From assembly GCA_037146775.1 (NCBI GenBank), contig JBAWWL010000001.1, positions 261,464 through 325,463 of the forward strand: DNA of 64,000 nucleotides, written 5' to 3'. Each line of letters begins with the position of its first letter. Positions within the stretch are counted from its first letter, which is position 1. This document shows, piece after piece, positions 1 through 64,000 of this stretch. A program made the position numbers and the translations under genes. The notes under the pieces were generated by a model. The model was not told the DNA's origin, did not search any database, and saw only the letters and a program-made list of their open reading frames with translations. Source of the stretch: Candidatus Omnitrophota bacterium (GTDB lineage Bacteria > Omnitrophota > Gorgyraeia > Duberdicusellales > 4484-171).

Positions 1-779
1 TTGGGTTTGCGCTTAAGGCATTTTTGAGCGGTGCTAAATACCGTATTGGCTTCAGTCAGCATGTCTGCAATGGAACAATCGCCCGTGACTTTTTTAGCTT
101 TTTAAACACCGTGTCGCTGGTTTCTCAAGGTAATGAGAATGAGATTGATGTGAATATGCGTTTGCTTGGAGCCTTAGGGATAGAAGGTAAGGAGTGCAAA
201 CTGGATTTATGGGTTAACGAGCAGGATAAATTGTTTGCCGGAGAGCTGTTTCGCCAGCATGCCCTTACGGATAAAAAAGTATTGGCGATACACCCTTCTT
301 CCAATAATGAATCCAGGAACTGGCCTTTAGAAAAATATGCGCAACTGATTACTTATGTGTTGCGTCATTACGAGGTTAAGATTGTTCTTGTCGGAAGCCA
401 GGCGCACTATGACTTAAATGAAAAATTGTGTGCTCTGGTTGGTGGCGGTATAACCAACATAGCGGGGAAAACCGCCTTAAGTCAGCTCATGGAAGTACTG
501 AGGGGTTGTGTGTTGTTTATTGGTAATGATTCTGGGCCAAGGCACATTGCCGTTGCCATGGGTCTTCCGGCTATAATTTTGTTTGGCCCAACTATCTACA
601 AACAAGTAAGACCGTATACCGAGAATTGTATTGGTATCAGCAAACATCTTTCTTGCAGCCCATGCGATCAGCACAACTGTGCGTGTGCGCGCTGTATGCA
701 ATTGATTACCGTGCAAGAAGTAATCGTTGCCGCAGAGTATTTTTTGGATAAGATAGGGATTAAAAAAATAGATAGCTAA
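1..779 (+). CDS. Glycosyltransferase family 9 (LPS heptosyltransferase-like), truncated at the 5' end by the window edge
   Basis: The reading frame is open back to position 1. The C-terminal GT9 signature is present (VLVGSQAHYDL...LFIGNDSGPRHIAVAMGLPAIILFGPT). Roughly 80-100 N-terminal residues are missing relative to typical GT9 proteins. Confidence 0.75.
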   Translation, partial: GFALKAFLSGAKYRIGFSQHVCNGTIARDFFSFLNTVSLVSQGNENEIDVNMRLLGALGIEGKECKLDLWVNEQDKLFAGELFRQHALTDKKVLAIHPSSNNESRNWPLEKYAQLITYVLRHYEVKIVLVGSQAHYDLNEKLCALVGGGITNIAGKTALSQLMEVLRGCVLFIGNDSGPRHIAVAMGLPAIILFGPTIYKQVRPYTENCIGISKHLSCSPCDQHNCACARCMQLITVQEVIVAAEYFLDKIGIKKIDS

Positions 780-785
780 GAATGA

Positions 786-1697
786 TTGGGGGGTGCATTT
801 GTGAACGAAGATAAATGTCCTTTGTGCGGGAATAAAGAGGGGAGAGTAATTTTTCGTTCCGGTAAATATAGCATACGTAAATGCGCCGGCTGTACCTTTA
901 TGTACACTCTTCCTTTTCCGGGAAGCGAAACGCTACGGATGATTTACGAAGGTCTCTACAAGCCACAGCAGGAAAATGATTTATATAAGCCAGATTTTCT
1001 CAAAGGATATTATCGTGAAGGAATCGAAGCTTTTCAGGAGATATTAAGATATATCGTAACGAAAAAAACAAGAGGAAAGCTTTTGGAGGTTGGCTGCAAC
1101 TATGGATTATTTTTGCAAGAAGCGCATCGCGCTGGTTTTGAGGTTTGCGGCGTAGATATAGTTAATCCCATGGTGCGCTACGTAAGAGAAGTGTTGGGTT
1201 TGGCGGTGGTGCAGGGAAGGTTTGAAGAGGTAACATTCAACTGCGAAGAGTTTGATGTGGTTGTTATGTTGGATAGCCTTGAACATGTCGAGGGGCTTCT
1301 TACTTGCGCCGAAAAAGCATATCGCATCTTGAAAAAAGACGGGATACTTGTCGTTACCGTTCCGAACACGCCTGTGTATCTTTTTAAAAGCCGTCTTATC
1401 TCTCTATTGCCTTTCTGGAATTACGAAAAAAGCGGAAAAGAGTATATTCCCGGCGTTCCCTACAATGAAATGGATTTACCGCTCCATTTGAATCATTTTA
1501 CTAAAAAGACACTTGGTTCATTGTTGAAAAAGGTCGGTTTCGGAAAATTAGATTTTTTTCTTTCTCCAGAAAAGTTTCCTTATGGGCATACCGCGCGTAT
1601 TAATTTGCGCAAAAAGTATATTGCCTTTTCTAAAAAGCTTTTTGCGTTGACTCGAATAAATATACATTCGAAATTGCTGGTTATCGCGGTTAAATAG
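786..1697 (+). CDS. Class I SAM-dependent methyltransferase
   Basis: An N-terminal CxxC...CxxC zinc ribbon is followed by motif I (LLEVGCNYGLF) and CGVDI...VVVMLDSLEHV (Methyltransf_11/23-like). An alternative GTG start at 801 has a GGGGGG Shine-Dalgarno 7 nt upstream. Confidence 0.7.
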   Translation: MGGAFVNEDKCPLCGNKEGRVIFRSGKYSIRKCAGCTFMYTLPFPGSETLRMIYEGLYKPQQENDLYKPDFLKGYYREGIEAFQEILRYIVTKKTRGKLLEVGCNYGLFLQEAHRAGFEVCGVDIVNPMVRYVREVLGLAVVQGRFEEVTFNCEEFDVVVMLDSLEHVEGLLTCAEKAYRILKKDGILVVTVPNTPVYLFKSRLISLLPFWNYEKSGKEYIPGVPYNEMDLPLHLNHFTKKTLGSLLKKVGFGKLDFFLSPEKFPYGHTARINLRKKYIAFSKKLFALTRINIHSKLLVIAVK

Positions 1698-1757
1698 TGA
1701 CCCTTATTTTTTAGTCGCTTATGTAGTAAGGGGATATATTTTATAAAAGGAACACGC

Positions 1758-2897
1758 GTGAAAATATTATTTATAGGCCATGCGTACGTAAGTGCCTGGC
1801 ATCAGGAAAAAATAACCGCACTGACTAATTATAAAGATATAGAGCTTTCTTTGATTACGCCGACTTGGTGGGAGGAGGGTTTAAGAAAAGTCAGCGCCGC
1901 TAAACAAAGCGACGCACCTTTTGATTTCTACTCCGTTAAAGCATTTTTTATCGGTAAACAGTACTTGCATTTTTACCGCGGCCTGTCCAGATATCTAAAA
2001 AGCATTGATCCTGATATATTACATATCGAAGAAGAGCCCAACAGCGTGGCGTGTTATCAGATAATGAAGTTGAAAAAGAGATTAAAGCTGCGAGCAAAAA
2101 CGGTGATGGTGACTTGCGAGAATATTATTCATACCTGGGAATTTCCTAATCCACGATATTTCCTGTATCCTTTCTGTCAACGCTATACCTTGCGTAATTT
2201 CGATCATATTATCACCAGCCCGCAACGCGGCAAGGAAGTTATTCTAAACAAGGGCTTCAATGGCCCGATTACCTACATCCCACAGTTAGGGACAAATCCC
2301 GACAAGTTTAAAAAAATGAATGCGGATAATTTGCGGGAGAAAATCGGCCTCAACGGTTTTACCATCGGTTACGCCGGACGGCTATTGAAAATGAAAGGAT
2401 TAGATACGCTTATCCGTGCATTTGCGAATATTAAACAGTCATGCCAGCTTTTGTTGGTTGGCGACGGCCCCGAGAGGTTGGCATTGGAGAACTTGGCGCG
2501 CAGTTTATCGATAAGAGATAAAATATTTTTTGTAAATGGCGTTTCTCATGAAGAGCTGCCACTGTATTTTAACTGTATGGATGTATTTGTGCTTGCTTCG
2601 GAGCGTACCAAGAATTGGCAGGAACAGTTTGGCAGGGTATTAATGGAAGCGATGAGCTGTGAAGTGCCGGTCGTCGGTTCTACTTGTGGAGAAATACCGT
2701 ATACAATGGCTGACGCAGGATTATTGTTTAAAGAGGGCAGCGAAAAAGATTTACAGTTAAAGCTGGAAGAGGTTATGGAAAACCAGGCACTGCGCAAAGA
2801 ACTTGCGCGATCCGGCCGGCAAAGGGTTTTATCGCATTTTACCCACGATATTATTGCCAAAAAAACATACGAAGTATACTGTGGTTTACTTAAATAA
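1758..2897 (+). CDS. Glycosyltransferase family 4 (GT-B fold)
   Basis: The GT4 C-terminal motif is present (FGRVLMEAMSCEVPVVGSTCGEIPY). The GTG start is preceded by AAGGAA. Confidence 0.8.
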   Translation: MKILFIGHAYVSAWHQEKITALTNYKDIELSLITPTWWEEGLRKVSAAKQSDAPFDFYSVKAFFIGKQYLHFYRGLSRYLKSIDPDILHIEEEPNSVACYQIMKLKKRLKLRAKTVMVTCENIIHTWEFPNPRYFLYPFCQRYTLRNFDHIITSPQRGKEVILNKGFNGPITYIPQLGTNPDKFKKMNADNLREKIGLNGFTIGYAGRLLKMKGLDTLIRAFANIKQSCQLLLVGDGPERLALENLARSLSIRDKIFFVNGVSHEELPLYFNCMDVFVLASERTKNWQEQFGRVLMEAMSCEVPVVGSTCGEIPYTMADAGLLFKEGSEKDLQLKLEEVMENQALRKELARSGRQRVLSHFTHDIIAKKTYEVYCGLLK

Positions 2898-2934
2898 TGG
2901 CGATTGTTAATGCTTTTAAAACATATATCAAAAA

Positions 2935-3867
2935 ATGAATGATTCTTGTAGGAAAAACCCATATGTGTCGATAGTTATAATTGACTGGAAAGGTTCTGGC
3001 TCGGCGTTAAAAAAACAATTGTTAAATCAGACTTTCCAGGATTACGAAACTATTGTTGTGCAGCATGTTGCGCCGATTGCCCGGGCCAGGAATATGGGTG
3101 CAGATATTGCCAAAGGCGACATTGTAATCTTTTTTGATCACGATGTTATTCTCGGTAATGAGTATTTTCTCGAAAAACTTATCTTGCCTTTTGAGCAAAG
3201 AGCGAATGTGGGCATAATCGGACCGCGGCAGTTAGTTCCTGACGGAAACTGGATACAAAATCGTCTCAGGCAGGAAGGTCTTTATGTGTCTACTGCGTGC
3301 ATTGATGTGTTAACGGAGGCACAAGGTATCGGTGGGCCGTGTATGGCCGCTAAAACAACCGTATTCAAGGAATTGGGATATTTTAATGAATCAGTAATAA
3401 GCGCTGAAGACGGAGAAATCCTTTTTAGGTCGATAAAGATGGGATTGAAAAATTATATTGTACCGGATGCTTTTATATATCACCCTTCGCCGTCGACGTA
3501 TGCATTGATGCTGCGCCAGCAGTTTATTTACGGCCGTTCGGTAGCGAGGGTAAAAAGGTTATGTCCGGGATGGAAAGAGGGCGGAGTATATTTTAAGCAC
3601 GTAATCATTATACCGATATTTCTGCTGATACGCACGATACTGTTGCCTGTTGAAGCATGTGTCCCGCTTTCGTTCGCCGCAGGCAAGCTGCGTATTGCGC
3701 CAAGGCTGCAATTCGCGCCCCTTAAGGCGTGTGCGCTTTACCTTAAACATCTGGGGTATTGTTACGAATACGTACGTATCCGGCCGGGATATCCGCCGGT
3801 GCCTGCAATGCGCAAGTTTTCCGTTGAGAAAATTGACGAAAGAAATTGTGTAGTGCGAGAACAATAA
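2935..3867 (+). CDS. Glycosyltransferase family 2
   Basis: The N-terminus is GT-A-like (VSIVIIDWKG...DIAKGDIVIFFDHDVIL, DxD-type), with a C-terminal membrane region. Confidence 0.7.
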   Translation: MNDSCRKNPYVSIVIIDWKGSGSALKKQLLNQTFQDYETIVVQHVAPIARARNMGADIAKGDIVIFFDHDVILGNEYFLEKLILPFEQRANVGIIGPRQLVPDGNWIQNRLRQEGLYVSTACIDVLTEAQGIGGPCMAAKTTVFKELGYFNESVISAEDGEILFRSIKMGLKNYIVPDAFIYHPSPSTYALMLRQQFIYGRSVARVKRLCPGWKEGGVYFKHVIIIPIFLLIRTILLPVEACVPLSFAAGKLRIAPRLQFAPLKACALYLKHLGYCYEYVRIRPGYPPVPAMRKFSVEKIDERNCVVREQ

Positions 3868-3898
3868 TGTTTACAGAAAAGAGGATAGAAACATATTG

Positions 3899-4906
3899 AT
3901 GCATTTTCGTAAAGCCATACCTTCGGTCGTCCGACATCTTCGCCGTACAGGGTATAGAGTGCCGAAAAACCCGGTCCTGGCGGTTAATTATTTTTTTCAT
4001 TGTTATGAAGTAAATCGGCGCAGGCCCATAATGCGCTCCTGGCCGCCCATTCTTGTGGTTGAATCCACCAACTGCTGTAATTTGCATTGTATTCAGTGTT
4101 TGAGGACAAACGCTGCGCTTGCACAGCGCGGTTTTATGTCCTTTGATAGTTTTCGGAAAATTATCGAACAATTTCCGTATCTTATGAGCGTACAGTTTTC
4201 CGGCTTTGGCGAGCCCTTTATGAATAAAGAGTTGTTCGAGATGGTTTCTTTTGTGCGTAAAACTCGCAGGCACTGCCTTACCCAGGTTTTTACCAACGGA
4301 AGTCTTCTGGATGAAGACATAGCTTGCCGGATTATTACTTCCGGGCTGTCCATGGTCAATATTTCTTTGGATGCGATATCGCCTTCTTCTTATCAAGCGA
4401 TACGCAAAGGAGGCGATTTCAATCGTATTGTCGAAAATATCAAAAGGCTGCTTGTACTGAAAAGGAAGTATCGTTCACGAACGCCTGAGGTACGGCTTGA
4501 TTTTTGTCTTATGGATGAGAATCTTCATGAAAGAGGAAAGTTTTTAGAGTTTGCCCGGTCTTTGGGAATATTGCCGGAGGAGGTAAACACGATACGGGGT
4601 GTTTCCTCCAAGTGGGGATATCATTCTTGTCTTGGGACTGAGCGCATTCATGTTGCCGATGGTTGCTATTCGTTCTGGGAGATAGTTCAGATTAGCTGGG
4701 ACGGCTATTGGGTTTTGTGTTGTTGGGAACCTCGCCCAGAAATTATTAATTTTGGCAACATCCTTGAGGTGCCATTTCGGCTGCTGTGGAACAGCCAGTA
4801 TGTTCAGGATGTCAGGAGGAAGCTATACAATAAACAATTCATGAGTTTACCGTGCGACGAGTGTTGTTATTATAAGTTCAAAGAGGATGTAAAAAGAAAG
4901 ATCTGA
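3899..4906 (+). CDS. Radical SAM protein with C-terminal Cys-rich (SPASM/twitch-like) region
   Basis: A CxxxCxxC motif is present (CNLHCIQC), followed by the downstream Cys cluster CYSFW...LCCW...CDECCYY. Confidence 0.7.
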   Translation: MHFRKAIPSVVRHLRRTGYRVPKNPVLAVNYFFHCYEVNRRRPIMRSWPPILVVESTNCCNLHCIQCLRTNAALAQRGFMSFDSFRKIIEQFPYLMSVQFSGFGEPFMNKELFEMVSFVRKTRRHCLTQVFTNGSLLDEDIACRIITSGLSMVNISLDAISPSSYQAIRKGGDFNRIVENIKRLLVLKRKYRSRTPEVRLDFCLMDENLHERGKFLEFARSLGILPEEVNTIRGVSSKWGYHSCLGTERIHVADGCYSFWEIVQISWDGYWVLCCWEPRPEIINFGNILEVPFRLLWNSQYVQDVRRKLYNKQFMSLPCDECCYYKFKEDVKRKI

Positions 4907-4951
4907 AGGTTTACAGAAATAATACAATAGAGATTCTTTAGTTCGTAAACA

Positions 4952-6109
4952 ATGAGAGTATTAATTATCGCATATTATTTCAGTGATTGGCGCGGTGGAG
5001 GCTCGGAGCGCAATATCGCTGATTTAGGCGGTTATCTTATGGCGCGAGGCGACTATTGCCTGGTGGCAGTTCCTTCCACTGCCAGGGTGCAGTTACTCGA
5101 AGAAAGGAATATCCCCTACGTGCGGGTTGACGGTTTAAGGGAAACGTCTTTGCGGAAATTTTGTGTTGTAGTCGCACGTATGGTTTCGATTATCCATGAA
5201 TACAAAATAGATGTGCAGATGATTTTTACCTTTCGGCTGCTTCTGCATGCTTTTTTTGCCTCAAAAATAGCAATATGCAGGAGTATATGTAGAGGAAAAT
5301 ATAAAAAAATACCAGTGGTGGTGAATGCTGCCATGGGCTGGAAACCTTTTGAGCGGTATCTTTTATGGCTTTTCGGTCTTTGCAGCGACAGGATTATTGC
5401 GTTAACAGCGTATTGTAGCCAGCATATGAAGAAAAGCATTTTTACCCGTCATAAAGTAGTTTTGATTTATCATGGTGCTCATGTTGATAAATTTTTTCCG
5501 TTATGGCAAAAGCGGCTGAATGATAGGATGCGCATACAGCAAAAAGAGCAGCAAGTGGTGGGCACGGTTGGCAGGTTTACGGCTCAAAAGGCTATTCATT
5601 TTCTTATAGAAGCAGCCGTTTCTATCGTATCGGAATACAAGGTAAGGTTTTTGCTGGTTGGAGAAGGGCAGGAAGAAGAAAACCTGCGGGCATTGGTCAT
5701 CCGGCTGGGCCTTGGAGAAAAAATTACTTTTATGTCTGCCCGTGATATGACGGATGTTTTGGGTGAAATAGATATTTTTGTTACCACTTCTGTTTCTGAA
5801 GGGATGCCTCAGGCATTAATTGAGGCGATGACCGCCGGCATCCCCGCAGTAGCGACGAATATTCAGGGGCATTCAGAATTAATCCTTGACGGCGTAACTG
5901 GGATATTGGTGCCGCTTGGCGATACTGGGAAAATTGCCGAGGCGATCAAGAGGTTGTTGGCCGACAGGCAGTTGGCTTTTAGAATGGGAGAGTTGGCAAA
6001 CAAAAGAGCAGTAGAGAATTTCAATTTGGAGGTAACGTTTGAAAAAAACCGGCGGTTATTATATGAAGTAACGAACCAACAGCTGCCGGAAGGTGGTAGT
6101 CGGACCTAA
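4952..6109 (+). CDS. Glycosyltransferase family 4
   Basis: The EX7E-type motif is present (SVSEGMPQALIEAMTAGIPAVATNIQGHSELI). Confidence 0.8.
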   Translation: MRVLIIAYYFSDWRGGGSERNIADLGGYLMARGDYCLVAVPSTARVQLLEERNIPYVRVDGLRETSLRKFCVVVARMVSIIHEYKIDVQMIFTFRLLLHAFFASKIAICRSICRGKYKKIPVVVNAAMGWKPFERYLLWLFGLCSDRIIALTAYCSQHMKKSIFTRHKVVLIYHGAHVDKFFPLWQKRLNDRMRIQQKEQQVVGTVGRFTAQKAIHFLIEAAVSIVSEYKVRFLLVGEGQEEENLRALVIRLGLGEKITFMSARDMTDVLGEIDIFVTTSVSEGMPQALIEAMTAGIPAVATNIQGHSELILDGVTGILVPLGDTGKIAEAIKRLLADRQLAFRMGELANKRAVENFNLEVTFEKNRRLLYEVTNQQLPEGGSRT

Positions 6110-6111
6110 CC

Positions 6112-7275
6112 ATGAATATTTGTTTTGTAAGCGGAGCATACCCTCCCCAGCATGATGGCATCGCGGATTACACCGCTCAATTGGCGCATGCGTTATTAAA
6201 AACCAATGACAGTATCCGCGTAAGCGTAATTACGTCGATAGTCCATGTATCTCAGGATACGCAAGGGCCGCCGAGGATTCATCGAATAGTCAAAAAGTGG
6301 AACATCTTTGGTATTGCTGCCATTATTCACTGCGTGCTTAAGGAGCATTTCGATATTGTTCATATACAATTTCCGTCGGTTGAGTATCGTAAGACATTTT
6401 TATTCTGCATCTTACCGCTTTTGTTGCGTATGAGCTGTCATGGGATAAAAGTTGTTTTAACCCTGCACGAATTTTCAGTTTCGCGGCCCATTAATAAATT
6501 GCGTCAATTCATTTTAAGTATATTGAGCCAGCAGGTTATCGTTACTGATCCTTACGAATATGCTCAAATAGTAAAGCTGCTTCCGGCCGCCACGGCCAAG
6601 GTAACCATTATACCCATAGGCAGTAATATCAACACGTGCATGCCAAATGAGAATGTGAGAAGGGTATTGCTCGAGCAATTTGGAGTTAACCTTCAGCCGT
6701 TTATTGTTTCTTTTTTTGGCGTCATCCATCCAGATAAAGGTTTCGAATGTCTTTTAAGGGCACTTGCTCAGCTCGTTCGAGATCCCATCCCCGTACATGT
6801 GCTGGCTATATCCGATCTCGACCAAGCTCACAACGCGTATCATGCCCATATCGTGCGCATGATCGAAACATTAAAAGTTAAAGCTTTTATCTCGATTACC
6901 GGCTATCAAACTCCAGAAAAAGTTTCACAACTGCTTTTTATTTCAGATATATGCGTGCTCACATTTGTTGACGGCGTGAGCCTTCGTCGAGGAACGCTTA
7001 TGGCTGCGTTAGCACATTATAAGCCAATTATCGCCACGCGAGCGCGTTCTTATGTTCCGGATCTTTTGCGCGACAAAGAGAATATTATTCTTGTGCCCCT
7101 GAACGATTGTTGTCAGCTCGCGCAGGCTATCGCAACGCTTTATCGTGATAGCGCATTGCGTGATAAGCTTTCCGCCGGCGCAGCTTCTTTAGCTAAAGAA
7201 TTTTCCTGGGAAACAATAGCCAGTAGCCACAGAAGGGTATATAATAAAATAATTAACGGAAAAACTTTTAAGTAA
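6112..7275 (+). CDS. Glycosyltransferase, GT4-like (GT-B)
   Basis: It is GT-B like in length and layout and abuts the previous gene. The C-terminal sugar-donor domain is weakly conserved. Confidence 0.55.
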   Translation: MNICFVSGAYPPQHDGIADYTAQLAHALLKTNDSIRVSVITSIVHVSQDTQGPPRIHRIVKKWNIFGIAAIIHCVLKEHFDIVHIQFPSVEYRKTFLFCILPLLLRMSCHGIKVVLTLHEFSVSRPINKLRQFILSILSQQVIVTDPYEYAQIVKLLPAATAKVTIIPIGSNINTCMPNENVRRVLLEQFGVNLQPFIVSFFGVIHPDKGFECLLRALAQLVRDPIPVHVLAISDLDQAHNAYHAHIVRMIETLKVKAFISITGYQTPEKVSQLLFISDICVLTFVDGVSLRRGTLMAALAHYKPIIATRARSYVPDLLRDKENIILVPLNDCCQLAQAIATLYRDSALRDKLSAGAASLAKEFSWETIASSHRRVYNKIINGKTFK

Positions 7276-7279
7276 TTCT

Positions 7280-8641
7280 ATGTATACATTCCTTTTGCCC
7301 GCGGTAGTTTTGTTGTATCTAGGCTTAACTTCTAGGCGTCTGATATACGGTATTTACATATTGCTGATACTTATGCCGTATGAGCGCGCGTTTGTCACCA
7401 AGGCATACGGCCTTAATATCAAGATGGCAGAGTGGGCCGGCCTTATCTGCGTAGTTTTTTTTCTTTGGAATTATCTTACCAGACCTCAAAAAAAGATGTT
7501 TCCTTCCTGGGTGTTGCGGCCGATTCTTATTTTCGCTTTTGTAAATATTGTACTGGGCTTATTAGATCTTCCTCAGGTAATGAAATTCACCGAAACGCTG
7601 AATTTCAATTCACCGGGCTTTCGAACCATCAAGGTGGTCTCCTGGTGTGTTTTCTCTATTTTAATAGCTATGGCGACTTGTTATTCGATTAGAGATGCGC
7701 GCGATTTGCGTAACGCTATCGGCTTTTTATTGACTTCTACGTTAATCCTGTGCGCCCTTTCCCTTGTCGCTATGATCTGTAATGTCGCGGGTATTTCATT
7801 TGCAACTTGGACGCTTATAGGCAGGTCCGGTTTTGTCGGTGTAAAAGGGCCATTCAGCGAACCGCAGTATTTTGCTCTTTATTTGGCAGCTATTGTTCCG
7901 ATAGCATTAGTGGTATTTATTTTGCGTGTTTATCGCGTGGGGACGCTTCTGACTATTCTGGGAAGCTTTGCTCTTCTTTTGGCCAACTATTTTTCTTTCT
8001 CAACCACTGGTTTAGCCGGTGTTACCGTGATGATTGTGGCTATCCCTTTTCTCATCAAACATTACCGCCTTGTTACCACCAGTAAAGGTATGCGTTTTAT
8101 GATTATTATCGTATTGTCCATTTATATTATTTTCTTGGTAGGTGTATTTTCTAACGTTGATTTTATAAAAGTAACTATTGCCAACTATTTTGATAAGTTA
8201 GCCAAACAGGATTCTCGTTGGGCCGGCCGTGTTATGGGTGAGAAGATATTCAAAGATCATCCGCTTGTGGGGGTTGGGCCGGGAAACTGGGAATGGATTG
8301 CTTCACAAAAAGGTTATGGTTGGCGGGTCGAAAAAGAAACGTTTGTCAGGCCGTCATACAATTGTCTTTACTGGGAAATATTGGCGGATCTTGGCCTTGC
8401 CGGTATGATTCCTTTTGTATGGTTTTTCTTTAGTTTATTCCGCGCTCTCTCCAAGGGCGTGTGGCGGACAAACGATTTGTTTTTGAAAGCTCTTTCGCTC
8501 GGGCTCATGCTGGGTATCGCGGTGCTTTTGGGTGAATACTATGTTACTTTTAACTTTTATCGTATTCATGTCTGGCCGATATTCGGTATTGCCCTGGCTA
8601 CTATCAGGCTTAGTTTCCAGTCAGGGGTGCATAGGCGATGA
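7280..8641 (+). CDS. O-antigen ligase (WaaL/Wzy_C) family membrane protein
   Basis: It has at least 10 predicted transmembrane segments and a periplasmic loop with the Wzy_C-like signature (WAGRVMGEKIFKDHPLVGVGPGNWEW). Confidence 0.7.
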   Translation: MYTFLLPAVVLLYLGLTSRRLIYGIYILLILMPYERAFVTKAYGLNIKMAEWAGLICVVFFLWNYLTRPQKKMFPSWVLRPILIFAFVNIVLGLLDLPQVMKFTETLNFNSPGFRTIKVVSWCVFSILIAMATCYSIRDARDLRNAIGFLLTSTLILCALSLVAMICNVAGISFATWTLIGRSGFVGVKGPFSEPQYFALYLAAIVPIALVVFILRVYRVGTLLTILGSFALLLANYFSFSTTGLAGVTVMIVAIPFLIKHYRLVTTSKGMRFMIIIVLSIYIIFLVGVFSNVDFIKVTIANYFDKLAKQDSRWAGRVMGEKIFKDHPLVGVGPGNWEWIASQKGYGWRVEKETFVRPSYNCLYWEILADLGLAGMIPFVWFFFSLFRALSKGVWRTNDLFLKALSLGLMLGIAVLLGEYYVTFNFYRIHVWPIFGIALATIRLSFQSGVHRR

Positions 8642-9825
8642 GTAGGCGGTATGTATATACAAAAAAAAGATATGTTTTGCTTTTTTTCATCGTTGATTTC
8701 TTTGGCTTTTTGTTCTACAGGATATTTTCTTTTTTCAAGAAGCTAGCCATTGAAGCGGCCGTAAAAAGGATTGTAGTTGTAGAGTTAGCTCATTTAGGGG
8801 ACGTGCTCGCCATCACACCAGCCCTGCATCTTTTAAGAAAAAAATTCCCCCAAAGCGCGATTACAGTTATCGTAAGTCCTTGGACGAAGGAGGCGATAGC
8901 CGGTAATCCCGACGTTGACGAAGTGTTGGTGTATCGCGCATCATGGTTTGACCGCGAGACTAAAAGGCCATTTTCGTTTCGCGAAACCAAGGCTTTTATT
9001 AAAATAATCCGCGCGAAAGCTTTTGATCTGGGGATTGACTTGCGTGGTGACGCAAGGACTATTCTTTTGATGTGGTTTGGCGGGATTAAAAAAAGAATAG
9101 GGTATGTCTATGCCGGCGCAGGATTTCTCTTAACGGACATTATTCCTTTTGACGTCAATCTTAGGCAGGAGAAGCATCAGATTGCGCATAACATGGCGTT
9201 TATTGAGGCGATTGGCCCACGCGAATCTATAAATAGCGATTTGCGAATGAGAATATTTTTTAGTGAGGAAGACCGACAATATATCAACACATTTTTGCGC
9301 AGCAATGGCATAACAGAAAGCGATTTTTTGCTTGTCGTACATCCTGGCAGCGGGCTTGCTTCCAAATGTTGGCCCATAGAAAGGTTTGCGGAGTTGCTCG
9401 GGCGTATTACTTGCGCGTATCCGGTGAAGATCGTTGTAGTTGGCGGTGCACAGGAAAAGGAGCTTAGTTTAAAATTACGCGTTTTAACAAAAGCCGTTTT
9501 TGTTGATGCGACAGGAAAAACTACCGTAAAGCAACTCGCGGCGCTGATGAGTAGTTGCCGTCTTTTTATCGGTTCCGATTCCGGGGTCATGCATATTGCG
9601 TGTGCGTCAGGCGTTCCTGTTGTTGCTATCTGGGGCGGTCACAATAAGCCGGCACATTGGGGGCCGTTAGTGGAGCAGGCAACGGTTATTCATAAAGAAA
9701 TCGAATGTAGCCCCTGTGGTTTGGCGACATGCGGGCATTTGAGCTGTTTGAAGAATATTACGGTTGACGAGGTCGCCCAAGAAGCGTTCAAGCATATAGC
9801 GAGAGACAAACAGATGCGGCCATAG
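8638..9825 (+). CDS. Glycosyltransferase family 9 (heptosyltransferase-like)
   Basis: The GT9 motifs are present (VVHPGSGLASKCWP...VVVGGAQEKEL...LFIGSDSGVMHIACASGVPVVAIWG). It has an ATGA overlap with the upstream gene. Confidence 0.75.
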   Translation: MSRRYVYTKKRYVLLFFIVDFFGFLFYRIFSFFKKLAIEAAVKRIVVVELAHLGDVLAITPALHLLRKKFPQSAITVIVSPWTKEAIAGNPDVDEVLVYRASWFDRETKRPFSFRETKAFIKIIRAKAFDLGIDLRGDARTILLMWFGGIKKRIGYVYAGAGFLLTDIIPFDVNLRQEKHQIAHNMAFIEAIGPRESINSDLRMRIFFSEEDRQYINTFLRSNGITESDFLLVVHPGSGLASKCWPIERFAELLGRITCAYPVKIVVVGGAQEKELSLKLRVLTKAVFVDATGKTTVKQLAALMSSCRLFIGSDSGVMHIACASGVPVVAIWGGHNKPAHWGPLVEQATVIHKEIECSPCGLATCGHLSCLKNITVDEVAQEAFKHIARDKQMRP

Positions 9826-9850
9826 ACGGTGTAGTCATGCGTAAAAATAT

Positions 9851-10996
9851 ATGAAAATCTGTATTATTAGCGGAACGTTTCCGTATATGCGATGCGGTGT
9901 GGGCGATTATACCTGTTGTCTTAGCTCACAATTAAAAACATACAGCGAATTGTCCCTGCGTATTATTACTTCGCAGTACGAACCATTGCAGGCTATCGCC
10001 GGTGTGCGTATCGAGCCGAAACTGGAGGGATGGAATTTCCGCGCTATGGCTTCGTTGGCAAAATTATTGCGAAAAGATCCGGTCGACATCCTGCATTTAC
10101 AATACCCCACGCAAGCCTATAAAAACAAGTTGGCAATAAACTTTTTTCCATTTTTCTTAAAGTTTTACCGCATAAGCACGCCTTTTTTGGTCACACTGCA
10201 TGATGTGGAAACCGCGCATCCTCTGAATAAGTTGCGCATTGTTCCGTTTTTATTAAGTGCTGGGAAAGTTATTCTTACTGTCGAAGAAGAAAAACAATAT
10301 ATAGAGAAAAGATTACCGTTTCTAAGATCTAAACTTTGCGTGATCAATCTTGGCTCGAATATACAACCCTATACGATGAGCGAGCAAACAAGAGAGGAAA
10401 TTCGAACATCGTTGGGAGTGGCAAGAGACGAAATATTGATATCACATTTTGGATATATTCTCAGAAAAAAGAAACTGGAAGTATTGTTTTATGCCCTCAG
10501 GCGTTTACTTAATGAAGGATATAAAATAAAACTAATCTTGGTCAGCGCTTTTTCTCCAGAAAAAGACAGATATCATAAGACATTGGAAGCTGTTGTCGCT
10601 AAGTTTAAGCTAGATAAAAACGTAATATGGGCCGGATATTGCGCCGAAGAAAAAGTTTCAAAATACTTATTCTGTTCTGATATAAATACTCAAATATATC
10701 CGGACGGAGCCTCTTTTCATAGGGGCAGCTTCCTTGCTGCTTTAAGCCATGGGCTTGCGATTGTGGGCACTAAGGTTAATGCGTTGCCCGAGGGCTTGAG
10801 AGAGGGTGAAAATATACTGACATTTTCTCCGGGGGACATACAAGGCTTGACTAAGGCTATCAGGGCCTTGGCGGAATCGGGAAATCTTAGGAAAGAATTA
10901 GGAAAAAATGCCCTCGTACTTTCCAAAAAGTTTTCATGGGAACAAGTGGCAGAAAAGCATTTTCGTCTATACCAGGAAATATTAAAAAATAAGTAA
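9851..10996 (+). CDS. Glycosyltransferase family 4
   Basis: It has GT-B architecture and the same N-terminal fold as the gene at 6112 (MKICIISGTFPY... compared with MNICFVSGAYPP...). Confidence 0.65.
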   Translation: MKICIISGTFPYMRCGVGDYTCCLSSQLKTYSELSLRIITSQYEPLQAIAGVRIEPKLEGWNFRAMASLAKLLRKDPVDILHLQYPTQAYKNKLAINFFPFFLKFYRISTPFLVTLHDVETAHPLNKLRIVPFLLSAGKVILTVEEEKQYIEKRLPFLRSKLCVINLGSNIQPYTMSEQTREEIRTSLGVARDEILISHFGYILRKKKLEVLFYALRRLLNEGYKIKLILVSAFSPEKDRYHKTLEAVVAKFKLDKNVIWAGYCAEEKVSKYLFCSDINTQIYPDGASFHRGSFLAALSHGLAIVGTKVNALPEGLREGENILTFSPGDIQGLTKAIRALAESGNLRKELGKNALVLSKKFSWEQVAEKHFRLYQEILKNK

Positions 10997-11029
10997 TTCA
11001 GCATTACATTTCTTTGATTCGGTAGCCCG

Positions 11030-12478
11030 ATGTATAAAAAAGTACTATTAATCAATCCTTCTGTGGCTGGCAGTTATCTTGGCCCTATCCGTCCGCCGGC
11101 AAGCTTGGGGTATATAGCCGAATATTTGGCTGCGCACAGCATAGCGTATGACGTTATCGATATGCGTCTTGGTTATCGAGTATCTGTCTTGTGGAGAAAG
11201 ATCGAGTCGGTAAAGCCTGACCTTATTGGTGTGCCAATATGGAGCTATAGATACAAAGAAACATATAACTTTATTCATGCTATCAAGCAGCGGTATCCCG
11301 CTATTGCCATAGCCAGTGGTGGTCCGCATGTTTCTACTTTACGCAAGGAAGTGCTTAAGGGTTGTCCTGAGATAGACTTTGGGGTTGTACTGGAGGGGGA
11401 GAATACGCTGGTAGAGTTATGCCAGGGCAGAGAACCTTCGAGTATCAAAGGTTTGTTATACCGCGATGCCGGAGAGGTAGTTTATACCGGAGAAAGAAAC
11501 TTCACCACAGAGCTCGACGGTGTGCCTTTCCCAAAATACGATAAATTTGAACTTAACAAATATCTCTTGAAGGAAATACTTGTTATTTCTTCGCGGGGTT
11601 GTCCGTTTGATTGTATATATTGCCCGGTGAGCTTGGCTATGGGCAAAGTTCTTAGGACTAGAAGCGCCGAAAACGTTGTTGATGAAATCGAATACTGGTA
11701 TAATAAAAATTACCGGCAGTTTAATTTCGGTGACGACAACTTTACTTTTGTAAAAGACAGGGTACATCGTATCTGCGATGAGATCCAAAAGCGCGGGCTA
11801 AGAAATTTAGACTTGCGTTGCGGCAACGGTATCCGGGCCGATAAGGTTGACAAGGCCTTACTTACACGCATGCGGGAAGTGGGGTTTACGTATATTGGCA
11901 TAGGCGTAGAGGCTGGTAATAACCGAGTTCTTGACAGTATTAAAAAACATGAACGCATCGAACATATCGAGCAGGCGATACAAGATGCGTGTGGGCTTGG
12001 CTATGATGTAACTCTGTTCTTCTTGGCAGGTTCTCCGGATGAGAGTTTGTCCGATATCAATGATTCAATAACTCTTGCCCAAAAGTATCCGGTTTTTGAC
12101 GCCAGATTCTATAATATCATACCGTATCCCGGTACAGAATTATTTGATTGGTTATCAAAAAACAATTATTTTTTGAGAAACTATCAAGATTACCTTAATG
12201 ATGCTTCGGTCTTTCTTAACCGGCCGCTTTTTACTACTCCGCAATTGGATGTTGCGCAAAGAATAGATTTGTTTCGCCGGTTACGCAGGGTTGAGAACGC
12301 TATTTTACGCAAAACTATTAAACGAAAAATGATAAAGCATAAGATCATAGGTTTTATTGCTGCCTACATTCTCACAAGTAGCTTATTCAGGTATCTGATA
12401 AGGCATAATAAGTATGTCCGTAATATGATCGAGTGGGCACGGTATAAATTTAGCTCTTCCAAACTTAAGGCGCTATGA
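11030..12478 (+). CDS. B12-binding domain radical SAM protein (class B radical SAM)
   Basis: There is an N-terminal cobalamin-binding-like Rossmann region followed by CxxxCxxC (CPFDCIYC). Confidence 0.8.
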   Translation: MYKKVLLINPSVAGSYLGPIRPPASLGYIAEYLAAHSIAYDVIDMRLGYRVSVLWRKIESVKPDLIGVPIWSYRYKETYNFIHAIKQRYPAIAIASGGPHVSTLRKEVLKGCPEIDFGVVLEGENTLVELCQGREPSSIKGLLYRDAGEVVYTGERNFTTELDGVPFPKYDKFELNKYLLKEILVISSRGCPFDCIYCPVSLAMGKVLRTRSAENVVDEIEYWYNKNYRQFNFGDDNFTFVKDRVHRICDEIQKRGLRNLDLRCGNGIRADKVDKALLTRMREVGFTYIGIGVEAGNNRVLDSIKKHERIEHIEQAIQDACGLGYDVTLFFLAGSPDESLSDINDSITLAQKYPVFDARFYNIIPYPGTELFDWLSKNNYFLRNYQDYLNDASVFLNRPLFTTPQLDVAQRIDLFRRLRRVENAILRKTIKRKMIKHKIIGFIAAYILTSSLFRYLIRHNKYVRNMIEWARYKFSSSKLKAL

Positions 12479-13599
12479 TAAAAGTCTTAATGTTCAACAA
12501 GCTTCATCATGCTTATCGGGGAGGGGTGGAGCGCTCCGTATGCACGCTTTGTAATGAATTAAAAGACAAAGTGGCGATTACGGTTCTTGCGGCGAACACC
12601 ATCTGTAAGACCGAGAGGGACAATCGGGATGGTTACCCGGTTATACGCGTTGCCAGTTTGGGTAGTATTATGTCTTCAGTACATTTAAGTTTTGGTATAC
12701 CTTTTTGGTGGAATAAAATCGATTATGACCTTGTACATTTCCATTTTCCTTCTCCGGTGGCAGAGCTGTACTGTCTTGCCTTAACCGACAGGAAAAAGCC
12801 CATAGTGGTTACGTATCATTCGGATATCGTCGGCCGCCGAGTTGCCTTAAGCGTATATCGGCCTTTTCTTCGGCAGTTTTTTAAGCGTACGAGCCGGATC
12901 ATCGCTACCTCTGAAGCGATGGTCGCGCAATCGCCTTTCTTGAGCGCTTTCAAGGAAAAATGTACGGTGATACCATTGGGAATTGATGTTGGAAAGTTTA
13001 ACGTCAATGAGGTTGTGCGTGCAGGCAGCAGGGCAATACAGGAAAAATTTTGTAAGCCGCTTGTGCTATTTGTGGGCAGGTTAGTGAAATATAAAGGCAC
13101 TGAGTATTTAATTAGGGCCATGCAGCATGTTCCGGCTGTTCTCTTGGTGGTAGGCGACGGCCCTGAGGCGCCAAGATTAAAAAAAATTGTTCAAGAGTGC
13201 GGTTTAGCCGACAAGGTTATTTTTCTTGGCGAAATCAGTGACGGCGATCTGCCGATATATTATCATGCATCTCAATGCGTGGTATTACCTTCTGTGGCGA
13301 ACAACGAGGCTTTTGGCATAACTCAATTGGAAGCCCAAGCTTGTGCAAGGCCGGTTATCAGTACCTCTTTGGTTACCGGAGTATCTTTTGTCAATCTTGA
13401 CGGTGTGACCGGTATTATTGTTCCTCCCCGTTCATCCGCCGCCTTGTCGGCGGCCATAAATAGATTGCTTGGCGACAGCGGTCTTTGCGCACGGCTTGGC
13501 CAGGCCGGCCGTCAGAGAGTAGAGGCACAATTCAGCAGCACTTTAATGGCAGAAAAAACATTTACTCTTTACAAGGAAGTTTTGTCTTCTGCCAGATAA
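12475..13599 (+). CDS. Glycosyltransferase family 4
   Basis: The C-terminal GT4 motif is present (NNEAFGITQLEAQACARPVISTS). It has an ATGA overlap with the upstream gene. Confidence 0.8.
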   Translation: MIKVLMFNKLHHAYRGGVERSVCTLCNELKDKVAITVLAANTICKTERDNRDGYPVIRVASLGSIMSSVHLSFGIPFWWNKIDYDLVHFHFPSPVAELYCLALTDRKKPIVVTYHSDIVGRRVALSVYRPFLRQFFKRTSRIIATSEAMVAQSPFLSAFKEKCTVIPLGIDVGKFNVNEVVRAGSRAIQEKFCKPLVLFVGRLVKYKGTEYLIRAMQHVPAVLLVVGDGPEAPRLKKIVQECGLADKVIFLGEISDGDLPIYYHASQCVVLPSVANNEAFGITQLEAQACARPVISTSLVTGVSFVNLDGVTGIIVPPRSSAALSAAINRLLGDSGLCARLGQAGRQRVEAQFSSTLMAEKTFTLYKEVLSSAR

Positions 13600-13671
13600 A
13601 AAAATACCAACGCATAAGAAGTCGTAAGCGGTCAGAAAAAAGCAGGATTGATATAAGTTTAGTAAGAGGCT

Positions 13672-14919
13672 ATGAGCATATCCAAATATATTTTTTTATC
13701 AATAATTATAAGTTTTTCACTGGTGTTATTGGGTGATAGCCTTGTTCTGCAAAGAACCGTAAATCCGCCAATCGCGCAATTTTCTCACGGTCAATCTGTA
13801 TATTTTATGAAAATTGGCGGCGACGCCGATTATTATTTACGCATGGCTCAAGGTGAATTCTCCACTGTTCCCGCGCCTTTTCGCTATCGTATTTTTCTTC
13901 CGTTTATCGCACATTTTTTACCGTTCGCATCACACACATCTTTTAAGTTAATTTCTTATGCCAGCCTTTTTATTCTGTATATTTTACTATTATTGCTTTG
14001 TAGAGATATGCATATTGCTCCGCTTCCGGCATTCTTTACTCTGTTTGCTTTTTTTGTCGCACCCTGGCAGTTATATATATATCATAATCCTTTTTATTTC
14101 GACGCTTTTGGCCTGCTTTTGATTACACTGATGATCTGGGCTTATCTCCATCGTTTTTTTCTTTTATTTCTTTTTGCGAGTATTATAGGAATATTTTCAC
14201 GAGAAAATACTATTTTTATAGCGCCATGGTGGGTTATGGCCAGGGAAAGGAAGAGGGGAATATTGGTTTTGGTGATAATATTGCTGGCATATATTCTTTC
14301 GCGTATTTTTTTATCGAGTTCGCTTACTCAGCCGTTTGCACAAGTGGTAGATGAGTTCTCAAAAATTAATATTATCAGCCAATTTTCGCACATACCTCGT
14401 TGGGGGGCTTTGGCTAATGTATGGGGGGGATATTGGTTGTTAGCAATGGCCGGGATTGGTTTATTACCCAATAAATTATTTATTTCATTGTCAGTCGGAT
14501 TTTTACTTATGTTTTGCGGCACGATAGTATCATTTTTTTTTGCTGCGGCTTATCAGCGTATGGTGCTATTCCTTTTGCCTTTTCTTTTCTGTTTTTGTGC
14601 ACCATTATTTTCCATATTGCTGCGCAGGCGGCTATTCGTTATTTTTATTTTTGTGCCTCTGCTTATCGCCAAATTATTTTGTGGCATGGCAACCGTGTTT
14701 ACGGCTTGGGATAGCTGGGTCTTTTCAAGTTTTTTGCCCAGAGGAATACTTTTGACAATAGATTTATTAATAAGCATTTATATTATCTACATGTTTCGCT
14801 TTGAAATATTTGCCGGGTTAAAAGAAAAAAAGAATTATTCTTTAGGGCATCTCTGGAGGGGGTCCGAATATATTAAAAAAAGAATAATATATGGTAATGA
14901 AAGGAGACTAAAATTATGA
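13672..14919 (+). CDS. Polytopic membrane protein (possible polysaccharide polymerase or GT-C-like)
   Basis: It is 415 aa with at least 10 hydrophobic helices. The first loop carries GGDADYY. I do not recognise the family. Confidence 0.4.
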   Translation: MSISKYIFLSIIISFSLVLLGDSLVLQRTVNPPIAQFSHGQSVYFMKIGGDADYYLRMAQGEFSTVPAPFRYRIFLPFIAHFLPFASHTSFKLISYASLFILYILLLLLCRDMHIAPLPAFFTLFAFFVAPWQLYIYHNPFYFDAFGLLLITLMIWAYLHRFFLLFLFASIIGIFSRENTIFIAPWWVMARERKRGILVLVIILLAYILSRIFLSSSLTQPFAQVVDEFSKINIISQFSHIPRWGALANVWGGYWLLAMAGIGLLPNKLFISLSVGFLLMFCGTIVSFFFAAAYQRMVLFLLPFLFCFCAPLFSILLRRRLFVIFIFVPLLIAKLFCGMATVFTAWDSWVFSSFLPRGILLTIDLLISIYIIYMFRFEIFAGLKEKKNYSLGHLWRGSEYIKKRIIYGNERRLKL

Positions 14920-15599
14920 AGATGATGGAGCGGATGAGAAGATGGTTTAAGCTGCGGTTTGCGATCACCTATCCTTTTGGGCTTTTTCTTTTGTTGTACT
15001 GTAGCCCCACACACCGGTCTTTTGTGGTGGGCATGGGGTTTATTATGGCGGGTTTACTCTGGCGGGTCTGGGCCAACGGTTATGCCATAAAAACAGAAAA
15101 GCTTACCACCAGCGGTCCTTATGCTTTTATGCGGCATCCGCTTTATTTCGGGACTATGTTGGTGGCCATAGGTTTTATGGTTATGTTGCGTACTTCCTTG
15201 GCTGGTTTTTGCTTTATTGTAATTATGTTATTGGTATATTATCGCACCATGAAAAACGAAGAGCGGGCCTTAACCGAAAAGTATGGCGATAAATACTTGC
15301 GTTATAAGTCCAAAGTTCCCGCGCTGTTCCCTGCTTTTTTCCCTTATCCGGAAGGGGAGAAATGGGCTTTTAGCATAAGAAGAGTTATAGAGAACACAGA
15401 GTATAAATTATTTTTTTGGGTCATCAACATCGCAATAATTTTTCGCCTCAAGGGATATTTTTTTATCGAACATGCAACATTCAGCGCTAAAATATGGTTA
15501 TTGATAGCATTATTTTTTATATTCGCCGCGGTTGACATAACAGGTGAGATTGTAAAGTGGCGGAGAAAGCGTGTGGCGGCAAAAATGCACCGCCAGTAG
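14916..15599 (+). CDS. Isoprenylcysteine carboxyl methyltransferase / phospholipid methyltransferase family protein
   Basis: It carries GPYAFMRHPLYFG, the hallmark of ICMT/PEMT-fold membrane methyltransferases. Confidence 0.65.
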   Translation: MKMMERMRRWFKLRFAITYPFGLFLLLYCSPTHRSFVVGMGFIMAGLLWRVWANGYAIKTEKLTTSGPYAFMRHPLYFGTMLVAIGFMVMLRTSLAGFCFIVIMLLVYYRTMKNEERALTEKYGDKYLRYKSKVPALFPAFFPYPEGEKWAFSIRRVIENTEYKLFFWVINIAIIFRLKGYFFIEHATFSAKIWLLIALFFIFAAVDITGEIVKWRRKRVAAKMHRQ

Positions 15600-15883
15600 A
15601 CAATGGTATTTAATCGACGCGCAGATAACCCTGGCAAAGCCAGGGCTAAAATGCGCCAAAGATTATCTTCCGGGATGCCTTTATACCGTAAAAATTTTCT
15701 ATCAAAATTTTCACGGAGCATCACGGAACCTATTGGCCGACGAGGTTGTGGGAAATTATCCTGTTCGTAAAACGAGCGTGAGAATTTCCCGCATATTCAG
15801 CCGAGTCGGGAATATCCAGAGAAACCACGGGCTTTAGTCCAGCAGACCGAAGGCCTAGTGGATAGCTCGCGGAGGTTCATTGT

Positions 15884-17074
15884 ATGAATAAATATGATAT
15901 AGCGGTTGTCGGCGGTGGGGCTTCCGGGATCGTGGCGGCTATCGCTGCGGTATCGAGAGGTGGGCGTGTAATTTTATTGGAAAAGAACAAGGCCGTTGCC
16001 AGAAAAGTAATGATCAGTGGTTCCGGCAGGTGCAACATCTTTAACGAGTGTTTAAACGAAGACCGCTATAATTCCGAAGCAAGATGCCTAGTTAAAAATA
16101 TTTTTTCTCGTTTCGGCAAGGCCGACATGGTGAGATTTTTCGAATCGCTGGGGTTAAGGCTGTATGCACAGGAGGGCAGAGTTTTCCCGGTCACTAACCA
16201 GGCAGCGTCGGTGGTGAAAGCTTTGGAGATAGAGCTTAAACGTTTGGCGGTGCCTGTCGAGTTTGATTTTGAAGCCATCCGTATTGTCGTCCAGCAAAAA
16301 GGTTTTGTGATCACGGCCTCATCGGGCAAGAATATTTTTGCTTCGCGCCTGATTATTGCCGGAGGCGGGAAAACCTACCCCGCCTTAGGCTCCGATGGCA
16401 AACTGTATGATATCGCCAGCCAGTTTCGTCATTCGATAGTCGAGCCAGTGCCAAGCGCTGTTCCTTTGGTGGTAAAACACAAGTTGTGCCATTTATTGCA
16501 GGGTCAAAAGATTTCGGCACGTGTACGGAGTATTATTTCCGACAAAATGAGCATCCAGATTGCCGGTGAATTGCTTTTTACGAAATACGGTTTATCGGGT
16601 ACGGCGATATTAGATGTGAGCGACGAAATATCTATCGCGGTTCATAGAAACAAAAATCAAGCTCAGGTTTCGGTTGATACAGTTCCTTTTATGGAATCGC
16701 AGATGTTAAAAGAATGGTTATGTGCGAGGATCAAGAGAGGGGTTAGAGAGGCCGATATGCTCATAGGGATATTGCCGAACAAATTTTCTCTTGTCTTAGA
16801 GCCTATCGTGCAGAAAAAGAATCTTGATGTCCTCGTTGCCGCATTGAAGGATATGCGTTTTACCGTAAGCGGTACGAGAGGGTGGAATGAAGCTGAATTT
16901 ACTTGTGGCGGTATTGACGTGCACGAGATTAATGCCGAAACCCTGGAATCAAACTTGCAAAAAGGATTATATTTTTGCGGAGAGATACTTGATGTGAACG
17001 GCGCCCGGGGCGGTTATAACCTAGCCTGGGCCTGGGCTTCGGGGCATGTGGCAGGAGAAGCGGCCGCAGCATAA
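15884..17074 (+). CDS. NAD(P)/FAD-dependent oxidoreductase, HI0933/BaiN-like flavoprotein
   Basis: An N-terminal GxGxxG is present (DIAVVGGGASGIVAA). The family pattern SGSGRCN is present, and the length is typical. A GGAGG Shine-Dalgarno lies 8 nt upstream. Confidence 0.8.
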   Translation: MNKYDIAVVGGGASGIVAAIAAVSRGGRVILLEKNKAVARKVMISGSGRCNIFNECLNEDRYNSEARCLVKNIFSRFGKADMVRFFESLGLRLYAQEGRVFPVTNQAASVVKALEIELKRLAVPVEFDFEAIRIVVQQKGFVITASSGKNIFASRLIIAGGGKTYPALGSDGKLYDIASQFRHSIVEPVPSAVPLVVKHKLCHLLQGQKISARVRSIISDKMSIQIAGELLFTKYGLSGTAILDVSDEISIAVHRNKNQAQVSVDTVPFMESQMLKEWLCARIKRGVREADMLIGILPNKFSLVLEPIVQKKNLDVLVAALKDMRFTVSGTRGWNEAEFTCGGIDVHEINAETLESNLQKGLYFCGEILDVNGARGGYNLAWAWASGHVAGEAAAA

Positions 17075-17104
17075 CGGTAATACAGGTTGAGTACCTAAAG
17101 AAGT

Positions 17105-17689
17105 ATGCGTACAATAATTCTTGCTTCGCGATCAACGGCGCGTAAAAGGCTGCTTAGGCAAACAGGCTTATCGTTTAAGGTTGCTGTCGCGCGGGTCAAA
17201 GAGAGCCACTCGCTTGAAAAAGGATGCCCGGCCCTGGTTATGGAAAATGCGCGTAAGAAAGCCGAAGTTGTCGCAGGCCGGTTCAGCTCCGGCATAGTGA
17301 TTGCCGCGGATACGGTGGTTTTGGTAGGAAACAAAATTATCGGCAAGCCAAGAAATATGCAGGATGCCTTTAGAACGCTGCAGTTACTTTCGAAAAGGCC
17401 GCAGTGGGTATATACTGGTTTGGCGGTTATAGATATTGATAACAAAAGACTGCGTATGGATTACGAAAAGACCAAAATATATATGTATCGTCTCACTGGC
17501 CGGCAGATCCGTAATTATTTTAAGCGGGTTTGCCCTCTGGACAAGGCCGGTAGTTTTGATATTCAGGGTTTAGGAGGCATTTTTATTGACCGGATCGAGG
17601 GTTGTTTTTATAATGTAGTTGGTTTGCCTCTGGCCAAGCTTGCAAAAATGCTGAGCAAAATGGGTTTAGATATTTTTGATGTGCGCTAA
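17105..17689 (+). CDS. maf: Maf-like nucleoside triphosphate pyrophosphatase
   Basis: The N-terminus (IILASRSTARKRLL) and the length (194 aa) are typical of Maf. Confidence 0.8.
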   Translation: MRTIILASRSTARKRLLRQTGLSFKVAVARVKESHSLEKGCPALVMENARKKAEVVAGRFSSGIVIAADTVVLVGNKIIGKPRNMQDAFRTLQLLSKRPQWVYTGLAVIDIDNKRLRMDYEKTKIYMYRLTGRQIRNYFKRVCPLDKAGSFDIQGLGGIFIDRIEGCFYNVVGLPLAKLAKMLSKMGLDIFDVR

Positions 17690-17701
17690 CAGGTGTTAGA
17701 T

Positions 17702-18601
17702 ATGAAACATATTCATAAGCCAAAACAAGTATTGGTTGCTGACAAGTTATCCGAGTATCGCTTGGTAGACAGAAAGAAGATAAAGGTTTGCATCGCGATT
17801 ACTTTTATAACTATGCTTGTGGAAATTATTGGCGGGATCATGACTAATAGTTTAGCTCTGATTAGTGACGCCGGACACATGTTTACACATTTCTTTGCTT
17901 TGGCGGTGAGTATGAGTGCGATGGCAGTTGCCGAGCGGCCGGCTTGTCATCACCGTACGTTCGGCTTTTATCGCATCGAAATACTCGCCGCGCTATTTAA
18001 TAGTTTATTTTTATTTGCGGCAACCATCTGGATTTTTATAGAGGGCATACGCAGGATTATGTACCCTAAAGAAATAGCTGGCTGGGAGATGTTTGTTGTT
18101 GCCTTGATTGGCCTGGTGGTGAATGTGGCCAGCGTCTTGATTTTGCACGGTTCTCGCCGGCACAACCTCAATATTAAAAGCGCATTTTTGCATATGGCGG
18201 CGGATACACTTTCGTCTGTTGCGGTTGTCGTCGGTGCAGTGGTCCTTTCTTTCACCGGATGGAACATCATCGATCCCATCTTGAGTATTGTTATCGCCGG
18301 CATGATTGCATTTTGGGGATGGGGGCTATTTAAAGACTCGGTGAATATTTTACTCGAAGCCGCACCAAAAGGTATCCATAGTGACGATATCCGTATTTCT
18401 TTGATGTGTGCCATTCCTCAGATAGAGGAGATCACTGATTTGCATGTGTGGGAGATCACTTCGAAAATGTATTCACTCACTGCGCATATCAAACTTAAAG
18501 ACGAGCCGGACCGCGGGGTAGCTCGGGAGATATTGCATAAAATTAGACATACGGTTAACGAACGTTTCGATATTGAGCACGTCACTATCGAATTTGATTA
18601 A
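17702..18601 (+). CDS. Cation diffusion facilitator family transporter (CzcD/ZitB-like)
   Basis: It has six transmembrane segments and the HxxxD motif in TM2 (ISDAGHMFTH) and TM5 (HMAADTLSS). An AGGTG Shine-Dalgarno precedes the ATG at 17702. Confidence 0.8.
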   Translation: MKHIHKPKQVLVADKLSEYRLVDRKKIKVCIAITFITMLVEIIGGIMTNSLALISDAGHMFTHFFALAVSMSAMAVAERPACHHRTFGFYRIEILAALFNSLFLFAATIWIFIEGIRRIMYPKEIAGWEMFVVALIGLVVNVASVLILHGSRRHNLNIKSAFLHMAADTLSSVAVVVGAVVLSFTGWNIIDPILSIVIAGMIAFWGWGLFKDSVNILLEAAPKGIHSDDIRISLMCAIPQIEEITDLHVWEITSKMYSLTAHIKLKDEPDRGVAREILHKIRHTVNERFDIEHVTIEFD

Positions 18602-18605
18602 TTTT

Positions 18606-19232
18606 ATGATAAAACCGCGTTATTTCAGAAACATAATTATTACGCCCAGGCATCAAGAAATATACAAGCGTCTTGGGTATCGTCATGGCGTTACGGGGAT
18701 CTTGCGTAAGCAAAAATATCTCATTGAGCGCTATATACAGGAAGCCGGGCCGCTATTAGCCATATGTGCAGGTTTTCAGCGCTTAGTTATCGTAAAGAAA
18801 AATAAAACCTCTATAGTGCTGTCTGGTGGGGTGCGTTTTCGTAGCAGGCTTCTGGTGCGTTTATTGCGAGATTGTGATGAAATGGTGTGTATGGCGGCTA
18901 CTGCCGGTAAAGGTATCGTGGAAGCTATTCAAAAAGAACAAAAAAAAGATTTTGTGCGCGCGGTCATTTTTGACGCGGTTGCCAGCGTCGCTGTCGATGC
19001 CTGCCTTGATTGGCTGCAAAATTATATCGCTCAAGGATTGCAGCGTCAGGGTAAGCAACTTCTTGGTAAGCGTATTTCCTGCGGCTATAGCGATTTTTCG
19101 CTCAGCAATCAAAAAATTATCTATCGTATGTTGAAATTGAAACGGTGCGGTATTACTATGACCAAGCAATATATGTTGATACCGGAAAAGTCAGTCACTG
19201 CCATTACTGGTATAATAACTGCGAAAATATGA
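18606..19232 (+). CDS. Methionine synthase reactivation (AdoMet-binding, Met_synt_B12-like) domain protein, free-standing
   Basis: RISCGYSDFSLSNQKIIYRML...TKQYMLIPEKSVTAITG aligns with the MetH C-terminal activation-domain blocks (GYPACPEH...LTESFAMWPGASVSG). Its stop overlaps the metH start codon (ATGA). Confidence 0.65.
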   Translation: MIKPRYFRNIIITPRHQEIYKRLGYRHGVTGILRKQKYLIERYIQEAGPLLAICAGFQRLVIVKKNKTSIVLSGGVRFRSRLLVRLLRDCDEMVCMAATAGKGIVEAIQKEQKKDFVRAVIFDAVASVAVDACLDWLQNYIAQGLQRQGKQLLGKRISCGYSDFSLSNQKIIYRMLKLKRCGITMTKQYMLIPEKSVTAITGIITAKI

Positions 19233-21619
19233 AAGAAAAAATAGCACAATTATTGCGTCGAAAAGTATTGTTGCTGGATGGTGCAACCGGGACCGAGTTA
19301 CAGCACCGGGGTATGCCTCCAGGAGTATGCCCGGAGAATTGGTGTCTTGATCATCCCGATGTTCTTGTTCGTGTGCACGCCGATTACTTTGCGGCCGGAG
19401 CCGATATTGTGTATACCTGCACGTTTGGGGCAAACCGTATAAAACTTAGCGAATATAAGATAAAAGATGTCTTTTCTGTGAATAAAAAACTTGCCGAGAT
19501 CGCGCGCCGAGCGGCAGGTAAAAGCGGCCTTGTTGCCGGAGATATTGGCCCAACCGGCAGGTTTGTCGAGCCTTTTGGCGATCTGGCATTTGAGGAAGCG
19601 GTTGAAATTTTTAAAGAGCAGGTTCGCGGTTTACTTGAAGCAGGGGTTGATTTGCTGGTTATTGAAACGATGATGGATATACAGGAGGCCAGGGCGGCAT
19701 TGTTAGCCGTTAAGGAATTGGCCGATATTTTTACTATTGTTACCCTGACTTTTGATAAGGGGGGTAGAACCTTGCACGGAAACGAACCGGTCAGTTCGCT
19801 AATTACGCTGCAAAGCCTAGGAGCGGATGCGGTAGGCTGTAATTGTTCTACCGGACCGCTTGATATGCTTCGATGTATTCAGGCCATGCAGCCGTATGCG
19901 ACAGTGCCACTGGTGGCAAAACCTAATGCCGGCATACCCAGGCTCATCGATGGTAAGACCGTTTTTACGATGCAACCGCGCATCTTTGCAAAAATCAGCA
20001 GAAAGTTAATCTGTGCGGGTGCACATCTGCTTGGCGGTTGCTGCGGGACAACGCCCGAACATATCAGGTATTTAAAAGCGCAAGTAGCAAGAATAAGGCC
20101 GGAAAAGTCTGCACGGGTTTCATTGTGCGCTTTGAGTTCCGCGCGCGGCCACATAGTTATCGGTAAAAAGAACAAAGTTATTATTGTCGGCGAGAAAATC
20201 AACCCGACCGGAAAGAAGAAAATGCAAGCCGAACTTTTAAAGGGAAAGCTTACTCTTGTCCGTCAGTTTGCGAAAACACAAGAAGTCCAGGGCGCCAAGC
20301 TTCTGGACGTCAATGTCGGCGTTCCCGGTATTGACGAAGTAAAAACAATGCGTATGGTTATCTCAAGTTTAGCGCTCACTACCGATTTACCTCTCGTTAT
20401 CGATTCAGCCAAGATAGAGACTATAGGGACAGCACTTCGCCTGTACCCTGGCCGAGCTCTTATTAATTCGATTTCCGCAGAAGGCGATAAATTACCCAAG
20501 CTTGCGGCATTAGCGAAGAAATATGGAGCAATGTGTATACTATTGCCTCTTGCGGGTAAACAGATTCCGCACAGTTTCAATCAGCGCAGGTTGTTGATTC
20601 GTGCTTTGGTTGCTCAGCTACGCAAGGCAGGTATACCCAAGGATGATATTATTGTAGATGTGCTTGCTTTAGCAGTTTCTTGCTACCCCGGGAGTGCGCA
20701 AGAAACCTTAAAAACGATAGCCTGGTGTACCAGGATCCTGAAATGCCGTACCATTATCGGGCTTTCCAATATTTCTTTTGGTTTGCCTCAGCGGCATCGC
20801 ATTAATAGGGTATTCCTTGATATGGCTGGACGCAAAGGTCTTACTTTTGCGATAGCCGATCCAGAGGATACAAGGCCTTTGCGCGACACGTGGGCCAGGA
20901 ATCTGTTACGGAATAAAGATAGGGGCGGTATAAAATATATCGAGAAATATAGACAGCAGGATCAGAGTGGCGATATGCCAAAAAAAGTGGACAGGGTTTC
21001 TCCGAGAGAAAGGATATTTACCGCGATCATGGAAGGCGAACGGGATGGTATTGGCGATAGCATACGCAACGCCATTCATTTGGGAGCGGCGCCTGAGGTG
21101 TTAATGCAAGAGGTGATGATACCTGCGTTGGTGAAAGTGGGAACGTTGTTTGAAAAAAAGCAATATTTTCTTCCGCAATTGATTGCAAGTGCACAGGCGA
21201 TGAAGGAAGGTTTTAAAGTCGTAGAACCGTTTTTACAGAAATCAGTAACAGGGCAAAGTCAAAGAAAGGTAATACTGCTTGCTACCGTTGAGGGCGATAT
21301 TCATGATATTGGGAAGAATATAGTAGCTTTAATGCTTAAGAACCACGGTTTTATCGTTATTGATTTGGGAAAAGATGTTTCCAGGGCAAAGATTGTTACA
21401 GCGATTAAAAAACATAACCCGGATATTGTGGGGCTTTCGGCATTGATGACTACGACTATGGTACATATGGGGGGCGTGGTTAAGGCGGCCCAGAAAGAGG
21501 GGTTGCAGTGTAAATTTATGGTGGGCGGAGCGGTGGTGAATAGTGCGTACGCAAATTCCATAGGTGCCGCATACGCTAAAGATGCGGTAGAGGCGGTTTC
21601 TCTTGCAAAACAGCTTTAG
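19229..21619 (+). CDS. metH: Cobalamin-dependent methionine synthase core (Hcy-binding, pterin-binding and B12-binding domains), lacking the activation domain
   Basis: Three domains are present: a homocysteine S-methyltransferase domain (LLLDGATGTELQ...GGCCGTTPEHI), a pterin-binding domain (GAKLLDVNVG) and a B12 cap plus DxHxxG (GDIHDIGKNIV). It is 796 aa, where a full-length MetH is about 1200 aa. Confidence 0.85.
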   Translation: MKEKIAQLLRRKVLLLDGATGTELQHRGMPPGVCPENWCLDHPDVLVRVHADYFAAGADIVYTCTFGANRIKLSEYKIKDVFSVNKKLAEIARRAAGKSGLVAGDIGPTGRFVEPFGDLAFEEAVEIFKEQVRGLLEAGVDLLVIETMMDIQEARAALLAVKELADIFTIVTLTFDKGGRTLHGNEPVSSLITLQSLGADAVGCNCSTGPLDMLRCIQAMQPYATVPLVAKPNAGIPRLIDGKTVFTMQPRIFAKISRKLICAGAHLLGGCCGTTPEHIRYLKAQVARIRPEKSARVSLCALSSARGHIVIGKKNKVIIVGEKINPTGKKKMQAELLKGKLTLVRQFAKTQEVQGAKLLDVNVGVPGIDEVKTMRMVISSLALTTDLPLVIDSAKIETIGTALRLYPGRALINSISAEGDKLPKLAALAKKYGAMCILLPLAGKQIPHSFNQRRLLIRALVAQLRKAGIPKDDIIVDVLALAVSCYPGSAQETLKTIAWCTRILKCRTIIGLSNISFGLPQRHRINRVFLDMAGRKGLTFAIADPEDTRPLRDTWARNLLRNKDRGGIKYIEKYRQQDQSGDMPKKVDRVSPRERIFTAIMEGERDGIGDSIRNAIHLGAAPEVLMQEVMIPALVKVGTLFEKKQYFLPQLIASAQAMKEGFKVVEPFLQKSVTGQSQRKVILLATVEGDIHDIGKNIVALMLKNHGFIVIDLGKDVSRAKIVTAIKKHNPDIVGLSALMTTTMVHMGGVVKAAQKEGLQCKFMVGGAVVNSAYANSIGAAYAKDAVEAVSLAKQL

Positions 21620-21693
21620 CATAAATCCACGGGTGTTGGTATGCTATTAACCTGCCAAGATTCATATTTGTATAGCATGTATACGATTTAGGC

Positions 21694-24081
21694 GTGAAGA
21701 GCAAAAATATGAGCGGACTATATCTTGGCGTTTTATGTAGCAGCCTGTCGGCGCTTTTGTTTGAAATTTCTCTTACCAAGTTATTTTCCGTAATTCTCTG
21801 GTACCATTTTGCTTATTTGGTGGTGTCTTTGGCTCTTTTCGGTATTGGAGCGGGCGGCCTCATTACCTTTTTTTTTGAAAATTACCTCAAGAAAAATATT
21901 ACTCAAGTCCTGCCGCGTATGGCAATTTTGCAATTCGTAGGTATTATATCCTGCCTTGCATTCATATTAAATTTCAAAATAACAGCAGGTTTTCACAAGG
22001 CCACGCTTCTTAGAACCATTTTATTGTATATTTCTTGTTCGTTCCCTTTTATGATTTCAGGCGCAACTACCTCTCTGACTATGCGTGTTTACGGGGAAAA
22101 AATTCCCAAGATTTATTTCTTTGATCTCATTGGCGCTGCGATGGGATGTATTGTCCTCGTCGTGGCTATTACTTATTTTTCAGCTCCAGCGGTAGTTATC
22201 ATCGCTGGTTTTTTTGCGTTAGCGGCTTTTTTGTGTTTTTCTTTTTTTCTAAGGTTGTTATCGGTCCCCACGGCTTTTATCGTAATGATGATGGCAACCG
22301 GTGTTATCTATACCCACACGCAAACAGATATTTTTTCCATTAAGTATACGAAACTTTACCGGGAAAGAAAAGACCTTATGTATGAAAAATGGTCGCCGTT
22401 GGCCAGGATAACCGTATATCCAGGAATCTTTTGGGCTAAGGATGTAAATGCGCCTTTTGGCTGGGGAATGAGTAAAAAGTTCGTCTCAAAAGGCCCCATA
22501 AAACAGCTTTGGATTGAGCAGGATGGTTGCGCCGGCACCCCGATCACTCAATTTGACGGTGACTTTAGGAAATTAGACTTTTTGAGGTATGATGTTACTG
22601 CATTTGCATATTATCTGAAAGATAAACCTACCACTTGTGTTATCGGTTCAGGCGGTGGCAGAGATATACTTACCGCGCTTTTGTTTGGGGCGCCAAAGGT
22701 GACTGCATGCGAGATAAATCCGGTTATCGTTAATTTGTTAAGAAATCAGTATCGTAGTTTTTCGGGCAATCTTTATGATTTAGCGCAGGTACAAGTGAAA
22801 GTCGCCGAAGCGCGTAACTATATCAGAAGCTCTCAAGAGCATTTTGATATCATCCAGATGTCGCTTATCGATAGCTGGGCAGCAACGGTTGCGGGAGCGC
22901 TTTCTTTGAGCGAAAACAGCCTTTATACCGTAGAAGCATTCGTTGATTACCTAAGACATCTTAAGCCGGATGGGGTTTTGTCAATAACACGTTTCCTTTC
23001 TATGCCTCGCTCACAATGTTTGCGCGTAGCGGTAATAGCCCGTAAAGCGTTAGAGAATACAGGTATACAATATCCTTGGCAGCACATTGCTGTTGTCGCC
23101 ACGCATCCTTATCAAGGGCTGGCAACGGTGATCATCAAAAAAAGCCCCTTTACACCGCCGGAAATAAAAACTATTCAAGATGCAGCCGGGCAATTGAATT
23201 TTTCGGTTCTTTATCTGCCCGACCAATGCCAAGACGCTGCTTTTTGCATGGCGATGACCGAACCGCTTAAAAATATCATAGAAAAATCATATTATGACGT
23301 GAGGCCGGTAACTGACGATCGGCCGTTTTTCTTCCAATTTCTTTATTTCTCGAAAATATTTGACCTCTTTACGGGAAAAGCTTTGCACGGGCAACATATG
23401 AATTATTATGCCCAGCTCGTTATAGCAATTTTACTCATTATTTCGTCTATACTTATTCTTTCGTTTTATATAGTGCCGCTTATGATTTCCAGAAAGACTG
23501 GCACGATGTCGCGTCCGTGGTCATTGTATTTTATGTTGCTTGGTCTGGGTTTTATGTTTGTAGAAATTCCTTTGCTGCAAAAAGGCTCTTTATATTTGGG
23601 GCACCCCACCTACAGTATATCGGTAGTGCTTTTCGCAATGCTTATTTTCAGCGGTTTAGGCAGCTATTACAGCGGTAGTATCGATATCAAAAATTTGCCC
23701 CGTTTTTTATTCTATTTCCTTTGTTGGACAACTATTACGCTTACAGTCGTTACCTTTTGCCTGGAGTACATAGTATCTTGGACGATCGGTTTTATGCCCC
23801 CTCTTAAGATATTTATTTTTATGTGCTGTACCGGCCTCATGGCATTTTTTATGGGGACTGCTTTTCCTTCGGGGATGCGGCTATTGAACCATTCTCATCC
23901 GACACATATTCCCTGGGCCTGGGCTCTTAACGCTGGTGCCTCAGTCCTAGGTTCAGTGATAGCTATGGGTATTTCTATAAACTTCGGATATCGTTATGTG
24001 CTTTGGTGTGGTGTGTGGGCTTATCTTTTAGCTGGCGTGCTTGTTAGATATTTGATGACAATCAAAAAACAGCATTCTTAA
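21694..24081 (+). CDS. Membrane-fused spermidine/spermine synthase-like protein
   Basis: An N-terminal multi-transmembrane region is followed by a PABS-like Rossmann core (VIGSGGGRDILTALL...DIIQMSLIDSW...DGVLSITR). More transmembrane helices follow at the C-terminus. Confidence 0.6.
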   Translation: MKSKNMSGLYLGVLCSSLSALLFEISLTKLFSVILWYHFAYLVVSLALFGIGAGGLITFFFENYLKKNITQVLPRMAILQFVGIISCLAFILNFKITAGFHKATLLRTILLYISCSFPFMISGATTSLTMRVYGEKIPKIYFFDLIGAAMGCIVLVVAITYFSAPAVVIIAGFFALAAFLCFSFFLRLLSVPTAFIVMMMATGVIYTHTQTDIFSIKYTKLYRERKDLMYEKWSPLARITVYPGIFWAKDVNAPFGWGMSKKFVSKGPIKQLWIEQDGCAGTPITQFDGDFRKLDFLRYDVTAFAYYLKDKPTTCVIGSGGGRDILTALLFGAPKVTACEINPVIVNLLRNQYRSFSGNLYDLAQVQVKVAEARNYIRSSQEHFDIIQMSLIDSWAATVAGALSLSENSLYTVEAFVDYLRHLKPDGVLSITRFLSMPRSQCLRVAVIARKALENTGIQYPWQHIAVVATHPYQGLATVIIKKSPFTPPEIKTIQDAAGQLNFSVLYLPDQCQDAAFCMAMTEPLKNIIEKSYYDVRPVTDDRPFFFQFLYFSKIFDLFTGKALHGQHMNYYAQLVIAILLIISSILILSFYIVPLMISRKTGTMSRPWSLYFMLLGLGFMFVEIPLLQKGSLYLGHPTYSISVVLFAMLIFSGLGSYYSGSIDIKNLPRFLFYFLCWTTITLTVVTFCLEYIVSWTIGFMPPLKIFIFMCCTGLMAFFMGTAFPSGMRLLNHSHPTHIPWAWALNAGASVLGSVIAMGISINFGYRYVLWCGVWAYLLAGVLVRYLMTIKKQHS

Positions 24082-24082
24082 T

Positions 24083-25756
24083 ATGTATGCAACCATAATA
24101 CAAAAACGTTCGAAATATGTTTTATCCATCATGAATCTTTTTAAGAAGCATTGGCCGCTGGTGACGGTATTGATAATTTTTTGGTGTGCGCTTTTAACTC
24201 TCCTGGACGCTTCTTTGGAAAAAACTTCCGGCCATCTCATTTACGCTCTCGACGATCCGTATATTCATATGGCAGTCGCAAAAAATTTTGTGCAGCACGG
24301 TGTGTGGGGGGTAACTAAATATCGTTTTTCCTCGGCAGTTTCTTCGCTTTCCTGGCCTTTACTTCTGGCGGCCTGCTACGCTGTTTTTGGCGTGAATGAA
24401 TTAGCGCCATTTATCCTTAACTGTATTTTTGTGCATGTTTTGATCTGGTTTGCTTATGTAATAATGAAAAAAAATGGTTTTACGCCGTTTTTTTCTTTCG
24501 TAATATTGCTATTTCTGCTATTTGTAACCCCTTTGCCTTCTCTTATTTTCGGCGGACAAGAACACATTTTACATACTCTTTGTACTATGATTTTTGCCTA
24601 TTATGTGAGCTGTCTTCTTTGCCGGAAAAAACAAGCGTATGGCGTATTTTTATTTTTTCAATTAGGCATATTATCCTGTTTGGTTACTATGGCGCGTTAC
24701 GAGGGGATATTTATAATTTTAGCCGCAGCGTTTTTGTTGTCAGCACGCAAAAAGTTCATGTCTGCTTTCCTACTTGTTGCAATTAGCTTGTTGCCGCTGG
24801 CAATCTATGGATTTATCGCGGTAAAACAAGGGGCTTATTTTCTGCCCAACTCCATCATCTTAAAGTCAAAAATATTTCAGCTGTATCAGCACAATCTTAA
24901 AAACCTGATATCTTTTGATTATGACAATATAAAAATACTTTTTTCTCTTTTTTTATCTCCGCTTGTTATGGCGGCAATTATCACAGGTATACTGCTTAAG
25001 AAGAAAGAAAAAAGTTTCTGGCATCCTGCTATCGTGATGTCAACGCTTTTTATTATGGCTAGTCTGCCGCACATGTTTTTTGTGGGCAGGGGGCACGGAT
25101 TTTCGCGCTACGAAGCTTACTTAGTAGCTTTTGGTATAGTTAGTATTTCGTTTACATTGCATAGCTTCCTGCCTGTTTTAAGGATGCGACGTTCCCAACC
25201 GAGTTTTCTTTCCATGCGTATATTTTCTTTGATTGCTATTGTACTTTTATCTGGGTTGCTTATGGTGCGAGCAGTGTGTTATTTTCTCGCTGCACCCCTT
25301 GCAACCAAGAATGTGTATGATCAGCAATATCATATGGGGTTGTTTCTCAAGAAATATTACCAAGGGCAAACCGTTGTTTTAAATGACATAGGCCTTGTTA
25401 ACTATCTTGCTGATATCCGCTGTTTAGATTTATATGGGTTAATGGATGGCGAAATAGCAAACGCAAAGCTTAGCGCTGTATGCGACACTCAGTATGTATA
25501 TAATTTTGCCAAAGTTAACCAGGCAAAAGTTGCAATCGTGTATGATTTATGGGTGCGCTGGGCCTGTGGCGCAGTACCGCCGCAGTGGTTGCTTCTGGGG
25601 CAGTGGAGGATTAAGCGCAATGTTATATGCGGTGATGAAGTTGTCTCTTTGTATGCGGTTGATCCTTCCGAGAGAAAAAGGCTCGTAACCTGTCTCAGAG
25701 ATTTTTCTAATCAGCTTCCTTATGACGTGAAACAAAGCGGAGAGTACCGGCAATGA
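24083..25756 (+). CDS. Large polytopic membrane protein, GT-C-fold glycosyltransferase-like (ArnT/PMT-like)
   Basis: At least 11 transmembrane segments precede a soluble C-terminal domain. An acidic DDPY motif sits in the first extracytoplasmic loop. Confidence 0.45.
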   Translation: MYATIIQKRSKYVLSIMNLFKKHWPLVTVLIIFWCALLTLLDASLEKTSGHLIYALDDPYIHMAVAKNFVQHGVWGVTKYRFSSAVSSLSWPLLLAACYAVFGVNELAPFILNCIFVHVLIWFAYVIMKKNGFTPFFSFVILLFLLFVTPLPSLIFGGQEHILHTLCTMIFAYYVSCLLCRKKQAYGVFLFFQLGILSCLVTMARYEGIFIILAAAFLLSARKKFMSAFLLVAISLLPLAIYGFIAVKQGAYFLPNSIILKSKIFQLYQHNLKNLISFDYDNIKILFSLFLSPLVMAAIITGILLKKKEKSFWHPAIVMSTLFIMASLPHMFFVGRGHGFSRYEAYLVAFGIVSISFTLHSFLPVLRMRRSQPSFLSMRIFSLIAIVLLSGLLMVRAVCYFLAAPLATKNVYDQQYHMGLFLKKYYQGQTVVLNDIGLVNYLADIRCLDLYGLMDGEIANAKLSAVCDTQYVYNFAKVNQAKVAIVYDLWVRWACGAVPPQWLLLGQWRIKRNVICGDEVVSLYAVDPSERKRLVTCLRDFSNQLPYDVKQSGEYRQ

Positions 25757-27936
25757 TACGTATACTATCGTCTTTTCCGGGTATGGTTGTGCTGACGACT
25801 TACGGTGTATTGGCTACGTGTTGTAGTACCCTTATTTTTATTGTCATGATTTTTTGTCCGCTTTATGTCGCCTATCTTTTTGTACGCCGTTTCCACCCAG
25901 GGCTTAAATTCTGTGAACGCTGGGCAGCTGCCGGCATTGTTGCTGTTTGTTTGGCCGTGATTATTTTTAATATTACCGCATATATACATTTTTTTAACCG
26001 GTATCTTGTGGCCGGCATATGCCTGTTTTTTGCTTTCTTTGGCCATTTATTCTGGAGAAAACATGCTAATTTTTTAAGCGAAAAAGCAACTATAAAAAGT
26101 TGGCAAGAAGAAATGATGCGTTCGCGTTGGTGCATATTATTTTTTATGATCTGCGGTTCGTTGTTGGTCTCGCTATTAAGGAGCCTGACCTTACCGCCTC
26201 TATCGTGGGATTCGATGTTATATCACTTATATTTTGCGGGGACATGGGTCCAGAACAAAGGGGGAGGGCTTTTATTTGAGCCGGATGTGATAAAGTGCGT
26301 TGCTTCTTTTCCTCATAACGGTGAAATAATCGCAGCGTGGTTGATGCTTCCTTTTCATGGCGATCTTATGGTCAATACCATGAATTTTTTCTTTATTGGT
26401 ATCGGCGGATTGAGTATTTATGCGTTAGGCAAAGAACTTAATTTAAGTAAAAGTTTTTCTTCTCTGCTAACTTGTTCGCTGTGTTTTTCGCCCATGCTCT
26501 ATAGCTACATAACAACACAGTATGTCGACATATTGGTTTTTACCGCATTGATTAACGCTATATTATTTTTCTTTCGCTTCTTAAGGACACAAAAAAGGAT
26601 AGATGTGTTTTTTATGTATATAGCTTTAGCGCTTGCGGTAGGTACTAAATATTCCGCTTTACCGTTAACAATGTTATTGTGTTTTCTTTCTTCTCTGTCG
26701 GTGCTTTCCGGTAATATCGCTTTAACGCGTAAGATACGGAGAACCATTTCATTTATCGGCGTGGGCTTGTTGGTCTTAATTATTGTAGGTGGAAGTCAAT
26801 ATTTCATTAACTGGAAAGAAACTCGCAATCCTTTTTATCCCAATAAGGTCTCTATGGGAAAGCACATTATTTTTCCCGGATCTTTGTATTGGGAGAATGT
26901 TGCTAAAGATAAGGAGGTAACTAGTTTACGCGACGATTTTTTCAGCATTATAAAACTATCTATTTATCCACCGGATGACTTACCGCGCTCTGCCGGTTTG
27001 AATTTTATTTTTTTCGGTATTATTGCATTTTTTTCTATTTTTCGTCCAGCCGGAAACTCTAAAAAAATAATATGGTTTTTAACGCTGCTTTGGCTATTGC
27101 CGGTGATACTTATGTATACGAGTAATTCCGCAAATATTATACTTATTCGGCGCTTCTTGCCTTTCGATGCCGCAAGGTTTTTATCGGTATCATTTGCACT
27201 TATGGCTATCGTCGCAATATTACGGCTCGCCATAATCAAGAAAAAATTAATAGTGAAAGTTTTCTTGGCGCTTTTTATTGTGTGGGATTTGCATCGGATT
27301 AATTACCAGCTGCCATTTAGTTATAAACAGCTCTATTTTTTTCCGGTCATTTTAACATTGTTGGCAATATTCTTGTGGCTTGTTTTTAAGTTTAGTCGCA
27401 TAATAATTAGGTTAACCGCGCGCTGTAATGTATTTATGTTATTTATGTCGGGCCTCGTCGCGGTTACACTTTTTGTTTCTGTTTTACAGAAATATCGTGA
27501 TATTACCAGGGTGAACTCTTTGAGTAAATGTGCAGATTTGCATGATTTTCCACGAGAATTTATAAAAGGCTGGGGGTGGTGTGACAATCCGGCTCAATCT
27601 CAGATTATTGCTTTTACGACCGACTTTAGGTCTTGGGATGATCGGTGGTTTCTTTACCCTCTTATGGGGCGCCGGTTACAAAATAAAGTTATCCACGTAG
27701 CGGCTGATAGCGAAGGTTTTGGAACTTTTGCCGAGCGTAGAAATTATCTAGCCTGGAAAGAAAATCTCAAGTCTAGTAAGGTTGATCTTATTTTCATCCA
27801 GAAGCCGTGGCCAATTGAGTTAGAGTGGGTTTCTCAAAACCCTCAGCTTTTTAAACTTGAACAGCAGGGTGAAGCATTTTGTGTCTATCGAGTCATATCG
27901 CAAAAATCCGCGGCGAACATGGCTTGGGTAAATTGA
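25753..27936 (+). CDS. Large polytopic membrane protein, GT-C-fold glycosyltransferase-like
   Basis: It is 727 aa with many transmembrane helices and overlaps the upstream gene by 4 nt. It has a soluble C-terminal domain. Confidence 0.45.
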   Translation: MIRILSSFPGMVVLTTYGVLATCCSTLIFIVMIFCPLYVAYLFVRRFHPGLKFCERWAAAGIVAVCLAVIIFNITAYIHFFNRYLVAGICLFFAFFGHLFWRKHANFLSEKATIKSWQEEMMRSRWCILFFMICGSLLVSLLRSLTLPPLSWDSMLYHLYFAGTWVQNKGGGLLFEPDVIKCVASFPHNGEIIAAWLMLPFHGDLMVNTMNFFFIGIGGLSIYALGKELNLSKSFSSLLTCSLCFSPMLYSYITTQYVDILVFTALINAILFFFRFLRTQKRIDVFFMYIALALAVGTKYSALPLTMLLCFLSSLSVLSGNIALTRKIRRTISFIGVGLLVLIIVGGSQYFINWKETRNPFYPNKVSMGKHIIFPGSLYWENVAKDKEVTSLRDDFFSIIKLSIYPPDDLPRSAGLNFIFFGIIAFFSIFRPAGNSKKIIWFLTLLWLLPVILMYTSNSANIILIRRFLPFDAARFLSVSFALMAIVAILRLAIIKKKLIVKVFLALFIVWDLHRINYQLPFSYKQLYFFPVILTLLAIFLWLVFKFSRIIIRLTARCNVFMLFMSGLVAVTLFVSVLQKYRDITRVNSLSKCADLHDFPREFIKGWGWCDNPAQSQIIAFTTDFRSWDDRWFLYPLMGRRLQNKVIHVAADSEGFGTFAERRNYLAWKENLKSSKVDLIFIQKPWPIELEWVSQNPQLFKLEQQGEAFCVYRVISQKSAANMAWVN

Positions 27937-27944
27937 CTCTAGAA

Positions 27945-28736
27945 ATGAGAATATCTATGGTATTAAAACTACGCACAAAAATTAGTTCGGTAATAGGCAA
28001 GATAAAGTTTTTTACGAGGGCGATCGTGATCGGATGGTTTAGATTGGAGTGTGTATATGACCATTTTTTTATCCGTACTTTTAACCAGAATACGGTGATT
28101 GTTGATTTTGGTGCCGGTAAAGGAGAGTTTGCGGCCTATATTACTGGCCGCTTTCCGCATGCGCGCGTTTTTCTAGCTGAGGCGAATCCTGATTTGGCGC
28201 AGAAGCTTATTGACATCTTTGGCGCTAAAGGCAACGTGACAGTTGCCAATACTGCTATTGGTGCTCATTCTGCCTCGAGTGTCAAATTCTATTTGAGCCG
28301 TGACCTGATAAGTAGTTCTCTGTATGAATCTTTGAGTAAATTAGGAGGGTTGGCGGAAAGCGGTGCATGTGAGGTTACGATTAGCATGCATAGCTTAAAC
28401 GATTTTTTCGCGCTGTATAATCTTGATAGGATTGATTTACTCAAAATTGATATTGAAGGCGCAGAATTTGAACTTTTTGAAAACTTCTCAAAGCGCGATT
28501 TTACGCGCGTTACGCAAATATCCGTAGAGTTCCACGATTTCTTAGATCCTTTGTTGCGCGATCGAATGCAAAGTTGCGTCGATCGGCTGCAAAAGCTAGG
28601 TTATTCGTGTATCCATGCGGGGATAAATTTTATGTATGGTTCGGAATATTACAATTGTTTATTTTATGATCGTAAACGTCTTGGTTGGAATAATCTTTCA
28701 AGGTACCTGAAAATTCCGCAATGGCTGTACCGTTAA
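27945..28736 (+). CDS. FkbM family methyltransferase
   Basis: It carries VDFGAGKGEF...LKIDIEGAEFELF. The track ORF begins at 27879 inside the upstream gene, and I chose the ATG at 27945. Confidence 0.75.
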   Translation: MRISMVLKLRTKISSVIGKIKFFTRAIVIGWFRLECVYDHFFIRTFNQNTVIVDFGAGKGEFAAYITGRFPHARVFLAEANPDLAQKLIDIFGAKGNVTVANTAIGAHSASSVKFYLSRDLISSSLYESLSKLGGLAESGACEVTISMHSLNDFFALYNLDRIDLLKIDIEGAEFELFENFSKRDFTRVTQISVEFHDFLDPLLRDRMQSCVDRLQKLGYSCIHAGINFMYGSEYYNCLFYDRKRLGWNNLSRYLKIPQWLYR

Positions 28737-28755
28737 CTTTCGGGAAGCGGTATGG

Positions 28756-29643
28756 GTGTCGGCAGATAATGTGTGGGTGGTCGGTGACGGATATATGAAA
28801 ATTCGGTCAGAGGTTAAAACTTTTATGAAACGAATGCTGCGGCGTTTACGGTGTAAAGCGCGAGATATGCTTGAGATGACGAGGGTCTTGCGGTATGTCT
28901 ATGCCGGCAATAATGTTGTGCAAAGCCAGCATGGTAAAATTATTGTTTCTATCAACGATAAACAGCTCGGGTTTTTCCGGGCGATATTACGTAAGCGAAG
29001 CAGCGATTTTGCGGTTTTTCGACAAGTATATATTCAACGTGAGCAAGGTGTGCTTGTAGAGAAAATCGTTCGTGATAACGAAAAAGACGATGTGCGTTAT
29101 ATTATCGACGCAGGAGCGTATACCGGTTATACGTGTATCTATTTCAAGAGAATGTTTCCGCAGGCAAAAATTGTTGCGGTTGAGCCGGAGTCAAACAACT
29201 ACGCTTTGCTTCTTGATAATATTAGGCTTAACGCTTTAGAAGACATTGTTGCCCTGAACCGCGGATTGTGGGTTGACGATGCGGGCTTGGAAATTACCAG
29301 GGAGCTTGGAGATGGCAGGGACTGGTCAGCGGCCGTAAAAGCATCTCAGGCGCGGGTACCGATTCTTCGGGGTATCGCTATGAAAGAAATAATGTATACC
29401 TATCAATTGCCCTACATCGATATTTTGAAGATTGACATTGAAGGGGCGGAGTGGTCCATTTTTGACAACCACGAACATCTTGCAACGTTTCTTCCTTTGG
29501 TGCGGTATTTGGCCATGGAGATTCACGAAGAAGTCCACGCAAAAGAAAAGATCTGCAAGCTATTAAAAGATTTTCATTTTGAATACTTTTTTTATCAAGA
29601 ATTAATCATTGGATATAATACCAAATTTAATAAACCACGTTAA
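28756..29643 (+). CDS. FkbM family methyltransferase
   Basis: It carries IIDAGAYTGYT...LKIDIEGAEWSIF. Confidence 0.75.
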   Translation: MSADNVWVVGDGYMKIRSEVKTFMKRMLRRLRCKARDMLEMTRVLRYVYAGNNVVQSQHGKIIVSINDKQLGFFRAILRKRSSDFAVFRQVYIQREQGVLVEKIVRDNEKDDVRYIIDAGAYTGYTCIYFKRMFPQAKIVAVEPESNNYALLLDNIRLNALEDIVALNRGLWVDDAGLEITRELGDGRDWSAAVKASQARVPILRGIAMKEIMYTYQLPYIDILKIDIEGAEWSIFDNHEHLATFLPLVRYLAMEIHEEVHAKEKICKLLKDFHFEYFFYQELIIGYNTKFNKPR

Positions 29644-29651
29644 ATATATTT

Positions 29652-30506
29652 ATGATCAAGGGAATGCACATGCGGGCAAAACACTTCTTTTCCAGGTTGT
29701 CAGCTTTTTTAAAAAGAACATACGCCAAGAATATCTATTTGTATGTGAGAAAACAAAAGGTGACGACTATGCTGCTCGGGCCATTGTATAAGCGTAGCTC
29801 GGGATTCATAGAAATTCATTTGACCTATCGCTGCAATCTAAAGTGTTTTAACTGTGATGTTTCTTGCAGACAGGCTCCTAGTGATGAAGATATGAGGCTT
29901 GGGCAGGTACAAAAGTTTATCCAGGAAAGCATCGATAATAACGTGTGTTGGGAACGGATCAGGCTTATGGGGGGAGAACCAACCTTACACCCGCAACTAT
30001 ATGAAGTTCTTAATGTATTGCTTGATTATAAAAAAAAATATTCACACACTACTGAGGTGGTCATACTTACGAATGGTTTCGGTAAAACAGTCCAGGATAT
30101 TCTTAAAAATTTGCCGGAAGGCGTTGAAGTTAATAATACTGCCAAGCAGTATCCTCATCAAGATTTCAGGCGTTTTAACATGGCGCCCGTAGATTCTGTT
30201 TTGTATCAATGGGCCGACTATACCAATGGTTGTTCCGTAATTTCTGATTGTGGGATTGGGCTGACGCCTTTTGGCTATTATCCTTGTAATATTGCAGGGG
30301 GTATTGACCGGGTCTTTGGTTTCGACAAAGGCAGGAAGAAACTTCCCTTACGTCAAGATATGATGGTTGATCAATTAAAAACTTTTTGTAGGTTGTGCGG
30401 TCATTTTAGGCCGCCAAAACTTACCAACAAAGAAAAAATGTCTAGTATATGGAAAAAAGCTTATAAAAAATATAAATTTGTTCAACCAATTCTAACGCCT
30501 TATTAA
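29652..30506 (+). CDS. Radical SAM protein
   Basis: It carries CxxxCxxC (CNLKCFNC) and a glycine-rich SAM motif (LMGGEPTLHPQL). Confidence 0.65.
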   Translation: MIKGMHMRAKHFFSRLSAFLKRTYAKNIYLYVRKQKVTTMLLGPLYKRSSGFIEIHLTYRCNLKCFNCDVSCRQAPSDEDMRLGQVQKFIQESIDNNVCWERIRLMGGEPTLHPQLYEVLNVLLDYKKKYSHTTEVVILTNGFGKTVQDILKNLPEGVEVNNTAKQYPHQDFRRFNMAPVDSVLYQWADYTNGCSVISDCGIGLTPFGYYPCNIAGGIDRVFGFDKGRKKLPLRQDMMVDQLKTFCRLCGHFRPPKLTNKEKMSSIWKKAYKKYKFVQPILTPY

Positions 30507-30658
30507 AATGCAATAGTTGTTTGTGGTTTTGCAGCGCGGGATCTTAAGCCTTATGGCAGGCTGTTTTGACAGATAGGTTATCGTTGCGTTACTTTATAAC
30601 GTAATTGTGCCGAAATCTCAGGATTCAGGCTTACGCAGATCATTAAAGTATTGCTTTC

Positions 30659-31543
30659 GTGTCGCGCCCCGGCATTTACAATAAGCATTTCGGTTACATG
30701 CTAAAGATTATGAAAGATCTCATCAAAGCTTTCTCAAGTAACATGAGAAATATCTTGGCGAATATTTGGTATGAAGCGAGGAGATTGTATTATGTGGGTA
30801 TTGTATCCCGCTTGAACGATTTTTTCATACAGGCACGGTCGAGTAAAAATTATTCTCTTTCATCATGGGAAGCGCATCTGCAAGACGAAATCATTTTTTG
30901 GGAAAAATGGCTCAAAACTGCCGAAGCCGCGCGAGACAAGGAATATCTTCGGCTAAGAGACCCGCGCTCGAGCTTACAAAATATATTTTTAATGTTTCTT
31001 CCGGAAGGATTGGAAACTAAAAAAATCCTTGATGTTGGCGCTGGTCCGCTTACTCGTGTAAATAAGATATGTAATAGCGCAAAAATAGAGATATGCGCGG
31101 TTGATGCGCTTGCCGATACCTACGATATGTTATTACGGAAATATAATATTACGCCGACCGTCAGGACGCAAAAATGCGATGGCGAAAAGTTGTCAGAGAA
31201 ATTCCAGGAAAATAGTTTTGATATGGTCCATTCTTCCAACGCTATCGATCATATGTATGACCCTTTACGGTGCATCGCTGAAATGATAAGAGTGGCAAAA
31301 AAAGGAAGCCATATTATTTTGCAATTTAACGAAATGACGGCGGAGTTTAACCGGAAGGCAGGTTTACATCAATGGAATCTTTTCGTCAAAAGGCCGCGCT
31401 TATTTTCAAGAGAGAAGCATCTTTATTTGCAGGGAATGCGTCAGGAGAGCTTAGACGTGACTAACTTTTACGAACAGATTGCCGAGCAGGTATATAGCGT
31501 TCGTGATCAGCGGTTCACTATCGTGGTATTTAAGAAGATATAA
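30659..31543 (+). CDS. Class I SAM-dependent methyltransferase
   Basis: Motif I is present (ILDVGAGPLT), followed by an acidic residue (ICAVD). The start codon is uncertain: GTG at 30659 or ATG at 30698. Confidence 0.6.
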   Translation: MSRPGIYNKHFGYMLKIMKDLIKAFSSNMRNILANIWYEARRLYYVGIVSRLNDFFIQARSSKNYSLSSWEAHLQDEIIFWEKWLKTAEAARDKEYLRLRDPRSSLQNIFLMFLPEGLETKKILDVGAGPLTRVNKICNSAKIEICAVDALADTYDMLLRKYNITPTVRTQKCDGEKLSEKFQENSFDMVHSSNAIDHMYDPLRCIAEMIRVAKKGSHIILQFNEMTAEFNRKAGLHQWNLFVKRPRLFSREKHLYLQGMRQESLDVTNFYEQIAEQVYSVRDQRFTIVVFKKI

Positions 31544-31732
31544 TATCTTTATACGGTGGTGTTTTGAAGCGAAGTAATGGGGCGCTTTTTATCTCGCAAA
31601 ATTTTTTTGATTCATCGGAAACGTTTCTTAACATAAAAATAACTTGCATAGTACTTGAAAATGTTTTAAGATTCTATGTACTATCGAGAATAAGGTATCT
31701 ATCAGGGGATCGTGAATAATTTATAAAAATAT

Positions 31733-32707
31733 ATGCTTCTTGTCGCATTAACTTTATTAATGGGTTTTGGGGTGGGATGGTCCATCGGAGCCAACGATGC
31801 CGCTAATTCTTTAGGGACTGCAGTCGGCTCGCGGGTGGTAACGTTAAAGCGAGCTATCGTCTTGATCGCAGTTTTTGGTTTTCTCGGCGCCTATTTACAG
31901 GGAGGATATGTCACAAAAACAATCGGTAAAGGCATCATCCCGCTCGATACGCTAGGAAGAACCACCGCTTTATACGTAGCCCTGGTGGCTAGCTTTGCGG
32001 CTTGTGCCTGGGTAGTTCTGGCAACATACTGGAAGATGCCTATTTCTACCAGCCATTCTATAGTTGGCGCGGTTGCCGGTTGTGGTCTTGCCATACAGAC
32101 TTCTATAAAGTGGAAGATACTCGTTGACATATTTATTTGCTGGATTTTTACTCCTATCGGTGCCGCAATCTTAGGATATATATTTCTGCAAATTTTTAAA
32201 AATACTTTTTATCGTATTTTTCCCCGCCGCTATATCAATAAGATTCTAGCTGCGTTGATTATAGTCAGTGGTTGCTATGTAGCATATACGTGGGGTGCGA
32301 ATGATGTGGCTAACGCGGTGGGTGTTATTGCCGGCGCAAATATCATGCCGGTTAAGTTTTGTTTATTATTCGGAGGATTGGCCATTCTGATTGGCATCGT
32401 AACCTGGGGCTATAAAGTTATTGAGACGATCGGGTCGCAGATAACTCGGCTTCTGCCCATCATGGCCTTTTCCGCACAGTTGGCCAGCGCTATCAACGTC
32501 CATATTTATACAATTTTTGGCATCCCCGTTTCCACTAGCCACTCCATAGTGGGCGCGATATTCGGTGTAGGCTTGGTGAGGGGAATGCGGGTCATTAATA
32601 TGCGTGTGATGCGTGAAATTATTATTTGTTGGCTAGCAACACCTTTTATTTCAGGGCTCATCAGTTTTTTAATATTAAAAGCTATAATGATTTTTGTAAA
32701 GATGTAA
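31733..32707 (+). CDS. pit: Inorganic phosphate transporter, PiT family
   Basis: The PHO4 signature GANDAANS is present at the N-terminus and duplicated as GANDVANAVG in the second half. Confidence 0.85.
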   Translation: MLLVALTLLMGFGVGWSIGANDAANSLGTAVGSRVVTLKRAIVLIAVFGFLGAYLQGGYVTKTIGKGIIPLDTLGRTTALYVALVASFAACAWVVLATYWKMPISTSHSIVGAVAGCGLAIQTSIKWKILVDIFICWIFTPIGAAILGYIFLQIFKNTFYRIFPRRYINKILAALIIVSGCYVAYTWGANDVANAVGVIAGANIMPVKFCLLFGGLAILIGIVTWGYKVIETIGSQITRLLPIMAFSAQLASAINVHIYTIFGIPVSTSHSIVGAIFGVGLVRGMRVINMRVMREIIICWLATPFISGLISFLILKAIMIFVKM

Positions 32708-32719
32708 GGAGGAGGAGCA

Positions 32720-33388
32720 ATGAGAGAAATAAGAAATATTTTAGGCTGGTTAGGAAGGGAGGAAGAACAGTCAATTTTACAAGGTGCCCAGAAACACGTT
32801 GAGGAGACATACAAAACCGTTACGTATTTCGCTGAAGCGATTAGGGCGTTTATTCAGGGCGATTTAACTACCGAGGTGACAGCGCTAGAAAATGTCAAGA
32901 AAAGCGAGCACGAGGCAGACGTGTTACGCTCCCAAATGGTTAAGGAGCTTTCTGAGGGTGTGTTTCTTCCGCCGGACCGGGCAGAGTTGCTTCACTTTGT
33001 TAAAACTCTGGACAAAATTGCCGACTGGACAAACGGTGCAGGCAGAATTCTCGGATTTATTGAACAAAGGTTGCCGGAAAACATTTTAAAAAATATCGCC
33101 GTCGGTACTGAAATTATCGTTAAATCAATCACGACGCTTAAAGAGGCGATTCATGCGCTTACGGCTAACAATTTAAAACAAGCACTTATCAACTGCGAAC
33201 AAGTGGATCGCTTGGAGCATGAGGCGGATGAACAGAAGCGGGTATTAATTGAGTCGATTATCCATGCAAAGCTTGAGCCTACGAGTTTGCTTTTGTCTTT
33301 TCAGCTGGCAGAATATTTGGAAGGAATAACCGACAAAATGGAAGATGCCTCCGATTTTATCAAAGAAGTGGCGATTGCTTCGCGTTAG
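32720..33388 (+). CDS. DUF47/PhoU-like phosphate transport regulator (Pit accessory protein)
   Basis: It is 222 aa, all-helical and PhoU-like, and lies directly downstream of pit, which is the conserved gene pair. Confidence 0.7.
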   Translation: MREIRNILGWLGREEEQSILQGAQKHVEETYKTVTYFAEAIRAFIQGDLTTEVTALENVKKSEHEADVLRSQMVKELSEGVFLPPDRAELLHFVKTLDKIADWTNGAGRILGFIEQRLPENILKNIAVGTEIIVKSITTLKEAIHALTANNLKQALINCEQVDRLEHEADEQKRVLIESIIHAKLEPTSLLLSFQLAEYLEGITDKMEDASDFIKEVAIASR

Positions 33389-33629
33389 CCACCGGCCTTC
33401 CTCTGGCCGCTGTTTTACATGGTGCTTTCCGCCTTTGATAGGTCATTCTGCTCGATTTGTTTGATAACCCGGGAAGCCGACTTTTCTCTGCATGTTCTCA
33501 AAAAAAACTTACCAAGCAACATCTTCCTGCTATAATATTTCTCAGATACTTTATGCCCCCGGCCTCTCATAAAAAAAGACATTAAAGACCGTCTTTTTAT
33601 TGCGCGAGAACGGGTGCACAGCCAAACCG

Positions 33630-34538
33630 ATGAATAGTTTGTTGGATAAAACAAAAAAATATATTATCGCGTATGCCCACGGAGGAATTTCTAACAGAAT
33701 CAAGTGTGTTGTTTCCGCATTGCGGTGGGCGAATGCGCTAAAAAGAGAAGTGGCGTTATATTGGCCGAAAGATTATACCTGCAATTGCGCATTCCAAGAT
33801 TTATTCGAGAATAAAATTACAGAAATTGGTAGCGACGTATACGAAAATTTTGAAAAACATCGATTCTTCTCTTTTTTTCATAATAAATATACGTTGATGG
33901 ATACCTGGAGGCTGCTTGTTTTTGGAAAAGAATTACGGCGCGGTTTCGGCAATGTGTATCCTAAGGCGCTTGGTGAGTCCGGTGGCGGCAGTATCGATTT
34001 AGAATATGAACGGGTTCCCGAAGCTATCCGGGAAAAATTTTTAATCTATTTCAATAATTTTGTTCCCGTAACATACGTTCGTGACCAAGTAAATATTTTT
34101 TCTCAAAGGTTTAATAAAAGTACAGTTTCGGTTGCGATCAGAACTTGGGTTGACTCCGGATGGAGGAGTAAACTTTTCGACATTAATGAATTTTATCGTA
34201 TCATGGATACTTTTCCTGACGCCAATTTTTTTGTTACCAGCGATTCTTCCGAAATTGTCCGTATTTTAGCGGAGAAATATAACGATAGAATTATTTATTA
34301 TCCGAAAAGGACAGCTAACGGCGATCGGTCGTCCGTTGAGGGAGTTCAGGACACATTGATAGATTTACTGCTTGCTTCAAAGAATAAATTTTTAGTAGGT
34401 TCTCACTTAAGCACTTTTTCTGAAGTAGCTTGGTGGTTTGGTGAATGCCAGGCAAAAGTTTCCATAGCATCTAGACAAAAATACCGAAAAATTTTCCCTT
34501 ACCGGTTTTATATTCCTGTTTTGTCTTTTAGGTTGTAA
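33630..34538 (+). CDS. Hypothetical protein, possible GT11-like (alpha-1,2-fucosyltransferase-like) glycosyltransferase
   Basis: A C-terminal LSTFSEVAWWFG block resembles the GT11 STFSWWAA motif. The N-terminal AHGGISNRIKCV resembles GGLGNQMFQ. The match is weak. Confidence 0.35.
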   Translation: MNSLLDKTKKYIIAYAHGGISNRIKCVVSALRWANALKREVALYWPKDYTCNCAFQDLFENKITEIGSDVYENFEKHRFFSFFHNKYTLMDTWRLLVFGKELRRGFGNVYPKALGESGGGSIDLEYERVPEAIREKFLIYFNNFVPVTYVRDQVNIFSQRFNKSTVSVAIRTWVDSGWRSKLFDINEFYRIMDTFPDANFFVTSDSSEIVRILAEKYNDRIIYYPKRTANGDRSSVEGVQDTLIDLLLASKNKFLVGSHLSTFSEVAWWFGECQAKVSIASRQKYRKIFPYRFYIPVLSFRL

Positions 34539-34702
34539 ATTCATGTTTTTTGGATATACTTATAATGATTTATCTCGGTTTTAGTTATTATTTAGCTTTA
34601 GCGGAAAAATAGTCTTGACGTGTGTGTGGTTAGGGGCAGTAAATAAGTGAAATTGACCAAAGCTTTTCCAGAGATAGTTATTCCAAGACCGGAGTATATT
34701 GA

Positions 34703-36112
34703 TTGACAATAACTATTAAATTTTGCGGCGGTGCTCGTACGGTAACCGGATCTATGCATCTTTTGTCGGTAGACCGTTCGCACGTATTATTGGATTGCGG
34801 GCTTTTTCATGGCCGCCGCGATGAGTTCTATTCGGTAAATTCTAACTTTTCTTTTAACCCTCAAAACTTATGTGCGTGTATACTTTCTCATGCCCACATA
34901 GATCATTGCGGTAATTTACCTACCCTCATCAAGAAAGGATATCGGCAACACGCTTTCGCTACCCCTCCTACTAAGGAATTATGCGGATATATGCTTCCGG
35001 ATAGCGGGCATGTTCAGGAAGAAGACGTTAAATTCGTAAATAAGATTAATAAAGGAAGAAGTATGCCACCCAGATACCCTTTATATACCAAAAAAGATGC
35101 TGATGCCTCTTTGAAATATATCAGGTCGTTGGAATATCATACGCGTTTTACGCTTTCTAAGGACATCGATATGGTTTTTTATAATTCCGGTCATATTCTC
35201 GGTTCTTCTTTGCCGGTTTTTGATATCAAAACTGGCGAAGCCAGGCCAACGCGTATCGCTTATGCGGTAGATTTGGGGCGGTACGGTATGCCGCTTTTAA
35301 GAGATCCGGAAACCCCATCAGACATTGATTATCTTATTATTGAAAGTACTTACGGAGGCAGATCGCATTCAAGCATGCAATCAGCCGCTGAAGAATTAGC
35401 TAATACTATCAATCGGACAGTTAAGCGCGGCGGCAAGATTATTATTCCATCATTTGCGTTGGAACGAACTCAGTTGATGGTATTTTTTGTCAGCGAACTG
35501 ATCAGGAAAAGGAAGATAAAAAAAATACCTATTTATGTTGATAGCCCCTTAGCGGTCAATCTCACTGAAGTGTTTAGAAAAAACTGGGAATATTTTGACG
35601 ATGTTACTAAAAGAGCTTTTTTACAAAAGAAAGACCCCTTAGGTTGTGATAATATTAACTATGTCACCAATGTAGAAGAATCAAAACGGCTAAATGAACA
35701 GAAAAACCCCATGATAATTATCTCGGCTTCCGGAATGTGCGAAAACGGCCGTATTCTTCACCATCTGAAAAACAATATCGAAAATCCGTACAACACGATT
35801 GTGGTGGTTGGTTTTATGGCAAAAGAGACTTTGGGTAGGCGTATTGTAGAAAAAGAGAAATTGGTGAGAATATTCGGGCAGCCCTACCGCTTAAATGCTG
35901 AAGTGGTTGTTCTGAACGCATTTAGCTCACATGCCGACGAGAGTGGGCTTGTTGATTATGTTAAAAGTCTCAGGGGTAGCTTGAAAAAGGTTTTTATTGT
36001 TCATGGAGACCTCGATCAGTCGGAAGTTTTACGCGCGAATCTTAAAAAGTTGGATATTAAAGTGCATATCCCAGCAAAAGATGAGGAAGTATTTTTAGCG
36101 CGTCAAAGATAA
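34703..36112 (+). CDS. MBL-fold metallo-hydrolase with beta-CASP domain (RNA-metabolising, RNase J/CPSF-like)
   Basis: It carries HAHIDHCG (HxHxDH), a downstream beta-CASP region, and the C-terminal motif C His (HGD). The start is TTG. Confidence 0.7.
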   Translation: MTITIKFCGGARTVTGSMHLLSVDRSHVLLDCGLFHGRRDEFYSVNSNFSFNPQNLCACILSHAHIDHCGNLPTLIKKGYRQHAFATPPTKELCGYMLPDSGHVQEEDVKFVNKINKGRSMPPRYPLYTKKDADASLKYIRSLEYHTRFTLSKDIDMVFYNSGHILGSSLPVFDIKTGEARPTRIAYAVDLGRYGMPLLRDPETPSDIDYLIIESTYGGRSHSSMQSAAEELANTINRTVKRGGKIIIPSFALERTQLMVFFVSELIRKRKIKKIPIYVDSPLAVNLTEVFRKNWEYFDDVTKRAFLQKKDPLGCDNINYVTNVEESKRLNEQKNPMIIISASGMCENGRILHHLKNNIENPYNTIVVVGFMAKETLGRRIVEKEKLVRIFGQPYRLNAEVVVLNAFSSHADESGLVDYVKSLRGSLKKVFIVHGDLDQSEVLRANLKKLDIKVHIPAKDEEVFLARQR

Positions 36113-36198
36113 TGTGTGGTGCGTACAATGGGCGATAAGTTTTTGTTAGCATTCATAACGGATATTTTCCCGTCTTATAGTTTTTGAAGGAGGGTGGC

Positions 36199-36699
36199 AT
36201 GGTGAAGATTGAGCAAGAGAGAAGAAAATATTCCCGGTATGATACAGAGATGAAAATTTATTATCAAGTTACTTATGATATCAGGACTAAGGTTAAATTT
36301 CAGGTGCTGGATTCCGAAAACCACAAAATCTCTTTGCGGAAATACAGTGGTTTGAGTAAAAATATCAGCGCCGAAGGATTATGTTTTGTTACCAAGAAGA
36401 AACTGAACAAAGGGGACATGGTTTTGCTGGAAGTGTATGTACCTAACGTCCGTAAGCCCGTGCAGATGGAAGGCCGGGTGCAGTGGACCAAAAAAATACC
36501 TAGAGAGCCGAGACACAAAGGCATGTATCATACGGGAGTAAAACTCGTATTGATAGATGGTAAGCCGGTGAATCAATCGATTCATTTTGATAAAAAATAT
36601 AACATTTTTTGGGACACAGTGCTTGACGCGGTGTTTGGGAGTTTCAGGAAGATGGTTCGTAAAATTAAGAAGAATAAAAAAGATAAGAATAAAAAGTAA
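36199..36699 (+). CDS. PilZ domain protein (putative c-di-GMP receptor)
   Basis: It carries RRKYSR (RxxxR) and NISAEG ((D/N)xSxxG). An AGGAGGG Shine-Dalgarno precedes the ATG. Confidence 0.65.
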   Translation: MVKIEQERRKYSRYDTEMKIYYQVTYDIRTKVKFQVLDSENHKISLRKYSGLSKNISAEGLCFVTKKKLNKGDMVLLEVYVPNVRKPVQMEGRVQWTKKIPREPRHKGMYHTGVKLVLIDGKPVNQSIHFDKKYNIFWDTVLDAVFGSFRKMVRKIKKNKKDKNKK

Positions 36700-36811
36700 G
36701 ATTATTCTTTAAAGCATTAATTTCTATCCTCGTTTAGCGATGTGCGATTAGCTATTAGCAACAATAATTATATTTTTTTCAAGTTAAGATGTTTAGTAAA
36801 AAGGAGATTTT

Positions 36812-37546
36812 GTGAAAGTATTCAAAGGGCTAGCTATATTTTTTGTGTGTTTTTCTACTGCCATTGTTTCGTTGAAGGTATCGGCTCAGAGCGATAGCAA
36901 GAAAAGTCCGCCCAGCGACCAGTTGTTAGAGAAATCAAAGTTTTGCGTGATTGGTAAGAAAATTAACGAGTTTCCTTTTTATGTGTATAAAGACGGCAAT
37001 GCCCCCGAAAATCATTTTACCGCAAGCGGATTAATGGGAGATTTCAGCGACTTAACTATTGATTTGTATAATAAAGAGAATCCTTATTCGGGTACTAGTT
37101 GTATAAAAATAATTTATAAGACAGGAATTTCCCGCGGCAGCGGTTGGACAGGATTATATTTTCAGGAACCAGCAAATAACTGGGGAGATGTACCTGCTGG
37201 TTACGATTTGAGAAAAGCTACTAAACTCATCTTTTGGGCTAAGGGGCAAGTCGGTGGTGAGACGATTAACGTTTTTCAGGTTGGAGGTATTAGCGGTAAA
37301 TATGGCGATACCGGCGCTAAGTCTTTAGGTCCGGTTACATTAACTCAGGAATGGAAACAGTATATTATAGATTTACATTATATTGACGGTTCAATAATTT
37401 TTACTAAAGAAAAGTGGGAATGTTGGCCCTTTATGGAACCGTTAAGCCGTATTATCGGAGGTTTTTGCTGGGCAGCCAGTATAGCTGGGAATTCTGGGCA
37501 TGGGATCACCTTTTATCTTGATGAGATACGTTTTGAGGTCGATTAA
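36812..37546 (+). CDS. Secreted hypothetical protein
   Basis: It has a signal peptide (MKVFKGLAIFFVCFSTAIVSLKVSA) and an AAGGAG Shine-Dalgarno before the GTG start. Confidence 0.5.
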   Translation: MKVFKGLAIFFVCFSTAIVSLKVSAQSDSKKSPPSDQLLEKSKFCVIGKKINEFPFYVYKDGNAPENHFTASGLMGDFSDLTIDLYNKENPYSGTSCIKIIYKTGISRGSGWTGLYFQEPANNWGDVPAGYDLRKATKLIFWAKGQVGGETINVFQVGGISGKYGDTGAKSLGPVTLTQEWKQYIIDLHYIDGSIIFTKEKWECWPFMEPLSRIIGGFCWAASIAGNSGHGITFYLDEIRFEVD

Positions 37547-37587
37547 TCCATTATTCTATGGGGAGTTATATTGCCTTCAGCATTTAA

Positions 37588-37743
37588 ATGGTAGAAAATA
37601 AAGATGAATTATTGGATAGTCAGGAATGCACGCGTTGCGGCTCGGTGGTGTATCTTGGCCATGACATTGAGTGGATTGATAAGGAAAAGAAAATTGCTAA
37701 ATGTCCGCAATGCGGTGAAAAGATAAAAGCAGAAAAGCGGTAA
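37588..37743 (+). CDS. Small zinc-ribbon protein (51 aa), not in the supplied ORF track
   Basis: The translation is MVENKDELLDSQECTRCGSVVYLGHDIEWIDKEKKIAKCPQCGEKIKAEKR, with a CxxC-N23-CxxC arrangement. It fills the gap between flanking genes. Confidence 0.35.
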   Translation: MVENKDELLDSQECTRCGSVVYLGHDIEWIDKEKKIAKCPQCGEKIKAEKR

Positions 37744-37843
37744 AGCGCCAACCCCAGAGCAGCGTAGTTGCCGGTCGGTCGGAGCGGATATATTCGGCTT
37801 CTATTGACAAGTATTCTAAGGTAATATTACAATAAAGCTTAAA

Positions 37844-38608
37844 ATGAGAATTGATATGTGGCTTATGAATAAAAAGCAATTATTGTTTGTATGTATTCTT
37901 GGTATTGCTGTCATAAGGCTTGACGCAGCCGGTTCTGCCGTTATTAGCGATGCTAGTACCATGCCGAAAAATTTCGTATTTGAAAAAATAAAGTATAAAA
38001 TAAGCCAGCATATTAATTTCGGCAAGAATATTACTATTCAGCATGACTTGGATGGAGATGGGATGGTAGAAACCATTGTGGGATTACAGGCGGTTGCAGA
38101 TCAGGAAGGCGTGCAAGAGCAATTTCCACGTTCATTTCTTATTATGGGTAGCGATACAGGCGATAGATTGGCGTTACATTATATTATTCCCGGAAACGAT
38201 TACTTCGAGAAGCTTGAGTTAAAAGATATGGACGGCGACGGTTTATCGGAAATTGTCTTTTGGCAAACAGGCGGGGATCATTATACCAGCCTTGATATAT
38301 ATAAATATCACAAAGGTAACATAAAGCGGATATTTCATGACGGTAGTTCTTGCTCGGTACGGATTGAGGGGTATAACTATCCATACAAGATAAAGGTGGG
38401 CAGAGAAAAATGGGATGAGCAGGAATGGTGCCATGCTCAGGGCACGGAAAGATATGAAGCGTATATTTGGAACGGAAAAAAGTTTGTTTATCGCGAGAGG
38501 CTAAGTACCTCTAAATTAGTTGGTGAAGAAGCAGCAGCTAGTCGATATGCCAAAGAAATGTCAGAGAGGGTTAATGAGCCAAAAGGTTTTATTGTAGTAG
38601 GGCAATAA
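37844..38608 (+). CDS. Secreted hypothetical protein with FG-GAP/Ca-binding-like DxDGDG motifs
   Basis: It has a signal peptide and carries DLDGDGMVE and DMDGDGLSEIVFW. Confidence 0.5.
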   Translation: MRIDMWLMNKKQLLFVCILGIAVIRLDAAGSAVISDASTMPKNFVFEKIKYKISQHINFGKNITIQHDLDGDGMVETIVGLQAVADQEGVQEQFPRSFLIMGSDTGDRLALHYIIPGNDYFEKLELKDMDGDGLSEIVFWQTGGDHYTSLDIYKYHKGNIKRIFHDGSSCSVRIEGYNYPYKIKVGREKWDEQEWCHAQGTERYEAYIWNGKKFVYRERLSTSKLVGEEAAASRYAKEMSERVNEPKGFIVVGQ

Positions 38609-38618
38609 AAGAATTTTT

Positions 38619-39632
38619 ATGCCAAAAGCAAAAATAATCGCTACGTTAGGGCCAGCCTCAGAAAAGGCAAGTATTTTATTGGCAATGATACGTGCCGGCA
38701 TGGACGTGGTGCGCTTAAATTTCTCTCATGGCAGCTTTAAAGAACACTTAGCGAGATTAAAGCTAGTACGTAAGCTTAACCAACAATGTCGCAAATCGAT
38801 AGGAATACTGGCAGATTTCGAGGGCTATCGTATACGAGTTGGCCGTCTTAAAGCCGGCCGGCCCATCACAGTTAAAAAACATCAGGTTCTTTGGCTTGTT
38901 GCTGATGATGTTTTAGGAGAAGGCGATTCCGTACCGTTTGATTATTGCGGGCCGTTACATATGATTAAAAAAGGTCAGCATGTTTATATCGATGATGGCA
39001 ATATCGCGCTTATGGTTATTGCGGGAGAAAAAAAACGTTTAAAAACGAAAGTTATTATTCCGGGTTTGATCAAGGAACATAAAGGAATCAATATACCGGA
39101 TTTCCGGATTCCTTTCGTAGGCCTGACAGAAAAGGACCGGGCTGCGATCCATTTTTGTGTAGAGAACAGAGTTGAGTATATTGCCCAATCATTCGTGAGA
39201 AACCAAGATGATATTATTGCTTTGCAAAAAGAGCTTTCCCTCAACCGTTATAAATGCAGGGTTATTGCCAAAATTGAGAATCGTGAAGGTATACATAATA
39301 TTGATGAAATTATCAAGGTATGTGACGGAATCATGATCGCCCGGGGCGACATGGGCATATCACTTCCGATATATCAAGTTCCTTTAATCCAGAAGGATAT
39401 TATCAAGAAATGTAACCGCGCCAAAAAATTTGTCATTACTGCTACACAGATGCTCGAGAGCATGACTGAACACTACATTCCTACCAGGGCGGAGGTTTCC
39501 GATGTTGCCAACGCGATACTTGATGGCTCCGACTATCTTATGTTGTCGGCAGAAACAGCGGTGGGTAAGTATCCGGTAGCTTGCGTTGACATGATGAATA
39601 AAATAATTATTTTTACCCAGAAGCACAGTTAG
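38619..39632 (+). CDS. Pyruvate kinase, A+B domains only (C-terminal regulatory domain absent)
   Basis: The N-terminus is a canonical pyruvate kinase (IIATLGPAS...VVRLNFSHGS) and MIARGDMGIS is present. It is only 337 aa against about 470 aa typical, and it stops right after the A-domain. Confidence 0.7.
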   Translation: MPKAKIIATLGPASEKASILLAMIRAGMDVVRLNFSHGSFKEHLARLKLVRKLNQQCRKSIGILADFEGYRIRVGRLKAGRPITVKKHQVLWLVADDVLGEGDSVPFDYCGPLHMIKKGQHVYIDDGNIALMVIAGEKKRLKTKVIIPGLIKEHKGINIPDFRIPFVGLTEKDRAAIHFCVENRVEYIAQSFVRNQDDIIALQKELSLNRYKCRVIAKIENREGIHNIDEIIKVCDGIMIARGDMGISLPIYQVPLIQKDIIKKCNRAKKFVITATQMLESMTEHYIPTRAEVSDVANAILDGSDYLMLSAETAVGKYPVACVDMMNKIIIFTQKHS

Positions 39633-39671
39633 TCTAATAGTTTGAAGGCCTGTTTCTGCCCCGTAAAAACC

Positions 39672-40469
39672 ATGAAAACAAGATGGCTATTGCTGGCGAT
39701 AATTTTTTTTCTCATATTGTATGTATGGCCATCAAAAAAGCACGAGAATACCAGGCAGAGGCTCAGAGAAGATATTATTGCAGCTTTTGGTTCACGAATT
39801 CCGCTTACATGGGGTGAACACGTACCTGGTGTTAAAACCAGGTTGGATACAGAAGAAAAGGTTATCGCTCTTACGCTGGATGCCTGCGGTTCTGCCAATG
39901 ATGGTTTCGACGCTGATTTAATTAATTATCTCATCGTAGAACGAGTCCCGGCAACTCTTTTCATAAATGCGCGTTGGATTGATAAAAACCCGCAAGCCTT
40001 TAAAAGCTTATCCAGTAATGATTTATTTGAGATAGAAAATCATGGGTTCGGGCATAAACCTTGTTCAATTGTCGGAAAATCTGCTTACGGCATACGGGGG
40101 ACAGGTAATGCCGCAGAGGTGGTGGATGAAATAGAAAAGAATGCCGAAAAGATCAGGATTTTAACTGGGCGCAAACCTATGTTTTATCGCTCGGGAACAG
40201 CATACTATGATGAAGTGGCGGTAGAGATCGTATACCATTTAGGTTACGAGGTCGTAGGATTCAGCATCTTGGGTGATGCCGGTGCCACGTATTCCAAAGA
40301 ACAGGTGAAAGATGCTATTTTAAAGAGAGCTTTTGCCGGTGCAATTATTATTTGTCACATGAACCATCCTGGTAGCCAGACCAGCCAGGGTCTGAAACAG
40401 GTGATACCGGAATTAAAAAAAATAGGTTACAGGTTTGTTGTCTTGGCGGATTACCGCTTAGCGAATTGA
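39672..40469 (+). CDS. Polysaccharide deacetylase (CE4/NodB-homology) family protein, secreted
   Basis: It has a signal peptide from the ATG at 39672. It carries TLDACGS and a histidine motif (FEIENHGFGH). Confidence 0.75.
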   Translation: MKTRWLLLAIIFFLILYVWPSKKHENTRQRLREDIIAAFGSRIPLTWGEHVPGVKTRLDTEEKVIALTLDACGSANDGFDADLINYLIVERVPATLFINARWIDKNPQAFKSLSSNDLFEIENHGFGHKPCSIVGKSAYGIRGTGNAAEVVDEIEKNAEKIRILTGRKPMFYRSGTAYYDEVAVEIVYHLGYEVVGFSILGDAGATYSKEQVKDAILKRAFAGAIIICHMNHPGSQTSQGLKQVIPELKKIGYRFVVLADYRLAN

Positions 40470-40550
40470 ATAATTGGTTTATAGATGAATAAGTGAGTTG
40501 ACAGGTGTGAGGGGTAGACAGCTAATATACGGCACAAAATTTTCTATTAT

Positions 40551-41327
40551 ATGGACCAGGAAGCTATACATGCGCAGAAAATAAAGCAGATTGTCCAGCT
40601 GTTAAAAAAGTCTACAAGTATCCTTTTTATTACCGGAGCCGGCATTTCTGCGGATTCAGGTTTGCCTACGTACCGCGGCGTGGGTGGATTGTATAATGAT
40701 GCTATAACCGACGAAGGGATTCCTATAGAAACAGTATTAGCCGGAGAAACCCTAAAGGAAAAACCGGCACTTACCTGGAAATATCTTTCACAAATAGAAA
40801 AAAATTGTCGCAAAAGTTCGTTTAACCGTGGTCATAAAGTTATAGCCATGCTGGAAAAGTATTTTCAGCGTGTATGGGTACTTACCCAGAATATTGACGG
40901 TTTCCATCATGCCGCCGGCTCGCATAACATAATTGATATCCACGGCGATATGCACAAATTACTCTGCACAAATTGCCGGTGGCGTAGTACAATAAAAGAC
41001 TATGCCAAGATAGAAATACCGCCGCGTTGTCCGTGTTGTGGCGGTATAGTTAGACCGGAGGTGGTTTTTTTCGGCGAAATGCTGCCTCACGATAAGGTGC
41101 AGATTTTATTGTACGAGATCCGTAAAGGCTTTGATATTTATTTTTCAATCGGGACAACCAGTGTTTTCCCTTATATCCAGGAGCCGATTCTGGATGCCAA
41201 GGCTCGTGGATGTCCTACCGTTGAGATTAATCCGACGGATACCGCTATCTCTGACGTGGTGGATATTAAGTTGTCTTTGCCAGCGGCAAAAGCGCTCGAT
41301 GCGATTTTTAATGTTTTGAAGCAGTAA
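40551..41327 (+). CDS. cobB: NAD-dependent protein deacylase (Sir2 family)
   Basis: It carries GAGISADSGLPTYRG, a Zn ribbon (CTNC...CPCCGG) and QNIDGFHH. Confidence 0.85.
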   Translation: MDQEAIHAQKIKQIVQLLKKSTSILFITGAGISADSGLPTYRGVGGLYNDAITDEGIPIETVLAGETLKEKPALTWKYLSQIEKNCRKSSFNRGHKVIAMLEKYFQRVWVLTQNIDGFHHAAGSHNIIDIHGDMHKLLCTNCRWRSTIKDYAKIEIPPRCPCCGGIVRPEVVFFGEMLPHDKVQILLYEIRKGFDIYFSIGTTSVFPYIQEPILDAKARGCPTVEINPTDTAISDVVDIKLSLPAAKALDAIFNVLKQ

Positions 41328-41412
41328 GGCAAAAATCTATGAGATCTTCTTTTGCTGAGATCGAGCACTCGTTGAGAAACTTTCAAGATGATTATGTAGG
41401 AGAGTTTTTTAT

Positions 41413-41439
41413 CCCTTTCGGGAAAGGCAATATTTTTTT
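41413..41439 (+). terminator. Putative Rho-independent terminator downstream of the sirtuin gene
   Basis: A CCCTTTC-GG-GAAAGG hairpin is followed by CAATATTTTTTT. Confidence 0.4.
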
Positions 41440-41469
41440 GTCTTCCCGATTTGGCAGGTAACAGTATCT

Positions 41470-42243
41470 ATGGCTGACGCAATATTTAAAACAGGGTTAC
41501 ATGAGCAGTTTAGAAAAGCCTTGGCTGAGTATAATCTTATCCAGGGCGGTGATCGGGTATTGATCGCTGTTTCTGGAGGAAAAGATAGCCTGACTTTGTT
41601 AAAATTGCTTACTGGGTTTCGGCAGACAGAAATGAATAATCTCAGGCTTTTTGCTGCCCACATACGGACAGATTTTCATTGCGCAAGTTGTTGTCACACC
41701 GATGTTTTGAGCGGCATATTTAAAGAATTGGGCGTTGAGTATGTATTTAAAGATATCAAGGTGCTGGATGAAAATGGCAGGACTAATTGTTTTTGGTGTT
41801 CCTGGAGTAAGCGCAAAGCGCTTTTTGAAACCGCAGCAGAGTTTTCCTGCAATAAAATAGCGTTTGGGCATCATAAGGATGACATCGCCGAGACTATACT
41901 TATGAATATGTTTTTCAACGGTAAAATTTCCGCGATGTGCCCCAAGCAGGAGCTTTTTGAGGGAAGAATTACGCTTATCCGCCCGCTTTGTTATGTTGAC
42001 GAAGCTGTCACCAAACAATTTGCCAAAGATAACGGTTTTCCGGCTAAGTTATGCAAATGCCCTTTTGGCAAGGACTCTAAAAGAAAATACATGAAAGAAG
42101 TGATTAGGGAGATACAAGAATGTTCGGTCGGAATGGATATTAAAGAAAATATTTTTAAAGGTATAGTTGGTTTGGGTGCTATTGATATGGTTGAAAATGC
42201 ATTGGATGCTTGGACAACGGAGAAAAGCGAGGAGAGATCATGA
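41470..42243 (+). CDS. PP-loop ATPase, TtcA-like (tRNA 2-thiocytidine synthetase family)
   Basis: It carries an SGGKDS PP-loop and Cys motifs (CASCCH; CFWCSW; CKCPFG). Confidence 0.7.
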   Translation: MADAIFKTGLHEQFRKALAEYNLIQGGDRVLIAVSGGKDSLTLLKLLTGFRQTEMNNLRLFAAHIRTDFHCASCCHTDVLSGIFKELGVEYVFKDIKVLDENGRTNCFWCSWSKRKALFETAAEFSCNKIAFGHHKDDIAETILMNMFFNGKISAMCPKQELFEGRITLIRPLCYVDEAVTKQFAKDNGFPAKLCKCPFGKDSKRKYMKEVIREIQECSVGMDIKENIFKGIVGLGAIDMVENALDAWTTEKSEERS

Positions 42244-43010
42244 AAACGATAAAAATTATGCCCTGTCTGGATATACGAGAAGGCAGAGTGGTTAAGGGGG
42301 TGCATTTCGTCGATTTAAAAGATGCCGGAGATCCGGTCGCAAACGCTATATTTTATCAAGAAGAAGGCGCGGATGAATTGGCTATGCTTGATATAGCAGC
42401 TACAGTAGAAAATCGTAAAACCAGATTGGAGTGGGTTAAGAACGTATCGGCTGTTATCGATATTCCTTTAACCGTTGGCGGAGGAATTTCTAGTCTCAAA
42501 GATATTGAGCTGGTATTAAATTCTGGTGCAGACAAGGTTTCAATGAACAGTGCTGCCGTTAAAAACCCGGATTTGGTTGCTCAGGCAGTCAAGACTTTTG
42601 GTTCAAAGAAAATAACCGTAGCCATTGACGCTAAAAGAAATAAGGTAATGCCGTCCGGTTTTGAATTGGTCGTCTCGGGCGGTACCAGGCCTGTGGGCAA
42701 AGACGCGATAGTTTGGGCCAGAGAATGCGAGCAGCTCGGCGCTGGCGTAATACTTCCTACCAGTATGGATGGCGACGGAACACAGTCTGGCTATGATCTG
42801 GAATTTACCAAAGCAATTTCCGATGTAGTCGAGATACCGGTGGTAGCGTCTGGAGGTGCAGGGACGCTAGAGCATTTTTATACAGGAGTTGTCCGGGGTG
42901 GCGCACAGATTCTCTTAGCCGCTTCAGTTTTTCACTACCGTATTTTAAGTATAGGCCAGGTTAAAGAGTATTTACATAAAAAAGGTTTACGGGTTAGCTT
43001 AAAGAAGTAA
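42240..43010 (+). CDS. hisF: Imidazole glycerol phosphate synthase cyclase subunit HisF (or HisF paralog)
   Basis: It carries IMPCLDIREGRVVKG...VDLKDAGDP and a C-terminal SGGAG motif. Its ATG overlaps the ttcA-like stop (ATGA). Confidence 0.85.
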   Translation: MKTIKIMPCLDIREGRVVKGVHFVDLKDAGDPVANAIFYQEEGADELAMLDIAATVENRKTRLEWVKNVSAVIDIPLTVGGGISSLKDIELVLNSGADKVSMNSAAVKNPDLVAQAVKTFGSKKITVAIDAKRNKVMPSGFELVVSGGTRPVGKDAIVWARECEQLGAGVILPTSMDGDGTQSGYDLEFTKAISDVVEIPVVASGGAGTLEHFYTGVVRGGAQILLAASVFHYRILSIGQVKEYLHKKGLRVSLKK

Positions 43011-43029
43011 CGTTCTTCGCGTTTAGTAT

Positions 43030-43746
43030 ATGAAACTTTACTGCAAGCTATCTATTGCAAGGAGTGCGTTCGGATTAATTTTTATCATGTGGTTTTTTGC
43101 TCTTACTTCGGTTTCCGGTAACGCTGAAGTCCTTAAAAAAGAGACACAAAAGTTTGTTTATTATCTTCTGGTGCCCTCTTCGTATAATTCAGCACAGAGC
43201 TGGCCATTGATAATTACACTGCACCCTTCTACCGGCCGCGGTAATATGATGGTGGATTATCTTACGGAACAAGCCGAGAAAAAAGGGTATATTGTAGCTG
43301 GGCCTGATTCCCAAGACAGTAAAACCTGGTATTTCTCGGAATCCGAAGATATTTTTAGGATGATTGATGATATCAAGGCAAAATATCGCATTGATGAAAA
43401 ACGTATATTTCTTACCGGTTTTTCGTCCGGCGCCGGCATGGCTTATTATCTGGGTTTGAATTATCCTCAGAAGTTTCGCGCCATCGCTCCTTTTGCCGGG
43501 CCGTTCAAACAGAAAGAGATAGATGGCAGAATCGATATGAGTAGCGATCAGAGCAGGCATATACCGGTTTTAATTCTGCATGGCAAAAATGACAATACGC
43601 TTGATTTTAGCGAAAGCGTCTATGCCAAGGAGCGGCTTGGAAAGTTTGGCTACGAGGTGAAGCTTAGGGAATTAGGCGGGATAGGCCATGAATATCCCCC
43701 GGAAGCAAGTTGGATCATTATTAATTGGTTTGATAAGATGAAATAA
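43030..43746 (+). CDS. Secreted alpha/beta-hydrolase esterase (PHB-depolymerase/carboxylesterase-like)
   Basis: It has a signal peptide, a GxSxG nucleophile elbow (GFSSGAG) and an LILHGKNDNTLDF block. Confidence 0.7.
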   Translation: MKLYCKLSIARSAFGLIFIMWFFALTSVSGNAEVLKKETQKFVYYLLVPSSYNSAQSWPLIITLHPSTGRGNMMVDYLTEQAEKKGYIVAGPDSQDSKTWYFSESEDIFRMIDDIKAKYRIDEKRIFLTGFSSGAGMAYYLGLNYPQKFRAIAPFAGPFKQKEIDGRIDMSSDQSRHIPVLILHGKNDNTLDFSESVYAKERLGKFGYEVKLRELGGIGHEYPPEASWIIINWFDKMK

Positions 43747-43898
43747 TAACTGTATTTGAAACTTTCCAATATTACTGAAAGATAGAAAATCGAGAGAATA
43801 TATTTTACTTCGATTAAAACATCATAAAAGTATCGCCGAACATTTCATATCGTCCAATGATATTCTATAAAAGGCTATTCCCCTTACAGATAATATAA

Positions 43899-44783
43899 AT
43901 GGATGCACATATTTTTAAAACAATAGCCATCCAAGCGCTTGAATTGGTAACGCATCTTTGTTTTCCGGCTATCGTTTTTACGATTAGCTCTCGAATTACG
44001 CTGCGCGACGTTCTGGGTGAGCTTAAGCGTCCGGTACTTCTTGTAAAGATTTTACTTGTGGGGTGCGTGTTTGTCCCGTTGGTTACCGCCGGAGTGTTAA
44101 GACTTTTTAACCTTCCCCGCATTGTGGCCGCAATTATTCTTGTAGCGTCGATAGCCCCCGGAGATTCTTTTGCACTCCTTGAGGTCAAAGACAAGAAGGG
44201 GCGCGTAACTCTTGCAGCCGTTATTATGGCCTGGCTTTGTCTTGCTATGCCATTTACGGTACCGGCCTGGACAAAAATCTTTGGCCAATGGTTTAACCTC
44301 AAACTTATGGTTTCGCCCCTGGAAGTGTTTAAGACTATTGCGCCGCTCACTTTGCTTCCATTGTTTGCGGGAATTTTTATCCGCCATTTTTACCCTCTTT
44401 TATCGCAGAGATTAGAGCGCATTGTGGCAGTTTTTGCTAAATGTTCAATTGCTATAGCAGCAGTTGTCGGTCTTTTGCTAAGTCTCAAGGCTTTTCACCA
44501 TTACACAATTTCAGCTATGGGCGCCATAGGTATCGTAGTTACGTGTGCGCTTGTGTTAGGGTACTATAGTGGTTGTGGTGACCGTCGGGATCGTATCAGT
44601 ATGGCCTTGAGCGCGTCGTTAGGCAATTTTGCCGTCATCTTGCTTATCGCGCATTTGAATTATCCTCATGCGCACGTTGCTGGCGCGGCTTTAGCTTTTA
44701 TTCTTATACGCTGGCTTGTTATTATGTTTTGGTATATTGTTATGAGGGTAAGGCTACGCTTAAAAGGCGAAATATTTGGATGA
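43899..44783 (+). CDS. Bile acid:sodium symporter (BASS) family transporter-like membrane protein
   Basis: It is 294 aa and polytopic with BASS-like helices. The call is moderate. Confidence 0.5.
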   Translation: MDAHIFKTIAIQALELVTHLCFPAIVFTISSRITLRDVLGELKRPVLLVKILLVGCVFVPLVTAGVLRLFNLPRIVAAIILVASIAPGDSFALLEVKDKKGRVTLAAVIMAWLCLAMPFTVPAWTKIFGQWFNLKLMVSPLEVFKTIAPLTLLPLFAGIFIRHFYPLLSQRLERIVAVFAKCSIAIAAVVGLLLSLKAFHHYTISAMGAIGIVVTCALVLGYYSGCGDRRDRISMALSASLGNFAVILLIAHLNYPHAHVAGAALAFILIRWLVIMFWYIVMRVRLRLKGEIFG

Positions 44784-45000
44784 TGTAGCTTGACCGTGGA
44801 TTCACGAGATATGTTTGATATCCCTAAATATTTTAGTATCGAAACATACGTTGTAAGAGCGATCTGTACGATAACGTTTGTGTAAATTATATATAAAACT
44901 GATATAATGGAAAAGATTAGAATTTCTAAATGGCACTTCATGGTGCTGGGTTTCTTGTCGAAGTAAATTTTGCAAAGATAATGTTGTTTGGTGGTATAAA

Positions 45001-45804
45001 GTGTTAAAAGAAACTTTAAGAAGGATAAAAAGGGTAATAATGAGAGTGGGGCGCGTAGCAAGGATTATGTTTTGTCACGCTGCGCTTAAGGTCAAGACAT
45101 TATATTGGAAATTTACCGTAAAAAGAATTACAAATATTGAGTTATTCGAAGCAAAAATATTCTCTCAATTTGGTGTCGACGGTATTTTGGCCGGCATTTT
45201 TTCTAAGATCGGTACTACCAATAAATTCTTTGTTGAGTTTGGTGTGTGGGATGGTAACGAATGTAATACGCGATATCTGTCTGAATTTTGCGGATGGAAA
45301 GGCCTTATGATGGATTCCGTAAAACAAAAAAAACCCAACATTAAACAAGAATTCATTACTGCCGAAAATATCAATCAGTTGTTCCATAAATACAGAGTTA
45401 ATTTTGAATTCGATCTTTTATCAATCGATATAGACGGCAATGATTATTGGGTTTGGAAGGCGCTTGATAACCGCTATCGCCCACGAGTGGTTATTATTGA
45501 ATATAATGCTAAGTATGGTCCGGATGAAAGTGTAGCCATAAGTTACGATCCGAACTTTAAATGGGATTACACTGATTATTGCGGAGCAAGCCTTTTAGCA
45601 TTTGTTGGGTTAGCAAGCGTAAAGGGTTATACCTTGGTGGGTTGCGACAGTAAAGGAAACGACGCTATCTTTGTTAATAATATTGATACAAAGAAATATT
45701 TTTATCCTCAAAGCATAGAAAAACTATATAGGTCTCCCACGTACGGGAGCCCTAAATACAATTATTTTTATCCCCGTAGCGACAAGGCTATGGTGCGGGT
45801 GTAG
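45001..45804 (+). CDS. Hypothetical protein, divergent FkbM-like methyltransferase-fold paralog (pairs with the gene at 47446-48243)
   Basis: It shares blocks with the ORF at 47446 (SQFGVDGIL/SQNGEDGVI; FVEFGVWDG/FVDVGAWDG; LLSIDIDGNDYWVWKAL/LLNIDIDSYDWWVWKTL). The start codon is uncertain. Confidence 0.5.
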   Translation: MLKETLRRIKRVIMRVGRVARIMFCHAALKVKTLYWKFTVKRITNIELFEAKIFSQFGVDGILAGIFSKIGTTNKFFVEFGVWDGNECNTRYLSEFCGWKGLMMDSVKQKKPNIKQEFITAENINQLFHKYRVNFEFDLLSIDIDGNDYWVWKALDNRYRPRVVIIEYNAKYGPDESVAISYDPNFKWDYTDYCGASLLAFVGLASVKGYTLVGCDSKGNDAIFVNNIDTKKYFYPQSIEKLYRSPTYGSPKYNYFYPRSDKAMVRV

Positions 45805-46292
45805 ATTTTTATTTCCTGGAATTAGCCATGATTTCTCTGATATAAAGAAAGTAAGCAGTAATGCCGCAGTATGCATCCCAGAAGAAGATAGATCTCTCTG
45901 TTATGATTCAGAAATAAGGTATTATTATTCCGCTTTATTTTCATGGTAAATACATTTAACGTAAATGCGGGAATGCGGGAACTATGGGGTTCGTCTATTT
46001 TAATATGAAAGTTTTTACGTTTCCTTAGAAAATATGCGGGAAGATGGATCTTTGTGTCAGCGGGACGGAATCGCTTATATAGCTTTGTTCGCGGTTCTCG
46101 GTAAAAAAGTTGGGATCTATCTTGATCCGCCGGGTGCTTGTCTTAAAAGGCGGCAGATATTGTTTCATAGGCCCTATGTGCTTACAAAAAATAGCAACTG
46201 ATATTTTGAGGATGGGCTATTTATGTTTATTACGGCACGAGTATTAAAAAACATTCAGAAGCTAAAAAATACGATAGGGGGAATTTTATTTT

Positions 46293-47195
46293 TTGTCCCT
46301 AATCGACTGGCCAAGAATAGAGTATGTTTCCGTATTTTTAATTACCTCTATGAGCGGGCCCCCGTACCGCGTGGCTTGTGCGGTAGCCGGACATATCAAA
46401 ATCCCGGATAGGGACTCATTTTGGCGGATTCGGCTTATCAACGGAAAAGAAGTGACAACTAAGATTTACAGGGGTAAACCTTATACGTGGCAGTCTGCGC
46501 TGGCTTACAAATGGCATGTACCCAGCATTAATGCTTTAGAGCGAATTATAAATGAATACTATAATTGTTCGGTTCCTTATGTTGATATTGGCGCCAATGT
46601 GGGGTTGCGTTCGTTGCTTTACCTTTCATCCGGCCGTCCTGTTTTTATGATTGAGCCCAACGTCGAGCTTAATATCTTGAATGAAGAGCGCTGCAACATG
46701 AACAAATTCATGAATTATCAAATCTTTAATATATGTTTATCAAACATAAACGGTGAAGCGCCATTTTATTACGACGCTAGTTCTTATGAGAGTGGATTGC
46801 GCAAAGAGCTTATCCGTCCGGATAAGATGATTAAATCGGAAACAGTTAAGCTTAGCACGCTTGATGTATTCACGAATAAATATCTGCCAAAATGTTCAAA
46901 CGCAATTATTAAGATTGATGTGGAAGGGCATGAGTTTGAAGTAATTAAAGGCGGGTATGATTTTATATCTAACGTAAACCCTACCATGCTTGTGGAAATC
47001 AACGAAAAAGGTCAACATATAGCAGAGATTATTAGTTTTATGAAGAAGCTGAGGTATTCCGTATATGAAGTAAGGGAGAGGCAAAAAGTAAGATATTATA
47101 AATTACATGATGGCATGACGGAAAACTATGTATTTAGGGAGGATGACTATTTATTTACAAAAGAGGAAAGATTGGAAAAGCTTCTTTTGGGTTAA
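46293..47195 (+). CDS. FkbM family methyltransferase
   Basis: It carries VDIGANVGL...IKIDVEGHEFEVIKGG. Confidence 0.7.
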   Translation: MSLIDWPRIEYVSVFLITSMSGPPYRVACAVAGHIKIPDRDSFWRIRLINGKEVTTKIYRGKPYTWQSALAYKWHVPSINALERIINEYYNCSVPYVDIGANVGLRSLLYLSSGRPVFMIEPNVELNILNEERCNMNKFMNYQIFNICLSNINGEAPFYYDASSYESGLRKELIRPDKMIKSETVKLSTLDVFTNKYLPKCSNAIIKIDVEGHEFEVIKGGYDFISNVNPTMLVEINEKGQHIAEIISFMKKLRYSVYEVRERQKVRYYKLHDGMTENYVFREDDYLFTKEERLEKLLLG

Positions 47196-47445
47196 TACGC
47201 AATATTCCGAAAAATAAAAGAAAAAATTGTTAAGAATTATTTCCTAGTAAGATATTTTGCCCAAGAGTTTTTCTGGGATATGGTGATAAAGATAAGAGCG
47301 AGCCATTATTTTTCTTATTTTTATCTCTGGGTCTATCATGAATTTTCTTGCGGCGTTATCGGGTTTTCAAGTATTGTGATAAAAGGTTATATCGAAGTGG
47401 TTCAAGAATTAATTCCGAGAATGATCGTAACCTAGAAAGAGCGTT

Positions 47446-48243
47446 ATGAGAACTTTGCTTAAATATAGAAAAAATTATTATAGTCAAAACGGAGAAGATG
47501 GGGTAATCCGAGAAATATTAAAGCGATTAGATATTAAGGATAGTTGGTTTGTAGATGTCGGTGCCTGGGACGGCAGGTATCTTAGCAATACTTTTCTTTT
47601 ACTCCAAAAAGGTTGGAAAGGTGTAGACATTGAGGCAGATAATACTTCGTACAACGATTTGCTAAAAACAGCCAATAAATTTCCCGCAAGGTTATTTGCC
47701 ATTTTTGCCAAGGTGACTGTTGAGGGTGATGATTGCCTGGACTCGTTGTTGTCTCGCACGCAAATCCCGAAAGAATTCGGACTTTTAAATATCGATATCG
47801 ATTCTTATGATTGGTGGGTATGGAAGACTTTGAATAACTATTATCCAAAAATTGTTATTATCGAGATTAACAGCTCTTTTTCTCCGGGTATAAAACATGT
47901 TCAACCTGCCAATGTGGTTGGGCTAGAGACCACAATCTTCGGAGCTAGCTTCACGTCTACCCTATCTTTAGGTGAAGAGAAGGGGTATCGGTTAGTTTGT
48001 CATACAGGCAATATGATTTTTGTGAGAAAAGATATTGTTGGAAGAATTAATTTACCGGCTGAGGAATTAAATTTTCCTCACTCGTTATTCATCACTAACT
48101 GGCTTGTGAACAAAAAGGAAAGCAAAATCATTTTTATAATAAAGTTACCTATGCGCAAGATAATGAGATTATTAAGGAGAAAATTTCCTAATATAGATAA
48201 AAATCTAAGAGAATTGAAAAGAATTATCGTGAGGCATTACTAG
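47446..48243 (+). CDS. Hypothetical protein, divergent FkbM-like paralog of the gene at 45001-45804
   Basis: See the evidence for the gene at 45001. Confidence 0.55.
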   Translation: MRTLLKYRKNYYSQNGEDGVIREILKRLDIKDSWFVDVGAWDGRYLSNTFLLLQKGWKGVDIEADNTSYNDLLKTANKFPARLFAIFAKVTVEGDDCLDSLLSRTQIPKEFGLLNIDIDSYDWWVWKTLNNYYPKIVIIEINSSFSPGIKHVQPANVVGLETTIFGASFTSTLSLGEEKGYRLVCHTGNMIFVRKDIVGRINLPAEELNFPHSLFITNWLVNKKESKIIFIIKLPMRKIMRLLRRKFPNIDKNLRELKRIIVRHY

Positions 48244-48374
48244 GATAAAGATATGAAAAAATCCATCATTACATTTGACTAGCTTTTAGTTGTTGCGATT
48301 GAGATATAACCATGGGATTATTGAGAAGAACGAATAATTATTAAGGACTAGATTAATTTAGGGGGTGGTTTAAC

Positions 48375-49952
48375 GTGCTAGATCCAGCGAAAAAAAGATA
48401 CCGATTAAGAATCATAGACCCAGCCTATCCGGCATTCAATATCTATTCGAATAGCGCTGGCCGGACAACAGCGCTGGGGCCTGTCTGTGTGGCTACCGCT
48501 GTTAATGAGATGGAAGGATGGGATGTTGAGGTTATTGATGAAAATAATCTCCGTCTCTACGGTCCCAAGGCCAATACAAGAGGCGCTGATCACGAATTTC
48601 TACAACAATTGAGACCAGCGGATGTTGTCGGATTGTATGGTGGATTAACCAGCACTATTCCTAGACTTTATGAGATAGCGCGTTTTTACAAAGAGAGAGA
48701 TATCGTGACTATCGCCGGTGGCCAGCATTTCTTAAGTGAGAACGTAGAAGAGGCGCTTTTGTCCGGGATTGACTATGTGGTGATCGGCGAGGGGGAGGAG
48801 ACTATTAAGGAACTCCTGTGGGCATTAATGGGAAGAATGGATATCGATGAGGTAAGGGGGGTTGCATATATGAGAGGCAAGGTGGTTACGCGAACCCCGG
48901 CGCGAGAACCGATAACCGATTTTGACAAATTGCCCCTACCCGATTTTTCGTTAGTGCGCTATGCCAAAATTATTGTTTACCCCGTTGAAAGGATACGGGG
49001 GTGCGGTATGGATTGCGAGTTCTGCACCGTTAAGGGCAGGCCGCGATATGCATCTCCCGAACGGTTGCTTGAACGTATCAGTTTTCTTCTTGAAACAAAA
49101 GACGCCAGGACGTTCTTTATTGTAGATGATCTTTTTGGCCAGCAGCGGGATGAAACCATAAGGTTTTGCCATATGCTTGAAGAGTATCAAAGAAATACGG
49201 GTAGACGGCTGGATTTAGGTGTTCAGATACGATTGGATAAGGCGAATGACTTAGAACTTCTCACAGTGATGCGGCAGGCGAATATTAATTTTGTTGCCAT
49301 CGGACTTGAATCTCCCATTGAAGAAGAATTGAAAGCGATGAATAAACATCTGAGGCCTGAAGACATGTTAGCGCTCATGGGGATATTTCGTAAATTTGGA
49401 TTTTTAGTGCATGGTATGTTTATCTTCGGTTATCCTATGAAAGAAGGCGTAAGTTTTAAAATGTCTGCAAAGGAGCGGGTAAAACGTTTTAGGAATTTCA
49501 TAAGAAAATCCAAACTCGACACTATTCAGGTCGTATTACCGGTCCCCTTGCCAGGAACGGAATTAAAGAGGAGACTCGAGAAACAAAACAGGATTTATTC
49601 ACGTAACGATATCGGTTGGGAGTATTATGACGGTAATTTTTCGCTGTTTCAACCCGATGAGCCCATGAGCGCCGAAGAGATGCAAGCTTCCACAAAGAAA
49701 ATTATGGGAAAATTTTACCATTTTAAATACATGTTTATGGTCGTTCTTAATATTTTTTCATTTCCTTATTTACTATTCTTTTTGCATAACATTGAGTTCG
49801 GATGGAAAAGGTGGTATAGGGATTGGCGTAATTATCTCATTCGCTTTGGCGGTTGGATGACTATAAAAAAGTGGATGGCAGCGTTTAGAAAAGATGATTT
49901 TTTGGGTAAGTTACGGCAGGCAAAAGAACACATAAAAAATAAACATAATTAA
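48375..49952 (+). CDS. B12-binding domain radical SAM protein (class B)
   Basis: An N-terminal B12-binding-like domain is followed by CxxxCxxC (CGMDCEFC). The GTG start has a GGGGGTGG Shine-Dalgarno. Confidence 0.8.
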   Translation: MLDPAKKRYRLRIIDPAYPAFNIYSNSAGRTTALGPVCVATAVNEMEGWDVEVIDENNLRLYGPKANTRGADHEFLQQLRPADVVGLYGGLTSTIPRLYEIARFYKERDIVTIAGGQHFLSENVEEALLSGIDYVVIGEGEETIKELLWALMGRMDIDEVRGVAYMRGKVVTRTPAREPITDFDKLPLPDFSLVRYAKIIVYPVERIRGCGMDCEFCTVKGRPRYASPERLLERISFLLETKDARTFFIVDDLFGQQRDETIRFCHMLEEYQRNTGRRLDLGVQIRLDKANDLELLTVMRQANINFVAIGLESPIEEELKAMNKHLRPEDMLALMGIFRKFGFLVHGMFIFGYPMKEGVSFKMSAKERVKRFRNFIRKSKLDTIQVVLPVPLPGTELKRRLEKQNRIYSRNDIGWEYYDGNFSLFQPDEPMSAEEMQASTKKIMGKFYHFKYMFMVVLNIFSFPYLLFFLHNIEFGWKRWYRDWRNYLIRFGGWMTIKKWMAAFRKDDFLGKLRQAKEHIKNKHN

Positions 49953-50137
49953 TTGTAGTAGAAAAGCATACACTAAGATCTCTAACTAACATTAGCACGT
50001 GAGTTGCAAATTTATTTTAAAATTTTTAAGCGCTTTGCGTGGGTGTGATTATTGGTTAATTTGTGTGGAGTTGATAGCGTATAATATAAGGTAACCGTAG
50101 GTAAACGGAATCGCACGATAGTGACGAGAGGTGTGCT

Positions 50138-50680
50138 ATGAAGCGAATTTTTAAGATAAATCAAGTTGCTGATATTCCTTGTAAATATCAAAAAACCCCA
50201 ATAGGTTTGTTGCTGGAATATCATAACCTTGGGCGCAAATTTGAACAATATACCCAAGCGCAGCTGTTGATAGGCATGTGCATGGATAATCGAAAACATC
50301 TTCATATACCTGACAATTTTGCATTCATCATCCGGTCAGGTGGCGCTAACTTGCGGTATAGCGAGTTTAAAGTGTCTTATGCTATCGCCGTGGGAGGAGT
50401 TTTGTATATTGTTCTAATCGGGCATAATCAGTGCGGTATGGTCAATCTTGCTGCCAGGAAAGAGCAGTTTATTAAAGGACTTGTTAAAAACGCAGGATGG
50501 CGGAAGAAAGATGCGGCAGAACATTTCGAAAATTATGCGATGATGTTTGAAATTGGGAACGAAGTCGATTTTATTTTAAGTGAGGCAAAAAGATTACAAG
50601 CTAGGTATCCAAAAGTTTCCGTGGCGCCCATGCTTTATCAGGTCCAAGATAACCGGCTATACTTGCTTAATGAGGATTAA
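50138..50680 (+). CDS. Beta-class carbonic anhydrase-like protein
   Basis: The Zn-ligand motifs are present: CMDNR (CxDxR) and HNQCG (HxxC). Confidence 0.5.
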   Translation: MKRIFKINQVADIPCKYQKTPIGLLLEYHNLGRKFEQYTQAQLLIGMCMDNRKHLHIPDNFAFIIRSGGANLRYSEFKVSYAIAVGGVLYIVLIGHNQCGMVNLAARKEQFIKGLVKNAGWRKKDAAEHFENYAMMFEIGNEVDFILSEAKRLQARYPKVSVAPMLYQVQDNRLYLLNED

Positions 50681-50995
50681 TAATAGTTTGCGGGTATTCG
50701 GTTAAGCTGTATATAACAGATTTTTGTACAAATCGAGTTAACTTATGAAGAATCAAGAAGTTACAAACAAAAAAGTATTCTTCTGCACCTTCGGATGGCA
50801 GACGGATGTACTATAGACGGACTACGGAGAAGCTAGCTTAAACTATCCTAACAGTGGAATAACCAATGAGTTATGAAAATTAGTTAACAAGCGAACCGAA
50901 CGTAAGTAAAAAATTCGTTTGGAAGCAGCTAGATTAAGCAAAAAAGGAAGGATGGATTTGAAACTAAAAAAGCAATCAACGAATATTCTAAGATA

Positions 50996-51808
50996 ATGCA
51001 CCATCTTTATTCATTGATTAGGCGCGTATTATTTAAGATTCGAAGATATCCGGTAATGCGGCAGATAAGGGCAGGCAAAAAAATAATCATATTTAATCTG
51101 TACCGTTACTGTAATTTTAATATACCATCGGAAACATTAAATGCTTTTGAACATTTTACATTGTTAGATAATGATATGATTAGGGAAATGAAGTCTTTTT
51201 TAAAATTATCTAAGAATAAGGTTTGTTTTTTAGATGTTGGTTCTTTGTATGGAATATTTTCACTTGCCTTTACAAGCCGTAACCCTCGTGGAATAGCGTA
51301 TTCTATTGAGCCGTCACCCGAACCATTTAGGATCCTCAATCTTTGTCAGCAAAACAATCCAGATTTAAATATAAAATCATTTCAAATTGCATTGGGCGCT
51401 GATGAAGAAGAGATAAGAATGAAGTATGAATGGCAGCATTTGGTGGCTTTAGGTATCGACGAAACGAATAGTAACTATCTAAAAATAAAAACTACGACAC
51501 TAGATAATTTTATCAAGCAATATCGAATCTTTCCAGATATTATTAAAATCGACGTGGAAGGTTATGAATACCATGTTTTGGCAGGAGGGAAACGATTTTT
51601 GAAAGAACAAAGCCCAATTATTTGCCTAGAAGTACATATCCCATGGCTAGAAAGGCTTAGGGTTTCTATTGAGAAACTGCAGGAAGCAATAGTATCTTTG
51701 GATTATAAAGTCTATGATTTAGATCATAAATTAATTAAAAGTTTAATACTATTTTCTAAAAATAAAACTAATTTTAGAATAGTTTGTAGCAAATTACCAT
51801 TAAGGTAA
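50996..51808 (+). CDS. FkbM family methyltransferase
   Basis: It carries FLDVGSLYGIF...IKIDVEGYEYHVLAGG. Confidence 0.75.
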   Translation: MHHLYSLIRRVLFKIRRYPVMRQIRAGKKIIIFNLYRYCNFNIPSETLNAFEHFTLLDNDMIREMKSFLKLSKNKVCFLDVGSLYGIFSLAFTSRNPRGIAYSIEPSPEPFRILNLCQQNNPDLNIKSFQIALGADEEEIRMKYEWQHLVALGIDETNSNYLKIKTTTLDNFIKQYRIFPDIIKIDVEGYEYHVLAGGKRFLKEQSPIICLEVHIPWLERLRVSIEKLQEAIVSLDYKVYDLDHKLIKSLILFSKNKTNFRIVCSKLPLR

Positions 51809-52008
51809 CATTAAAGATGAGATTAGGGCAACATATAAATAGACTATTGTAATAATTATCATTGGGCTGTATTATTCGTATATTGTGTATGGAGAAACTC
51901 TGCGGTATGTGTTTTTTGTATGTTGGGCATGATTTAGCTTATCGTGTGTTTTTATCTAGTATCGTATCGTGATACGAAAAATGCCGTATCCAAATCTTTG
52001 AATAAACA

Positions 52009-53748
52009 ATGGGAAAAATTAAGGCTGGCATAATAAGAGAATGTAACCGCCCCGCATTGCAGTTAGCTACGGTTTTTGTGATTGTTTTGTCTACCCACCT
52101 TATCTTTGTCTTTATGGTTGGCGATTATGGATGGGATGATGGAGCTATTACGCTTGCATTTTCAAGGACTCTGGCTTATAGCTCGAAAATAGCGCTTACC
52201 CCTGTTTCGGAAGTGGTTGAGGGATTCTCTACTCCGGCCTGGATGGTGATTTTTTCATTGATAGCAAAAATATTTAGACCTTCTTTCAGCGTTTTTATCA
52301 GGTCTTCCCAGATCGTTGCGGGAGTTTGTGCTTCGATAGGCGCCTGTTTGTTTTGTCGTTTATCTGCCAAGATAATCCCTCGCGCCGCAGCTGTTTTAGC
52401 ATCGATCTTGCTATTTTGCTCGTCCTCTTTTATTAACGAAACCGCTAATGGCATGGAAAATTCATTGGGGGTAATGTTAGTTCTTTTTATAGCCACGCTC
52501 ATAGATAGGGGTAAAGATAAAAAGCCTGCGATGTTGATTAACATTGCTCTTTTCCTTCTGTCATTCATTCTTGTCACGGTGAGATTTGAATTTGCCTTCT
52601 ATCAGATTATAGCTTCTTTATTTCTAATGTCTGGATTTTCCTGCCAAGCTTTATGGATGACAACGGGATCCTTGAGTGGATTTGTATTGTTAACTCTAGT
52701 AAGAATAAATATTTTTGGTACATATTTGCCAAATACAATATGGGCTAAGTGTCAACCGCCCTACAGCTATTATCGTGGAGGCGCGGTGTTGCACTGGTAT
52801 TATTTTTTAAAAGACAGATATAATGGGTGTATGCAGATGTTCAGCCCGTTTAAGTTCTTATGGTTATCATTTATTCCTTTGTTCTTCTTAACGAGAATGC
52901 TGGGCAGGATATTGGTACCCAAGAAGTTTATCTTAACCCTGTCAGCCTTGGAACGTTATGCTATCGGATATTGCGTCGCGGTTTTAATCTTTTCGACAGT
53001 CATTGGTAAGTCTTGGAGCTATGATGCGAGACTACAACTCTCCGCGCTTCCGCTTTTATTTTATTTACTTCTTTCGATATCTTCCCGAGTCTTTCTAATT
53101 CCAAAGAAGTTGCTTTCTGCTTGTTTTATCTACGCAATGATAATATGCATTGCCGATTCAATAAACAAGTACCCACCATCTGGGGGTATGATGAATTTTA
53201 AAACAGTACATGCGTCTAACGCCGCGATAGGGTGGCGGAGCGTCACTCCTGCAAATTTTAAAATTACCGGAAATGCGGTTGAACATCTTCGGAGAGCCCT
53301 GGGGCTTGAAACGATTTCTTTCCTTGTTCCGGACATAGGAGGCTTGGCGTTGGGACACGAAAGAGTCAGAGTCTTAGATTCCGCATTGTTGGCAAATGCC
53401 TTCTTGGCAAAGTATGGATATAAAGAATTTGCTCATTACATTGAAGCACAGAAACCAGACGTCATCGTAACGCATAGCATATGGTCGGAAGTTTCTGGAA
53501 TTTATAAGTCTCAGTTCTTCAAAAGTAGCTATATTCCGATAGTCATCGACGACAACTGGGTATATGTTCGGCAGGACCACGTTGATTTTTTGAGCTCTAA
53601 AAACTTTCTTAGTCCCTTGCCCATAAATAGCTTTCAGCCTTTGCTCAGGTATAGAGGTTTTATGATCGACGAAATGTTCGTCAATTCTCAGGGTTTCAGC
53701 CCAAATGTAAAACAACTCAAGGAAGAACCCCATGAGCCCAATCATTAA
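52009..53748 (+). CDS. Large polytopic membrane protein, GT-C-fold glycosyltransferase-like
   Basis: It is 579 aa. An acidic DYGWDDG motif sits after TM1, as in the gene at 24083. Many transmembrane helices are followed by a soluble C-terminus. Confidence 0.45.
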   Translation: MGKIKAGIIRECNRPALQLATVFVIVLSTHLIFVFMVGDYGWDDGAITLAFSRTLAYSSKIALTPVSEVVEGFSTPAWMVIFSLIAKIFRPSFSVFIRSSQIVAGVCASIGACLFCRLSAKIIPRAAAVLASILLFCSSSFINETANGMENSLGVMLVLFIATLIDRGKDKKPAMLINIALFLLSFILVTVRFEFAFYQIIASLFLMSGFSCQALWMTTGSLSGFVLLTLVRINIFGTYLPNTIWAKCQPPYSYYRGGAVLHWYYFLKDRYNGCMQMFSPFKFLWLSFIPLFFLTRMLGRILVPKKFILTLSALERYAIGYCVAVLIFSTVIGKSWSYDARLQLSALPLLFYLLLSISSRVFLIPKKLLSACFIYAMIICIADSINKYPPSGGMMNFKTVHASNAAIGWRSVTPANFKITGNAVEHLRRALGLETISFLVPDIGGLALGHERVRVLDSALLANAFLAKYGYKEFAHYIEAQKPDVIVTHSIWSEVSGIYKSQFFKSSYIPIVIDDNWVYVRQDHVDFLSSKNFLSPLPINSFQPLLRYRGFMIDEMFVNSQGFSPNVKQLKEEPHEPNH

Positions 53749-53848
53749 GCGTAACAATTAAAAGCGATGAGAACAAAATGCTGATTGAGCGAAAATCTAA
53801 GGTTTACGGCAATCCCCGAAAGTGTTCCCGCACATGCATTTATGGCTG

Positions 53849-53900
53849 ACCGTTGGCGCAAGTATTGTGGGATGACTTTGGGTATTTTAAAGAAGCCCAC
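53849..53900 (+). repeat. Degenerate copy of the TTGGCG(T/C)AAGT...GATGA(T/C)TTT element
   Basis: TGACCGTTGGCGCAAGTATTGTGGGATGACTTTGGGTATTTTAAAGAAG aligns with the 5' half of the 58706 and 60482 elements. Confidence 0.4.
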
Positions 53901-54017
53901 TGATTGTGGTAATGGAGTTGTAGATGAAGCATCATGATTGTAACTCTTGAAATTATAGCTGATATCTTCTTGGCAGATACCAACTATTAGATTATATGGA
54001 GGTAGCCTTTGAATAGG

Positions 54018-54523
54018 ATGAAGGCAGGGATAAAGAGATTGTCAGAGAAGACGGCAGTGAGGGGACGCTTTCAAAAAATACCTTTCTTAAAATTGAAAGA
54101 GCTCGATTAGAATTTTGTAATATAAAAGCACATCAAAATGGAACATATTCTGCACAAAAGCAATATATTGTTCAAAGTTTAAGGGAAATGCGCAATATTC
54201 TTAAGGAAAAAAATATAGATTTTATAGTCGGTATTTATCCCGATGAGTTTTAGGTTGACAAAAGTTTATTGGAGCAAATCTATCGAAAATATAACCTCAA
54301 AAGAGAAGAGTACGATATCAATTTAATGCAAAAAATTTTAAAGGATTTTTTGGATGCAGAAGGCATAGCTTATATGGATCTATCGGATGAATTTAGTGCT
54401 GAAGGGCAGAAGGGGTCGCTTTATAAATTAAGAGATACTCATTGGAACGAAGCGGGGAATATTCTGGCTGCCGAGATTATATTTAAATGTTTAGTTAAAA
54501 AGATTAAATTAAATAATGAGTAA
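54018..54523 (+). pseudogene. Disrupted SGNH/GDSL-hydrolase-like gene remnant
   Basis: The downstream 84-aa piece ends with the block V-like DTHWNEAGN (DxxH). An in-frame TAG at 54251 lies just upstream of it. Protein-like coding from 54018 (MKAGIKRLSEK...KNIDFIVGIY) continues in a different frame. No N-terminal GDS block or signal peptide is present. Confidence 0.45.
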
Positions 54524-54677
54524 AAATTTTTGTTAAGACTTTCAACCAACCCTTTAACTTGAGGACACTATCGCTGAAAAAACGGGATGGATCGAACAAT
54601 AAAAAAAGCAATGAAAACTCCTTCAAAATGTATGGTGTTTTCCTGGGTAATGAGTATATTCTGGACAGAATTTTGAT

Positions 54678-55457
54678 ATGTTAAAGAATCTTGATATAGA
54701 TTTCATTTTAGAATTATATAGGAAATATAGTAAGGATTTGAAAAGAGTCAGGAAGCAGCAATTGGCTTTTTATCGAAATGATATTATATATAGCGAGGCA
54801 AAACGTATTTTTGCAAAATACTTGAGGCATCTGGGCATAAGAATTTCTGATTCAGCCAGGCTAAGCCCGCACTTTGATGATATCGAGGCAGAAATAACCT
54901 ATCTTTTGGTTAGAGAAAGCCGGCCGGAAACAATAGTTGAATTCTCGCCATGCGGCGGATGGTCAACAGCATGGATATTGCACGCTTTAAAAGATAATAA
55001 GTTCGGAAAGCTATATTCTTATGACATGATAGATGCATCACGAAAAACAGTCCCTCATTATTTATCTAGAAATCGATGGTCATTCATTCTCGGAGACATA
55101 AAGAATAATATCGACAAGTTACCTGCAAAAATAGACTATCTTTTTATAGACTCGGATCACTCTAAAGAATTCGCGCAGTGGTACATACAGCATATATTTC
55201 CTATGATAAAAAATAATATACCCGTAAGCGTCGATGATGTATTCCATACCAGCGATCCTTCGGAATTTTGTGGGGAGGGAGGGGTGATTGTGGACTGGCT
55301 AGAGCGTAAAAAGATTAATTATGTAACAGCTTCTCCTGCAAAGGCAATCGATAATTTTAATCGTATTGTGCAGCAAAAAAATGAATTAGGTATCAGTGCG
55401 TTGATACATACTTCGATAAACAATGCTGCTATATTTTTTCATTTTAAAACAGAGTAG
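54678..55457 (+). CDS. Methyltransferase-like protein (TylF/MycF-type O-methyltransferase fold)
   Basis: It carries ETIVEFSPCGGWSTAWIL...LFIDSDHS, as seen in Methyltransf_24/TylF-like proteins. Confidence 0.45.
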   Translation: MLKNLDIDFILELYRKYSKDLKRVRKQQLAFYRNDIIYSEAKRIFAKYLRHLGIRISDSARLSPHFDDIEAEITYLLVRESRPETIVEFSPCGGWSTAWILHALKDNKFGKLYSYDMIDASRKTVPHYLSRNRWSFILGDIKNNIDKLPAKIDYLFIDSDHSKEFAQWYIQHIFPMIKNNIPVSVDDVFHTSDPSEFCGEGGVIVDWLERKKINYVTASPAKAIDNFNRIVQQKNELGISALIHTSINNAAIFFHFKTE

Positions 55458-55476
55458 GTACGATAGGTAACATTAT

Positions 55477-56280
55477 ATGAACATAAGAGAATTACAAAAG
55501 AATTGGAATGAACTCGGCATAATAGATCCATTATGGGCGATCCTTTCTTATCCCGACAAGAAAGGAGGAAAATGGAATGCAGAAGAGTTCTTTAAATCTG
55601 GTGTCAGGGAAATATCAGAGGTTATGGATTATCTGAAAAAGATTAATATTACATATACTAACAGGAAAGCTCTTGATTTCGGATGTGGCGTGGGCCGTTT
55701 AACGCAGGCACTCGCCCCTTACTTCGATGAGATATACGGTATTGATATTTCTCCTTCAATGATTAAACTTGCAAAGAATTTTAACCGATATCCTGGTACA
55801 TGCCAGTATATTCTAAATGAATGCGATCATTTGCGGATATTACCGGACAATAGCATCGATTTTATTTATACCAACATCGTGTTCCAGCATATTGAACCCA
55901 TCTATACAAAAAGATATATAAAAGAATTTTTACGCATAATGGCGCCCGGCGCCTTAGCGACATTTCAATTAATAACTAAGCAAATTGGAAACATACATCA
56001 CAAAACAGCATTCGCAAAATTTAGAAGTTTTTTCAAGAAAGTAACTCCAAACTTTTTATTAAGATTGTATCGTAGGGTATCCAACCAGCCAGAATGTGGA
56101 GGTGGTGTGTGTGGTCAACCTATTATTGAAATGCACTGTATTAGCGAGAGTGAGATGGTAGATTTGATTCGTAATTGTGGCGGGAAAGTGCTCGATATTG
56201 TTCATAACGATGCAGCCGGTCCAGATTTCGATAGCATCCGGTGTTGCATGACAAAAAATACGGTAACCGAGAAATTCTGA
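55477..56280 (+). CDS. Class I SAM-dependent methyltransferase
   Basis: Motif I is present (ALDFGCGVGRLT) with the post-I acidic residue (GIDIS). Confidence 0.75.
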   Translation: MNIRELQKNWNELGIIDPLWAILSYPDKKGGKWNAEEFFKSGVREISEVMDYLKKINITYTNRKALDFGCGVGRLTQALAPYFDEIYGIDISPSMIKLAKNFNRYPGTCQYILNECDHLRILPDNSIDFIYTNIVFQHIEPIYTKRYIKEFLRIMAPGALATFQLITKQIGNIHHKTAFAKFRSFFKKVTPNFLLRLYRRVSNQPECGGGVCGQPIIEMHCISESEMVDLIRNCGGKVLDIVHNDAAGPDFDSIRCCMTKNTVTEKF

Positions 56281-56312
56281 AACCAGTAGGAAAGGTAATA
56301 GGCCAGAATATA

Positions 56313-56855
56313 ATGAATAGAGAAGGTTTGTTGTGTTGGGAGGACATTAAGACAAGGCAATCGATCTATCTTAATTTAGGTGGTAATGGGAATTGCCATC
56401 CGCACAAAGGTTATGAAAATTATATAGCCGTAGACATTCAACCATCGACCATGGGTTGGCATATAGAACACGATTTACGAAAACCCATTCCTTTACCAAA
56501 CGATTGTGTGGATCGGATTCTTTCCGAAGATTTTCTTGAGCATGTTACAGCAGAAGAAATGAAAAAAATTATTTGTGAATCTTTCCGTCTGCTTAAGGCG
56601 GGTGGTGTTATGAGGATTGGTGTGCCTGATTATAATAACCCCAAAGATAAACCATATCTTCAACAAGGAAAAGACCCGCGGTATCCAGAACATATTACCT
56701 TAACTTACTATGATCTTATGAAAAAAATAATAGGTGAGACGCCATTCATGCGCTATAAGTTCCGACATTATTGGGATAAGGATAAATTTATATGCGAAAA
56801 GATCGATTATACTTATGGAATGGTAAAAAGAACCAGCGATAACGATTTGAGCTGA
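56313..56855 (+). CDS. Class I SAM-dependent methyltransferase (small, Methyltransf_11-like)
   Basis: It carries LKAGGVMRIGVPD. I chose the ATG at 56313 rather than the track start at 56241, which overlaps the upstream gene. Confidence 0.55.
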   Translation: MNREGLLCWEDIKTRQSIYLNLGGNGNCHPHKGYENYIAVDIQPSTMGWHIEHDLRKPIPLPNDCVDRILSEDFLEHVTAEEMKKIICESFRLLKAGGVMRIGVPDYNNPKDKPYLQQGKDPRYPEHITLTYYDLMKKIIGETPFMRYKFRHYWDKDKFICEKIDYTYGMVKRTSDNDLS

Positions 56856-57338
56856 GAAGGGTTGGGATTGTCGAGCATATAACGGGCATGTTTAAGGATT
56901 TAATGTTTATATTATCTCGAAGATCAAAATGTACTTGGCGCAAGCTACAAACTCGAGAGGGGCATCCTTTGCATGTAACTAGTTTAGTGGTGGATTTATA
57001 TAAAGATTAACGAAAGGCATAAGCAGGCGCCAATGCTTAAGTGTCGCCTGCTTTATGGGTAGCTTCATGAAAAAAAGTCTTCATTAAGACCTTCGGCTGA
57101 CCTTATCTTCAGGTTCTACAATAATGAGACTTAGGCACGATTTATCGGGGCTGTAGTCGAATTATCCCCGAACGAAGTGAGTGGGGTACCTAATTTTCTT
57201 CAAGGAAATGATACGTTCGACAGGCTCAGTATTCCTTCAATAGGCTCAGGATGCTGAGCAGAGTCGAAGCACACCCTGAGCGAAGCCGAAGGGCGACTAA
57301 CCCATATTGATTCCTGTCTCTTCGGAAGCTCATCGAGC

Positions 57339-57364
57339 GGGCGGCTTTGCCCCGCCCTTTTATT
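57339..57364 (+). terminator. Rho-independent terminator inside the long noncoding gap
   Basis: A GGGCGG-ctttgcc-CCGCCC hairpin is followed by TTTTATT. Confidence 0.5.
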
Positions 57365-57511
57365 AAGAGGAGCTTGCGACCCCCTACCCTTCCAATAGAG
57401 CTTTCTGCGAGCTTTTACGCAGCAAAAAAGCCAAGTTTCATTAGCGGCGGCGGAAGTGACTATGTTAACCAACATGCCTATTAACTCTATAACATGTTGG
57501 GTAATTTCTTC

Positions 57512-57540
57512 TTGACAGCCGTTACCCAACAGGATATATT
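57512..57540 (+). promoter_or_regulatory. Sigma70-like promoter (TTGACA-17 nt-TATATT) for the gene at 57574
   Basis: The -35 element is an exact consensus, the spacer is 17 nt and the -10 is TATATT. An AGGAGG Shine-Dalgarno lies 7 nt before the ATG at 57574. Confidence 0.45.
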
Positions 57541-57573
57541 GTAGTATGGTTTGTTAGGTAACAGGAGGGACTT

Positions 57574-57894
57574 ATGAGAGGAGTGATAAAAGGGGCATTA
57601 GCAGAGGAGCTTCAGAATTCCCTTAGGATGAAGCGAGAATACGAAGAAGCCTTAAAAAAATTGCCTAAGGGGTGTCTTGCAGTAAGAAAGATAAGGGGTC
57701 ACAAGTATTACTATCTCGTTAAAAGAGAAGACCGCAAGGTTAAATACATTTATAAAGGAAAAATTTCTGAAGAAGAGAAAAATAAGTATGAAAAGACCAA
57801 GGTGTTACGCGCTAAATATCGCAAACTACTAGCGCAAGTTAAAAGGCAAGTTAGATTTTTAAGGAGTTCTTTACGTGGAAAAGAAGTAGTATGA
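57574..57894 (+). CDS. Small basic hypothetical protein (106 aa)
   Basis: It has strong promoter and Shine-Dalgarno signals and is Lys/Arg-rich with a coiled-coil-like region. I do not recognise the family. Confidence 0.5.
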   Translation: MRGVIKGALAEELQNSLRMKREYEEALKKLPKGCLAVRKIRGHKYYYLVKREDRKVKYIYKGKISEEEKNKYEKTKVLRAKYRKLLAQVKRQVRFLRSSLRGKEVV

Positions 57895-57956
57895 TTTATG
57901 TTTTGAGATTTTAAGGCGGTTCCATAAAGAAAAAATTTTAGATAATCTTATTCTGA

Positions 57957-58520
57957 TTGGAAGCTGGTGCTTATTCTTTTATAAAGATTATTTTTCTCCC
58001 GATCCGTATATTGAGCGTATCGTTGTTAAAAACAAGAGATATGGATTTTCTTATAGATGCACCAAATAAAATTAAGCATGAAGTTGATATCCCTGAGTTA
58101 CTTAAAGATTTAGGTTTTGTGGTAGATTTTCGCGGAGATAAAGGGTATATAAAACTTGACCATCCCGATCTTATACTTGAATTTTTAGTTCCAGAGAAAG
58201 GTAAGGGAATCGATAAACCATACCGAATTCCCGCATTTGGTATAAATGCTACTGCTCTGAGATTTTTTGGTTTCTTGTCAAACAATACCATAAAAGTTAA
58301 AATTGATGATTTTTATCTAACCTTACCACATCCCGCTAACTTTGCCCTCCATAAATTGATAATATTTCAGCGCAGAGCTAAGAAGGATAAGGCGGAAAAA
58401 GATAGGAATACTGCGATAGAAATTTTAAAAGCATTAATAAATAAAGGCGAAGCACATATCATTAAAAATGTTTTTCGTTCAGTTCACCGAAAGTGGCAAA
58501 ATAAGATACTGAAGGATTAA
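57957..58520 (+). CDS. Hypothetical protein (possible nucleotidyltransferase-fold / TA-like partner of the gene at 57574)
   Basis: It is 187 aa, 63 nt downstream of the 106-aa ORF, and starts at TTG or a later ATG. No diagnostic motif was seen, so the nucleotidyltransferase-fold idea is speculative. Confidence 0.4.
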   Translation: MEAGAYSFIKIIFLPIRILSVSLLKTRDMDFLIDAPNKIKHEVDIPELLKDLGFVVDFRGDKGYIKLDHPDLILEFLVPEKGKGIDKPYRIPAFGINATALRFFGFLSNNTIKVKIDDFYLTLPHPANFALHKLIIFQRRAKKDKAEKDRNTAIEILKALINKGEAHIIKNVFRSVHRKWQNKILKD

Positions 58521-58705
58521 AAGAAGCAGAAGAAAAGGATATTGAGGAGATATTGGCTGATGGATGACTGTGACTAAGGCTATAACTCTTGAGTCAAAAT
58601 GGCGCAGAAGGCTATATCAACGACATGGATACCCCAAAAAAATCAATGAAAATGACAGCCTGCCCCGAGCAATGTCGAAGGGTCTATATTAAAACTTTCG
58701 ACTGT

Positions 58706-58806
58706 CCGTTGGCGTAAGTGGCGAGAGATGATTTTGAAGCTTTTAAATAAGATAAATGGCTGTGAATAATAGAGTTGGCAAAGAAGGAGCTGAACGTAAG
58801 TGGAAA
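58706..58806 (+). repeat. 101-nt intergenic element, copy A (identical to 60482-60582)
   Basis: The sequence is CCGTTGGCGTAAGTGGCGAGAGATGATTTTGAAGCTTTTAAATAAGATAAATGGCTGTGAATAATAGAGTTGGCAAAGAAGGAGCTGAACGTAAGTGGAAA. It ends 28 nt before the start codon of the gene at 58834. Confidence 0.8.
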
Positions 58807-58833
58807 GGGCTTTTTGTAAAAAAAGAGAAAATA

Positions 58834-60456
58834 ATGAAAAAGTTTATTTTTAGCTCAGTTTTAATCGCGTTGCTTATTTTTTTGGGATACTTTGTGTCTT
58901 CTCGCAGAGCTGCATTTGATATTTTGATTAACGGCGGCACTATTTATGACGGGACGACCAGGGATTCCTATGTTGCCGATATAGGCATTATAGCCGATAA
59001 AATAGCGGCTATTGGCGACCTTTCAAATAAAACAGCAAAGAAAATTATCGATGCCCGAGAGTTGATTGTTACACCCGGTTTTATTGATGTACACAATCAT
59101 TCTGATCTCGTGTTTCTCTTTGCCGGCAACAAGAGGTATCTGGCCTTGATAACTCCCGCGTGGAAAGGCAATTACAATTATTTGACCCAGGGCGTCACGA
59201 CAATAGTTACTGGGCTTTGCGGCGGAGGATACGCGGACACAAAACAGTGGTTGGACATGGTCAGTCTTATAAAATACGGCACTAATGTTTATCATCTGAT
59301 ACCCTACGGTATGATCAGGGGGAAACTCTTTGGACAGGACCAGCCGCGGACCCTGACTGCCGAGCAGCTTGATACCCTTAAGAAGAGTGTGGAAAGGGAG
59401 ATGCAAAATGGTGCTATTGGCATTTCCGTGGGGTTAGAGTACGCCCCCGATTGTTTTACCACCACCGATGAATTGGCCGAGATCGCCAAGGTGGTCAATA
59501 AATACGGCGGTATTTACGACGCCCATATCCGGGATAACACCGGGACTATCCATGAGAATGGACAGCCTGGAGTGTTGCTAGCGATAAAGGAGACGATCGA
59601 GATCAGCAAACGTGCTAAGATCTCCGTACATATTTCGCATATTCAGCTCAATCTGCCATGGAACGATGTTCAGGCAAAACAGATGTATGGCTTGATAGAG
59701 GAAGCCCGGCGAGAAGGGGTGGATATAACCGCCGATCAACATCCCTACGATGTTGGGTTCGGCATCCTCTCCTATCGCCTACCGGATGAGTTTAAGACCG
59801 CTGTCGGCGTCAAGGATAAATACAAGACTCCTGAAGGTAGAGCCCTTATAAAAAAAGCCATTGAAAAGGTTTTTGTTTTCCTTGGCCCGGAAAAGATCAT
59901 GATCACTTCTTGTCCGGGGAATGAAAAATGTGAGAATAAGACCATCAAGGAGATCGCCGTGATGGAAAACAGGGATCCGGGGGCGGTTTACGTCGACCTG
60001 GTATGTATGGATTCGGCGCCTTACGCGCTTTTCTCTGAGATAAGCGAAGAAGCAAACAGAGGAAATATGCCTCATGAGTACGTTTTTACGGCTTCCGACG
60101 GCTTTACGGTTTTTGACGCTTCCAAGTCGCCGCATCCGCGTTTTTTTGGTTGTTTTCCCAGAAAGATAAGGAAATATGCGTTGGAGGAAAAGGTCCTAAG
60201 TTTAAAAGACGCCATCCGCTCCATGACCTCACTGCCTGCGGAAAAGTTCAAGATGAATCTCAGGGGAAAGATTGTTACCGGTTATTATGCGGATATTGTG
60301 GTTATTGACCTTCAGAATTTTACCGATCGTGCTACCTATTCTGATCGGGCAAAGTATTCCGAAGGCATTGAGTATCTTTTGGTAAACGGCGTGCTCGCAA
60401 TTGAAAAAGGTAAGACTACAGGCAAAAGAGGCGGCAGGGCTTTGAAATCGAGATGA
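58834..60456 (+). CDS. Amidohydrolase-superfamily enzyme, N-acyl-D-amino-acid deacylase (D-aminoacylase)-like, with N-terminal signal/anchor
   Basis: The metal-binding motif HxH is present (GFIDVHNHSD) and the length is typical of D-aminoacylases. A hydrophobic N-terminus (MKKFIFSSVLIALLIFLG) begins at the ATG at 58834. Confidence 0.75.
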   Translation: MKKFIFSSVLIALLIFLGYFVSSRRAAFDILINGGTIYDGTTRDSYVADIGIIADKIAAIGDLSNKTAKKIIDARELIVTPGFIDVHNHSDLVFLFAGNKRYLALITPAWKGNYNYLTQGVTTIVTGLCGGGYADTKQWLDMVSLIKYGTNVYHLIPYGMIRGKLFGQDQPRTLTAEQLDTLKKSVEREMQNGAIGISVGLEYAPDCFTTTDELAEIAKVVNKYGGIYDAHIRDNTGTIHENGQPGVLLAIKETIEISKRAKISVHISHIQLNLPWNDVQAKQMYGLIEEARREGVDITADQHPYDVGFGILSYRLPDEFKTAVGVKDKYKTPEGRALIKKAIEKVFVFLGPEKIMITSCPGNEKCENKTIKEIAVMENRDPGAVYVDLVCMDSAPYALFSEISEEANRGNMPHEYVFTASDGFTVFDASKSPHPRFFGCFPRKIRKYALEEKVLSLKDAIRSMTSLPAEKFKMNLRGKIVTGYYADIVVIDLQNFTDRATYSDRAKYSEGIEYLLVNGVLAIEKGKTTGKRGGRALKSR

Positions 60457-60481
60457 CCAAACAAAAAGTTTTCCTGAGGGT

Positions 60482-60582
60482 CTCTGGGTGACCGTTGGCG
60501 TAAGTGGCGAGAGATGATTTTGAAGCTTTTAAATAAGATAAATGGCTGTGAATAATAGAGTTGGCAAAGAAGGAGCTGAACG
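60482..60582 (+). repeat. 101-nt intergenic element, copy B (identical to 58706-58806)
   Basis: It matches copy A at all 101 nt. It ends 32 nt before the start codon of the gene at 60614. Confidence 0.8.
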
Positions 60583-60613
60583 TAAGTGGAAAAATGCTCC
60601 CGGAGGATTTAAC

Positions 60614-61348
60614 ATGAGAAAAATGTTTTTTGTAATACTTATTATAACAGCTATCAGCTCTTTCTATTTTGCCCAGCCGCCTTCGGCAAGAGCCGACGAA
60701 GCCGGAACATTTGTAGGTACTATTGAATCTTTCCCTTGCGGGTTCGGTCAGTTTAAGTCTGGGCCTCCTTTGTGGCCGGTCGGTATGATTGTGGTTAATG
60801 CTGATAATGGCGAAAAGAGCAATTTTCTAATAGTCAGAGATGGGTCGAGTGCCACTATCTTTTATGATGTCGATGGTAAGGTTGTTCCAGTCATGAATAA
60901 TATTAAGGGTATGAAGGATATTAGGGCTATAATAGGTAAAAGAGTAGAGGTCAAGTACGCGGTTACGGCAGAAACAATGCGTTACGCGAATAAGCAGCTT
61001 GCGATCTCGGTTCGCTTCGTTCCTGCGGATTATGTCGGGCAGCCCGGGATATCCGCAGAAGCAGGAAAACCGAATAACCCGGCGCCACAGTCATCAGGAC
61101 AGGGCGGGGTTCATTCATTTATTGGCACTATTGAATATACATCGCGCTTAGGTTTGCACATTCCGCCAGGACGCACGATCAGGATCAGTTCTGATAGAGG
61201 CGATAAACTTACGGTTTTTGTATCTAAAGACATAGCTATCAGGGATATGAATGCTGCTCCAGCTCGCATAGGCAAGAGAGCGGAAGTTAAATATTCGCCT
61301 GCAGCAAACGGCGAGAATGAGGCCATCTCATTTCGATATCTAGATTGA
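60614..61348 (+). CDS. Secreted hypothetical protein with internal tandem duplication
   Basis: It has a signal peptide (MRKMFFVILIITAISSFYFAQPPSARA), and a GGAGGA Shine-Dalgarno lies 8 nt upstream. Two roughly 90-aa repeats are present (FVGTIES...VEVKYAV and FIGTIEY...AEVKYSPA). Confidence 0.55.
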   Translation: MRKMFFVILIITAISSFYFAQPPSARADEAGTFVGTIESFPCGFGQFKSGPPLWPVGMIVVNADNGEKSNFLIVRDGSSATIFYDVDGKVVPVMNNIKGMKDIRAIIGKRVEVKYAVTAETMRYANKQLAISVRFVPADYVGQPGISAEAGKPNNPAPQSSGQGGVHSFIGTIEYTSRLGLHIPPGRTIRISSDRGDKLTVFVSKDIAIRDMNAAPARIGKRAEVKYSPAANGENEAISFRYLD

Positions 61349-61478
61349 TTTACGGCGGCTGATATTATGGAAATAAATTATGAATAAAAAAGGACGAGTT
61401 TACATCAAGACATTCGGTTGGCCAATGGGTGCAGTATTATACGACCATCGTGCCTTATCTGAGTAGGATCTGGTGAGC

Positions 61479-61545
61479 ATTGGCGTAAGTACCGCGTGAT
61501 GATTTTAGAGATTATAAAGAGAGTAAATGCTGTGGAGTTATGGAA
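61479..61545 (+). repeat. Degenerate copy of the TTGGCGTAAGT...GATGATTTT element
   Basis: ATTGGCGTAAGTACCGCGTGATGATTTTAGAGATTATAAAGAGAGTAAATGCTGTGGAG aligns with copies A and B. It lies about 97 nt upstream of the start of the gene at 61642. Confidence 0.5.
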
Positions 61546-61641
61546 AAAATGGGCAGACTGGAGGCTATTGAAGAATAGTAGAATTTATATGGTCGGAGTT
61601 CATCTGTAACGATAGTGGTAAGATAAAAATCTTAGAATACT

Positions 61642-63126
61642 ATGGAAACGAAAAAACTATTTTTATCCAAAACTAAATACCTCGATGGGATTAAATGCCA
61701 TAAGCTTCTATGGTATGAGTATAACCGCAAGGAAGACTTGCCAGAGTTTGATGCCGCTACACAGGCTATTATGGATCAGGGCAATCGCGTCGGAGAGCTA
61801 GCGCATACGCTCTTCCCTGGAGGCATTGTACTCCAAAGAGACTATATGCCAGACAAGCAGGCGGAGAAGTCCTTGGAAGCCGCCAAGCTTCGTAAACCGC
61901 TATTTGAGGCAGGGTTTGTTTATAAACAGGCCTATGCGTTAGTCGACATCCTTAACCCTGTTGCGAAGGATGCCTGGGATCTCATTGAAGTAAAAAGCTC
62001 AAGTAGCGTAAAGGACGAGCATTATAGAGACGTCGCCTTCCAGAAATATACCTATGAAGGAGCGGGCTTAAAAATTCGCAAATGTTATCTCATGTATATC
62101 AATAACCAATACGTGCGCAAAGGCGACATAGAACCTGAAAAGTTGTTTGCGACTGAAGACGTTACAAAACAAGCAGATGAGCTTATCCCGGAAATAGAAG
62201 AAAATATGGCTGATATGTTCGAGGCAATACAAAAAAAAGATGCCCCGCATGTAAAAGTCGGCCAACATTGTAGTAGTCCTTACCCTTGCCCTATTGAAGC
62301 TATATGTTGGGGTTTTTTGCCCGAAAAAGGTGATATCTTTTGTTTGTATTCGGGTAAAAAGAAGGCCTATGAGCTATTAGAGCGCGGGGTATTGAGTATT
62401 GCCGATATCAAAGAAGATGTAAAGTTGAGCGATAAGCAGAGTATTCAGGTCGAATGTCATAAAACAAGCCGTCCTTACATTGATAAGAAAGGGATAAGGG
62501 ATTTTCTAGACACGTTAGAGTATCCTCTTTATCTCCTTGACTTCGAAACGATGAACCCGGCAATACCTGCTTATGATAATTCAAGGCCGTTTGAAGCAAT
62601 CCCTTTTCAATACTCATTATATATAATCAAAGATAAAGATACAAAACCAGAGCACCACTCATATCTTGCACCAGGGGATAAAGATCCAAGGCCTGAGATC
62701 TTGAAGCAATTAAAAGCGTTGTTAGGAAATTCAGGATCGGTTATTGCTTACAACGCTACATTTGAGAAGACAACGCTTCGACATGCAAGCGAGGCATATC
62801 CTGAGTATCAAGATTGGGTGACATCGGTGGAGGAGCGCGTTATTGATTTGCTTACACCTTTCCGCGGCTTTCTTTATTACCACCCAGATCAGGGAGGGAG
62901 CGCTTCGCTTAAAAGCGTTCTTCCTGTAATGACAAAATCGAGCTACGACAATATGGAAATATCTGATGGTGGCAAGGCGAGTGTTGAGTATTGTCGTGTA
63001 ACCTTTGGAAAAGACGTTGCCGAAAACGATCGTCAGCGTATCCGCGCCGCTCTTGAGAAGTATTGTGATTTGGATACAACGGGCATGATAGAAATATTAG
63101 ATGAATTAATAAAGATTTGTAAATAG
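61642..63126 (+). CDS. DUF2779-type protein: Cas4/RecB-like PD-(D/E)xK nuclease fused to a DEDD-type 3'-5' exonuclease-like domain
   Basis: The N-terminus (LSKTKYLDGIKCHKLLWYEY) is characteristic of the family. A Cys cluster is present (CSSPYPCPIEAICW). The C-terminal half carries Exo-like blocks (LLDFETMNP; AYNATFE; YCDLD). Confidence 0.65.
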   Translation: METKKLFLSKTKYLDGIKCHKLLWYEYNRKEDLPEFDAATQAIMDQGNRVGELAHTLFPGGIVLQRDYMPDKQAEKSLEAAKLRKPLFEAGFVYKQAYALVDILNPVAKDAWDLIEVKSSSSVKDEHYRDVAFQKYTYEGAGLKIRKCYLMYINNQYVRKGDIEPEKLFATEDVTKQADELIPEIEENMADMFEAIQKKDAPHVKVGQHCSSPYPCPIEAICWGFLPEKGDIFCLYSGKKKAYELLERGVLSIADIKEDVKLSDKQSIQVECHKTSRPYIDKKGIRDFLDTLEYPLYLLDFETMNPAIPAYDNSRPFEAIPFQYSLYIIKDKDTKPEHHSYLAPGDKDPRPEILKQLKALLGNSGSVIAYNATFEKTTLRHASEAYPEYQDWVTSVEERVIDLLTPFRGFLYYHPDQGGSASLKSVLPVMTKSSYDNMEISDGGKASVEYCRVTFGKDVAENDRQRIRAALEKYCDLDTTGMIEILDELIKICK

Positions 63127-63139
63127 AGTAGAGGACTTA

Positions 63140-64000
63140 TGACTTCGCGATTTGGCTTCACAGCAATAGATAAAGAATTAGTTGGCGATAGTCGCCTTGC
63201 TGATCCCATGGGGATTCTGCCCATTTGGTCGTACTTTGGAAGGGCATTGATCCCTAATTTGACAGAACAGACGGGCCAGGCAAGGGGATTCTACTTATTG
63301 TGTTCAATATTGTCATTATATGAAAAATATGTTGAGTGGGCTGAAAAAAAGAATAATAAGATTATGCCCGTAGAGCAATTTTATATTCTAGTAGAACAGG
63401 TTTTTGCCTATGCGGTATTTTACAATACGGGTGATTGGAATCTGCGGGGCGACAGGAACGTGAAATATTTCATGAAAGACAATCCGAATCAGATAACGAT
63501 TTCATTGCATAAACAATTACTTGGGTCTCAGCTTGCTACTGGTACATGGGGGTTGTATCGTGGGGCTGCAATGAGATCAGAAATACTTGATGCTTCAGGC
63601 AAGCGTCTTACCGAGAAATTTGCTTCACTCTTCTCGTTTGAGCTTGAGCGCGAAGAATCACTTTTCCAGATAATTCATGAGGCGCATAGTAATGGTGTCC
63701 CAGGCGCAGAACTGAAGCTGAATTCACGGCTGTGTAACGAAGTGTATAAAAAATTCAGGATAGGAAAAAATAAGGAGCTTTTTTGCGATTTTTTAATAAA
63801 TAATTACCAGGTCAAAGATTTTCAGCTCATGAAAGCCGTGGCAGAAGACTTAGTGAACTATGAAATCGAAGGGAATGATTACCGAAAATTTGTAGTAAGA
63901 TATTCAGCGAAGTTTAAAGAACATGCATATGTTTTTAAAGATATTATTAAATGTGAAGACTTCATAGGCACTATTGACTCTATTTTTCCATACCTTTATT
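63140..64000 (+). CDS. Hypothetical protein, truncated at the 3' end by the window edge
   Basis: An ORF opens from the ATG at 63140 (MTSRFGFTAIDKELVG...) and runs at least 287 aa to the window end. I do not recognise the family. Confidence 0.5.

What the first reader, a model, noticed from the sequence alone, without database searches (positions are those of the whole stretch)
44784..57573. AT-richer accessory island devoted to glycan methylation and modification
The stretch from about 44.8 to 57.6 kb differs from the rest of the window. Its intergenic spacers are long (130-490 bp) and AT-rich, and its codon composition is visibly lower in GC. It contains a gene remnant and is bounded on the right by a 720-bp noncoding gap.

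Its gene content is two FkbM methyltransferases, a divergent FkbM-like paralog pair, a class-B (B12) radical SAM enzyme, three class-I SAM methyltransferases, a GT-C-like membrane protein and a beta-carbonic-anhydrase-like protein. Together with the two FkbM genes at 27.9-29.6 kb, the window encodes at least nine methyltransferase-fold proteins and four radical SAM enzymes. Two of the latter are B12-dependent and are candidates for C-methylation of sugars. This points to an unusually heavily methylated surface glycan whose modification module looks horizontally acquired.
Basis: partly seen in the sequence, partly recalled or inferred. Interest (0 to 1): 0.6.

Follow-up and report, generated by a model that had tools for sequence, protein, structure and literature searches.

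The report
Patchwork methyltransferase region around a core gene
This AT-richer, gene-sparse stretch of an Omnitrophota chromosome is real, but it is a patchwork of accessory sugar-modifying genes gathered around an ancient, phylum-wide conserved radical SAM gene, not one imported glycan-methylation island, so it is a fairly ordinary variable surface-glycan region.

Summary
The region 44.8-57.6 kb is the lowest-GC stretch of the window (38.0% against 42.1%). Per-gene GC, GC3 and codon usage differ significantly from the rest. Spacers are long, only 73% is coding, and there is an AlgX-type pseudogene and a 718-bp gap. Segmentation puts the right border near 58.9 kb. The stated gene content is confirmed, and the membrane protein is an AftB-like GT-C glycosyltransferase.

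The host is a Candidatus Omnitrophota MAG. The B12 radical SAM gene (48375-49952) is not accessory: more than 120 protein clusters are 72-89% identical, and every named one is from Omnitrophota. In 85 related loci it sits among unrelated housekeeping genes. None of the methyltransferase or GT-C genes occurs there; the beta-CA-like gene occurs once. There is no integrase, tRNA, flanking repeat or transposase.

The other genes have only distant relatives (38-63% identity) in scattered phyla, and the 47446 family is common on viral contigs. The best reading is a variable zone where glycan O-methyltransferases and a GT-C accumulated piecemeal around backbone genes. Horizontal origin is plausible but unproven, because no closely related genome was available.

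The parts
44701..58900 (.). Low-GC, gene-sparse segment (GC 0.377). This is the objective extent of the compositional anomaly.
   Evidence: Maximum-likelihood segmentation and block-shuffle control; per-gene statistics.
45001..45804 (+). FkbM-related methyltransferase-like protein, paralog A (267 aa, GC 0.373).
   Evidence: Sub-threshold PF05050 hit at E=0.0055. It is 32% identical to 47446, E=7e-24. Family profile against the window's FkbM profile: hhalign 92.6%.
46293..47195 (+). FkbM-family SAM methyltransferase (300 aa).
   Evidence: PF05050 at 56 bits and TIGR01444 at 68.7 bits, both above cut-off; weak RfbT match.
47446..48243 (+). FkbM-related methyltransferase-like protein, paralog B (265 aa, GC 0.360). 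It belongs to a promiscuous family that is also common on viral contigs.
   Evidence: 1538 homologs; nearest non-self is 63% identical; named hits are cyanobacteria and Anaerolineales. 24 of 42 members hit PF05050. At least 267 relatives in IMG/VR.
48375..49952 (+). Class-B (B12-binding) radical SAM protein, 525 aa, with CxxxCxxC at residue 210 and a hydrophobic C-terminal helix. It is a backbone gene conserved across Omnitrophota, not part of the accessory set.
   Evidence: PF02310 and PF04055. More than 120 clusters at 72-89% identity, all named ones Omnitrophota. 85 related loci lack the other island genes. Motif position.
50138..50680 (+). Short beta-carbonic-anhydrase-like zinc protein (180 aa) with C48-x-D50-x-R52 and H96-x-x-C99. 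It may be a backbone partner of the radical SAM gene.
   Evidence: PF00484 at 28.0 bits against a 25.7 cut-off. Aligns to Rv3588c GHDSCG. A 62% homolog lies 38 bp downstream of the radical SAM ortholog in L158 only. Motif positions.
50996..51808 (+). FkbM-family methyltransferase (270 aa), the most AT-rich gene of the region (GC 0.317, GC3 0.273).
   Evidence: PF05050 at 64.5 bits and TIGR01444 at 89 bits. The best of 1.84 billion cluster representatives is only 47% identical.
52009..53748 (+). AftB-like GT-C membrane glycosyltransferase (579 aa) with an invariant W42-D43-D44-G45 motif after the first transmembrane helix.
   Evidence: No Pfam match. AlphaFold2 pLDDT 90.3, pTM 0.91. Foldseek PDB top hit is AftB 9dlf, E=6e-7, TM 0.54, followed by STT3, ALG9, AftA, ArnT and Emb. 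Invariant columns. The closest homolog sits in a DPA-pathway operon.
54017..54520 (+). Pseudogene remnant of an AlgX/AlgJ-type SGNH O-acetyltransferase. It has an in-frame stop at 54251-54253 and lacks the C-terminal half of the domain.
   Evidence: PF16822 at E=3e-6 for 54269-54523 alone and E=2e-8 for the joined piece, profile positions 23-133 of 268.
54678..56855 (+). Compact three-gene methyltransferase unit: Methyltransf_24 (54678-55457), Methyltransf_11 (55477-56280) and a Methyltransf_11-like gene (56241-56855).
   Evidence: Pfam hits. A 19-bp spacer and a 40-bp overlap.
56856..57573 (.). 718-bp non-coding gap (GC 0.447) with a terminator-like hairpin at 57339-57357 and an 11/12 sigma-70-like promoter at 57512-57540.
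   Evidence: No Rfam match and no Pfam match on its ORF fragments. Folding is not unusual, z=-1.4.
57574..58520 (+). Two-gene accessory pair: a 106-aa DUF6788-like protein and a 187-aa NTP_transf_8 nucleotidyltransferase-fold protein (GC 0.368 and 0.333). It lies inside the low-GC segment.
   Evidence: PF12281 at E=5e-16. Weak precomputed DUF6788 hit. Segmentation.

Best explanation
The region is a variable, AT-richer zone of an Omnitrophota chromosome. Accessory genes for modifying an envelope glycan have accumulated piecemeal on both sides of older backbone genes. It is not a single imported island.

Backbone: the B12 radical SAM gene at 48375, and possibly the beta-CA-like gene just downstream of it.

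Accessory set:
- Four FkbM-family methyltransferases (45001, 46293, 47446, 50996).
- A compact three-gene class-I methyltransferase unit (54678-56855).
- An AftB-like GT-C glycosyltransferase (52009).
- A decayed AlgX-type O-acetyltransferase remnant.
- A small nucleotidyltransferase pair at the right edge.

Inferred mechanism:
- The soluble SAM methyltransferases O-methylate sugar hydroxyls of a nucleotide- or lipid-linked glycan intermediate in the cytoplasm.
- The GT-C adds a sugar from a polyprenyl-phosphate donor on the outer face of the inner membrane. The donor may be an arabinofuranose-type pentose.
- Most genes stand alone behind long AT-rich spacers and are probably transcribed individually.

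Shown here: the composition, the families, the fold, the conservation pattern and the lack of mobility signatures. Inferred: the substrates, the glycan target and a foreign origin for the accessory genes.
For: - Composition and architecture differ significantly from the rest of the window.
- The radical SAM protein has more than 120 clusters at 72-89% identity, and all named ones are Omnitrophota.
- In six contigs carrying close orthologs and 80 metagenome loci, 837 kb in all, the ortholog is present. No homolog of 45001, 46293, 47446, 50996, 52009, 54678, 55477 or 56241 is found. The beta-CA-like gene occurs once.
- In L093 the ortholog lies directly between the ortholog of the window's beta-CASP gene (66% identical) and an SBF-type transporter. 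In L091 an esterase precedes it. These gene families flank the island on the left in the window, so the gene belongs to the old neighbourhood.
- In the closest relative, L092 (89% amino-acid and 85% nucleotide identity), DNA homology stops 58 bp before and 18 bp after the gene.
- The accessory genes have only distant relatives. The GT-C reaches 38% at best, with named hits in Mycobacterium, Bradyrhizobium, Azospirillum and Caulobacteraceae. For 47446 the best is 63%, with named hits in cyanobacteria and Anaerolineales and at least 267 viral-contig relatives. For 50996 the best is 47%.
- The GT-C fold and the acidic motif in the first outer loop are confirmed.
- The closest GT-C homolog is embedded in an operon with decaprenyl-phosphate phosphoribosyltransferase, a HAD phosphatase, a DprE2-like reductase and DprE1. 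Other homologs lie in polysaccharide clusters or next to Wzy_C.
- A truncated pseudogene sits directly upstream of the three-methyltransferase unit, which is consistent with gene turnover.
- A 2026 preprint reports that hypervariable loci of Omnitrophota chromosomes commonly carry LPS and capsule glycosyltransferase and polysaccharide cassettes (10.64898/2026.06.07.730766).
Against: - No genome closer than 89% radical SAM identity with usable flanks was available. The three other assemblies that carry the region are 100% identical to the window. Presence or absence of the accessory genes among close relatives is therefore unknown.
- Gene order around the radical SAM gene is poorly conserved across the phylum in general. 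SBF, esterase and HisF are also almost never its neighbours. Absence of the methyltransferases next to it shows they are not coupled to it, but does not show that they are recent arrivals.
- No donor lineage was identified, and there is no integrase, tRNA, transposase or flanking repeat.
- The GC difference is moderate, about 4 points or 1-1.5 sd per gene. A few genes outside the region are as AT-rich, for example 13672 and 33600.
- No sugar-nucleotide or DPA-pathway gene lies in the window, so the glycan target and donor are inferred by family analogy only.
Confidence: 0.6

Rival explanations
1. The whole stretch 44.8-57.6 kb is one horizontally acquired island devoted to glycan methylation, and the B12 radical SAM enzyme serves as a sugar C-methylase within it.
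For: Low GC, distinct codon usage, long spacers and a pseudogene. The region is dense in methyltransferases and carries a GT-C.
Against: - The radical SAM gene is conserved at 72-89% identity across Omnitrophota and has genome-typical GC of 0.428.
- It is never linked to the other island genes in 85 related loci.
- It keeps old neighbours, the beta-CASP gene, an SBF-type transporter and an esterase, in L093 and L091.
- There are no integrase, tRNA or direct-repeat borders.
- The island FkbM genes are only 19-32% identical to each other. Nearest outside relatives range from 38% to 63% identity. Neither points to joint arrival from one donor.
Confidence: 0.1
2. The region is native and vertically inherited. 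It is a lineage-specific envelope-modification cluster whose low GC and long spacers reflect weak expression and relaxed selection or AT-biased mutation, with no horizontal transfer.
For: - No mobility genes or insertion scars are present.
- GC1 and GC2 are lowered as well as GC3.
- No donor was found: nearest homologs are 63% identical or less.
- Backbone genes are interleaved with the accessory ones.
- Gene order is fluid across the phylum.
Against: - Named homologs of the GT-C and of 47446 lie in unrelated phyla, and the window's own protein is the only Omnitrophota entry. All named radical SAM homologs are Omnitrophota.
- The 47446 family is abundant on viral contigs.
- The backbone gene embedded in the region keeps normal GC, which argues against a purely regional mutational effect.
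Confidence: 0.22
3. The methyltransferases, the radical SAM enzyme and the beta-CA-like protein form a lipid or small-molecule (natural-product) tailoring cluster, not a glycan-modification set.
For: FkbM is named after a macrolide O-methyltransferase. The best, sub-threshold radical SAM matches are BchE, HpnJ, HpnR and lipid B12 radical SAM models. No sugar-nucleotide gene lies in the island.
Against: - There is no core biosynthetic gene such as a PKS, NRPS, terpene or RiPP precursor gene.
- The only transferase with a resolved fold is a GT-C glycosyltransferase, and its homologs lie in polysaccharide or DPA loci.
- A remnant of a polysaccharide O-acetyltransferase is present.
- The radical SAM gene is not linked to the others in relatives.
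Confidence: 0.08

Closest known systems
Variable surface-polysaccharide (O-antigen or capsule) modification regions, and the hypervariable loci described for Omnitrophota chromosomes
   Same: Lower GC than the surrounding chromosome. Glycosyltransferase and sugar-tailoring genes, pseudogene remnants and patchy distribution of the gene families. The preprint 10.64898/2026.06.07.730766 lists LPS, capsule and polysaccharide cassettes among hypervariable-locus cargo.
   Different: There are no recombinases, IS elements or restriction-modification genes here. The region is dominated by methyltransferases, with no sugar-nucleotide synthesis, flippase or polymerase genes. A phylum-core gene sits in the middle. 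Variability among strains could not be shown.
FkbM-family sugar O-methyltransferases, such as Vibrio cholerae RfbT, which methylates the terminal O-antigen sugar
   Same: 46293 and 50996 pass the PF05050 and TIGR01444 cut-offs, and 46293 also has a weak RfbT-model match. They are stand-alone genes near glycan genes.
   Different: The substrate is unknown. 45001 and 47446 belong to a divergent branch that falls below the Pfam threshold when scored singly.
Mycobacterial arabinofuranosyltransferase AftB and other GT-C enzymes (AftA, EmbA/B/C, ArnT)
   Same: The protein has a GT-C fold, and AftB is the best PDB match at E=6e-7, TM 0.54. An acidic DD motif follows the first transmembrane helix. The nearest homolog sits in an operon with DprE1, a DprE2-like reductase and a phosphoribosyltransferase.
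   Different: It shares only about 15% sequence identity with AftB and has no Pfam family. No DPA-pathway gene lies in this window. The host is an Omnitrophota bacterium, not an actinobacterium. Donor and acceptor are untested.
Class-B (cobalamin-dependent) radical SAM methylases, such as HpnR, HpnP, GenK/Fom3-type enzymes and BchE-like enzymes
   Same: An N-terminal B12-binding domain, a radical SAM core and a CxxxCxxC motif at residue 210.
   Different: It scores far below every curated equivalog cut-off; the best is BchE at 97 bits against 481. It forms its own ortholog group across the phylum. It is a co-directional neighbour of a DEAD-box helicase in 19 of 86 loci and is not found in glycan clusters.

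Membership tests
Horizontally acquired genomic island (classical sense) | Composition and codon usage atypical of the host sequence | tested here: met
   GC 0.380 against 0.421. Per-gene GC p=2e-4. RSCU distance beyond 2000 random gene sets. Segmentation LLR beyond 200 block shuffles. Only the 64-kb window served as reference.
Horizontally acquired genomic island (classical sense) | Mobility or insertion signatures: integrase or transposase, a tRNA target, flanking direct repeats | tested here: not met
   No tRNA or tmRNA. No flanking repeats above chance length. No integrase or transposase Pfam hit among island ORFs.
Horizontally acquired genomic island (classical sense) | The whole block is absent from, or variable among, related genomes | tested here: inconclusive
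   The accessory genes are absent from 85 loci centred on the radical SAM ortholog, but synteny there is poor in general. The only genomes sharing the flanks are 100% identical copies. Scans of the GTDB species-representative genomes found no syntenic relative.
Horizontally acquired genomic island (classical sense) | All member genes are accessory cargo | tested here: not met
   The B12 radical SAM gene is conserved at 72-89% identity across Omnitrophota and retains old neighbours in L093 and L091.
FkbM methyltransferase family (PF05050 / TIGR01444) | Score above the curated cut-off of the family model | tested here: met
   46293 scores 56.3 and 68.7 bits; 50996 scores 64.5 and 89 bits. 45001 reaches only 17.3 bits against a 22.7 cut-off, and 47446 has no hit. 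Their family matches at profile level, hhalign 92.6% and 24 of 42 members with PF05050, so they are related but not members at threshold.
FkbM methyltransferase family (PF05050 / TIGR01444) | SAM-dependent O-methylation of a sugar or other hydroxyl | not testable with these tools
   This requires an enzyme assay or glycan analysis.
Class-B (B12-dependent) radical SAM enzymes | N-terminal cobalamin-binding domain, radical SAM core and CxxxCxxC cluster motif | tested here: met
   PF02310 at 47 bits and PF04055 at 43.9 bits, both above cut-off. CGMDCEFC at residues 210-217.
   By genomic context only. Orthologs in 85 loci are not in glycan clusters and are never beside the island's methyltransferases or GT-C. 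The recurrent neighbour is a DEAD-box helicase. Enzymology was not tested.
GT-C fold glycosyltransferases | Multi-helix membrane domain plus a soluble C-terminal domain that superposes on solved GT-C enzymes | tested here: met
   AlphaFold2 pLDDT 90.3. 17 PDB matches at E<=1e-3, all GT-C enzymes: AftB, STT3, ALG9, AftA, ALG12, ArnT, EmbB, AglB and the DPY19 C-mannosyltransferase.
GT-C fold glycosyltransferases | Conserved acidic residue(s) in the first extracytoplasmic loop | tested here: met
   W42, D43, D44 and G45 are invariant in 58 homologs, directly after helix 2-40.
GT-C fold glycosyltransferases | Uses a polyprenyl-phosphate-linked sugar donor | not testable with these tools
   There is indirect support only. 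The closest homolog sits in a DPA-synthesis operon: NF008978 at 256 bits against a 207 cut-off and DprE1 NF053785 at 535 bits against 500.
Beta-class carbonic anhydrase (PF00484) | Family score above cut-off, with the zinc ligands (Cys, His, Cys) and the Asp-Arg dyad | tested here: met
   28.0 bits against a 25.7 cut-off, but only profile positions 44-100 are matched. C48-x-D50-x-R52 and H96-x-x-C99 are present. Activity is untested.
AlgX/AlgJ-type SGNH O-acetyltransferase (PF16822) | Intact domain | tested here: not met
   Only profile positions 23-133 of 268 are present, and the frame is interrupted by a stop at 54251-54253. It is a remnant.

The most novel reading that the evidence does not exclude
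Two leads are not excluded by the evidence.

(a) The B12 radical SAM protein at 48375 defines an uncharacterised ortholog group that is nearly universal in Omnitrophota. In genome L093 it is more conserved (80% identity) than the RNase-J-like beta-CASP gene of the same genome (66%). It is a co-directional neighbour of a DEAD-box RNA helicase in 19 of 86 loci, sometimes upstream and sometimes downstream. It may be an RNA- or ribosome-directed cobalamin radical SAM enzyme, not a glycan or lipid methylase.

(b) The Pfam-less AftB-like GT-C family is linked elsewhere to a complete decaprenyl-phospho-arabinose operon. It may mark arabinofuranose-type envelope glycans outside Actinobacteria, including in this Omnitrophota bacterium.
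Probability: 0.2. Interest if true: 0.55.

Novelty: new member of a known kind. Interest (0 to 1): 0.3.

Why it matters
Compositional 'islands' read from raw sequence can be mosaics. Here a simple conservation test removes the most striking enzyme, the B12 radical SAM protein, from the proposed glycan-methylation module. Sugar C-methylation should therefore not be inferred from it.

What remains is a set of seven methyltransferase-type genes and an AftB-like GT-C. This suggests that this Omnitrophota bacterium decorates an envelope glycan with methyl groups and possibly a lipid-linked pentose. That is relevant to surface variation, phage or host interaction and antigenicity in a phylum with almost no cultured members. 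The arrangement itself is of a familiar kind.

Two side products may be more useful than the island: a phylum-wide radical SAM family of unknown function, and a Pfam-less GT-C family tied to the DPA pathway.

Tried and rejected
- Synteny in GTDB species-representative genomes. The SBF query found no relative. The HisF query found 80 loci at 84% identity or less, in Thermodesulfobacteriota, Nitrospirota and others, with no shared neighbours. The host lineage is apparently absent from that collection, so this route gave nothing.
- Same-species contigs. GCA_964613555.1 and Logan SRR12676968 are 100% identical to the window and carry no independent information.
- RNA genes and elements. There is no tRNA or tmRNA and no Rfam hit in the window or in the 718-bp gap at E<=1. 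Folding of the gap interior is unremarkable, z=-1.4.
- Repeats. There are no flanking direct or inverted repeats beyond chance-length matches. The large gaps have no copies elsewhere in the window. The spacers carry no phase-variation-type simple repeats or long homopolymers.
- Pseudogene hunt in the 488-bp and 718-bp gaps. The ORF fragments gave no Pfam hit. Only the AlgX remnant in the 929-bp gap is real.
- Promoter and terminator scan. Counts do not exceed the shuffles, so individual transcription of the genes remains an inference from spacing.
- The idea that the radical SAM protein is the membrane-spanning-lipid synthase Mss or the tetraether synthase Tes. The Tes model is not among its NCBIfam hits. 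Mss homologs were reported in only 15 of 267 Omnitrophota MAGs (PMC11868695), which does not fit a near-universal gene. This was not tested directly.
- The idea that the PP-loop and HisF genes at 41.5-43.0 kb are WbuX/WbuZ-type glycan amidation genes. HisF passes the true hisF cut-off and the PP-loop protein is TtcA-like, so the flank is housekeeping.
- Recent duplication as the source of the FkbM genes. Pairwise identities are only 19-32%.

Full report
**Host and layout**

The window is 41.3% GC and all its genes lie on the + strand. NCBI names the proteins identical to those of the window as coming from a 'Candidatus Omnitrophota bacterium' MAG (locus tags WCI77_*, contig up to 398 kb).

Pfam and NCBIfam annotation divides the window into six blocks:

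| Coordinates | Content |
|---|---|
| 1-15.6 kb | LPS core/O-antigen-type cluster: two GT9, several GT4, one GT2, Wzy_C, a SPASM radical SAM, a B12 radical SAM, one class-I methyltransferase and one PEMT/ICMT-type methyltransferase |
| 15.9-21.6 kb | Housekeeping: HI0933-like protein, Maf, a cation-efflux (CDF) transporter, MetH |
| 21.7-31.5 kb | Second envelope cluster: three large membrane proteins, two FkbM, a radical SAM, a methyltransferase |
| 31.7-44.8 kb | Housekeeping: PHO4, PhoU-like, beta-CASP RNase, PilZ, pyruvate kinase, deacetylase, Sir2, TtcA-like PP-loop, true HisF, esterase, SBF transporter |
| 44.8-57.6 kb | The flagged region |
| 57.6-64 kb | A DUF6788/NTP_transf_8 pair, an amidohydrolase, a DUF2779 protein |

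The flagged region is therefore separated from the other glycan clusters by 13 kb of housekeeping genes.

**Check of the observation**

- **GC.** The region has GC 0.380 against 0.421 for the rest.
- **Per-gene statistics.** Its ten genes have lower GC (0.379 against 0.422, p=2e-4) and lower GC3 (0.374 against 0.425, p=0.002). GC1 and GC2 are lower too.
- **Rank within the window.** It is the lowest-GC 12.8-kb stretch of the window.
- **Codon usage.** Its distance from the rest exceeds that of 2000 random gene sets.
- **Spacers.** The median is 217 bp against 30 bp elsewhere.
- **Coding density.** It is 73% against 98% in the two upstream glycan clusters.
- **Segmentation.** An unbiased scan finds a single low-GC segment at 44,701-58,900. 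Its LLR is 48 on the fine grid and 46.6 on the coarser control grid. None of 200 shuffles of 1-kb blocks reached 46.6; the maximum was 41.8.

The right border lies about 1.3 kb further right and includes the very AT-rich DUF6788/NTP_transf_8 pair.

The gene remnant is real. Bases 54017-54520 form one frame broken by a stop at 54251-54253. The joined piece matches the AlgX SGNH O-acetyltransferase domain at E=2e-8, but only profile positions 23-133 of 268.

The 718-bp gap (56856-57573) has no Pfam or Rfam match. It holds a terminator-like hairpin and a strong promoter-like site in front of the next gene.

The window-wide count of four radical SAM genes and at least nine methyltransferase-fold proteins is met or exceeded.

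**What the genes are**

- **46293 and 50996** are FkbM-family methyltransferases above the curated cut-offs.
- **45001 and 47446** are paralogs, 32% identical with E=7e-24.
 - Singly they fall below the FkbM threshold.
 - 24 of 42 members of their family hit PF05050, and the family profile aligns to the window's FkbM profile with 92.6% probability.
- **The 579-aa membrane protein (52009)** has no Pfam family.
 - An AlphaFold2 model built on 58 homologs is confident (pLDDT 90.3, pTM 0.91).
 - Its best PDB match is the mycobacterial arabinofuranosyltransferase AftB (E=6e-7, TM 0.54). The next matches are STT3, ALG9, AftA, ArnT and Emb.
 - W42-D43-D44-G45, directly after the first transmembrane helix, is invariant in the family.
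 - Its closest non-self homolog (38% identity) lies in an operon with a decaprenyl-phosphate phosphoribosyltransferase and DprE1, both above NCBIfam cut-offs. The operon also has a DprE2-like reductase and a HAD phosphatase.
 - Other homologs lie in a polysaccharide cluster and next to a Wzy_C gene.
- **The 180-aa protein at 50138** keeps the beta-carbonic-anhydrase zinc and dyad residues, C48-x-D50-x-R52 and H96-x-x-C99.

**The key result: the B12 radical SAM gene is not cargo**

The 525-aa protein at 48375 has more than 120 database clusters at 72-89% identity. Every one that carries a name is from Omnitrophota. Its GC of 0.428 is typical of the window.

I collected 85 loci around its orthologs, five by exact look-up and 80 from metagenomes, 837 kb in all. 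I searched them with all window proteins.

- The ortholog is present in all 85.
- Homologs of the island's FkbM genes, class-I methyltransferases and GT-C are present in none.
- The beta-CA-like gene is present in one locus, L158, at 62% identity and 38 bp downstream of the ortholog.
- In L093 the ortholog (80% identity) lies directly between the ortholog of the window's beta-CASP gene (66% identity) and an SBF-type transporter.
- In L091 an esterase precedes it and an SBF gene follows a few genes later. The same gene families flank the island on the left in the window.
- In the closest relative found, L092 (89% amino-acid and 85% nucleotide identity), DNA similarity to the window starts 58 bp before the gene and ends 18 bp after it.

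The gene therefore belongs to the old chromosomal backbone. The three FkbM-type genes at 45.0-48.2 kb lie between it and its former neighbours.

**Origin of the remaining genes**

Their nearest relatives are distant and taxonomically scattered.

| Gene | Nearest non-self identity | Where relatives are found |
|---|---|---|
| GT-C (52009) | 38% | Named hits in Mycobacterium, Bradyrhizobium, Azospirillum, Caulobacteraceae; three homolog loci examined have 59-69% GC |
| 47446 | 63% | Named hits in cyanobacteria and Anaerolineales; at least 267 relatives on IMG/VR viral contigs, including giant-virus MAGs |
| FkbM 50996 (GC 0.317) | 47% | Best among 1.84 billion cluster representatives |

This pattern fits transfer-prone accessory genes, but it identifies no donor. 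There is no tRNA, integrase, transposase or meaningful flanking repeat, and no phase-variation repeats.

The decisive test is presence or absence in close relatives, and it could not be run.
- The GTDB species-representative genome scans returned no syntenic relative.
- The only other assemblies that carry the flanks are 100% identical to the window.
- Gene order around the radical SAM gene is fluid across the phylum. Even SBF, esterase and HisF are almost never its neighbours.

**Interpretation**

The best-supported reading is a variable, AT-richer zone in which envelope-glycan tailoring genes accumulated piecemeal around backbone genes.
- The accessory set is four FkbM-type and three class-I methyltransferases, an AftB-like GT-C, a decayed O-acetyltransferase and a small nucleotidyltransferase pair.
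- The backbone is the radical SAM gene and perhaps the beta-CA-like gene.
- The inferred mechanism is cytoplasmic O-methylation of sugar hydroxyls, plus periplasmic-face addition of a sugar from a polyprenyl-phosphate donor. This rests on family analogy and on the context of homologs, not on any test of this locus.

A 2026 preprint on complete Omnitrophota genomes reports that hypervariable loci commonly carry LPS, capsule and polysaccharide genes. That makes this arrangement unsurprising for the phylum.

A purely vertical origin for the remaining genes cannot be excluded.

**Side findings**

- The radical SAM ortholog is a co-directional neighbour of a DEAD-box RNA helicase in 19 of 86 loci. 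The helicase lies upstream in 12 and downstream in 7. Other neighbours include a beta-CASP RNase (L093) and a cold-shock protein (L089). This hints at an RNA-related role, but it is only a lead.
- A 104-bp direct repeat with one mismatch (58703-58806 and 60489-60592) brackets the amidohydrolase gene. It gives that ORF and the next one the same first 17 codons. One short-read contig ends inside the repeat. It could be a shared leader, a recombination scar or an assembly effect.

**Verdict**

The region is a new member of a known kind, a variable glycan-modification region, and is of modest interest.

Noticed in passing
window 48375-49952; loci L089-L173: The B12-binding radical SAM protein forms an ortholog group conserved at 70-89% identity across Omnitrophota. 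In genome L093 it is more conserved (80%) than the beta-CASP RNase of the same genome (66%). In 19 of 86 loci a DEAD-box RNA helicase is its co-directional neighbour, upstream in 12 and downstream in 7. Its function is unknown, and it scores far below all curated NCBIfam cut-offs.
   Followed up: partly
window 58703-58806 and 60489-60592: A 104-bp direct repeat with one mismatch brackets the amidohydrolase gene (58756-60456). As a result ORFs 58756 and 60542 begin with the same 17 codons (MAVNNRVGKEGAERKWK). The Logan contig L004 ends inside the first copy. It may be a shared 5' leader, a recombination scar or an assembly ambiguity. The first copy lies at the right end of the low-GC segment.
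   Followed up: partly
window 52009-53748; locus L085 1636-8998: The Pfam-less GT-C family (82 homologs, invariant WDDG motif) has a member inside a complete decaprenyl-phospho-arabinose-type operon. That operon has a phosphoribosyltransferase, a HAD phosphatase fused to a flippase-like domain, a DprE2-like SDR and DprE1, in a 59% GC metagenome contig. This suggests a family of arabinofuranosyltransferases spread across many phyla.
   Followed up: partly
window 47446-48243 and 45001-45804; loci L174-L253: The divergent FkbM-like family is abundant on IMG/VR viral contigs. There are at least 267 confirmed relatives, up to 52% identical, including giant-virus MAGs and contigs of 100-380 kb.
   Followed up: partly
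window 57574-58520: A very AT-rich two-gene pair: a 106-aa DUF6788-like protein and a 187-aa NTP_transf_8 nucleotidyltransferase-fold protein. It sits behind a near-consensus promoter (57512-57540). It looks like a toxin-antitoxin or defence-type accessory module, but has no NCBIfam match.
   Followed up: partly
window 57200-57300: The 718-bp gap contains the stretch 'CTCAGGATGCTGAGCAGAGTCGAAGCACACCCTGAGCGAAGCCGAAGGGCGA'. A looser look-alike ('CCCCGAGCAATGTCGAAGGGTC') lies at 58664-58685. They may be copies of a short dispersed intergenic repeat, but no significant second copy was found in the window.
   Followed up: partly
window 11030-12478: The other B12 radical SAM gene lies inside the LPS-type cluster, between glycosyltransferase genes. 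It is only about 30% identical to the 48375 family. Its best, sub-threshold NCBIfam match is HpnJ (157 bits). Of the two B12 enzymes, this one is the better candidate for a glycan-directed role.
   Followed up: no
window 21694-27936: Three consecutive large membrane proteins of 795, 557 and 727 aa lie here. The first has a weak spermine-synthase-like match and the third a weak PMT_2 (GT-C) match. They precede two FkbM genes, a radical SAM gene and a methyltransferase gene, forming a second envelope-modification cluster with normal coding density.
   Followed up: no

What the first reader, a model, noticed from the sequence alone, without database searches (positions are those of the whole stretch)
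58706..60582. Two 100%-identical 101-nt noncoding elements precede two consecutive unrelated genes
The same 101-nt sequence occurs at 58706-58806 and 60482-60582. The two copies end 28 nt and 32 nt upstream of the start codons of unrelated genes: an amidohydrolase and a secreted tandem-domain protein. Their flanks differ completely, so this is not a segmental duplication of coding DNA.

Each copy has internal direct sub-repeats. GTTGGC-GTAAGTGG sits at the 5' end. At the 3' end it reads GTTGGC-(15 nt)-CGTAAGTGG, which looks like two operator-like half-sites or an internally duplicated RNA element. Each copy also contains an AAGGAG and a short in-frame pseudo-N-terminus (MAVNNRVGKEGAERKWK).

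Perfect identity in noncoding DNA points to recent spread or homogenisation of a cis-regulatory cassette. Candidates are a shared promoter/operator, a 5'-UTR RNA element, or a miniature mobile promoter module. I do not recognise it as any described riboswitch or repeat family.
Basis: seen in the sequence. Interest (0 to 1): 0.8.

Follow-up and report, generated by a model that had tools for sequence, protein, structure and literature searches.

The report
Serine-recombinase attachment-site scars at miaB
The repeated 101-nt "noncoding element" is the joint left where DNA modules were spliced one after another into the start of the tRNA-modification gene miaB by a large serine recombinase, so it marks a gene-cassette array in an Omnitrophota genome and is not a shared regulatory switch.

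Summary
The exact 101-nt repeat is real, but copy 2 lies at 60492-60592, not 60482-60582. It is not a pair. The window holds seven related junctions between 50745 and 61609.

Each junction has two halves. The left half is a stub of the miaB start (M..KVFIRTFG). The right half, read in another frame, is a "tail" homologous to the last ~22 codons of a large serine recombinase (LSR) gene (…SGLSxDRWRKYREMILGILK…).

In related metagenome loci the LSR gene ends exactly at this joint. It either abuts miaB, giving a 541-aa form that stops on miaB's CQM codons, or reads into such a tail. Its 3' end also carries a replacement miaB start with its own ribosome-binding site in an overlapping frame.

The copies are therefore attL/attP-type junctions from serial LSR integration at the miaB 5' end. 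They delimit modules of 1-3 genes with no recombinase gene. Rfam, single-sequence folding and a consensus fold gave no support for a structured RNA, and promoter-like matches were not enriched.

This is a new member of a known kind: LSR integration into the 5' end of a MiaB/RimO-family gene, and tandem accretion of islands. The integron-like behaviour and a state-dependent LSR C-terminus are inferred, not shown.

The parts
50745..50841 (+). Junction J0. It has a miaB 5' stub (ATG 50745, MKNQEVTNKKVFFCTFG), a putative crossover TG at 50796-50797, and a decayed RW-type tail (GRRMYYRRTTEKLA*). It is the first junction of the array in the window.
   Evidence: Stub profile nhmmer E 1.2e-05. tblastn of LSR tails P0036/P0052 E 0.005-0.018. 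Frames shown.
50996..53748 (+). Module J0-J1: an FkbM-type methyltransferase (50996-51808) and a 579-aa polytopic membrane protein (52009-53748).
   Evidence: Pfam PF05050. Translation.
53828..53937 (+). Junction J1 (the diverged copy 'w4'). It has a decayed stub, TG at 53847-53848, and a type-1 tail DRWRKYCGMTLGILKK...*.
   Evidence: blastn 71% to copy 1. nhmmer E 2e-21. tblastn to LSR tail P0022 E 3e-05. Frames.
54678..56855 (+). Module J1-J2: three SAM-methyltransferase genes.
   Evidence: Pfam Methyltransf_24, _11 and _25.
57067..57134 (+). Junction J2. It has a stub MKK(frameshift)VFIKTFG*, TG at 57098-57099, and a type-2 tail DLIFRFYNNET*, the same family as the LSR C-termini '..SADLLYRFYNI'.
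   Evidence: Stub profile E 2.8e-06. Motif scan. Frames. LSR tails.
57574..58520 (+). Module J2-J3: a 106-aa protein plus an NTP_transf_8 nucleotidyltransferase. The same two-gene module lies between two junction copies in an unrelated metagenome contig (L021 1067-2111).
   Evidence: Pfam PF12281. blastn 70% identity over 1052 nt and tblastn 78% and 64% to L021. L021 junction copies at 840-925 and 2126-2200.
58672..58806 (+). It has a decayed stub (ATG 58672, frameshifted, ..VYIKTFDC), TG at 58703-58704, and a type-1 tail VRWRKWREMILKLLNKINGCE* ending at 58769. A further 37 nt follow that include the split repeat of GTTGGCGTAAGTGG.
58834..60456 (+). Module J3-J4: an amidohydrolase gene with a signal-peptide-like N-terminus. 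Its TGA stop overlaps the ATG of the next miaB stub (ATGA).
   Evidence: Pfam Amidohydro_3 and Amidohydro_1. Sequence.
60453..60592 (+). Junction J4, which contains the true copy 2 (60492-60592). It has a stub MTKQKVFLRVSG* (ATG 60453), TG at 60489-60490, and a type-1 tail DRWRKWREMILKLLNKINGCE* ending at 60555.
60614..61348 (+). Module J4-J5: a 244-aa protein with a signal-peptide-like N-terminus and no Pfam match.
61380..61476 (+). Junction J5. It has a clean stub MNKKGRVYIKTFG (ATG 61380), TG at 61419-61420, and a tail GQWVQYYTTIVPYLSRIW*, the same as the C-terminus of LSR P0112 (..GRWVQYYTTIVPYLSRIR).
   Evidence: Stub profile E 5.6e-05. Frames. P0112 tail.
61455..61609 (+). Junction J6 (the diverged copy 'w3'). 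It has TG at 61474-61475 and a type-1 tail EHWRKYRVMILEIIKRVNAVE...*.
   Evidence: the repeat finder 76%. nhmmer E 5.9e-19. blastn 89% over 62 nt to the L017 copy. Frames.
61642..64000 (+). Start of a large module after J6. It begins with a DUF2779/Cas4-like gene (61642-63126) followed by an ORF that runs off the window. In the same genome it continues for at least 22 kb with PLD-like, SNF2 helicase, HTH_17, type I R-M and C5-methylase/HATPase/Z1/HNH genes.
   Evidence: Pfam PF11074. L024 and L027 match the window with 0 mismatches over 4082 nt.

Best explanation
Each copy is an attachment-site junction (attL/attP-type) left by a large serine recombinase (LSR) that integrates DNA into the first codons of miaB, at the codons for ..IRTFG|CQMN.

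**Anatomy (shown).**
- Left of a conserved TG is a stub of the miaB 5' end.
- Right of it is the left end of the inserted DNA. Its first ~20 codons complete the LSR reading frame whenever an LSR gene lies immediately upstream (the 'tail', ..RWRKYREMILGILK..).

**How the elements are built (shown in related loci).**
- The LSR gene is the last gene of its element and points at miaB.
- When it abuts miaB it terminates on miaB's own codons (..SGLSDAR-TGA, 541 aa).
- Its 3' end encodes, in an overlapping frame and behind a GAGGA ribosome-binding site, a replacement MiaB N-terminus (MPNQESKKSYEFFAPKVFIRTFG), so miaB stays intact after insertion.

**How the array formed (inferred).**
- Repeated integration next to miaB pushes older insertions upstream.
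- This gives the array of seven junctions (50.7-61.6 kb) that separate modules of one to three co-oriented genes.
- The 101-nt perfect identity of J3 and J4 is a recent homogenisation or re-use of one left-end module. Its left edge lies 1 nt from the predicted crossover.

The anatomy and the homologies are shown. The crossover position, current activity, and movement of the recombinase-less modules in trans are inferred.
For: 1. A profile of the translated copies retrieved a 44-aa ORF (P0001, E 3.6e-11). On its contigs (L017-19) the same DNA profile hits both the 3' end of an LSR gene (Resolvase+Recombinase+Zn_ribbon_recom, 563 aa; E 5e-18) and a second copy one gene further on (E 3e-22).
2. 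120 LSR homologues (60-100% identity) are conserved up to '..SGLS' and then diverge. 54 end x-(R/K)-stop, 16 have RW-type tails, 16 have LxFRLY-type tails and 3 have DPWF-type tails. Tails of the first two types also occur at junctions in the window; no DPWF-type tail was found there.
3. L022: a 541-aa LSR abuts a gene that passes the MiaB equivalog cut-off (TIGR01574, 484 bits vs 355). The stop of the LSR is miaB's 'TGC CAG ATG A' read +1. The MiaB frame opens inside the LSR gene.
4. The ATG plus SD for that alternative frame is conserved in 5 of 5 LSR 3' ends examined.
5. L020 and L021: LSR with tail, then 1-3 genes, then intact miaB-miaA-hflX-hrcA-grpE-dnaK. L020 has an internal stub|tail junction between two Fic genes.
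6. Window stubs read MTKQKVFLRVSG, MNKKGRVYIKTFG, MKNQEVTNKKVFFCTFG, VYIKTFDC and KKVFIKTFG. In L009 the stub is a complete native start, MKKDTKKVFIRTFG, directly after the upstream gene.
7. The tail shows coding-type constraint in the LSR frame. 17 of 19 third positions vary against 10-11 of 19 for first and second positions. 33% of differing codon pairs are synonymous against 15-17% in the other frames. The Leu codon appears as TTA, TTG, CTG and CTA.
8. The same two-gene module is flanked by junctions both in the window and in L021, with different neighbours.
9. No RNA structure or Rfam family was found.
Against: - No LSR gene and no intact miaB are present in the window or in the 22 kb downstream that could be reached. 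The array's predicted end in this genome has not been seen.
- Several left half-sites (J1, J4, J6) are badly decayed, so most junctions here may be dead scars.
- LSR att sites normally share only a few bases. Here one LSR family is found next to three unrelated tail families, which is unexplained.
- Excision, circular forms and empty sites were not observed.
- The recombinase-less modules end in short native-like miaB starts, not the long LSR-embedded version. They are therefore not simple deletions of complete elements, and their origin is open.
- A 101-nt exact repeat in a metagenome assembly could in principle come from a chimeric join. A second assembly of the same genome breaks inside the amidohydrolase gene at window 59919.
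Confidence: 0.85

Rival explanations
1. A stronger version of the best explanation. The array is an active, integron-like cassette stack. Because the left arms of attP and attB are the same miaB-like sequence, attL is equivalent to attP and attR to attB. Any [stub|tail] junction could then recombine with the single [stub|miaB] site without a directionality factor. New cassettes would enter only next to miaB and leave as nested circles (last in, first out). Recombinase-less one-gene modules would be moved in trans. The LSR C-terminal tail, present only when the enzyme's gene is followed by element DNA (excised circle or internal position), would tune the direction or level of the reaction.
For: - The left arms of LSR-borne and native sites are identical over ATCCGGACTTTCGG plus TG.
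- Modules of 1-3 genes with no recombinase gene, each carrying both arms and its own miaB start codon, sit between LSR and miaB in L020 and L021 and in the window.
- The same module occurs in two arrays.
- The tail is under protein-level constraint.
- 54 tail-less versus 35 tailed LSR forms were counted.
Against: - All of this is inferred from static sequence.
- Many junctions in the window are decayed.
- No circular junction, empty site or strain polymorphism was observed.
- Identical LSR proteins found in 8 contigs showed only one context.
- Tolerance of three unrelated right arms by one enzyme family is untested.
Confidence: 0.3
2. One reading: a shared cis-regulatory cassette (promoter/operator or 5'-UTR leader) that was copied in front of unrelated genes and controls them.
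For: - Copies lie 22-90 nt upstream of co-oriented genes.
- A weak sigma-70-like match (TTTAAA-17-AATAAT) lies inside the identical copies.
- A short motif TA(A/G)GGTTG after the tail stop is shared by several copies.
Against: - Promoter-like matches are not enriched over shuffles (31 vs 32.2).
- The conserved core varies mainly at every third base and translates to the LSR C-terminus.
- The same sequence forms the end of LSR genes, where it cannot be a leader.
- J5 is followed by no gene at all, only by J6.
- A secondary promoter role for read-out into cargo is not excluded.
Confidence: 0.05
3. A structured RNA, such as an unrecognised riboswitch or leader or a small RNA gene.
For: Sequence is conserved across genomes in an intergenic position.
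Against: - No Rfam hit at gathering thresholds or at E<=1.
- Minimum free energies equal those of shuffles.
- RNAalifold on 11 copies gives 0 pairs and 0 covariation.
Confidence: 0.02
4. Integron attC sites, or a MITE/REP-type repeat.
For: The region is an array of co-oriented, unrelated one-gene modules separated by a ~100-nt repeat.
Against: - The repeat has no imperfect-palindrome or hairpin architecture on either strand. The bottom strand folds at -2.1 kcal/mol with z +1.26, and the repeat finder reported no inverted repeats at the copies.
- No tyrosine (IntI-type) integrase was detected among the ORFs scanned in the 41-64 kb part of the window or among the genes listed for the related loci; the first 41 kb of the window was not annotated.
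- The repeat has no terminal inverted repeats or target-site duplications.
- The repeat is homologous to a serine recombinase gene end and to miaB.
Confidence: 0.02
5. Assembly artefact: the exact identity, or the order of modules, results from a chimeric join of strain variants through a shared repeat.
For: - The source is a metagenome-assembled genome.
- An independent assembly's contig ends at window 59919, between the two copies.
Against: - That break is 1.1 kb from copy 1 and 0.57 kb from copy 2, not at a repeat.
- The overlapping 4082 nt, which include copy 2, J5 and J6, are identical in the second assembly.
- Arrays with the same architecture occur in many independent contigs.
Confidence: 0.03

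Closest known systems
Serine-recombinase integration of Bcep22-like phage JC1 into the 5' end of rimO (PMC9144972)
   Same: A large serine recombinase targets the 5' end of a MiaB/RimO-family methylthiotransferase gene. In related Burkholderia prophages the integrase gene overlaps rimO (paper text).
   Different: - The target here is miaB (TIGR01574 equivalog), not rimO.
- JC1's attP lies 41 bp upstream of its integrase gene, whereas here the site overlaps the 3' end of the LSR gene.
- The elements here carry cargo or defence genes, or are ICE-like, and are not phages.
- The LSR has at most ~33% identity to any phage LSR in the phage collection.
- No tandem arrays are described for JC1.
dusA-specific integrases and their genomic islands (Farrugia et al. 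2015, PMC4482086)
   Same: The islands insert in the 5' end of a tRNA-modification gene and replace that 5' end with sequence supplied by the island (paper text). That paper also notes a MiaB-like (rimO) target in Polaromonas.
   Different: - Those integrases are tyrosine recombinases.
- There is no dual-coding overlap with the integrase gene.
- There are no cassette-size arrays.
SCC elements and CcrAB/CcrC at rlmH (orfX) in staphylococci (own knowledge)
   Same: Large serine recombinases insert cassettes at one end of a conserved RNA-methyltransferase gene. Tandem composites include recombinase-less cassettes separated by direct-repeat integration-site sequences.
   Different: - The SCC target is the 3' end of rlmH.
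- The SCC repeats are ~15-20 nt, not ~100 nt.
- The ccr genes are internal to SCC and do not overlap the att site.
Tycheposons and island accretion in Prochlorococcus (bioRxiv 10.1101/2020.12.28.424599); CIME/ICE accretion in Streptococcus thermophilus (own knowledge)
   Same: Successive integrations at one site push older elements outward. The islands become arrays separated by partial copies of the target, with degenerate remnants, and some elements use large serine recombinases (paper text). Recombinase-less modules flanked by att sites are known as cis-mobilisable elements.
   Different: - The targets there are tRNA genes or the 3' ends of genes.
- The recombinases are mostly tyrosine recombinases.
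- The repeats are target fragments only, not a composite of a target stub and a recombinase tail.
Integrons (IntI, attI, attC)
   Same: It works like an integron in outline: a fixed insertion point, an array of co-oriented promoter-less one-gene modules, and a ~100-nt repeat per module.
   Different: - The recombinase family differs (serine, not tyrosine).
- There is no attC hairpin.
- The insertion point lies inside a housekeeping gene whose start is regenerated.
- It is not a member of the integron family.
Integration-dependent immunity of mycobacteriophages BPs/Brujita/Charlie (Broussard et al. 2013, own knowledge)
   Same: The attP site lies inside a phage gene, so the protein's C-terminus differs between the integrated and excised states.
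   Different: - There the affected gene is the repressor, whose C-terminal degradation tag is removed, and the integrase is a tyrosine recombinase.
- Here the affected gene is the recombinase itself, and the function of its tail is unknown.

Membership tests
Att junction of a large-serine-recombinase integrative element | The sequence adjoins or continues a large serine recombinase gene, or is homologous to a site that does. | tested here: met
   The DNA profile of the copies hits the 3' ends of LSR genes in L017, L020 and L021 (E 5e-18 to 5e-20). The LSR has Resolvase+Recombinase+Zn_ribbon_recom domains.
Att junction of a large-serine-recombinase integrative element | The junction is a hybrid of target-gene sequence and element sequence, with the switch at one point. 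| tested here: met
   miaB start-codon stubs lie left of a conserved TG and tails lie right of it, in 7 window junctions and 9 junctions in other loci. The LSR|miaB and stub|miaB joints switch at the same TG.
Att junction of a large-serine-recombinase integrative element | An intact (regenerated) target gene lies at the proximal end of the insertion. | tested here: inconclusive
   Met in L020, L021 and L022 (MiaB equivalog scores of 402-484 bits). Not reached in the window's own genome, where there is no miaB or LSR up to ~22 kb past J6.
Att junction of a large-serine-recombinase integrative element | Recombination is demonstrated by a circular form, an empty site, or an in-vitro reaction. | not testable with these tools
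   This needs reads or experiments. Only static contigs were available.
Cis-mobilisable (recombinase-less) elements / accretion arrays | DNA segments are bounded by att-type sites in direct orientation and lack their own recombinase. | tested here: met
   This applies to modules J0-J1 through J4-J5 in the window and to L020 3620-5539 and 5539-6916.
Cis-mobilisable (recombinase-less) elements / accretion arrays | The segments are mobilised in trans by a resident recombinase. | not testable with these tools
   There is only indirect support: the same 106-aa + NTP_transf_8 module is bounded by junctions in two unrelated arrays.
Integron attC | An imperfect inverted-repeat (R''-L''...L'-R') hairpin of the bottom strand. 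| tested here: not met
   Folds of both strands are no better than shuffles, and no inverted repeats were reported at the copies.
Integron attC | An associated IntI tyrosine integrase and attI site. | tested here: not met
   No tyrosine recombinase was found among the genes scanned in the 41-64 kb part of the window or listed for the related loci; the first 41 kb of the window was not annotated. The associated recombinase in the related loci is a serine recombinase.
Riboswitch / structured cis-regulatory RNA | A conserved secondary structure with covariation, or a match to a curated RNA family. | tested here: not met
   Rfam gave no match at any junction. RNAalifold gave 0 pairs on 11 copies. 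Fold z-scores are about 0.
Promoter/operator cassette | Promoter elements above background and a transcription start site. | tested here: inconclusive
   There is only a 9/12 sigma-70-like match, with no enrichment over shuffles. Transcription start sites cannot be mapped here, and Omnitrophota promoter rules are unknown.

The most novel reading that the evidence does not exclude
A widespread large-serine-recombinase family (Omnitrophota, Nitrospirota, Elusimicrobia, Saganbacteria and Pseudomonadota MAGs) runs an integron-like, last-in-first-out cassette stack at the start of miaB.

- attP mimics the target on its left arm, so attL is equivalent to attP and attR to attB. Integration and excision are then the same reaction.
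- One-gene cassettes without a recombinase, including defence genes, are shuttled in trans.
- The recombinase's own C-terminal ~22 residues are supplied by whatever lies across the joint. This gives the enzyme a built-in read-out of whether it is excised, internal or terminal in the array, and would replace a separate directionality factor.
Probability: 0.25. Interest if true: 0.8.

Novelty: new member of a known kind. Interest (0 to 1): 0.55.

Why it matters
- It turns an apparent 'regulatory repeat' into a map of a mobile-DNA hotspot. The last 13 kb of the window, and at least 22 kb beyond it, are horizontally acquired modules stacked at miaB, including restriction-modification and other defence-type genes.
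- It identifies an apparently undescribed, highly conserved LSR family (60-100% identity across several phyla) with a well-defined natural target. Its att site is triple-duty: it holds the recombination site, the recombinase C-terminus and a replacement start for the target gene.
- Such enzymes are of practical interest as site-specific integrases.
- If the recombinase-less one-gene modules really move, this would be a serine-recombinase counterpart of the integron.
- For annotation, it explains spurious N-terminal extensions and 30-50-aa ORF calls at these joints.

Tried and rejected
- **Rfam**, gathering thresholds on the whole window and E<=1 on 50.6-61.8 kb: nothing relevant.
- **RNA folding** of single copies on both strands and a consensus fold of 11 copies: no structure.
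- **Integron attC, MITE or REP idea:** no hairpin and no inverted repeats.
- **Sigma-54 promoter, ops/JUMPstart-like elements, wHTH gene N-terminus:** considered from memory, then dropped once the LSR homology appeared.
- **Promoter/terminator scan:** no enrichment.
- **Exact-pattern scan of genome contigs:** 15 hits, of which only 3 (two Omnitrophota MAGs) were real and 12 were chance.
- **Metagenome scan pattern:** too strict (GATGAYTTT misses GATGATATT).
- **Look-ups of the amidohydrolase protein** (both starts): not on record.
- **Contexts of an LSR seen on 8 contigs** (P0100), checked for cassette polymorphism: all the same.
- **Walking downstream of the window** via DUF2779 and HsdR: reached +22 kb without finding the end of the array.
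- **Test of whether tails are diverged copies of the miaB sequence right of the crossover:** not significant overall. Only the first ~9 nt of one tail family mimic CCAGATGAA.
- **Search for the SAM-methyltransferase that precedes miaB in L009** inside the window array: no close homologue.
- **Literature searches** for serine recombinase+miaB, Omnitrophota+serine recombinase and miaB+attB+integrase: no description of this system, only the rimO and dusA precedents.
Full report
**1. Observation.**

The sequence CCGTTGGCGTAAGTGG…CGTAAGTGGAAA (101 nt) occurs twice with no mismatch, at 58706-58806 and 60492-60592. Identity ends abruptly on both sides. A 32-nt core is not expected by chance (0 in 100 shuffles).

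With correct coordinates, the copies end 28 and 22 nt before the ATGs of an amidohydrolase gene (58834-60456) and of a 244-aa gene for a protein with a signal-peptide-like N-terminus (60614-61348).

The internal sub-repeat, the AAGGAG and the in-frame upstream ATG are all there. But the pair is part of a larger family. Diverged copies lie at 61455-61554 and 53828-53927.

**2. Not an RNA, and not demonstrably a promoter.**

- Rfam finds nothing relevant.
- Folds of either strand are no better than shuffles.
- RNAalifold on eleven homologous copies predicts no pair at all.
- A 9/12 sigma-70-like match lies inside the copy, but such matches are no more frequent in the region than in shuffles.

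**3. The core is coding-like.**

An exact-pattern scan of 185,579 species genomes gave true homologues only in two Candidatus Omnitrophota MAGs (L003 and L013 on one contig, and L009). The other 12 hits share nothing beyond the pattern. One metagenome contig (L016) was added by a second scan.

Across copies, the differences fall mainly on every third base. In one frame all copies read (D/E)RWRK(Y/W)REMILGILK(R/K)…. One Leu codon appears as TTA, TTG, CTG and CTA.

Quantified over eleven non-identical copies:
- 17 of 19 third positions vary, against 10-11 of 19 first and second positions.
- 33% of differing codon pairs are synonymous in this frame, against 15-17% in the other two frames.

Yet most copies have no start codon and often carry a stop a few codons upstream.

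**4. The tail of a large serine recombinase.**

A profile of the translated copies found one 44-aa ORF (P0001, E 3.6e-11). On its contigs (L017-L019) the DNA profile of the element hits two places:
- the 3' end of a 563-aa large serine recombinase gene (Resolvase, Recombinase and Zn_ribbon_recom domains; C-terminus …KSLSGLSVDRWCKYRVMILGILKLLNDGDPKS);
- a second copy one gene (an α/β-hydrolase) further downstream.

This LSR belongs to a large, highly conserved family: 1138 hits, the best 120 at 61-100% identity. They are named from Omnitrophota, Nitrospirota, Elusimicrobia, Saganbacteria, Aureabacteria and Pseudomonadota MAGs.

Their C-termini are conserved up to …SGLS and then diverge:

| C-terminal form | Count |
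|---|---|
| Stop after x-(R/K) (the 541-aa form) | 54 |
| RW-type tails (including the element studied here) | 16 |
| LxFRLY-type tails | 16 |
| DPWF-type tails | 3 |
| Truncated or otherwise not classified | 31 |

Something therefore recombines inside the last codons of this gene.

**5. The target is the start of miaB.**

In L022, a 541-aa LSR directly abuts a gene that passes NCBI's MiaB equivalog threshold (TIGR01574, 484 bits against a cut-off of 355). In L020 and L021, a tailed LSR is followed by one to three genes and then by miaB-(TPR/SPOR)-miaA-hflX-hrcA-grpE-dnaK.

At the L022 joint the DNA reads …ATC CGG ACT TTT GGA TGC CAG ATG AAC…, which encodes …IRTFGCQMN…. Read one base over, in the LSR frame, this gives S-G-L-L-D-A-R-stop. 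That explains all 54 short forms.

The MiaB frame opens inside the LSR gene (MPEKSKTYEKSAPRVYIRTFGCQMN). An ATG preceded by GAGGA or CAGGAG in that frame is present in all five LSR 3' ends examined. So the element carries a replacement miaB start overlapping the end of its recombinase gene.

**6. Every copy is a stub|tail joint.**

The 25-40 nt to the left of each copy, read in the miaB frame, is a miaB start:

| Locus / junction | Stub |
|---|---|
| L009 | MKKDTKKVFIRTFG (a complete native start directly after the upstream methyltransferase gene) |
| L003 | KVFLRTFG |
| L016 | KQVYVRTFGC |
| Window J4 | MTKQKVFLRVSG (its ATG overlaps the amidohydrolase TGA) |
| Window J3 | VYIKTFDC |

A motif scan, a stub profile and tblastn with all LSR tails then revealed three more junctions in the window with other tails:
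- J2 (57067-57134), with the tail DLIFRFYNNET*, of the LxFRLY family.
- J5 (61380-61476), with the tail GQWVQYYTTIVPYLSRIW*, the same as the C-terminus of LSR P0112.
- J0 (50745-50841), with a decayed RW-type tail.

No further stub lies upstream of 50.7 kb. The window thus holds seven junctions, all on the + strand. They separate these modules:
- FkbM methyltransferase + membrane protein
- three methyltransferases
- 106-aa protein + NTP_transf_8
- amidohydrolase
- secreted protein
- an empty interval between J5 and J6
- a large defence-type island starting with DUF2779

The 106-aa + NTP_transf_8 module recurs between two junction copies in an unrelated contig, L021 (70% DNA identity over 1052 nt), with different neighbours. 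Other loci show the same architecture:
- L020 has LSR|tail-Fic-146 aa-stub|tail-Fic-stub|miaB.
- L023 has LSR|tail followed by a six-gene module that includes ABC-transporter genes, then stub|tail.

**7. Mechanism.**

Shown:
- the anatomy of the joints;
- the homology to the LSR 3' end and the miaB 5' end;
- the dual-coding overlap;
- the short and long LSR forms;
- arrays that end at miaB in other genomes.

Inferred:
- The LSR recombines attP (LSR end | tail) with attB (miaB start | rest of miaB) at or near the conserved TG. In attP this TG is flanked by the palindrome CGGT-TG-ACCG.
- Each integration regenerates miaB and displaces the previous start, together with older insertions, upstream.
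- Because the left arms of attP and attB are the same sequence, every stub|tail joint is P-like and the one stub|miaB joint is B-like. This would allow nested excision and trans-mobilisation of recombinase-less modules.
- The tail gives the LSR a different C-terminus depending on what lies across the joint.

The left edge of the 101-nt perfect identity lies 1 nt after the TG. This fits a site-specific origin or a conversion tract bounded by the joint, but the cause of the perfect identity is not settled.

**8. What does not fit or remains open.**

- Neither an LSR nor miaB was found in the window or in 22 kb downstream.
- Several left arms are decayed.
- Modules end in short native-like miaB starts, not the long LSR-embedded version.
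- One LSR family is associated with three unrelated right arms.
- A test for homology between tails and the miaB sequence right of the crossover was negative overall.
- Within the 101 nt, the 14-mer GTTGGCGTAAGTGG recurs split by 15-16 nt. Only a short GGTTG motif at that place is shared with other copies.

**9. Comparison with known systems.**

- Integration by a serine recombinase into the 5' end of rimO, a MiaB-family gene, with the integrase gene overlapping rimO, is described for Bcep22-like phage JC1 and related prophages (PMC9144972).
- Replacement of a target gene's 5' end by island sequence is described for dusA-specific (tyrosine) integrases (PMC4482086).
- Arrays of elements separated by partial target copies, with degenerate remnants, are described for tycheposons (bioRxiv 10.1101/2020.12.28.424599). 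From my own knowledge they are also described for SCC composites at rlmH and for CIME/ICE accretion.
- The present LSR is at most ~33% identical to any phage LSR in the phage collection. In the PDB its N-terminal catalytic domain matches best to the TP901-1 integrase fragment (E 1.2e-24, residues 2-132), and the only near-full-length match is SprA/YokA of SPβ (E 2.8e-21, residues 36-488).
- Three literature searches found no description of a miaB-targeting LSR or of this system in Omnitrophota.

It is not an integron. It has no attC hairpin, and no IntI-type integrase was seen among the genes that were scanned. Even so, it may work like one.

**10. Verdict.**

The regulatory or RNA interpretation is not supported.

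The element is an att-type junction of a large-serine-recombinase system that stacks gene modules at the start of miaB. That makes it a new member of a known kind. The integron-like reading is inferred and would be more novel.

The organism is a Candidatus Omnitrophota MAG.

Noticed in passing
L017 4420-4623 (- strand); L023 ~3283-3313 (- strand): Inverted remnants of the LSR 3' end (78% aa identity to LSR residues 488-555 in L017) carry an LxFRLY-type tail. They lie 3-4.5 kb upstream of the intact LSR gene, so inverted att-like sites bracket the LSR and 1-3 genes (DUF5677 and others). This could be an invertible segment or a head-to-head relic.
   Followed up: no
window 61642-64000 and beyond (L024 and L027, which match the window over 4082 nt): After J6 comes a co-oriented island of at least 22 kb. 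It holds a DUF2779/Cas4-like gene, a 412-aa gene, a PLD-like 640-aa gene, an SNF2 helicase of 1279 aa, HTH_17, a type I R-M system (HsdR, S, a 191-aa gene, HsdM), and then a C5 DNA methylase with HATPase_c_3, Z1 and HNH. It looks like stacked defence systems. No further junction, LSR or miaB was seen.
   Followed up: partly
window 59919: A second public assembly of the same genome (GCA_964613555.1, contig CAZTHQ010000016.1, 78 kb) ends here, inside the amidohydrolase gene between the two identical copies. The 4082 nt it shares with the window have 0 mismatches.
   Followed up: partly
window 58774-58803 and 60560-60589: Inside the identical module, the 14-mer GTTGGCGTAAGTGG (the R-W-R-K-W codons) recurs, split by 15-16 nt that contain AAGGAG. 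This is not conserved in other copies, apart from a TA(A/G)GGTTG motif after the tail stop. It is unexplained.
   Followed up: partly
window 60548-61348: NCBI annotates the secreted-protein gene as 266 aa, starting inside the repeat (P0124). Another source calls it as 244 aa (P0123). The junction's open frame causes spurious N-terminal extensions, and elsewhere it produces 44-aa ORF calls such as P0001.
   Followed up: yes
L013 2972-3373: A chimeric ORF fuses the N-terminus of the SAM-methyltransferase that precedes miaB in L009 (MKQWYE…GECDFIE) to the last ~95 codons of an LSR. This is a deletion scar. The genes after that junction are DUF4917/SIR2-like and HamA (defence-type).
   Followed up: partly
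protein P0028 (from the LSR homologue search): A 551-aa gene call is an in-frame LSR::MiaB fusion (…FFAPKVFIRTFGCQMNDADSE…, with a UPF0004 domain). It is presumably a frameshift or assembly error within the dual-coding overlap.
   Followed up: no
L022 2193-4678: In that genome the target miaB is immediately followed by a second methylthiotransferase that scores as MtaB (TIGR01579, 396 bits).
   Followed up: no
window 1-50700: Almost all long ORFs are on the + strand. The 41-50 kb stretch encodes glycan-biosynthesis-type proteins: PP-loop ATPase, HisF-like, esterase, SBF transporter, FkbM methyltransferase and a B12-radical-SAM enzyme. The first 41 kb was not annotated here.
   Followed up: no
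L017 10211-20135: Downstream of the second junction copy lie a 1578-aa protein, a MerR/HTH_17 protein, TraG_N, a relaxase-like protein and a T4SS coupling protein. Some members of this element family therefore look like integrative conjugative elements.
   Followed up: no

What the first reader, a model, noticed from the sequence alone, without database searches (positions are those of the whole stretch)
61642..64000. DUF2779 Cas4-like nuclease plus DEDD-exonuclease fusion, followed by an uncharacterised gene; candidate defence locus
The 494-aa protein starts with the family-typical LSKxxYLxGxxCxKxLWY motif of DUF2779. It has a Cys cluster reminiscent of Cas4-type Fe-S nucleases and a C-terminal half with Exo I/II/III-like acidic blocks (DFET, AYNATFE, YxxLD). 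This is a two-nuclease fusion whose biological role is not established. It carries the conserved upstream element. It is followed 14 nt later by an unrecognised ORF that runs off the window, consistent with co-transcription. Such nuclease pairs are frequent in phage-defence islands.
Basis: partly seen in the sequence, partly recalled or inferred. Interest (0 to 1): 0.6.

Follow-up and report, generated by a model that had tools for sequence, protein, structure and literature searches.

The report
Orphan double nuclease beside defence island
The gene is a real but already-described type of two-nuclease fusion (DUF2779 family) that here sits at the edge of a 21-kb phage-defence island; the gene after it starts an Azaca-like three-gene defence candidate, and the two are neighbours rather than fixed partners.

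Summary
ORF 61642-63126 encodes a 494-aa DUF2779-family protein. It has an N-terminal Cas4-like PD-(D/E)xK nuclease (D102, E116, K118; Cys19/210/216/222) and a C-terminal DEDDy 3'-5' exonuclease (D300, E302, E375, Y474, D478). This fusion was already described in silico in 2014 and 2026.

The linkage is not conserved:
- PDC-M27 occurs in 1 of 81 DUF2779 loci.
- DUF2779 occurs in 1 of 66 PDC-M27A loci, and there it is not adjacent.
- DUF2779 has no conserved neighbour family-wide.

In the closest Omnitrophota relatives, different defence cassettes follow the DUF2779 stop codon, true Azaca among them. That suggests a cassette hotspot or a loose affinity.

Verdict: new members of known kinds, of modest interest.

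The parts
61470..61535 (+). Copy of a genome-specific repeated upstream element (core TTGGCGTAAGTACCGCGTGATGATTTT at 61480-61506), ending about 107 nt before the ATG. It is a possible promoter or 5' leader of the DUF2779 transcription unit.
   Evidence: Four copies in the window against 0 expected. No Rfam family matches. No sigma-70 consensus on the + strand. Absent from the 154 other loci fetched by then.
61642..63126 (+). DUF2779-family gene, 494 aa: a Cas4-like nuclease fused to a DEDDy exonuclease.
   Evidence: ORF. Pfam PF11074 at 134 bits against a cutoff of 23.3. More than 3500 homologues. AlphaFold2 model with pLDDT 89.9.
61642..62316 (+). N-terminal Cas4/RecB-type PD-(D/E)xK nuclease domain (about aa 1-225). 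Catalytic D102 (61945-61947), E116 (61987-61989) and K118 (61993-61995). Four Cys for a putative 4Fe-4S cluster: C19 (61696-61698), C210 (62269-62271), C216 (62287-62289), C222 (62305-62307).
   Evidence: PADLOC Cas4 PDLC01447 E 3.4e-9 over aa 17-223. All listed residues are invariant in 40 homologues. The Cys motif aligns to Cas4 8d3l. Foldseek: 8d3l_J E 3.6e-4, 4ic1, Exo5, ACE1, AdnAB.
62317..62526 (+). Helical linker, about aa 226-295, possibly a helix-hairpin-helix-like DNA-binding element.
   Evidence: Helices at 239-247, 264-275 and 282-290 in the model. The only sequence hint is a sub-threshold Pfam match to DNA_pol_lambd_f (E 0.017).
62527..63123 (+). C-terminal RNase H-like DEDDy 3'-5' exonuclease domain (aa 296-494); the Pfam DUF2779 match covers aa 297-422. 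Exo I: D300 (62539-62541) and E302 (62545-62547). Exo II: E375 (62764-62766). Exo III: Y474 (63061-63063) and D478 (63073-63075).
   Evidence: Pfam. Residues invariant. Foldseek hits to RNase T structures with probability 0.80-0.99, most of them at or above 0.9. Family placed in the 3'-5' exonuclease clade F.17 by Majorek 2014.
63127..63138 (+). 12-nt intergenic spacer AGTAGAGGACTT with an SD-like GAGGA. No terminator, so translational or transcriptional coupling is plausible.
   Evidence: Sequence; terminator scan.
63139..64000 (+). 5' 287 codons of a 412-aa gene, PDC-M27A. This is the first gene of a three-gene Azaca-like candidate defence system; B (PLD nuclease, 640 aa) and C (SNF2 helicase, 1279 aa) lie beyond the window.
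   Evidence: An identical sequence continues on the NCBI contig CAZTHQ010000016.1. PADLOC: PDC-M27A E 4.7e-15, B 4.5e-41, C 4.8e-95. The A-B-C order is kept wherever B and C are detected among the 66 metagenome loci.

Best explanation
The end of the window is the left edge of a defence island of at least 21 kb in a Candidatus Omnitrophota genome.

The 494-aa protein is an ordinary member of the widespread, uncharacterised DUF2779 family. It is a single polypeptide with two catalytic domains:
- a Cas4/RecB-type PD-(D/E)xK nuclease with a four-cysteine Fe-S site, expected to cut 5' single strands or flaps;
- a DEDDy (RNase T/DnaQ-like) 3'-5' exonuclease.

It has no helicase domain. It most likely works on its own, trimming or degrading both strands at free DNA ends. 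This is an inference from the domains; no activity has been shown.

It is not a dedicated subunit of what follows. The next gene starts PDC-M27 (A, a PLD nuclease B and an SNF2 helicase C). By analogy with Azaca, this should be a nuclease-helicase complex that cuts invading DNA. In this genome the cassette sits 12 nt behind the DUF2779 stop codon and is probably read through from the DUF2779 promoter.

In the closest relatives the same position holds other cassettes. DUF2779 therefore marks a site where defence cassettes are exchanged. Any cooperation, such as DUF2779 clearing the ends that the PLD/helicase system makes, would be facultative.
For: Domains and residues; literature.

The 20 kb upstream is not defence: SIR2 deacetylase, radical SAM, methyltransferases.

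No conserved linkage:
- In 81 non-redundant DUF2779 loci, the commonest neighbour cluster is present in only 5-6 loci, and PDC-M27 only in this one.
- Of 66 PDC-M27A loci, A-B-C is kept and DUF2779 occurs in 1, non-adjacent.
- Four further PDC-M27A contexts lack it.

Cassette exchange behind DUF2779 in relatives of 75-91% identity:
- X plus a beta-CASP MBL nuclease (L010, L011, L017, L157)
- Azaca ZacABC, 2-3 nt after the stop (L016/L158)
- GIY-YIG plus GmrSD
- an HTH_17-Dam methylase
- MerR and an integrase
.

DNA homology to relatives stops at the ORF borders.

Family-wide, the neighbours are mostly unrelated housekeeping genes. The family is absent from 50,697 phage genomes and from IMG/VR, and rare on plasmids at 32 of 72,556. 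A Mycoplasma homologue is quasi-essential in JCVI-syn3.0.
Against: - The 12-nt spacing with no terminator means the four genes are probably one transcript here, which is what a true four-gene system would look like.
- Azaca-type cassettes sit directly behind DUF2779 in two Omnitrophota lineages that acquired them separately (no BLAST match between the A or B proteins; C matches only over a short helicase-motif segment). Another Azaca lies 4 kb away in a Deltaproteobacteria MAG (L062). A PDC-M27 lies 7 kb away in L146. A Planktothrix plasmid has helicase-ATPase-DUF2779-PLD. That is more than I would expect from a random draw of defence systems.
- Roughly a tenth of sampled immediate neighbours are strong PADLOC hits, by my own count from a per-family table (Shango, DRT3, BrxHI and several PDC candidates). 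The family is therefore probably enriched near defence genes. My only control, flanks 6-10 kb away in the same loci, also contained defence genes, so there is no genome-wide baseline.
- No biochemical data exist for any DUF2779 protein.
Confidence: 0.6

Rival explanations
1. DUF2779 is a facultative fourth component of Azaca-type (PLD nuclease plus SF2 helicase) systems. The helicase-nuclease complex makes breaks in foreign DNA. The Cas4-like/DEDDy protein, expressed from the same transcript, then degrades both strands from those ends, much as RecBCD finishes restriction fragments.
For: - Tight coupling here: 12 nt, SD motif, no terminator.
- True Azaca starts 2-3 nt after the DUF2779 stop in L016/L158.
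- Azaca lies near DUF2779 in L062, and PDC-M27 near DUF2779 in L146.
- A Planktothrix plasmid has DEAD helicase-ATPase-DUF2779-PLD.
- DUF2779 has no motor domain of its own.
Against: - DUF2779 occurs in 1 of 66 PDC-M27A loci and is never adjacent.
- 78 of 81 DUF2779 loci have no Azaca-type genes within 10 kb.
- Purified ZacABC cleaves DNA without any fourth protein (bioRxiv 10.1101/2025.07.10.664194).
- No PLD family is among the common neighbours.
Confidence: 0.2
2. DUF2779 is itself a stand-alone defence nuclease, a solo Cas4-like effector, which is why it sits in defence islands. It would degrade invading linear DNA directly.
For: - In most Omnitrophota-clade relatives whose neighbours I could identify, it borders R-M, Azaca, GmrSD, SIR2, a reverse transcriptase (possibly retron- or DRT-like) or BREX-like genes.
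- Strong PADLOC hits occur among near neighbours family-wide.
- Type I R-M genes lie near it in L038, L040, L061 and L083.
- A WYL regulator and a PD-(D/E)XK gene flank it on an Arcobacter plasmid.
Against: - Most neighbours are housekeeping genes: PQ-loop, TPR, aminotransferases, HSP70, NUDIX.
- It matches PADLOC models only through the generic Cas4 and DEDDh domains.
- A homologue is retained and quasi-essential in the minimal cell JCVI-syn3.0, and a mutant was recovered in a cell-culture survival screen in M. bovis. That fits a housekeeping role better.
Confidence: 0.15
3. It is a CRISPR adaptation factor: a Cas4 plus DEDDh prespacer-trimming enzyme serving a CRISPR-Cas system elsewhere in the genome.
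For: Cas4 and DEDDh exonucleases are both known prespacer-trimming enzymes (my own knowledge of the CRISPR adaptation literature). PADLOC's best hits are Cas4 and, weakly, DEDDh models.
Against: - The cas4 equivalog TIGR00372 scores 9.4 bits against a cutoff of 65.
- No cas genes were found among the genes scanned within about 20 kb on either side.
- No conserved cas neighbour in 81 loci.
- The family occurs in Mollicutes, in a minimal genome.
Confidence: 0.03

Closest known systems
DUF2779 family (Pfam PF11074; RNase H-like superfamily family F.17 of Majorek et al. 2014; MMSYN1_0389 of JCVI-syn3.0; NCBIfam UU173 family)
   Same: Same two-domain architecture (Cas4-like/DUF83 plus DEDD exonuclease). 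Same catalytic residues, including Tyr in place of His in Exo III. Full-length Pfam match well above threshold.
   Different: This protein keeps all four Fe-S cysteines, whereas MMSYN1_0389 keeps only two. It is much shorter than the Mollicutes UU173 proteins: the model is 650 positions long and the match here is only partial, at 30 bits. No member has a demonstrated function.
CRISPR-associated Cas4 (e.g. type I-C Cas4 8d3l, SSO0001 4ic1)
   Same: PD-(D/E)xK fold, the D...ExK triad, and a four-Cys cluster split between the N terminus and a C-terminal CxnCxnC motif.
   Different: No cas1/cas2 or CRISPR context. The spacing is CX5CX5C instead of CX2CX5C. It is fused to an exonuclease. It scores below the Pfam and TIGR cas4 thresholds.
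DEDDh/DEDDy 3'-5' exonucleases (RNase T, DnaQ, MrfB)
   Same: RNase H-like fold and Exo I/II/III acidic residues with Tyr four residues before the last Asp.
   Different: The third acidic residue is Glu (E375). There is only weak sequence similarity to any characterised member (PADLOC DEDDh E 0.036).
Azaca (ZacABC) anti-phage system
   Same: For the downstream operon: three genes in the order A, PLD nuclease B, large SF2/SNF2 helicase C. Cross-hits ZacB 4.4e-10 and ZacC 1.3e-17. All three Zac proteins are needed for DNA cleavage in vitro.
   Different: PDC-M27A has no DUF6361 match in any of 37 family members. It is only weakly similar to ZacA over the N-terminal 80 residues (hhalign probability 33%, E 4.7e-4). 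Defence activity of PDC-M27 has not been tested.
PADLOC candidate system PDC-M27
   Same: All three models match in order (A 4.7e-15, B 4.5e-41, C 4.8e-95). The same A-B-C order holds in the metagenome loci where B and C are detected.
   Different: None structurally. Here it has a DUF2779 gene 12 nt upstream, which other PDC-M27 loci lack.
AddAB/RecBCD/AdnAB end-resection nucleases
   Same: RecB-type nuclease with an Fe-S cluster as in AddB. Foldseek hits to the AdnAB nuclease domains. The combined ability to attack both strand polarities is inferred.
   Different: No helicase motor; a single 494-aa chain; the second nuclease is DEDD-type rather than a second RecB domain.

Membership tests
DUF2779 (PF11074) family | Pfam PF11074 match above the gathering score | tested here: met
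   134.2 bits against a cutoff of 23.3, E 3.9e-39, aa 297-422, full model 1-126.
DUF2779 (PF11074) family | N-terminal Cas4-like (DUF83) PD-(D/E)xK domain with a conserved D...ExK | tested here: met
   D102, E116 and K118 are invariant in 40 homologues. PADLOC Cas4 E 3.4e-9. Foldseek Cas4 8d3l/4ic1 with probability 1.0. Architecture as in Majorek 2014.
DUF2779 (PF11074) family | Four DEDD acidic residues plus Tyr/His in Exo III | tested here: met
   D300, E302, E375, D478 and Y474 are invariant. The same pattern is described for MMSYN1_0389.
CRISPR-associated Cas4 | Score above the cas4 family thresholds (TIGR00372 / PF01930) | tested here: not met
   TIGR00372: 9.4 bits against 65. PF01930: 17.6 bits against 22.7.
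CRISPR-associated Cas4 | Genomic association with cas1/cas2 and a CRISPR array | tested here: not met
   No cas genes among the genes scanned upstream (40-61 kb of the window) or in the 21 kb downstream. No conserved cas neighbour in 81 loci. The first 40 kb of the window was not scanned for cas genes.
CRISPR-associated Cas4 | 4Fe-4S cluster bound by four cysteines | not testable with these tools
   Four invariant Cys (19, 210, 216, 222) are present and the last three align to the Cas4 cluster motif. Cluster binding needs spectroscopy.
DEDDh/DnaQ-like 3'-5' exonuclease | RNase H-like fold with the Exo I, II and III motifs | tested here: met
   Foldseek hits to RNase T with probability 0.80-0.99, most of them at or above 0.9, and TM-score (target) 0.30-0.45. 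Motifs DFET, NATFE and YCDLD are invariant. Sequence-level hits are weak.
PDC-M27 (PADLOC candidate system), downstream operon | Genes A, B and C all present, adjacent and co-oriented | tested here: met
   A 4.7e-15, B 4.5e-41, C 4.8e-95; spacings of 3 nt and a 13-nt overlap. Only the first 287 codons of A lie in the window.
PDC-M27 (PADLOC candidate system), downstream operon | Protection against phage | not testable with these tools
   No paper mentions PDC-M27; it is a bioinformatic candidate only.
Azaca (ZacABC), downstream operon | ZacA with the DUF6361 domain | tested here: not met
   No Pfam hit in the protein or in any of 37 relatives. hhalign against a ZacA profile is inconclusive (probability 33%, E 4.7e-4).
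Azaca (ZacABC), downstream operon | PLD-family nuclease ZacB and SF2 helicase ZacC | tested here: met
   B: PLDc_2 6.6e-9 and ZacB 4.4e-10. C: SNF2/ResIII/Helicase_C and ZacC 1.3e-17. Both score far better against the PDC-M27 models.
AddAB/RecBCD-type helicase-nuclease | SF1 helicase motor fused to or partnered with the RecB nuclease | tested here: not met
   No helicase domain in the 494-aa protein.

The most novel reading that the evidence does not exclude
In an Omnitrophota clade, the 3' end of the DUF2779 gene is a dedicated exchange site where nuclease-type defence cassettes are plugged in and read through from the DUF2779 promoter. Cassettes seen there include Azaca, PDC-M27, GIY-YIG/GmrSD, and X plus a beta-CASP nuclease. 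The DUF2779 double nuclease would serve as a shared 'finishing' enzyme that degrades the DNA ends these systems create. That would give the first functional handle on a family that is quasi-essential in the minimal cell.
Probability: 0.15. Interest if true: 0.55.

Novelty: new member of a known kind. Interest (0 to 1): 0.3.

Why it matters
DUF2779 proteins are widespread, and one is quasi-essential in the minimal cell JCVI-syn3.0, yet no member has a known function. This locus does not reveal that function.

It does show three things:
1. The Omnitrophota version keeps every catalytic and Fe-S residue.
2. It has no fixed partner.
3. In its closest relatives it repeatedly borders swapped defence cassettes, twice of the Azaca type.

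This gives a concrete test: does the nuclease change the activity of an adjacent Azaca-like system? It also adds an Omnitrophota example of the untested PDC-M27 candidate, embedded in a clear defence island. That strengthens the case that PDC-M27 is a defence system. Neither point overturns current understanding.

Tried and rejected
- Rfam scan of the whole window: no family, so the upstream element is not a known RNA.
- Reading the element as a sigma-54 or sigma-70 promoter by eye: the GG/GC spacing is inconsistent between copies, and the consensus scan finds no + strand promoter. Left open.
- Structure of PDC-M27A: AlphaFold2 on 5 sequences gave pLDDT 66.9, all-alpha. Foldseek against the PDB gave nothing below E 0.3, so there is no fold assignment.
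- Homology of PDC-M27A to ZacA/DUF6361: no hit from the Pfam scan. hhalign is weak. Not established.
- Profile of the DUF2779 alignment against PDB sequences: only a marginal Cas4 hit (E 0.15).
I reached the rest of the island through HsdR instead.
- Phage origin: no DUF2779 relatives in IMG/VR or in 50,697 phage genomes.
- tRNA or integrase as island anchors: no tRNA in the window or in six island loci. An integrase occurs only in L004/L005.
- GC and GC3 do not separate DUF2779 or the island from the rest of the window.
- High sequence identity among homologues as an argument for a housekeeping role: dropped, because the neighbouring HsdR shows the same 65-90% identities across phyla and archaea.
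- The near-versus-far PADLOC comparison gives only family-level counts and has no genome-wide baseline. I use it qualitatively only.
Full report
**1. Observation**

The ORF 61642-63126 (+, 494 aa) is real.

The next ORF starts at ATG 63139, 12 nt after the TAG (not 14), behind a GAGGA motif. It runs off the window. No terminator-like site lies between the two genes on the + strand.

The 'conserved upstream element' is a true repeat:
- Four copies have cores at 53853, 58709, 60495 and 61480, all on the + strand and all in intergenic DNA. None is expected by chance.
- It matches no Rfam family.
- It is found in none of the 154 other loci fetched by then, including those carrying DUF2779 homologues. 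It therefore belongs to this genome, not to the gene family.

**2. The protein**

Sequence searches:
- Pfam places PF11074 (DUF2779) on aa 297-422 only (E 3.9e-39). The N-terminal half gives Cas4 matches: PADLOC Cas4 at E 3.4e-9 over aa 17-223, and Pfam Cas_Cas4 below threshold.
- The CRISPR cas4 equivalog is far below its cutoff.

Conserved residues, in 40 homologues of 54-86% identity:
- C19, D102, E116, K118, C210, C216 and C222: a RecB/Cas4 triad plus four Fe-S cysteines.
- D300, E302, E375, Y474 and D478: a DEDDy exonuclease.

Structure:
- An AlphaFold2 model is confident (pLDDT 89.9, pTM 0.85).
- Its best PDB matches are Cas4 (8d3l, 4ic1), Exo5, ACE1 and AdnAB for one half, and RNase T for the other.
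- The Foldseek E-values are modest, 1e-4 to 1e-2. The fold calls therefore rest on the combination of fold match, invariant catalytic residues and published HHpred results.

Prior description:
- Majorek et al. 2014 put DUF2779 in the 3'-5' exonuclease clade and noted the fused DUF83 domain.
- A 2026 paper describes the Cas4-plus-DEDDy fusion in the quasi-essential MMSYN1_0389 of JCVI-syn3.0.
- The two-nuclease architecture is therefore confirmed but not new.

**3. What follows it**

The exact protein is on NCBI contig CAZTHQ010000016.1 (a Candidatus Omnitrophota MAG). That contig is identical to the window over the 4082 shared bases and continues past the window end.

The downstream ORF is 412 aa. 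It is followed by a 640-aa PLD-like protein and a 1279-aa SNF2 helicase. These match PADLOC PDC-M27A, B and C at E 4.7e-15, 4.5e-41 and 4.8e-95, with weaker cross-hits to ZacB and ZacC of Azaca.

Azaca is a validated system in which ZacA, the PLD nuclease ZacB and the helicase ZacC are all needed to cut DNA. No paper mentions PDC-M27.

Gene A has no Pfam family in any of 37 relatives and no recognisable fold. Its resemblance to ZacA is weak and limited to the N terminus.

The 20 kb upstream of DUF2779 encodes a sirtuin, a radical-SAM enzyme, methyltransferases, an amidohydrolase and a secreted protein. DUF2779 therefore sits exactly at the island's left edge.

**4. Is the pair conserved?**

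Forward test. I examined 81 non-redundant loci with DUF2779 homologues of 44-91% identity, from Omnitrophota, Margulisiibacteriota, Verrucomicrobiota and other phyla.
- All-against-all clustering of about 1250 neighbouring ORFs finds no neighbour cluster present in more than 5-6 loci.
- PDC-M27 is present only here.

Reverse test.
- Among 66 metagenome loci with PDC-M27A relatives, the A-B-C order is kept wherever B and C are detected. A DUF2779 gene occurs once (L146), 7 kb upstream on the other strand.
- Four further contexts reached by exact-protein look-up have HARE-HTH, HNH or nothing recognisable upstream.

**5. The close relatives show a pattern**

Among Omnitrophota-clade relatives (75-91% identity), DNA homology to our gene stops at the ORF borders. 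What follows the stop codon differs from genome to genome:

| Locus | What follows DUF2779 |
|---|---|
| L010, L011, L017, L157 | an unknown 250-320-aa gene plus a beta-CASP/RNase J-like MBL nuclease, then usually HTH_17 and R-M/BREX-like genes |
| L016/L158 (one lineage) | true Azaca ZacABC, starting 2-3 nt after the stop |
| P0053 contig | GIY-YIG plus GmrSD plus the MBL nuclease |
| L156 | an HTH_17-Dam methylase |
| L004 | MerR, HTH and an integrase |

Several relatives also share an upstream pair of unknown genes (about 250 aa and about 210 aa). Our genome lacks this pair.

The two Azaca-type cassettes, ours and that of L016, are too divergent to be one inherited cassette: there is no BLAST match between the A or B proteins.

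**6. The family at large**

- Near neighbours (148 sampled, within two genes) are mostly unrelated housekeeping families: PQ-loop, TPR, aminotransferases, HSP70, NUDIX.
- Roughly a tenth, by my count from a per-family table, are strong PADLOC hits: Shango, DRT3, BrxHI, several PDC candidates, WYL.
- Flanks 6-10 kb away also contain defence genes. Type I R-M genes lie near DUF2779 in four more loci.
- I take this as probable but unquantified enrichment near defence genes.
- The family is absent from IMG/VR and from 50,697 phage genomes, and present on only 32 of 72,556 plasmids.
- One Planktothrix plasmid has DEAD helicase-ATPase-DUF2779-PLD. An Arcobacter plasmid has PD-(D/E)XK-DUF2779-WYL.

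**7. Interpretation**

Shown:
- the domain architecture and intact active sites;
- the identity of the downstream system and the island;
- the absence of a conserved partnership;
- the cassette variability behind DUF2779 in relatives.

Inferred:
- The protein trims or degrades both strands at DNA ends on its own.
- It is co-transcribed with PDC-M27 here.
- PDC-M27 works like Azaca.

My preferred reading (about 0.6) is an autonomous nuclease gene flanking a cassette-exchange site.

The main rival (about 0.2) is a facultative functional tie to Azaca-type systems. It is supported by the repeated proximity to Azaca-type and PLD/helicase genes: directly adjacent in L016/L158 and on the Planktothrix plasmid, and within 4-7 kb in L062 and L146. 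It is weakened by the reverse test and by the in-vitro sufficiency of ZacABC.

A stand-alone defence role (about 0.15) fits the island context. It fits poorly with the heterogeneous neighbours and with near-essentiality in a minimal cell.

A CRISPR adaptation role is very unlikely.

**8. Novelty**

Both genes are new members of known families: an uncharacterised Pfam family with a published domain analysis, and a catalogued PADLOC candidate. The only possibly new element is the recurrent placement of swapped defence cassettes directly behind DUF2779 in one Omnitrophota clade. This rests on about a dozen MAG contigs and needs a proper survey. Interest is modest.

Noticed in passing
window 53843-53908, 58699-58806, 60485-60592, 61470-61535: A genome-specific repeated intergenic element with four + strand copies. 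Two are 99% identical over 104 nt. Each lies upstream of a gene or operon. The near-identical pair creates spurious identical N-terminal extensions (MAVNNRVGKEGAERKWK) on ORFs 58756 and 60542. It matches no Rfam family and no clear promoter consensus.
   Followed up: partly
window 1-64000 and L161 1-22790: 56 of 57 ORFs of at least 90 aa in the window, and all called genes of the downstream island, are on the + strand. That is at least 83 kb of strictly co-directional genes.
   Followed up: no
[not shown]
   Followed up: partly
L004 6583-7996; L157 2773-4168; L015, L039, L011, L012: Several close relatives share an apparent operon of two unknown genes (about 250 aa and about 210 aa, with no Pfam, PADLOC or PDB match) directly upstream of DUF2779. 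A beta-CASP (RNase J-like) MBL nuclease of about 430 aa lies one to three genes downstream. This backbone is absent from the window.
   Followed up: partly
window 40551-41327 versus L017 9136-9945: The sirtuin-like SIR2 gene 20 kb upstream in the window has its orthologue (64% identity) immediately upstream of DUF2779 in L017. This hints that the 41-61 kb segment of the window, which carries the repeated element, was inserted or rearranged.
   Followed up: no
L025 9932-10956 and L039 9992-11023: In two MAG contigs the DUF2779 ORF is cut short at about codon 320-340, near the linker/exonuclease boundary. L025 runs out at the contig end. In L039 the ORF stops about 110 nt before the contig end. 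Many other contigs end within 2 kb upstream of the gene. This possibly reflects strain-level variability that breaks assemblies here.
   Followed up: no
L160 (Planktothrix agardhii plasmid NZ_LR882954.1) 2436-8446: The annotated gene order is DEAD/DEAH helicase, ATP-binding protein, DUF2779, phospholipase D family protein. This is another helicase/PLD context for a DUF2779 gene, in a different phylum.
   Followed up: no
L103 3879-4115 and 4381-5676: A ZacA-like fragment (46% identity over 79 aa to the L016 ZacA) lies just upstream of a PDC-M27A-like gene. It is a possible link between the two A-protein families.
   Followed up: no
window 59919 (= start of L001): The public NCBI contig carrying this locus ends inside the amidohydrolase ORF 58756-60456, about 1.2 kb downstream of a repeat copy. 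The window therefore comes from a longer assembly; the protein is recorded on a 398-kb contig.
   Followed up: no
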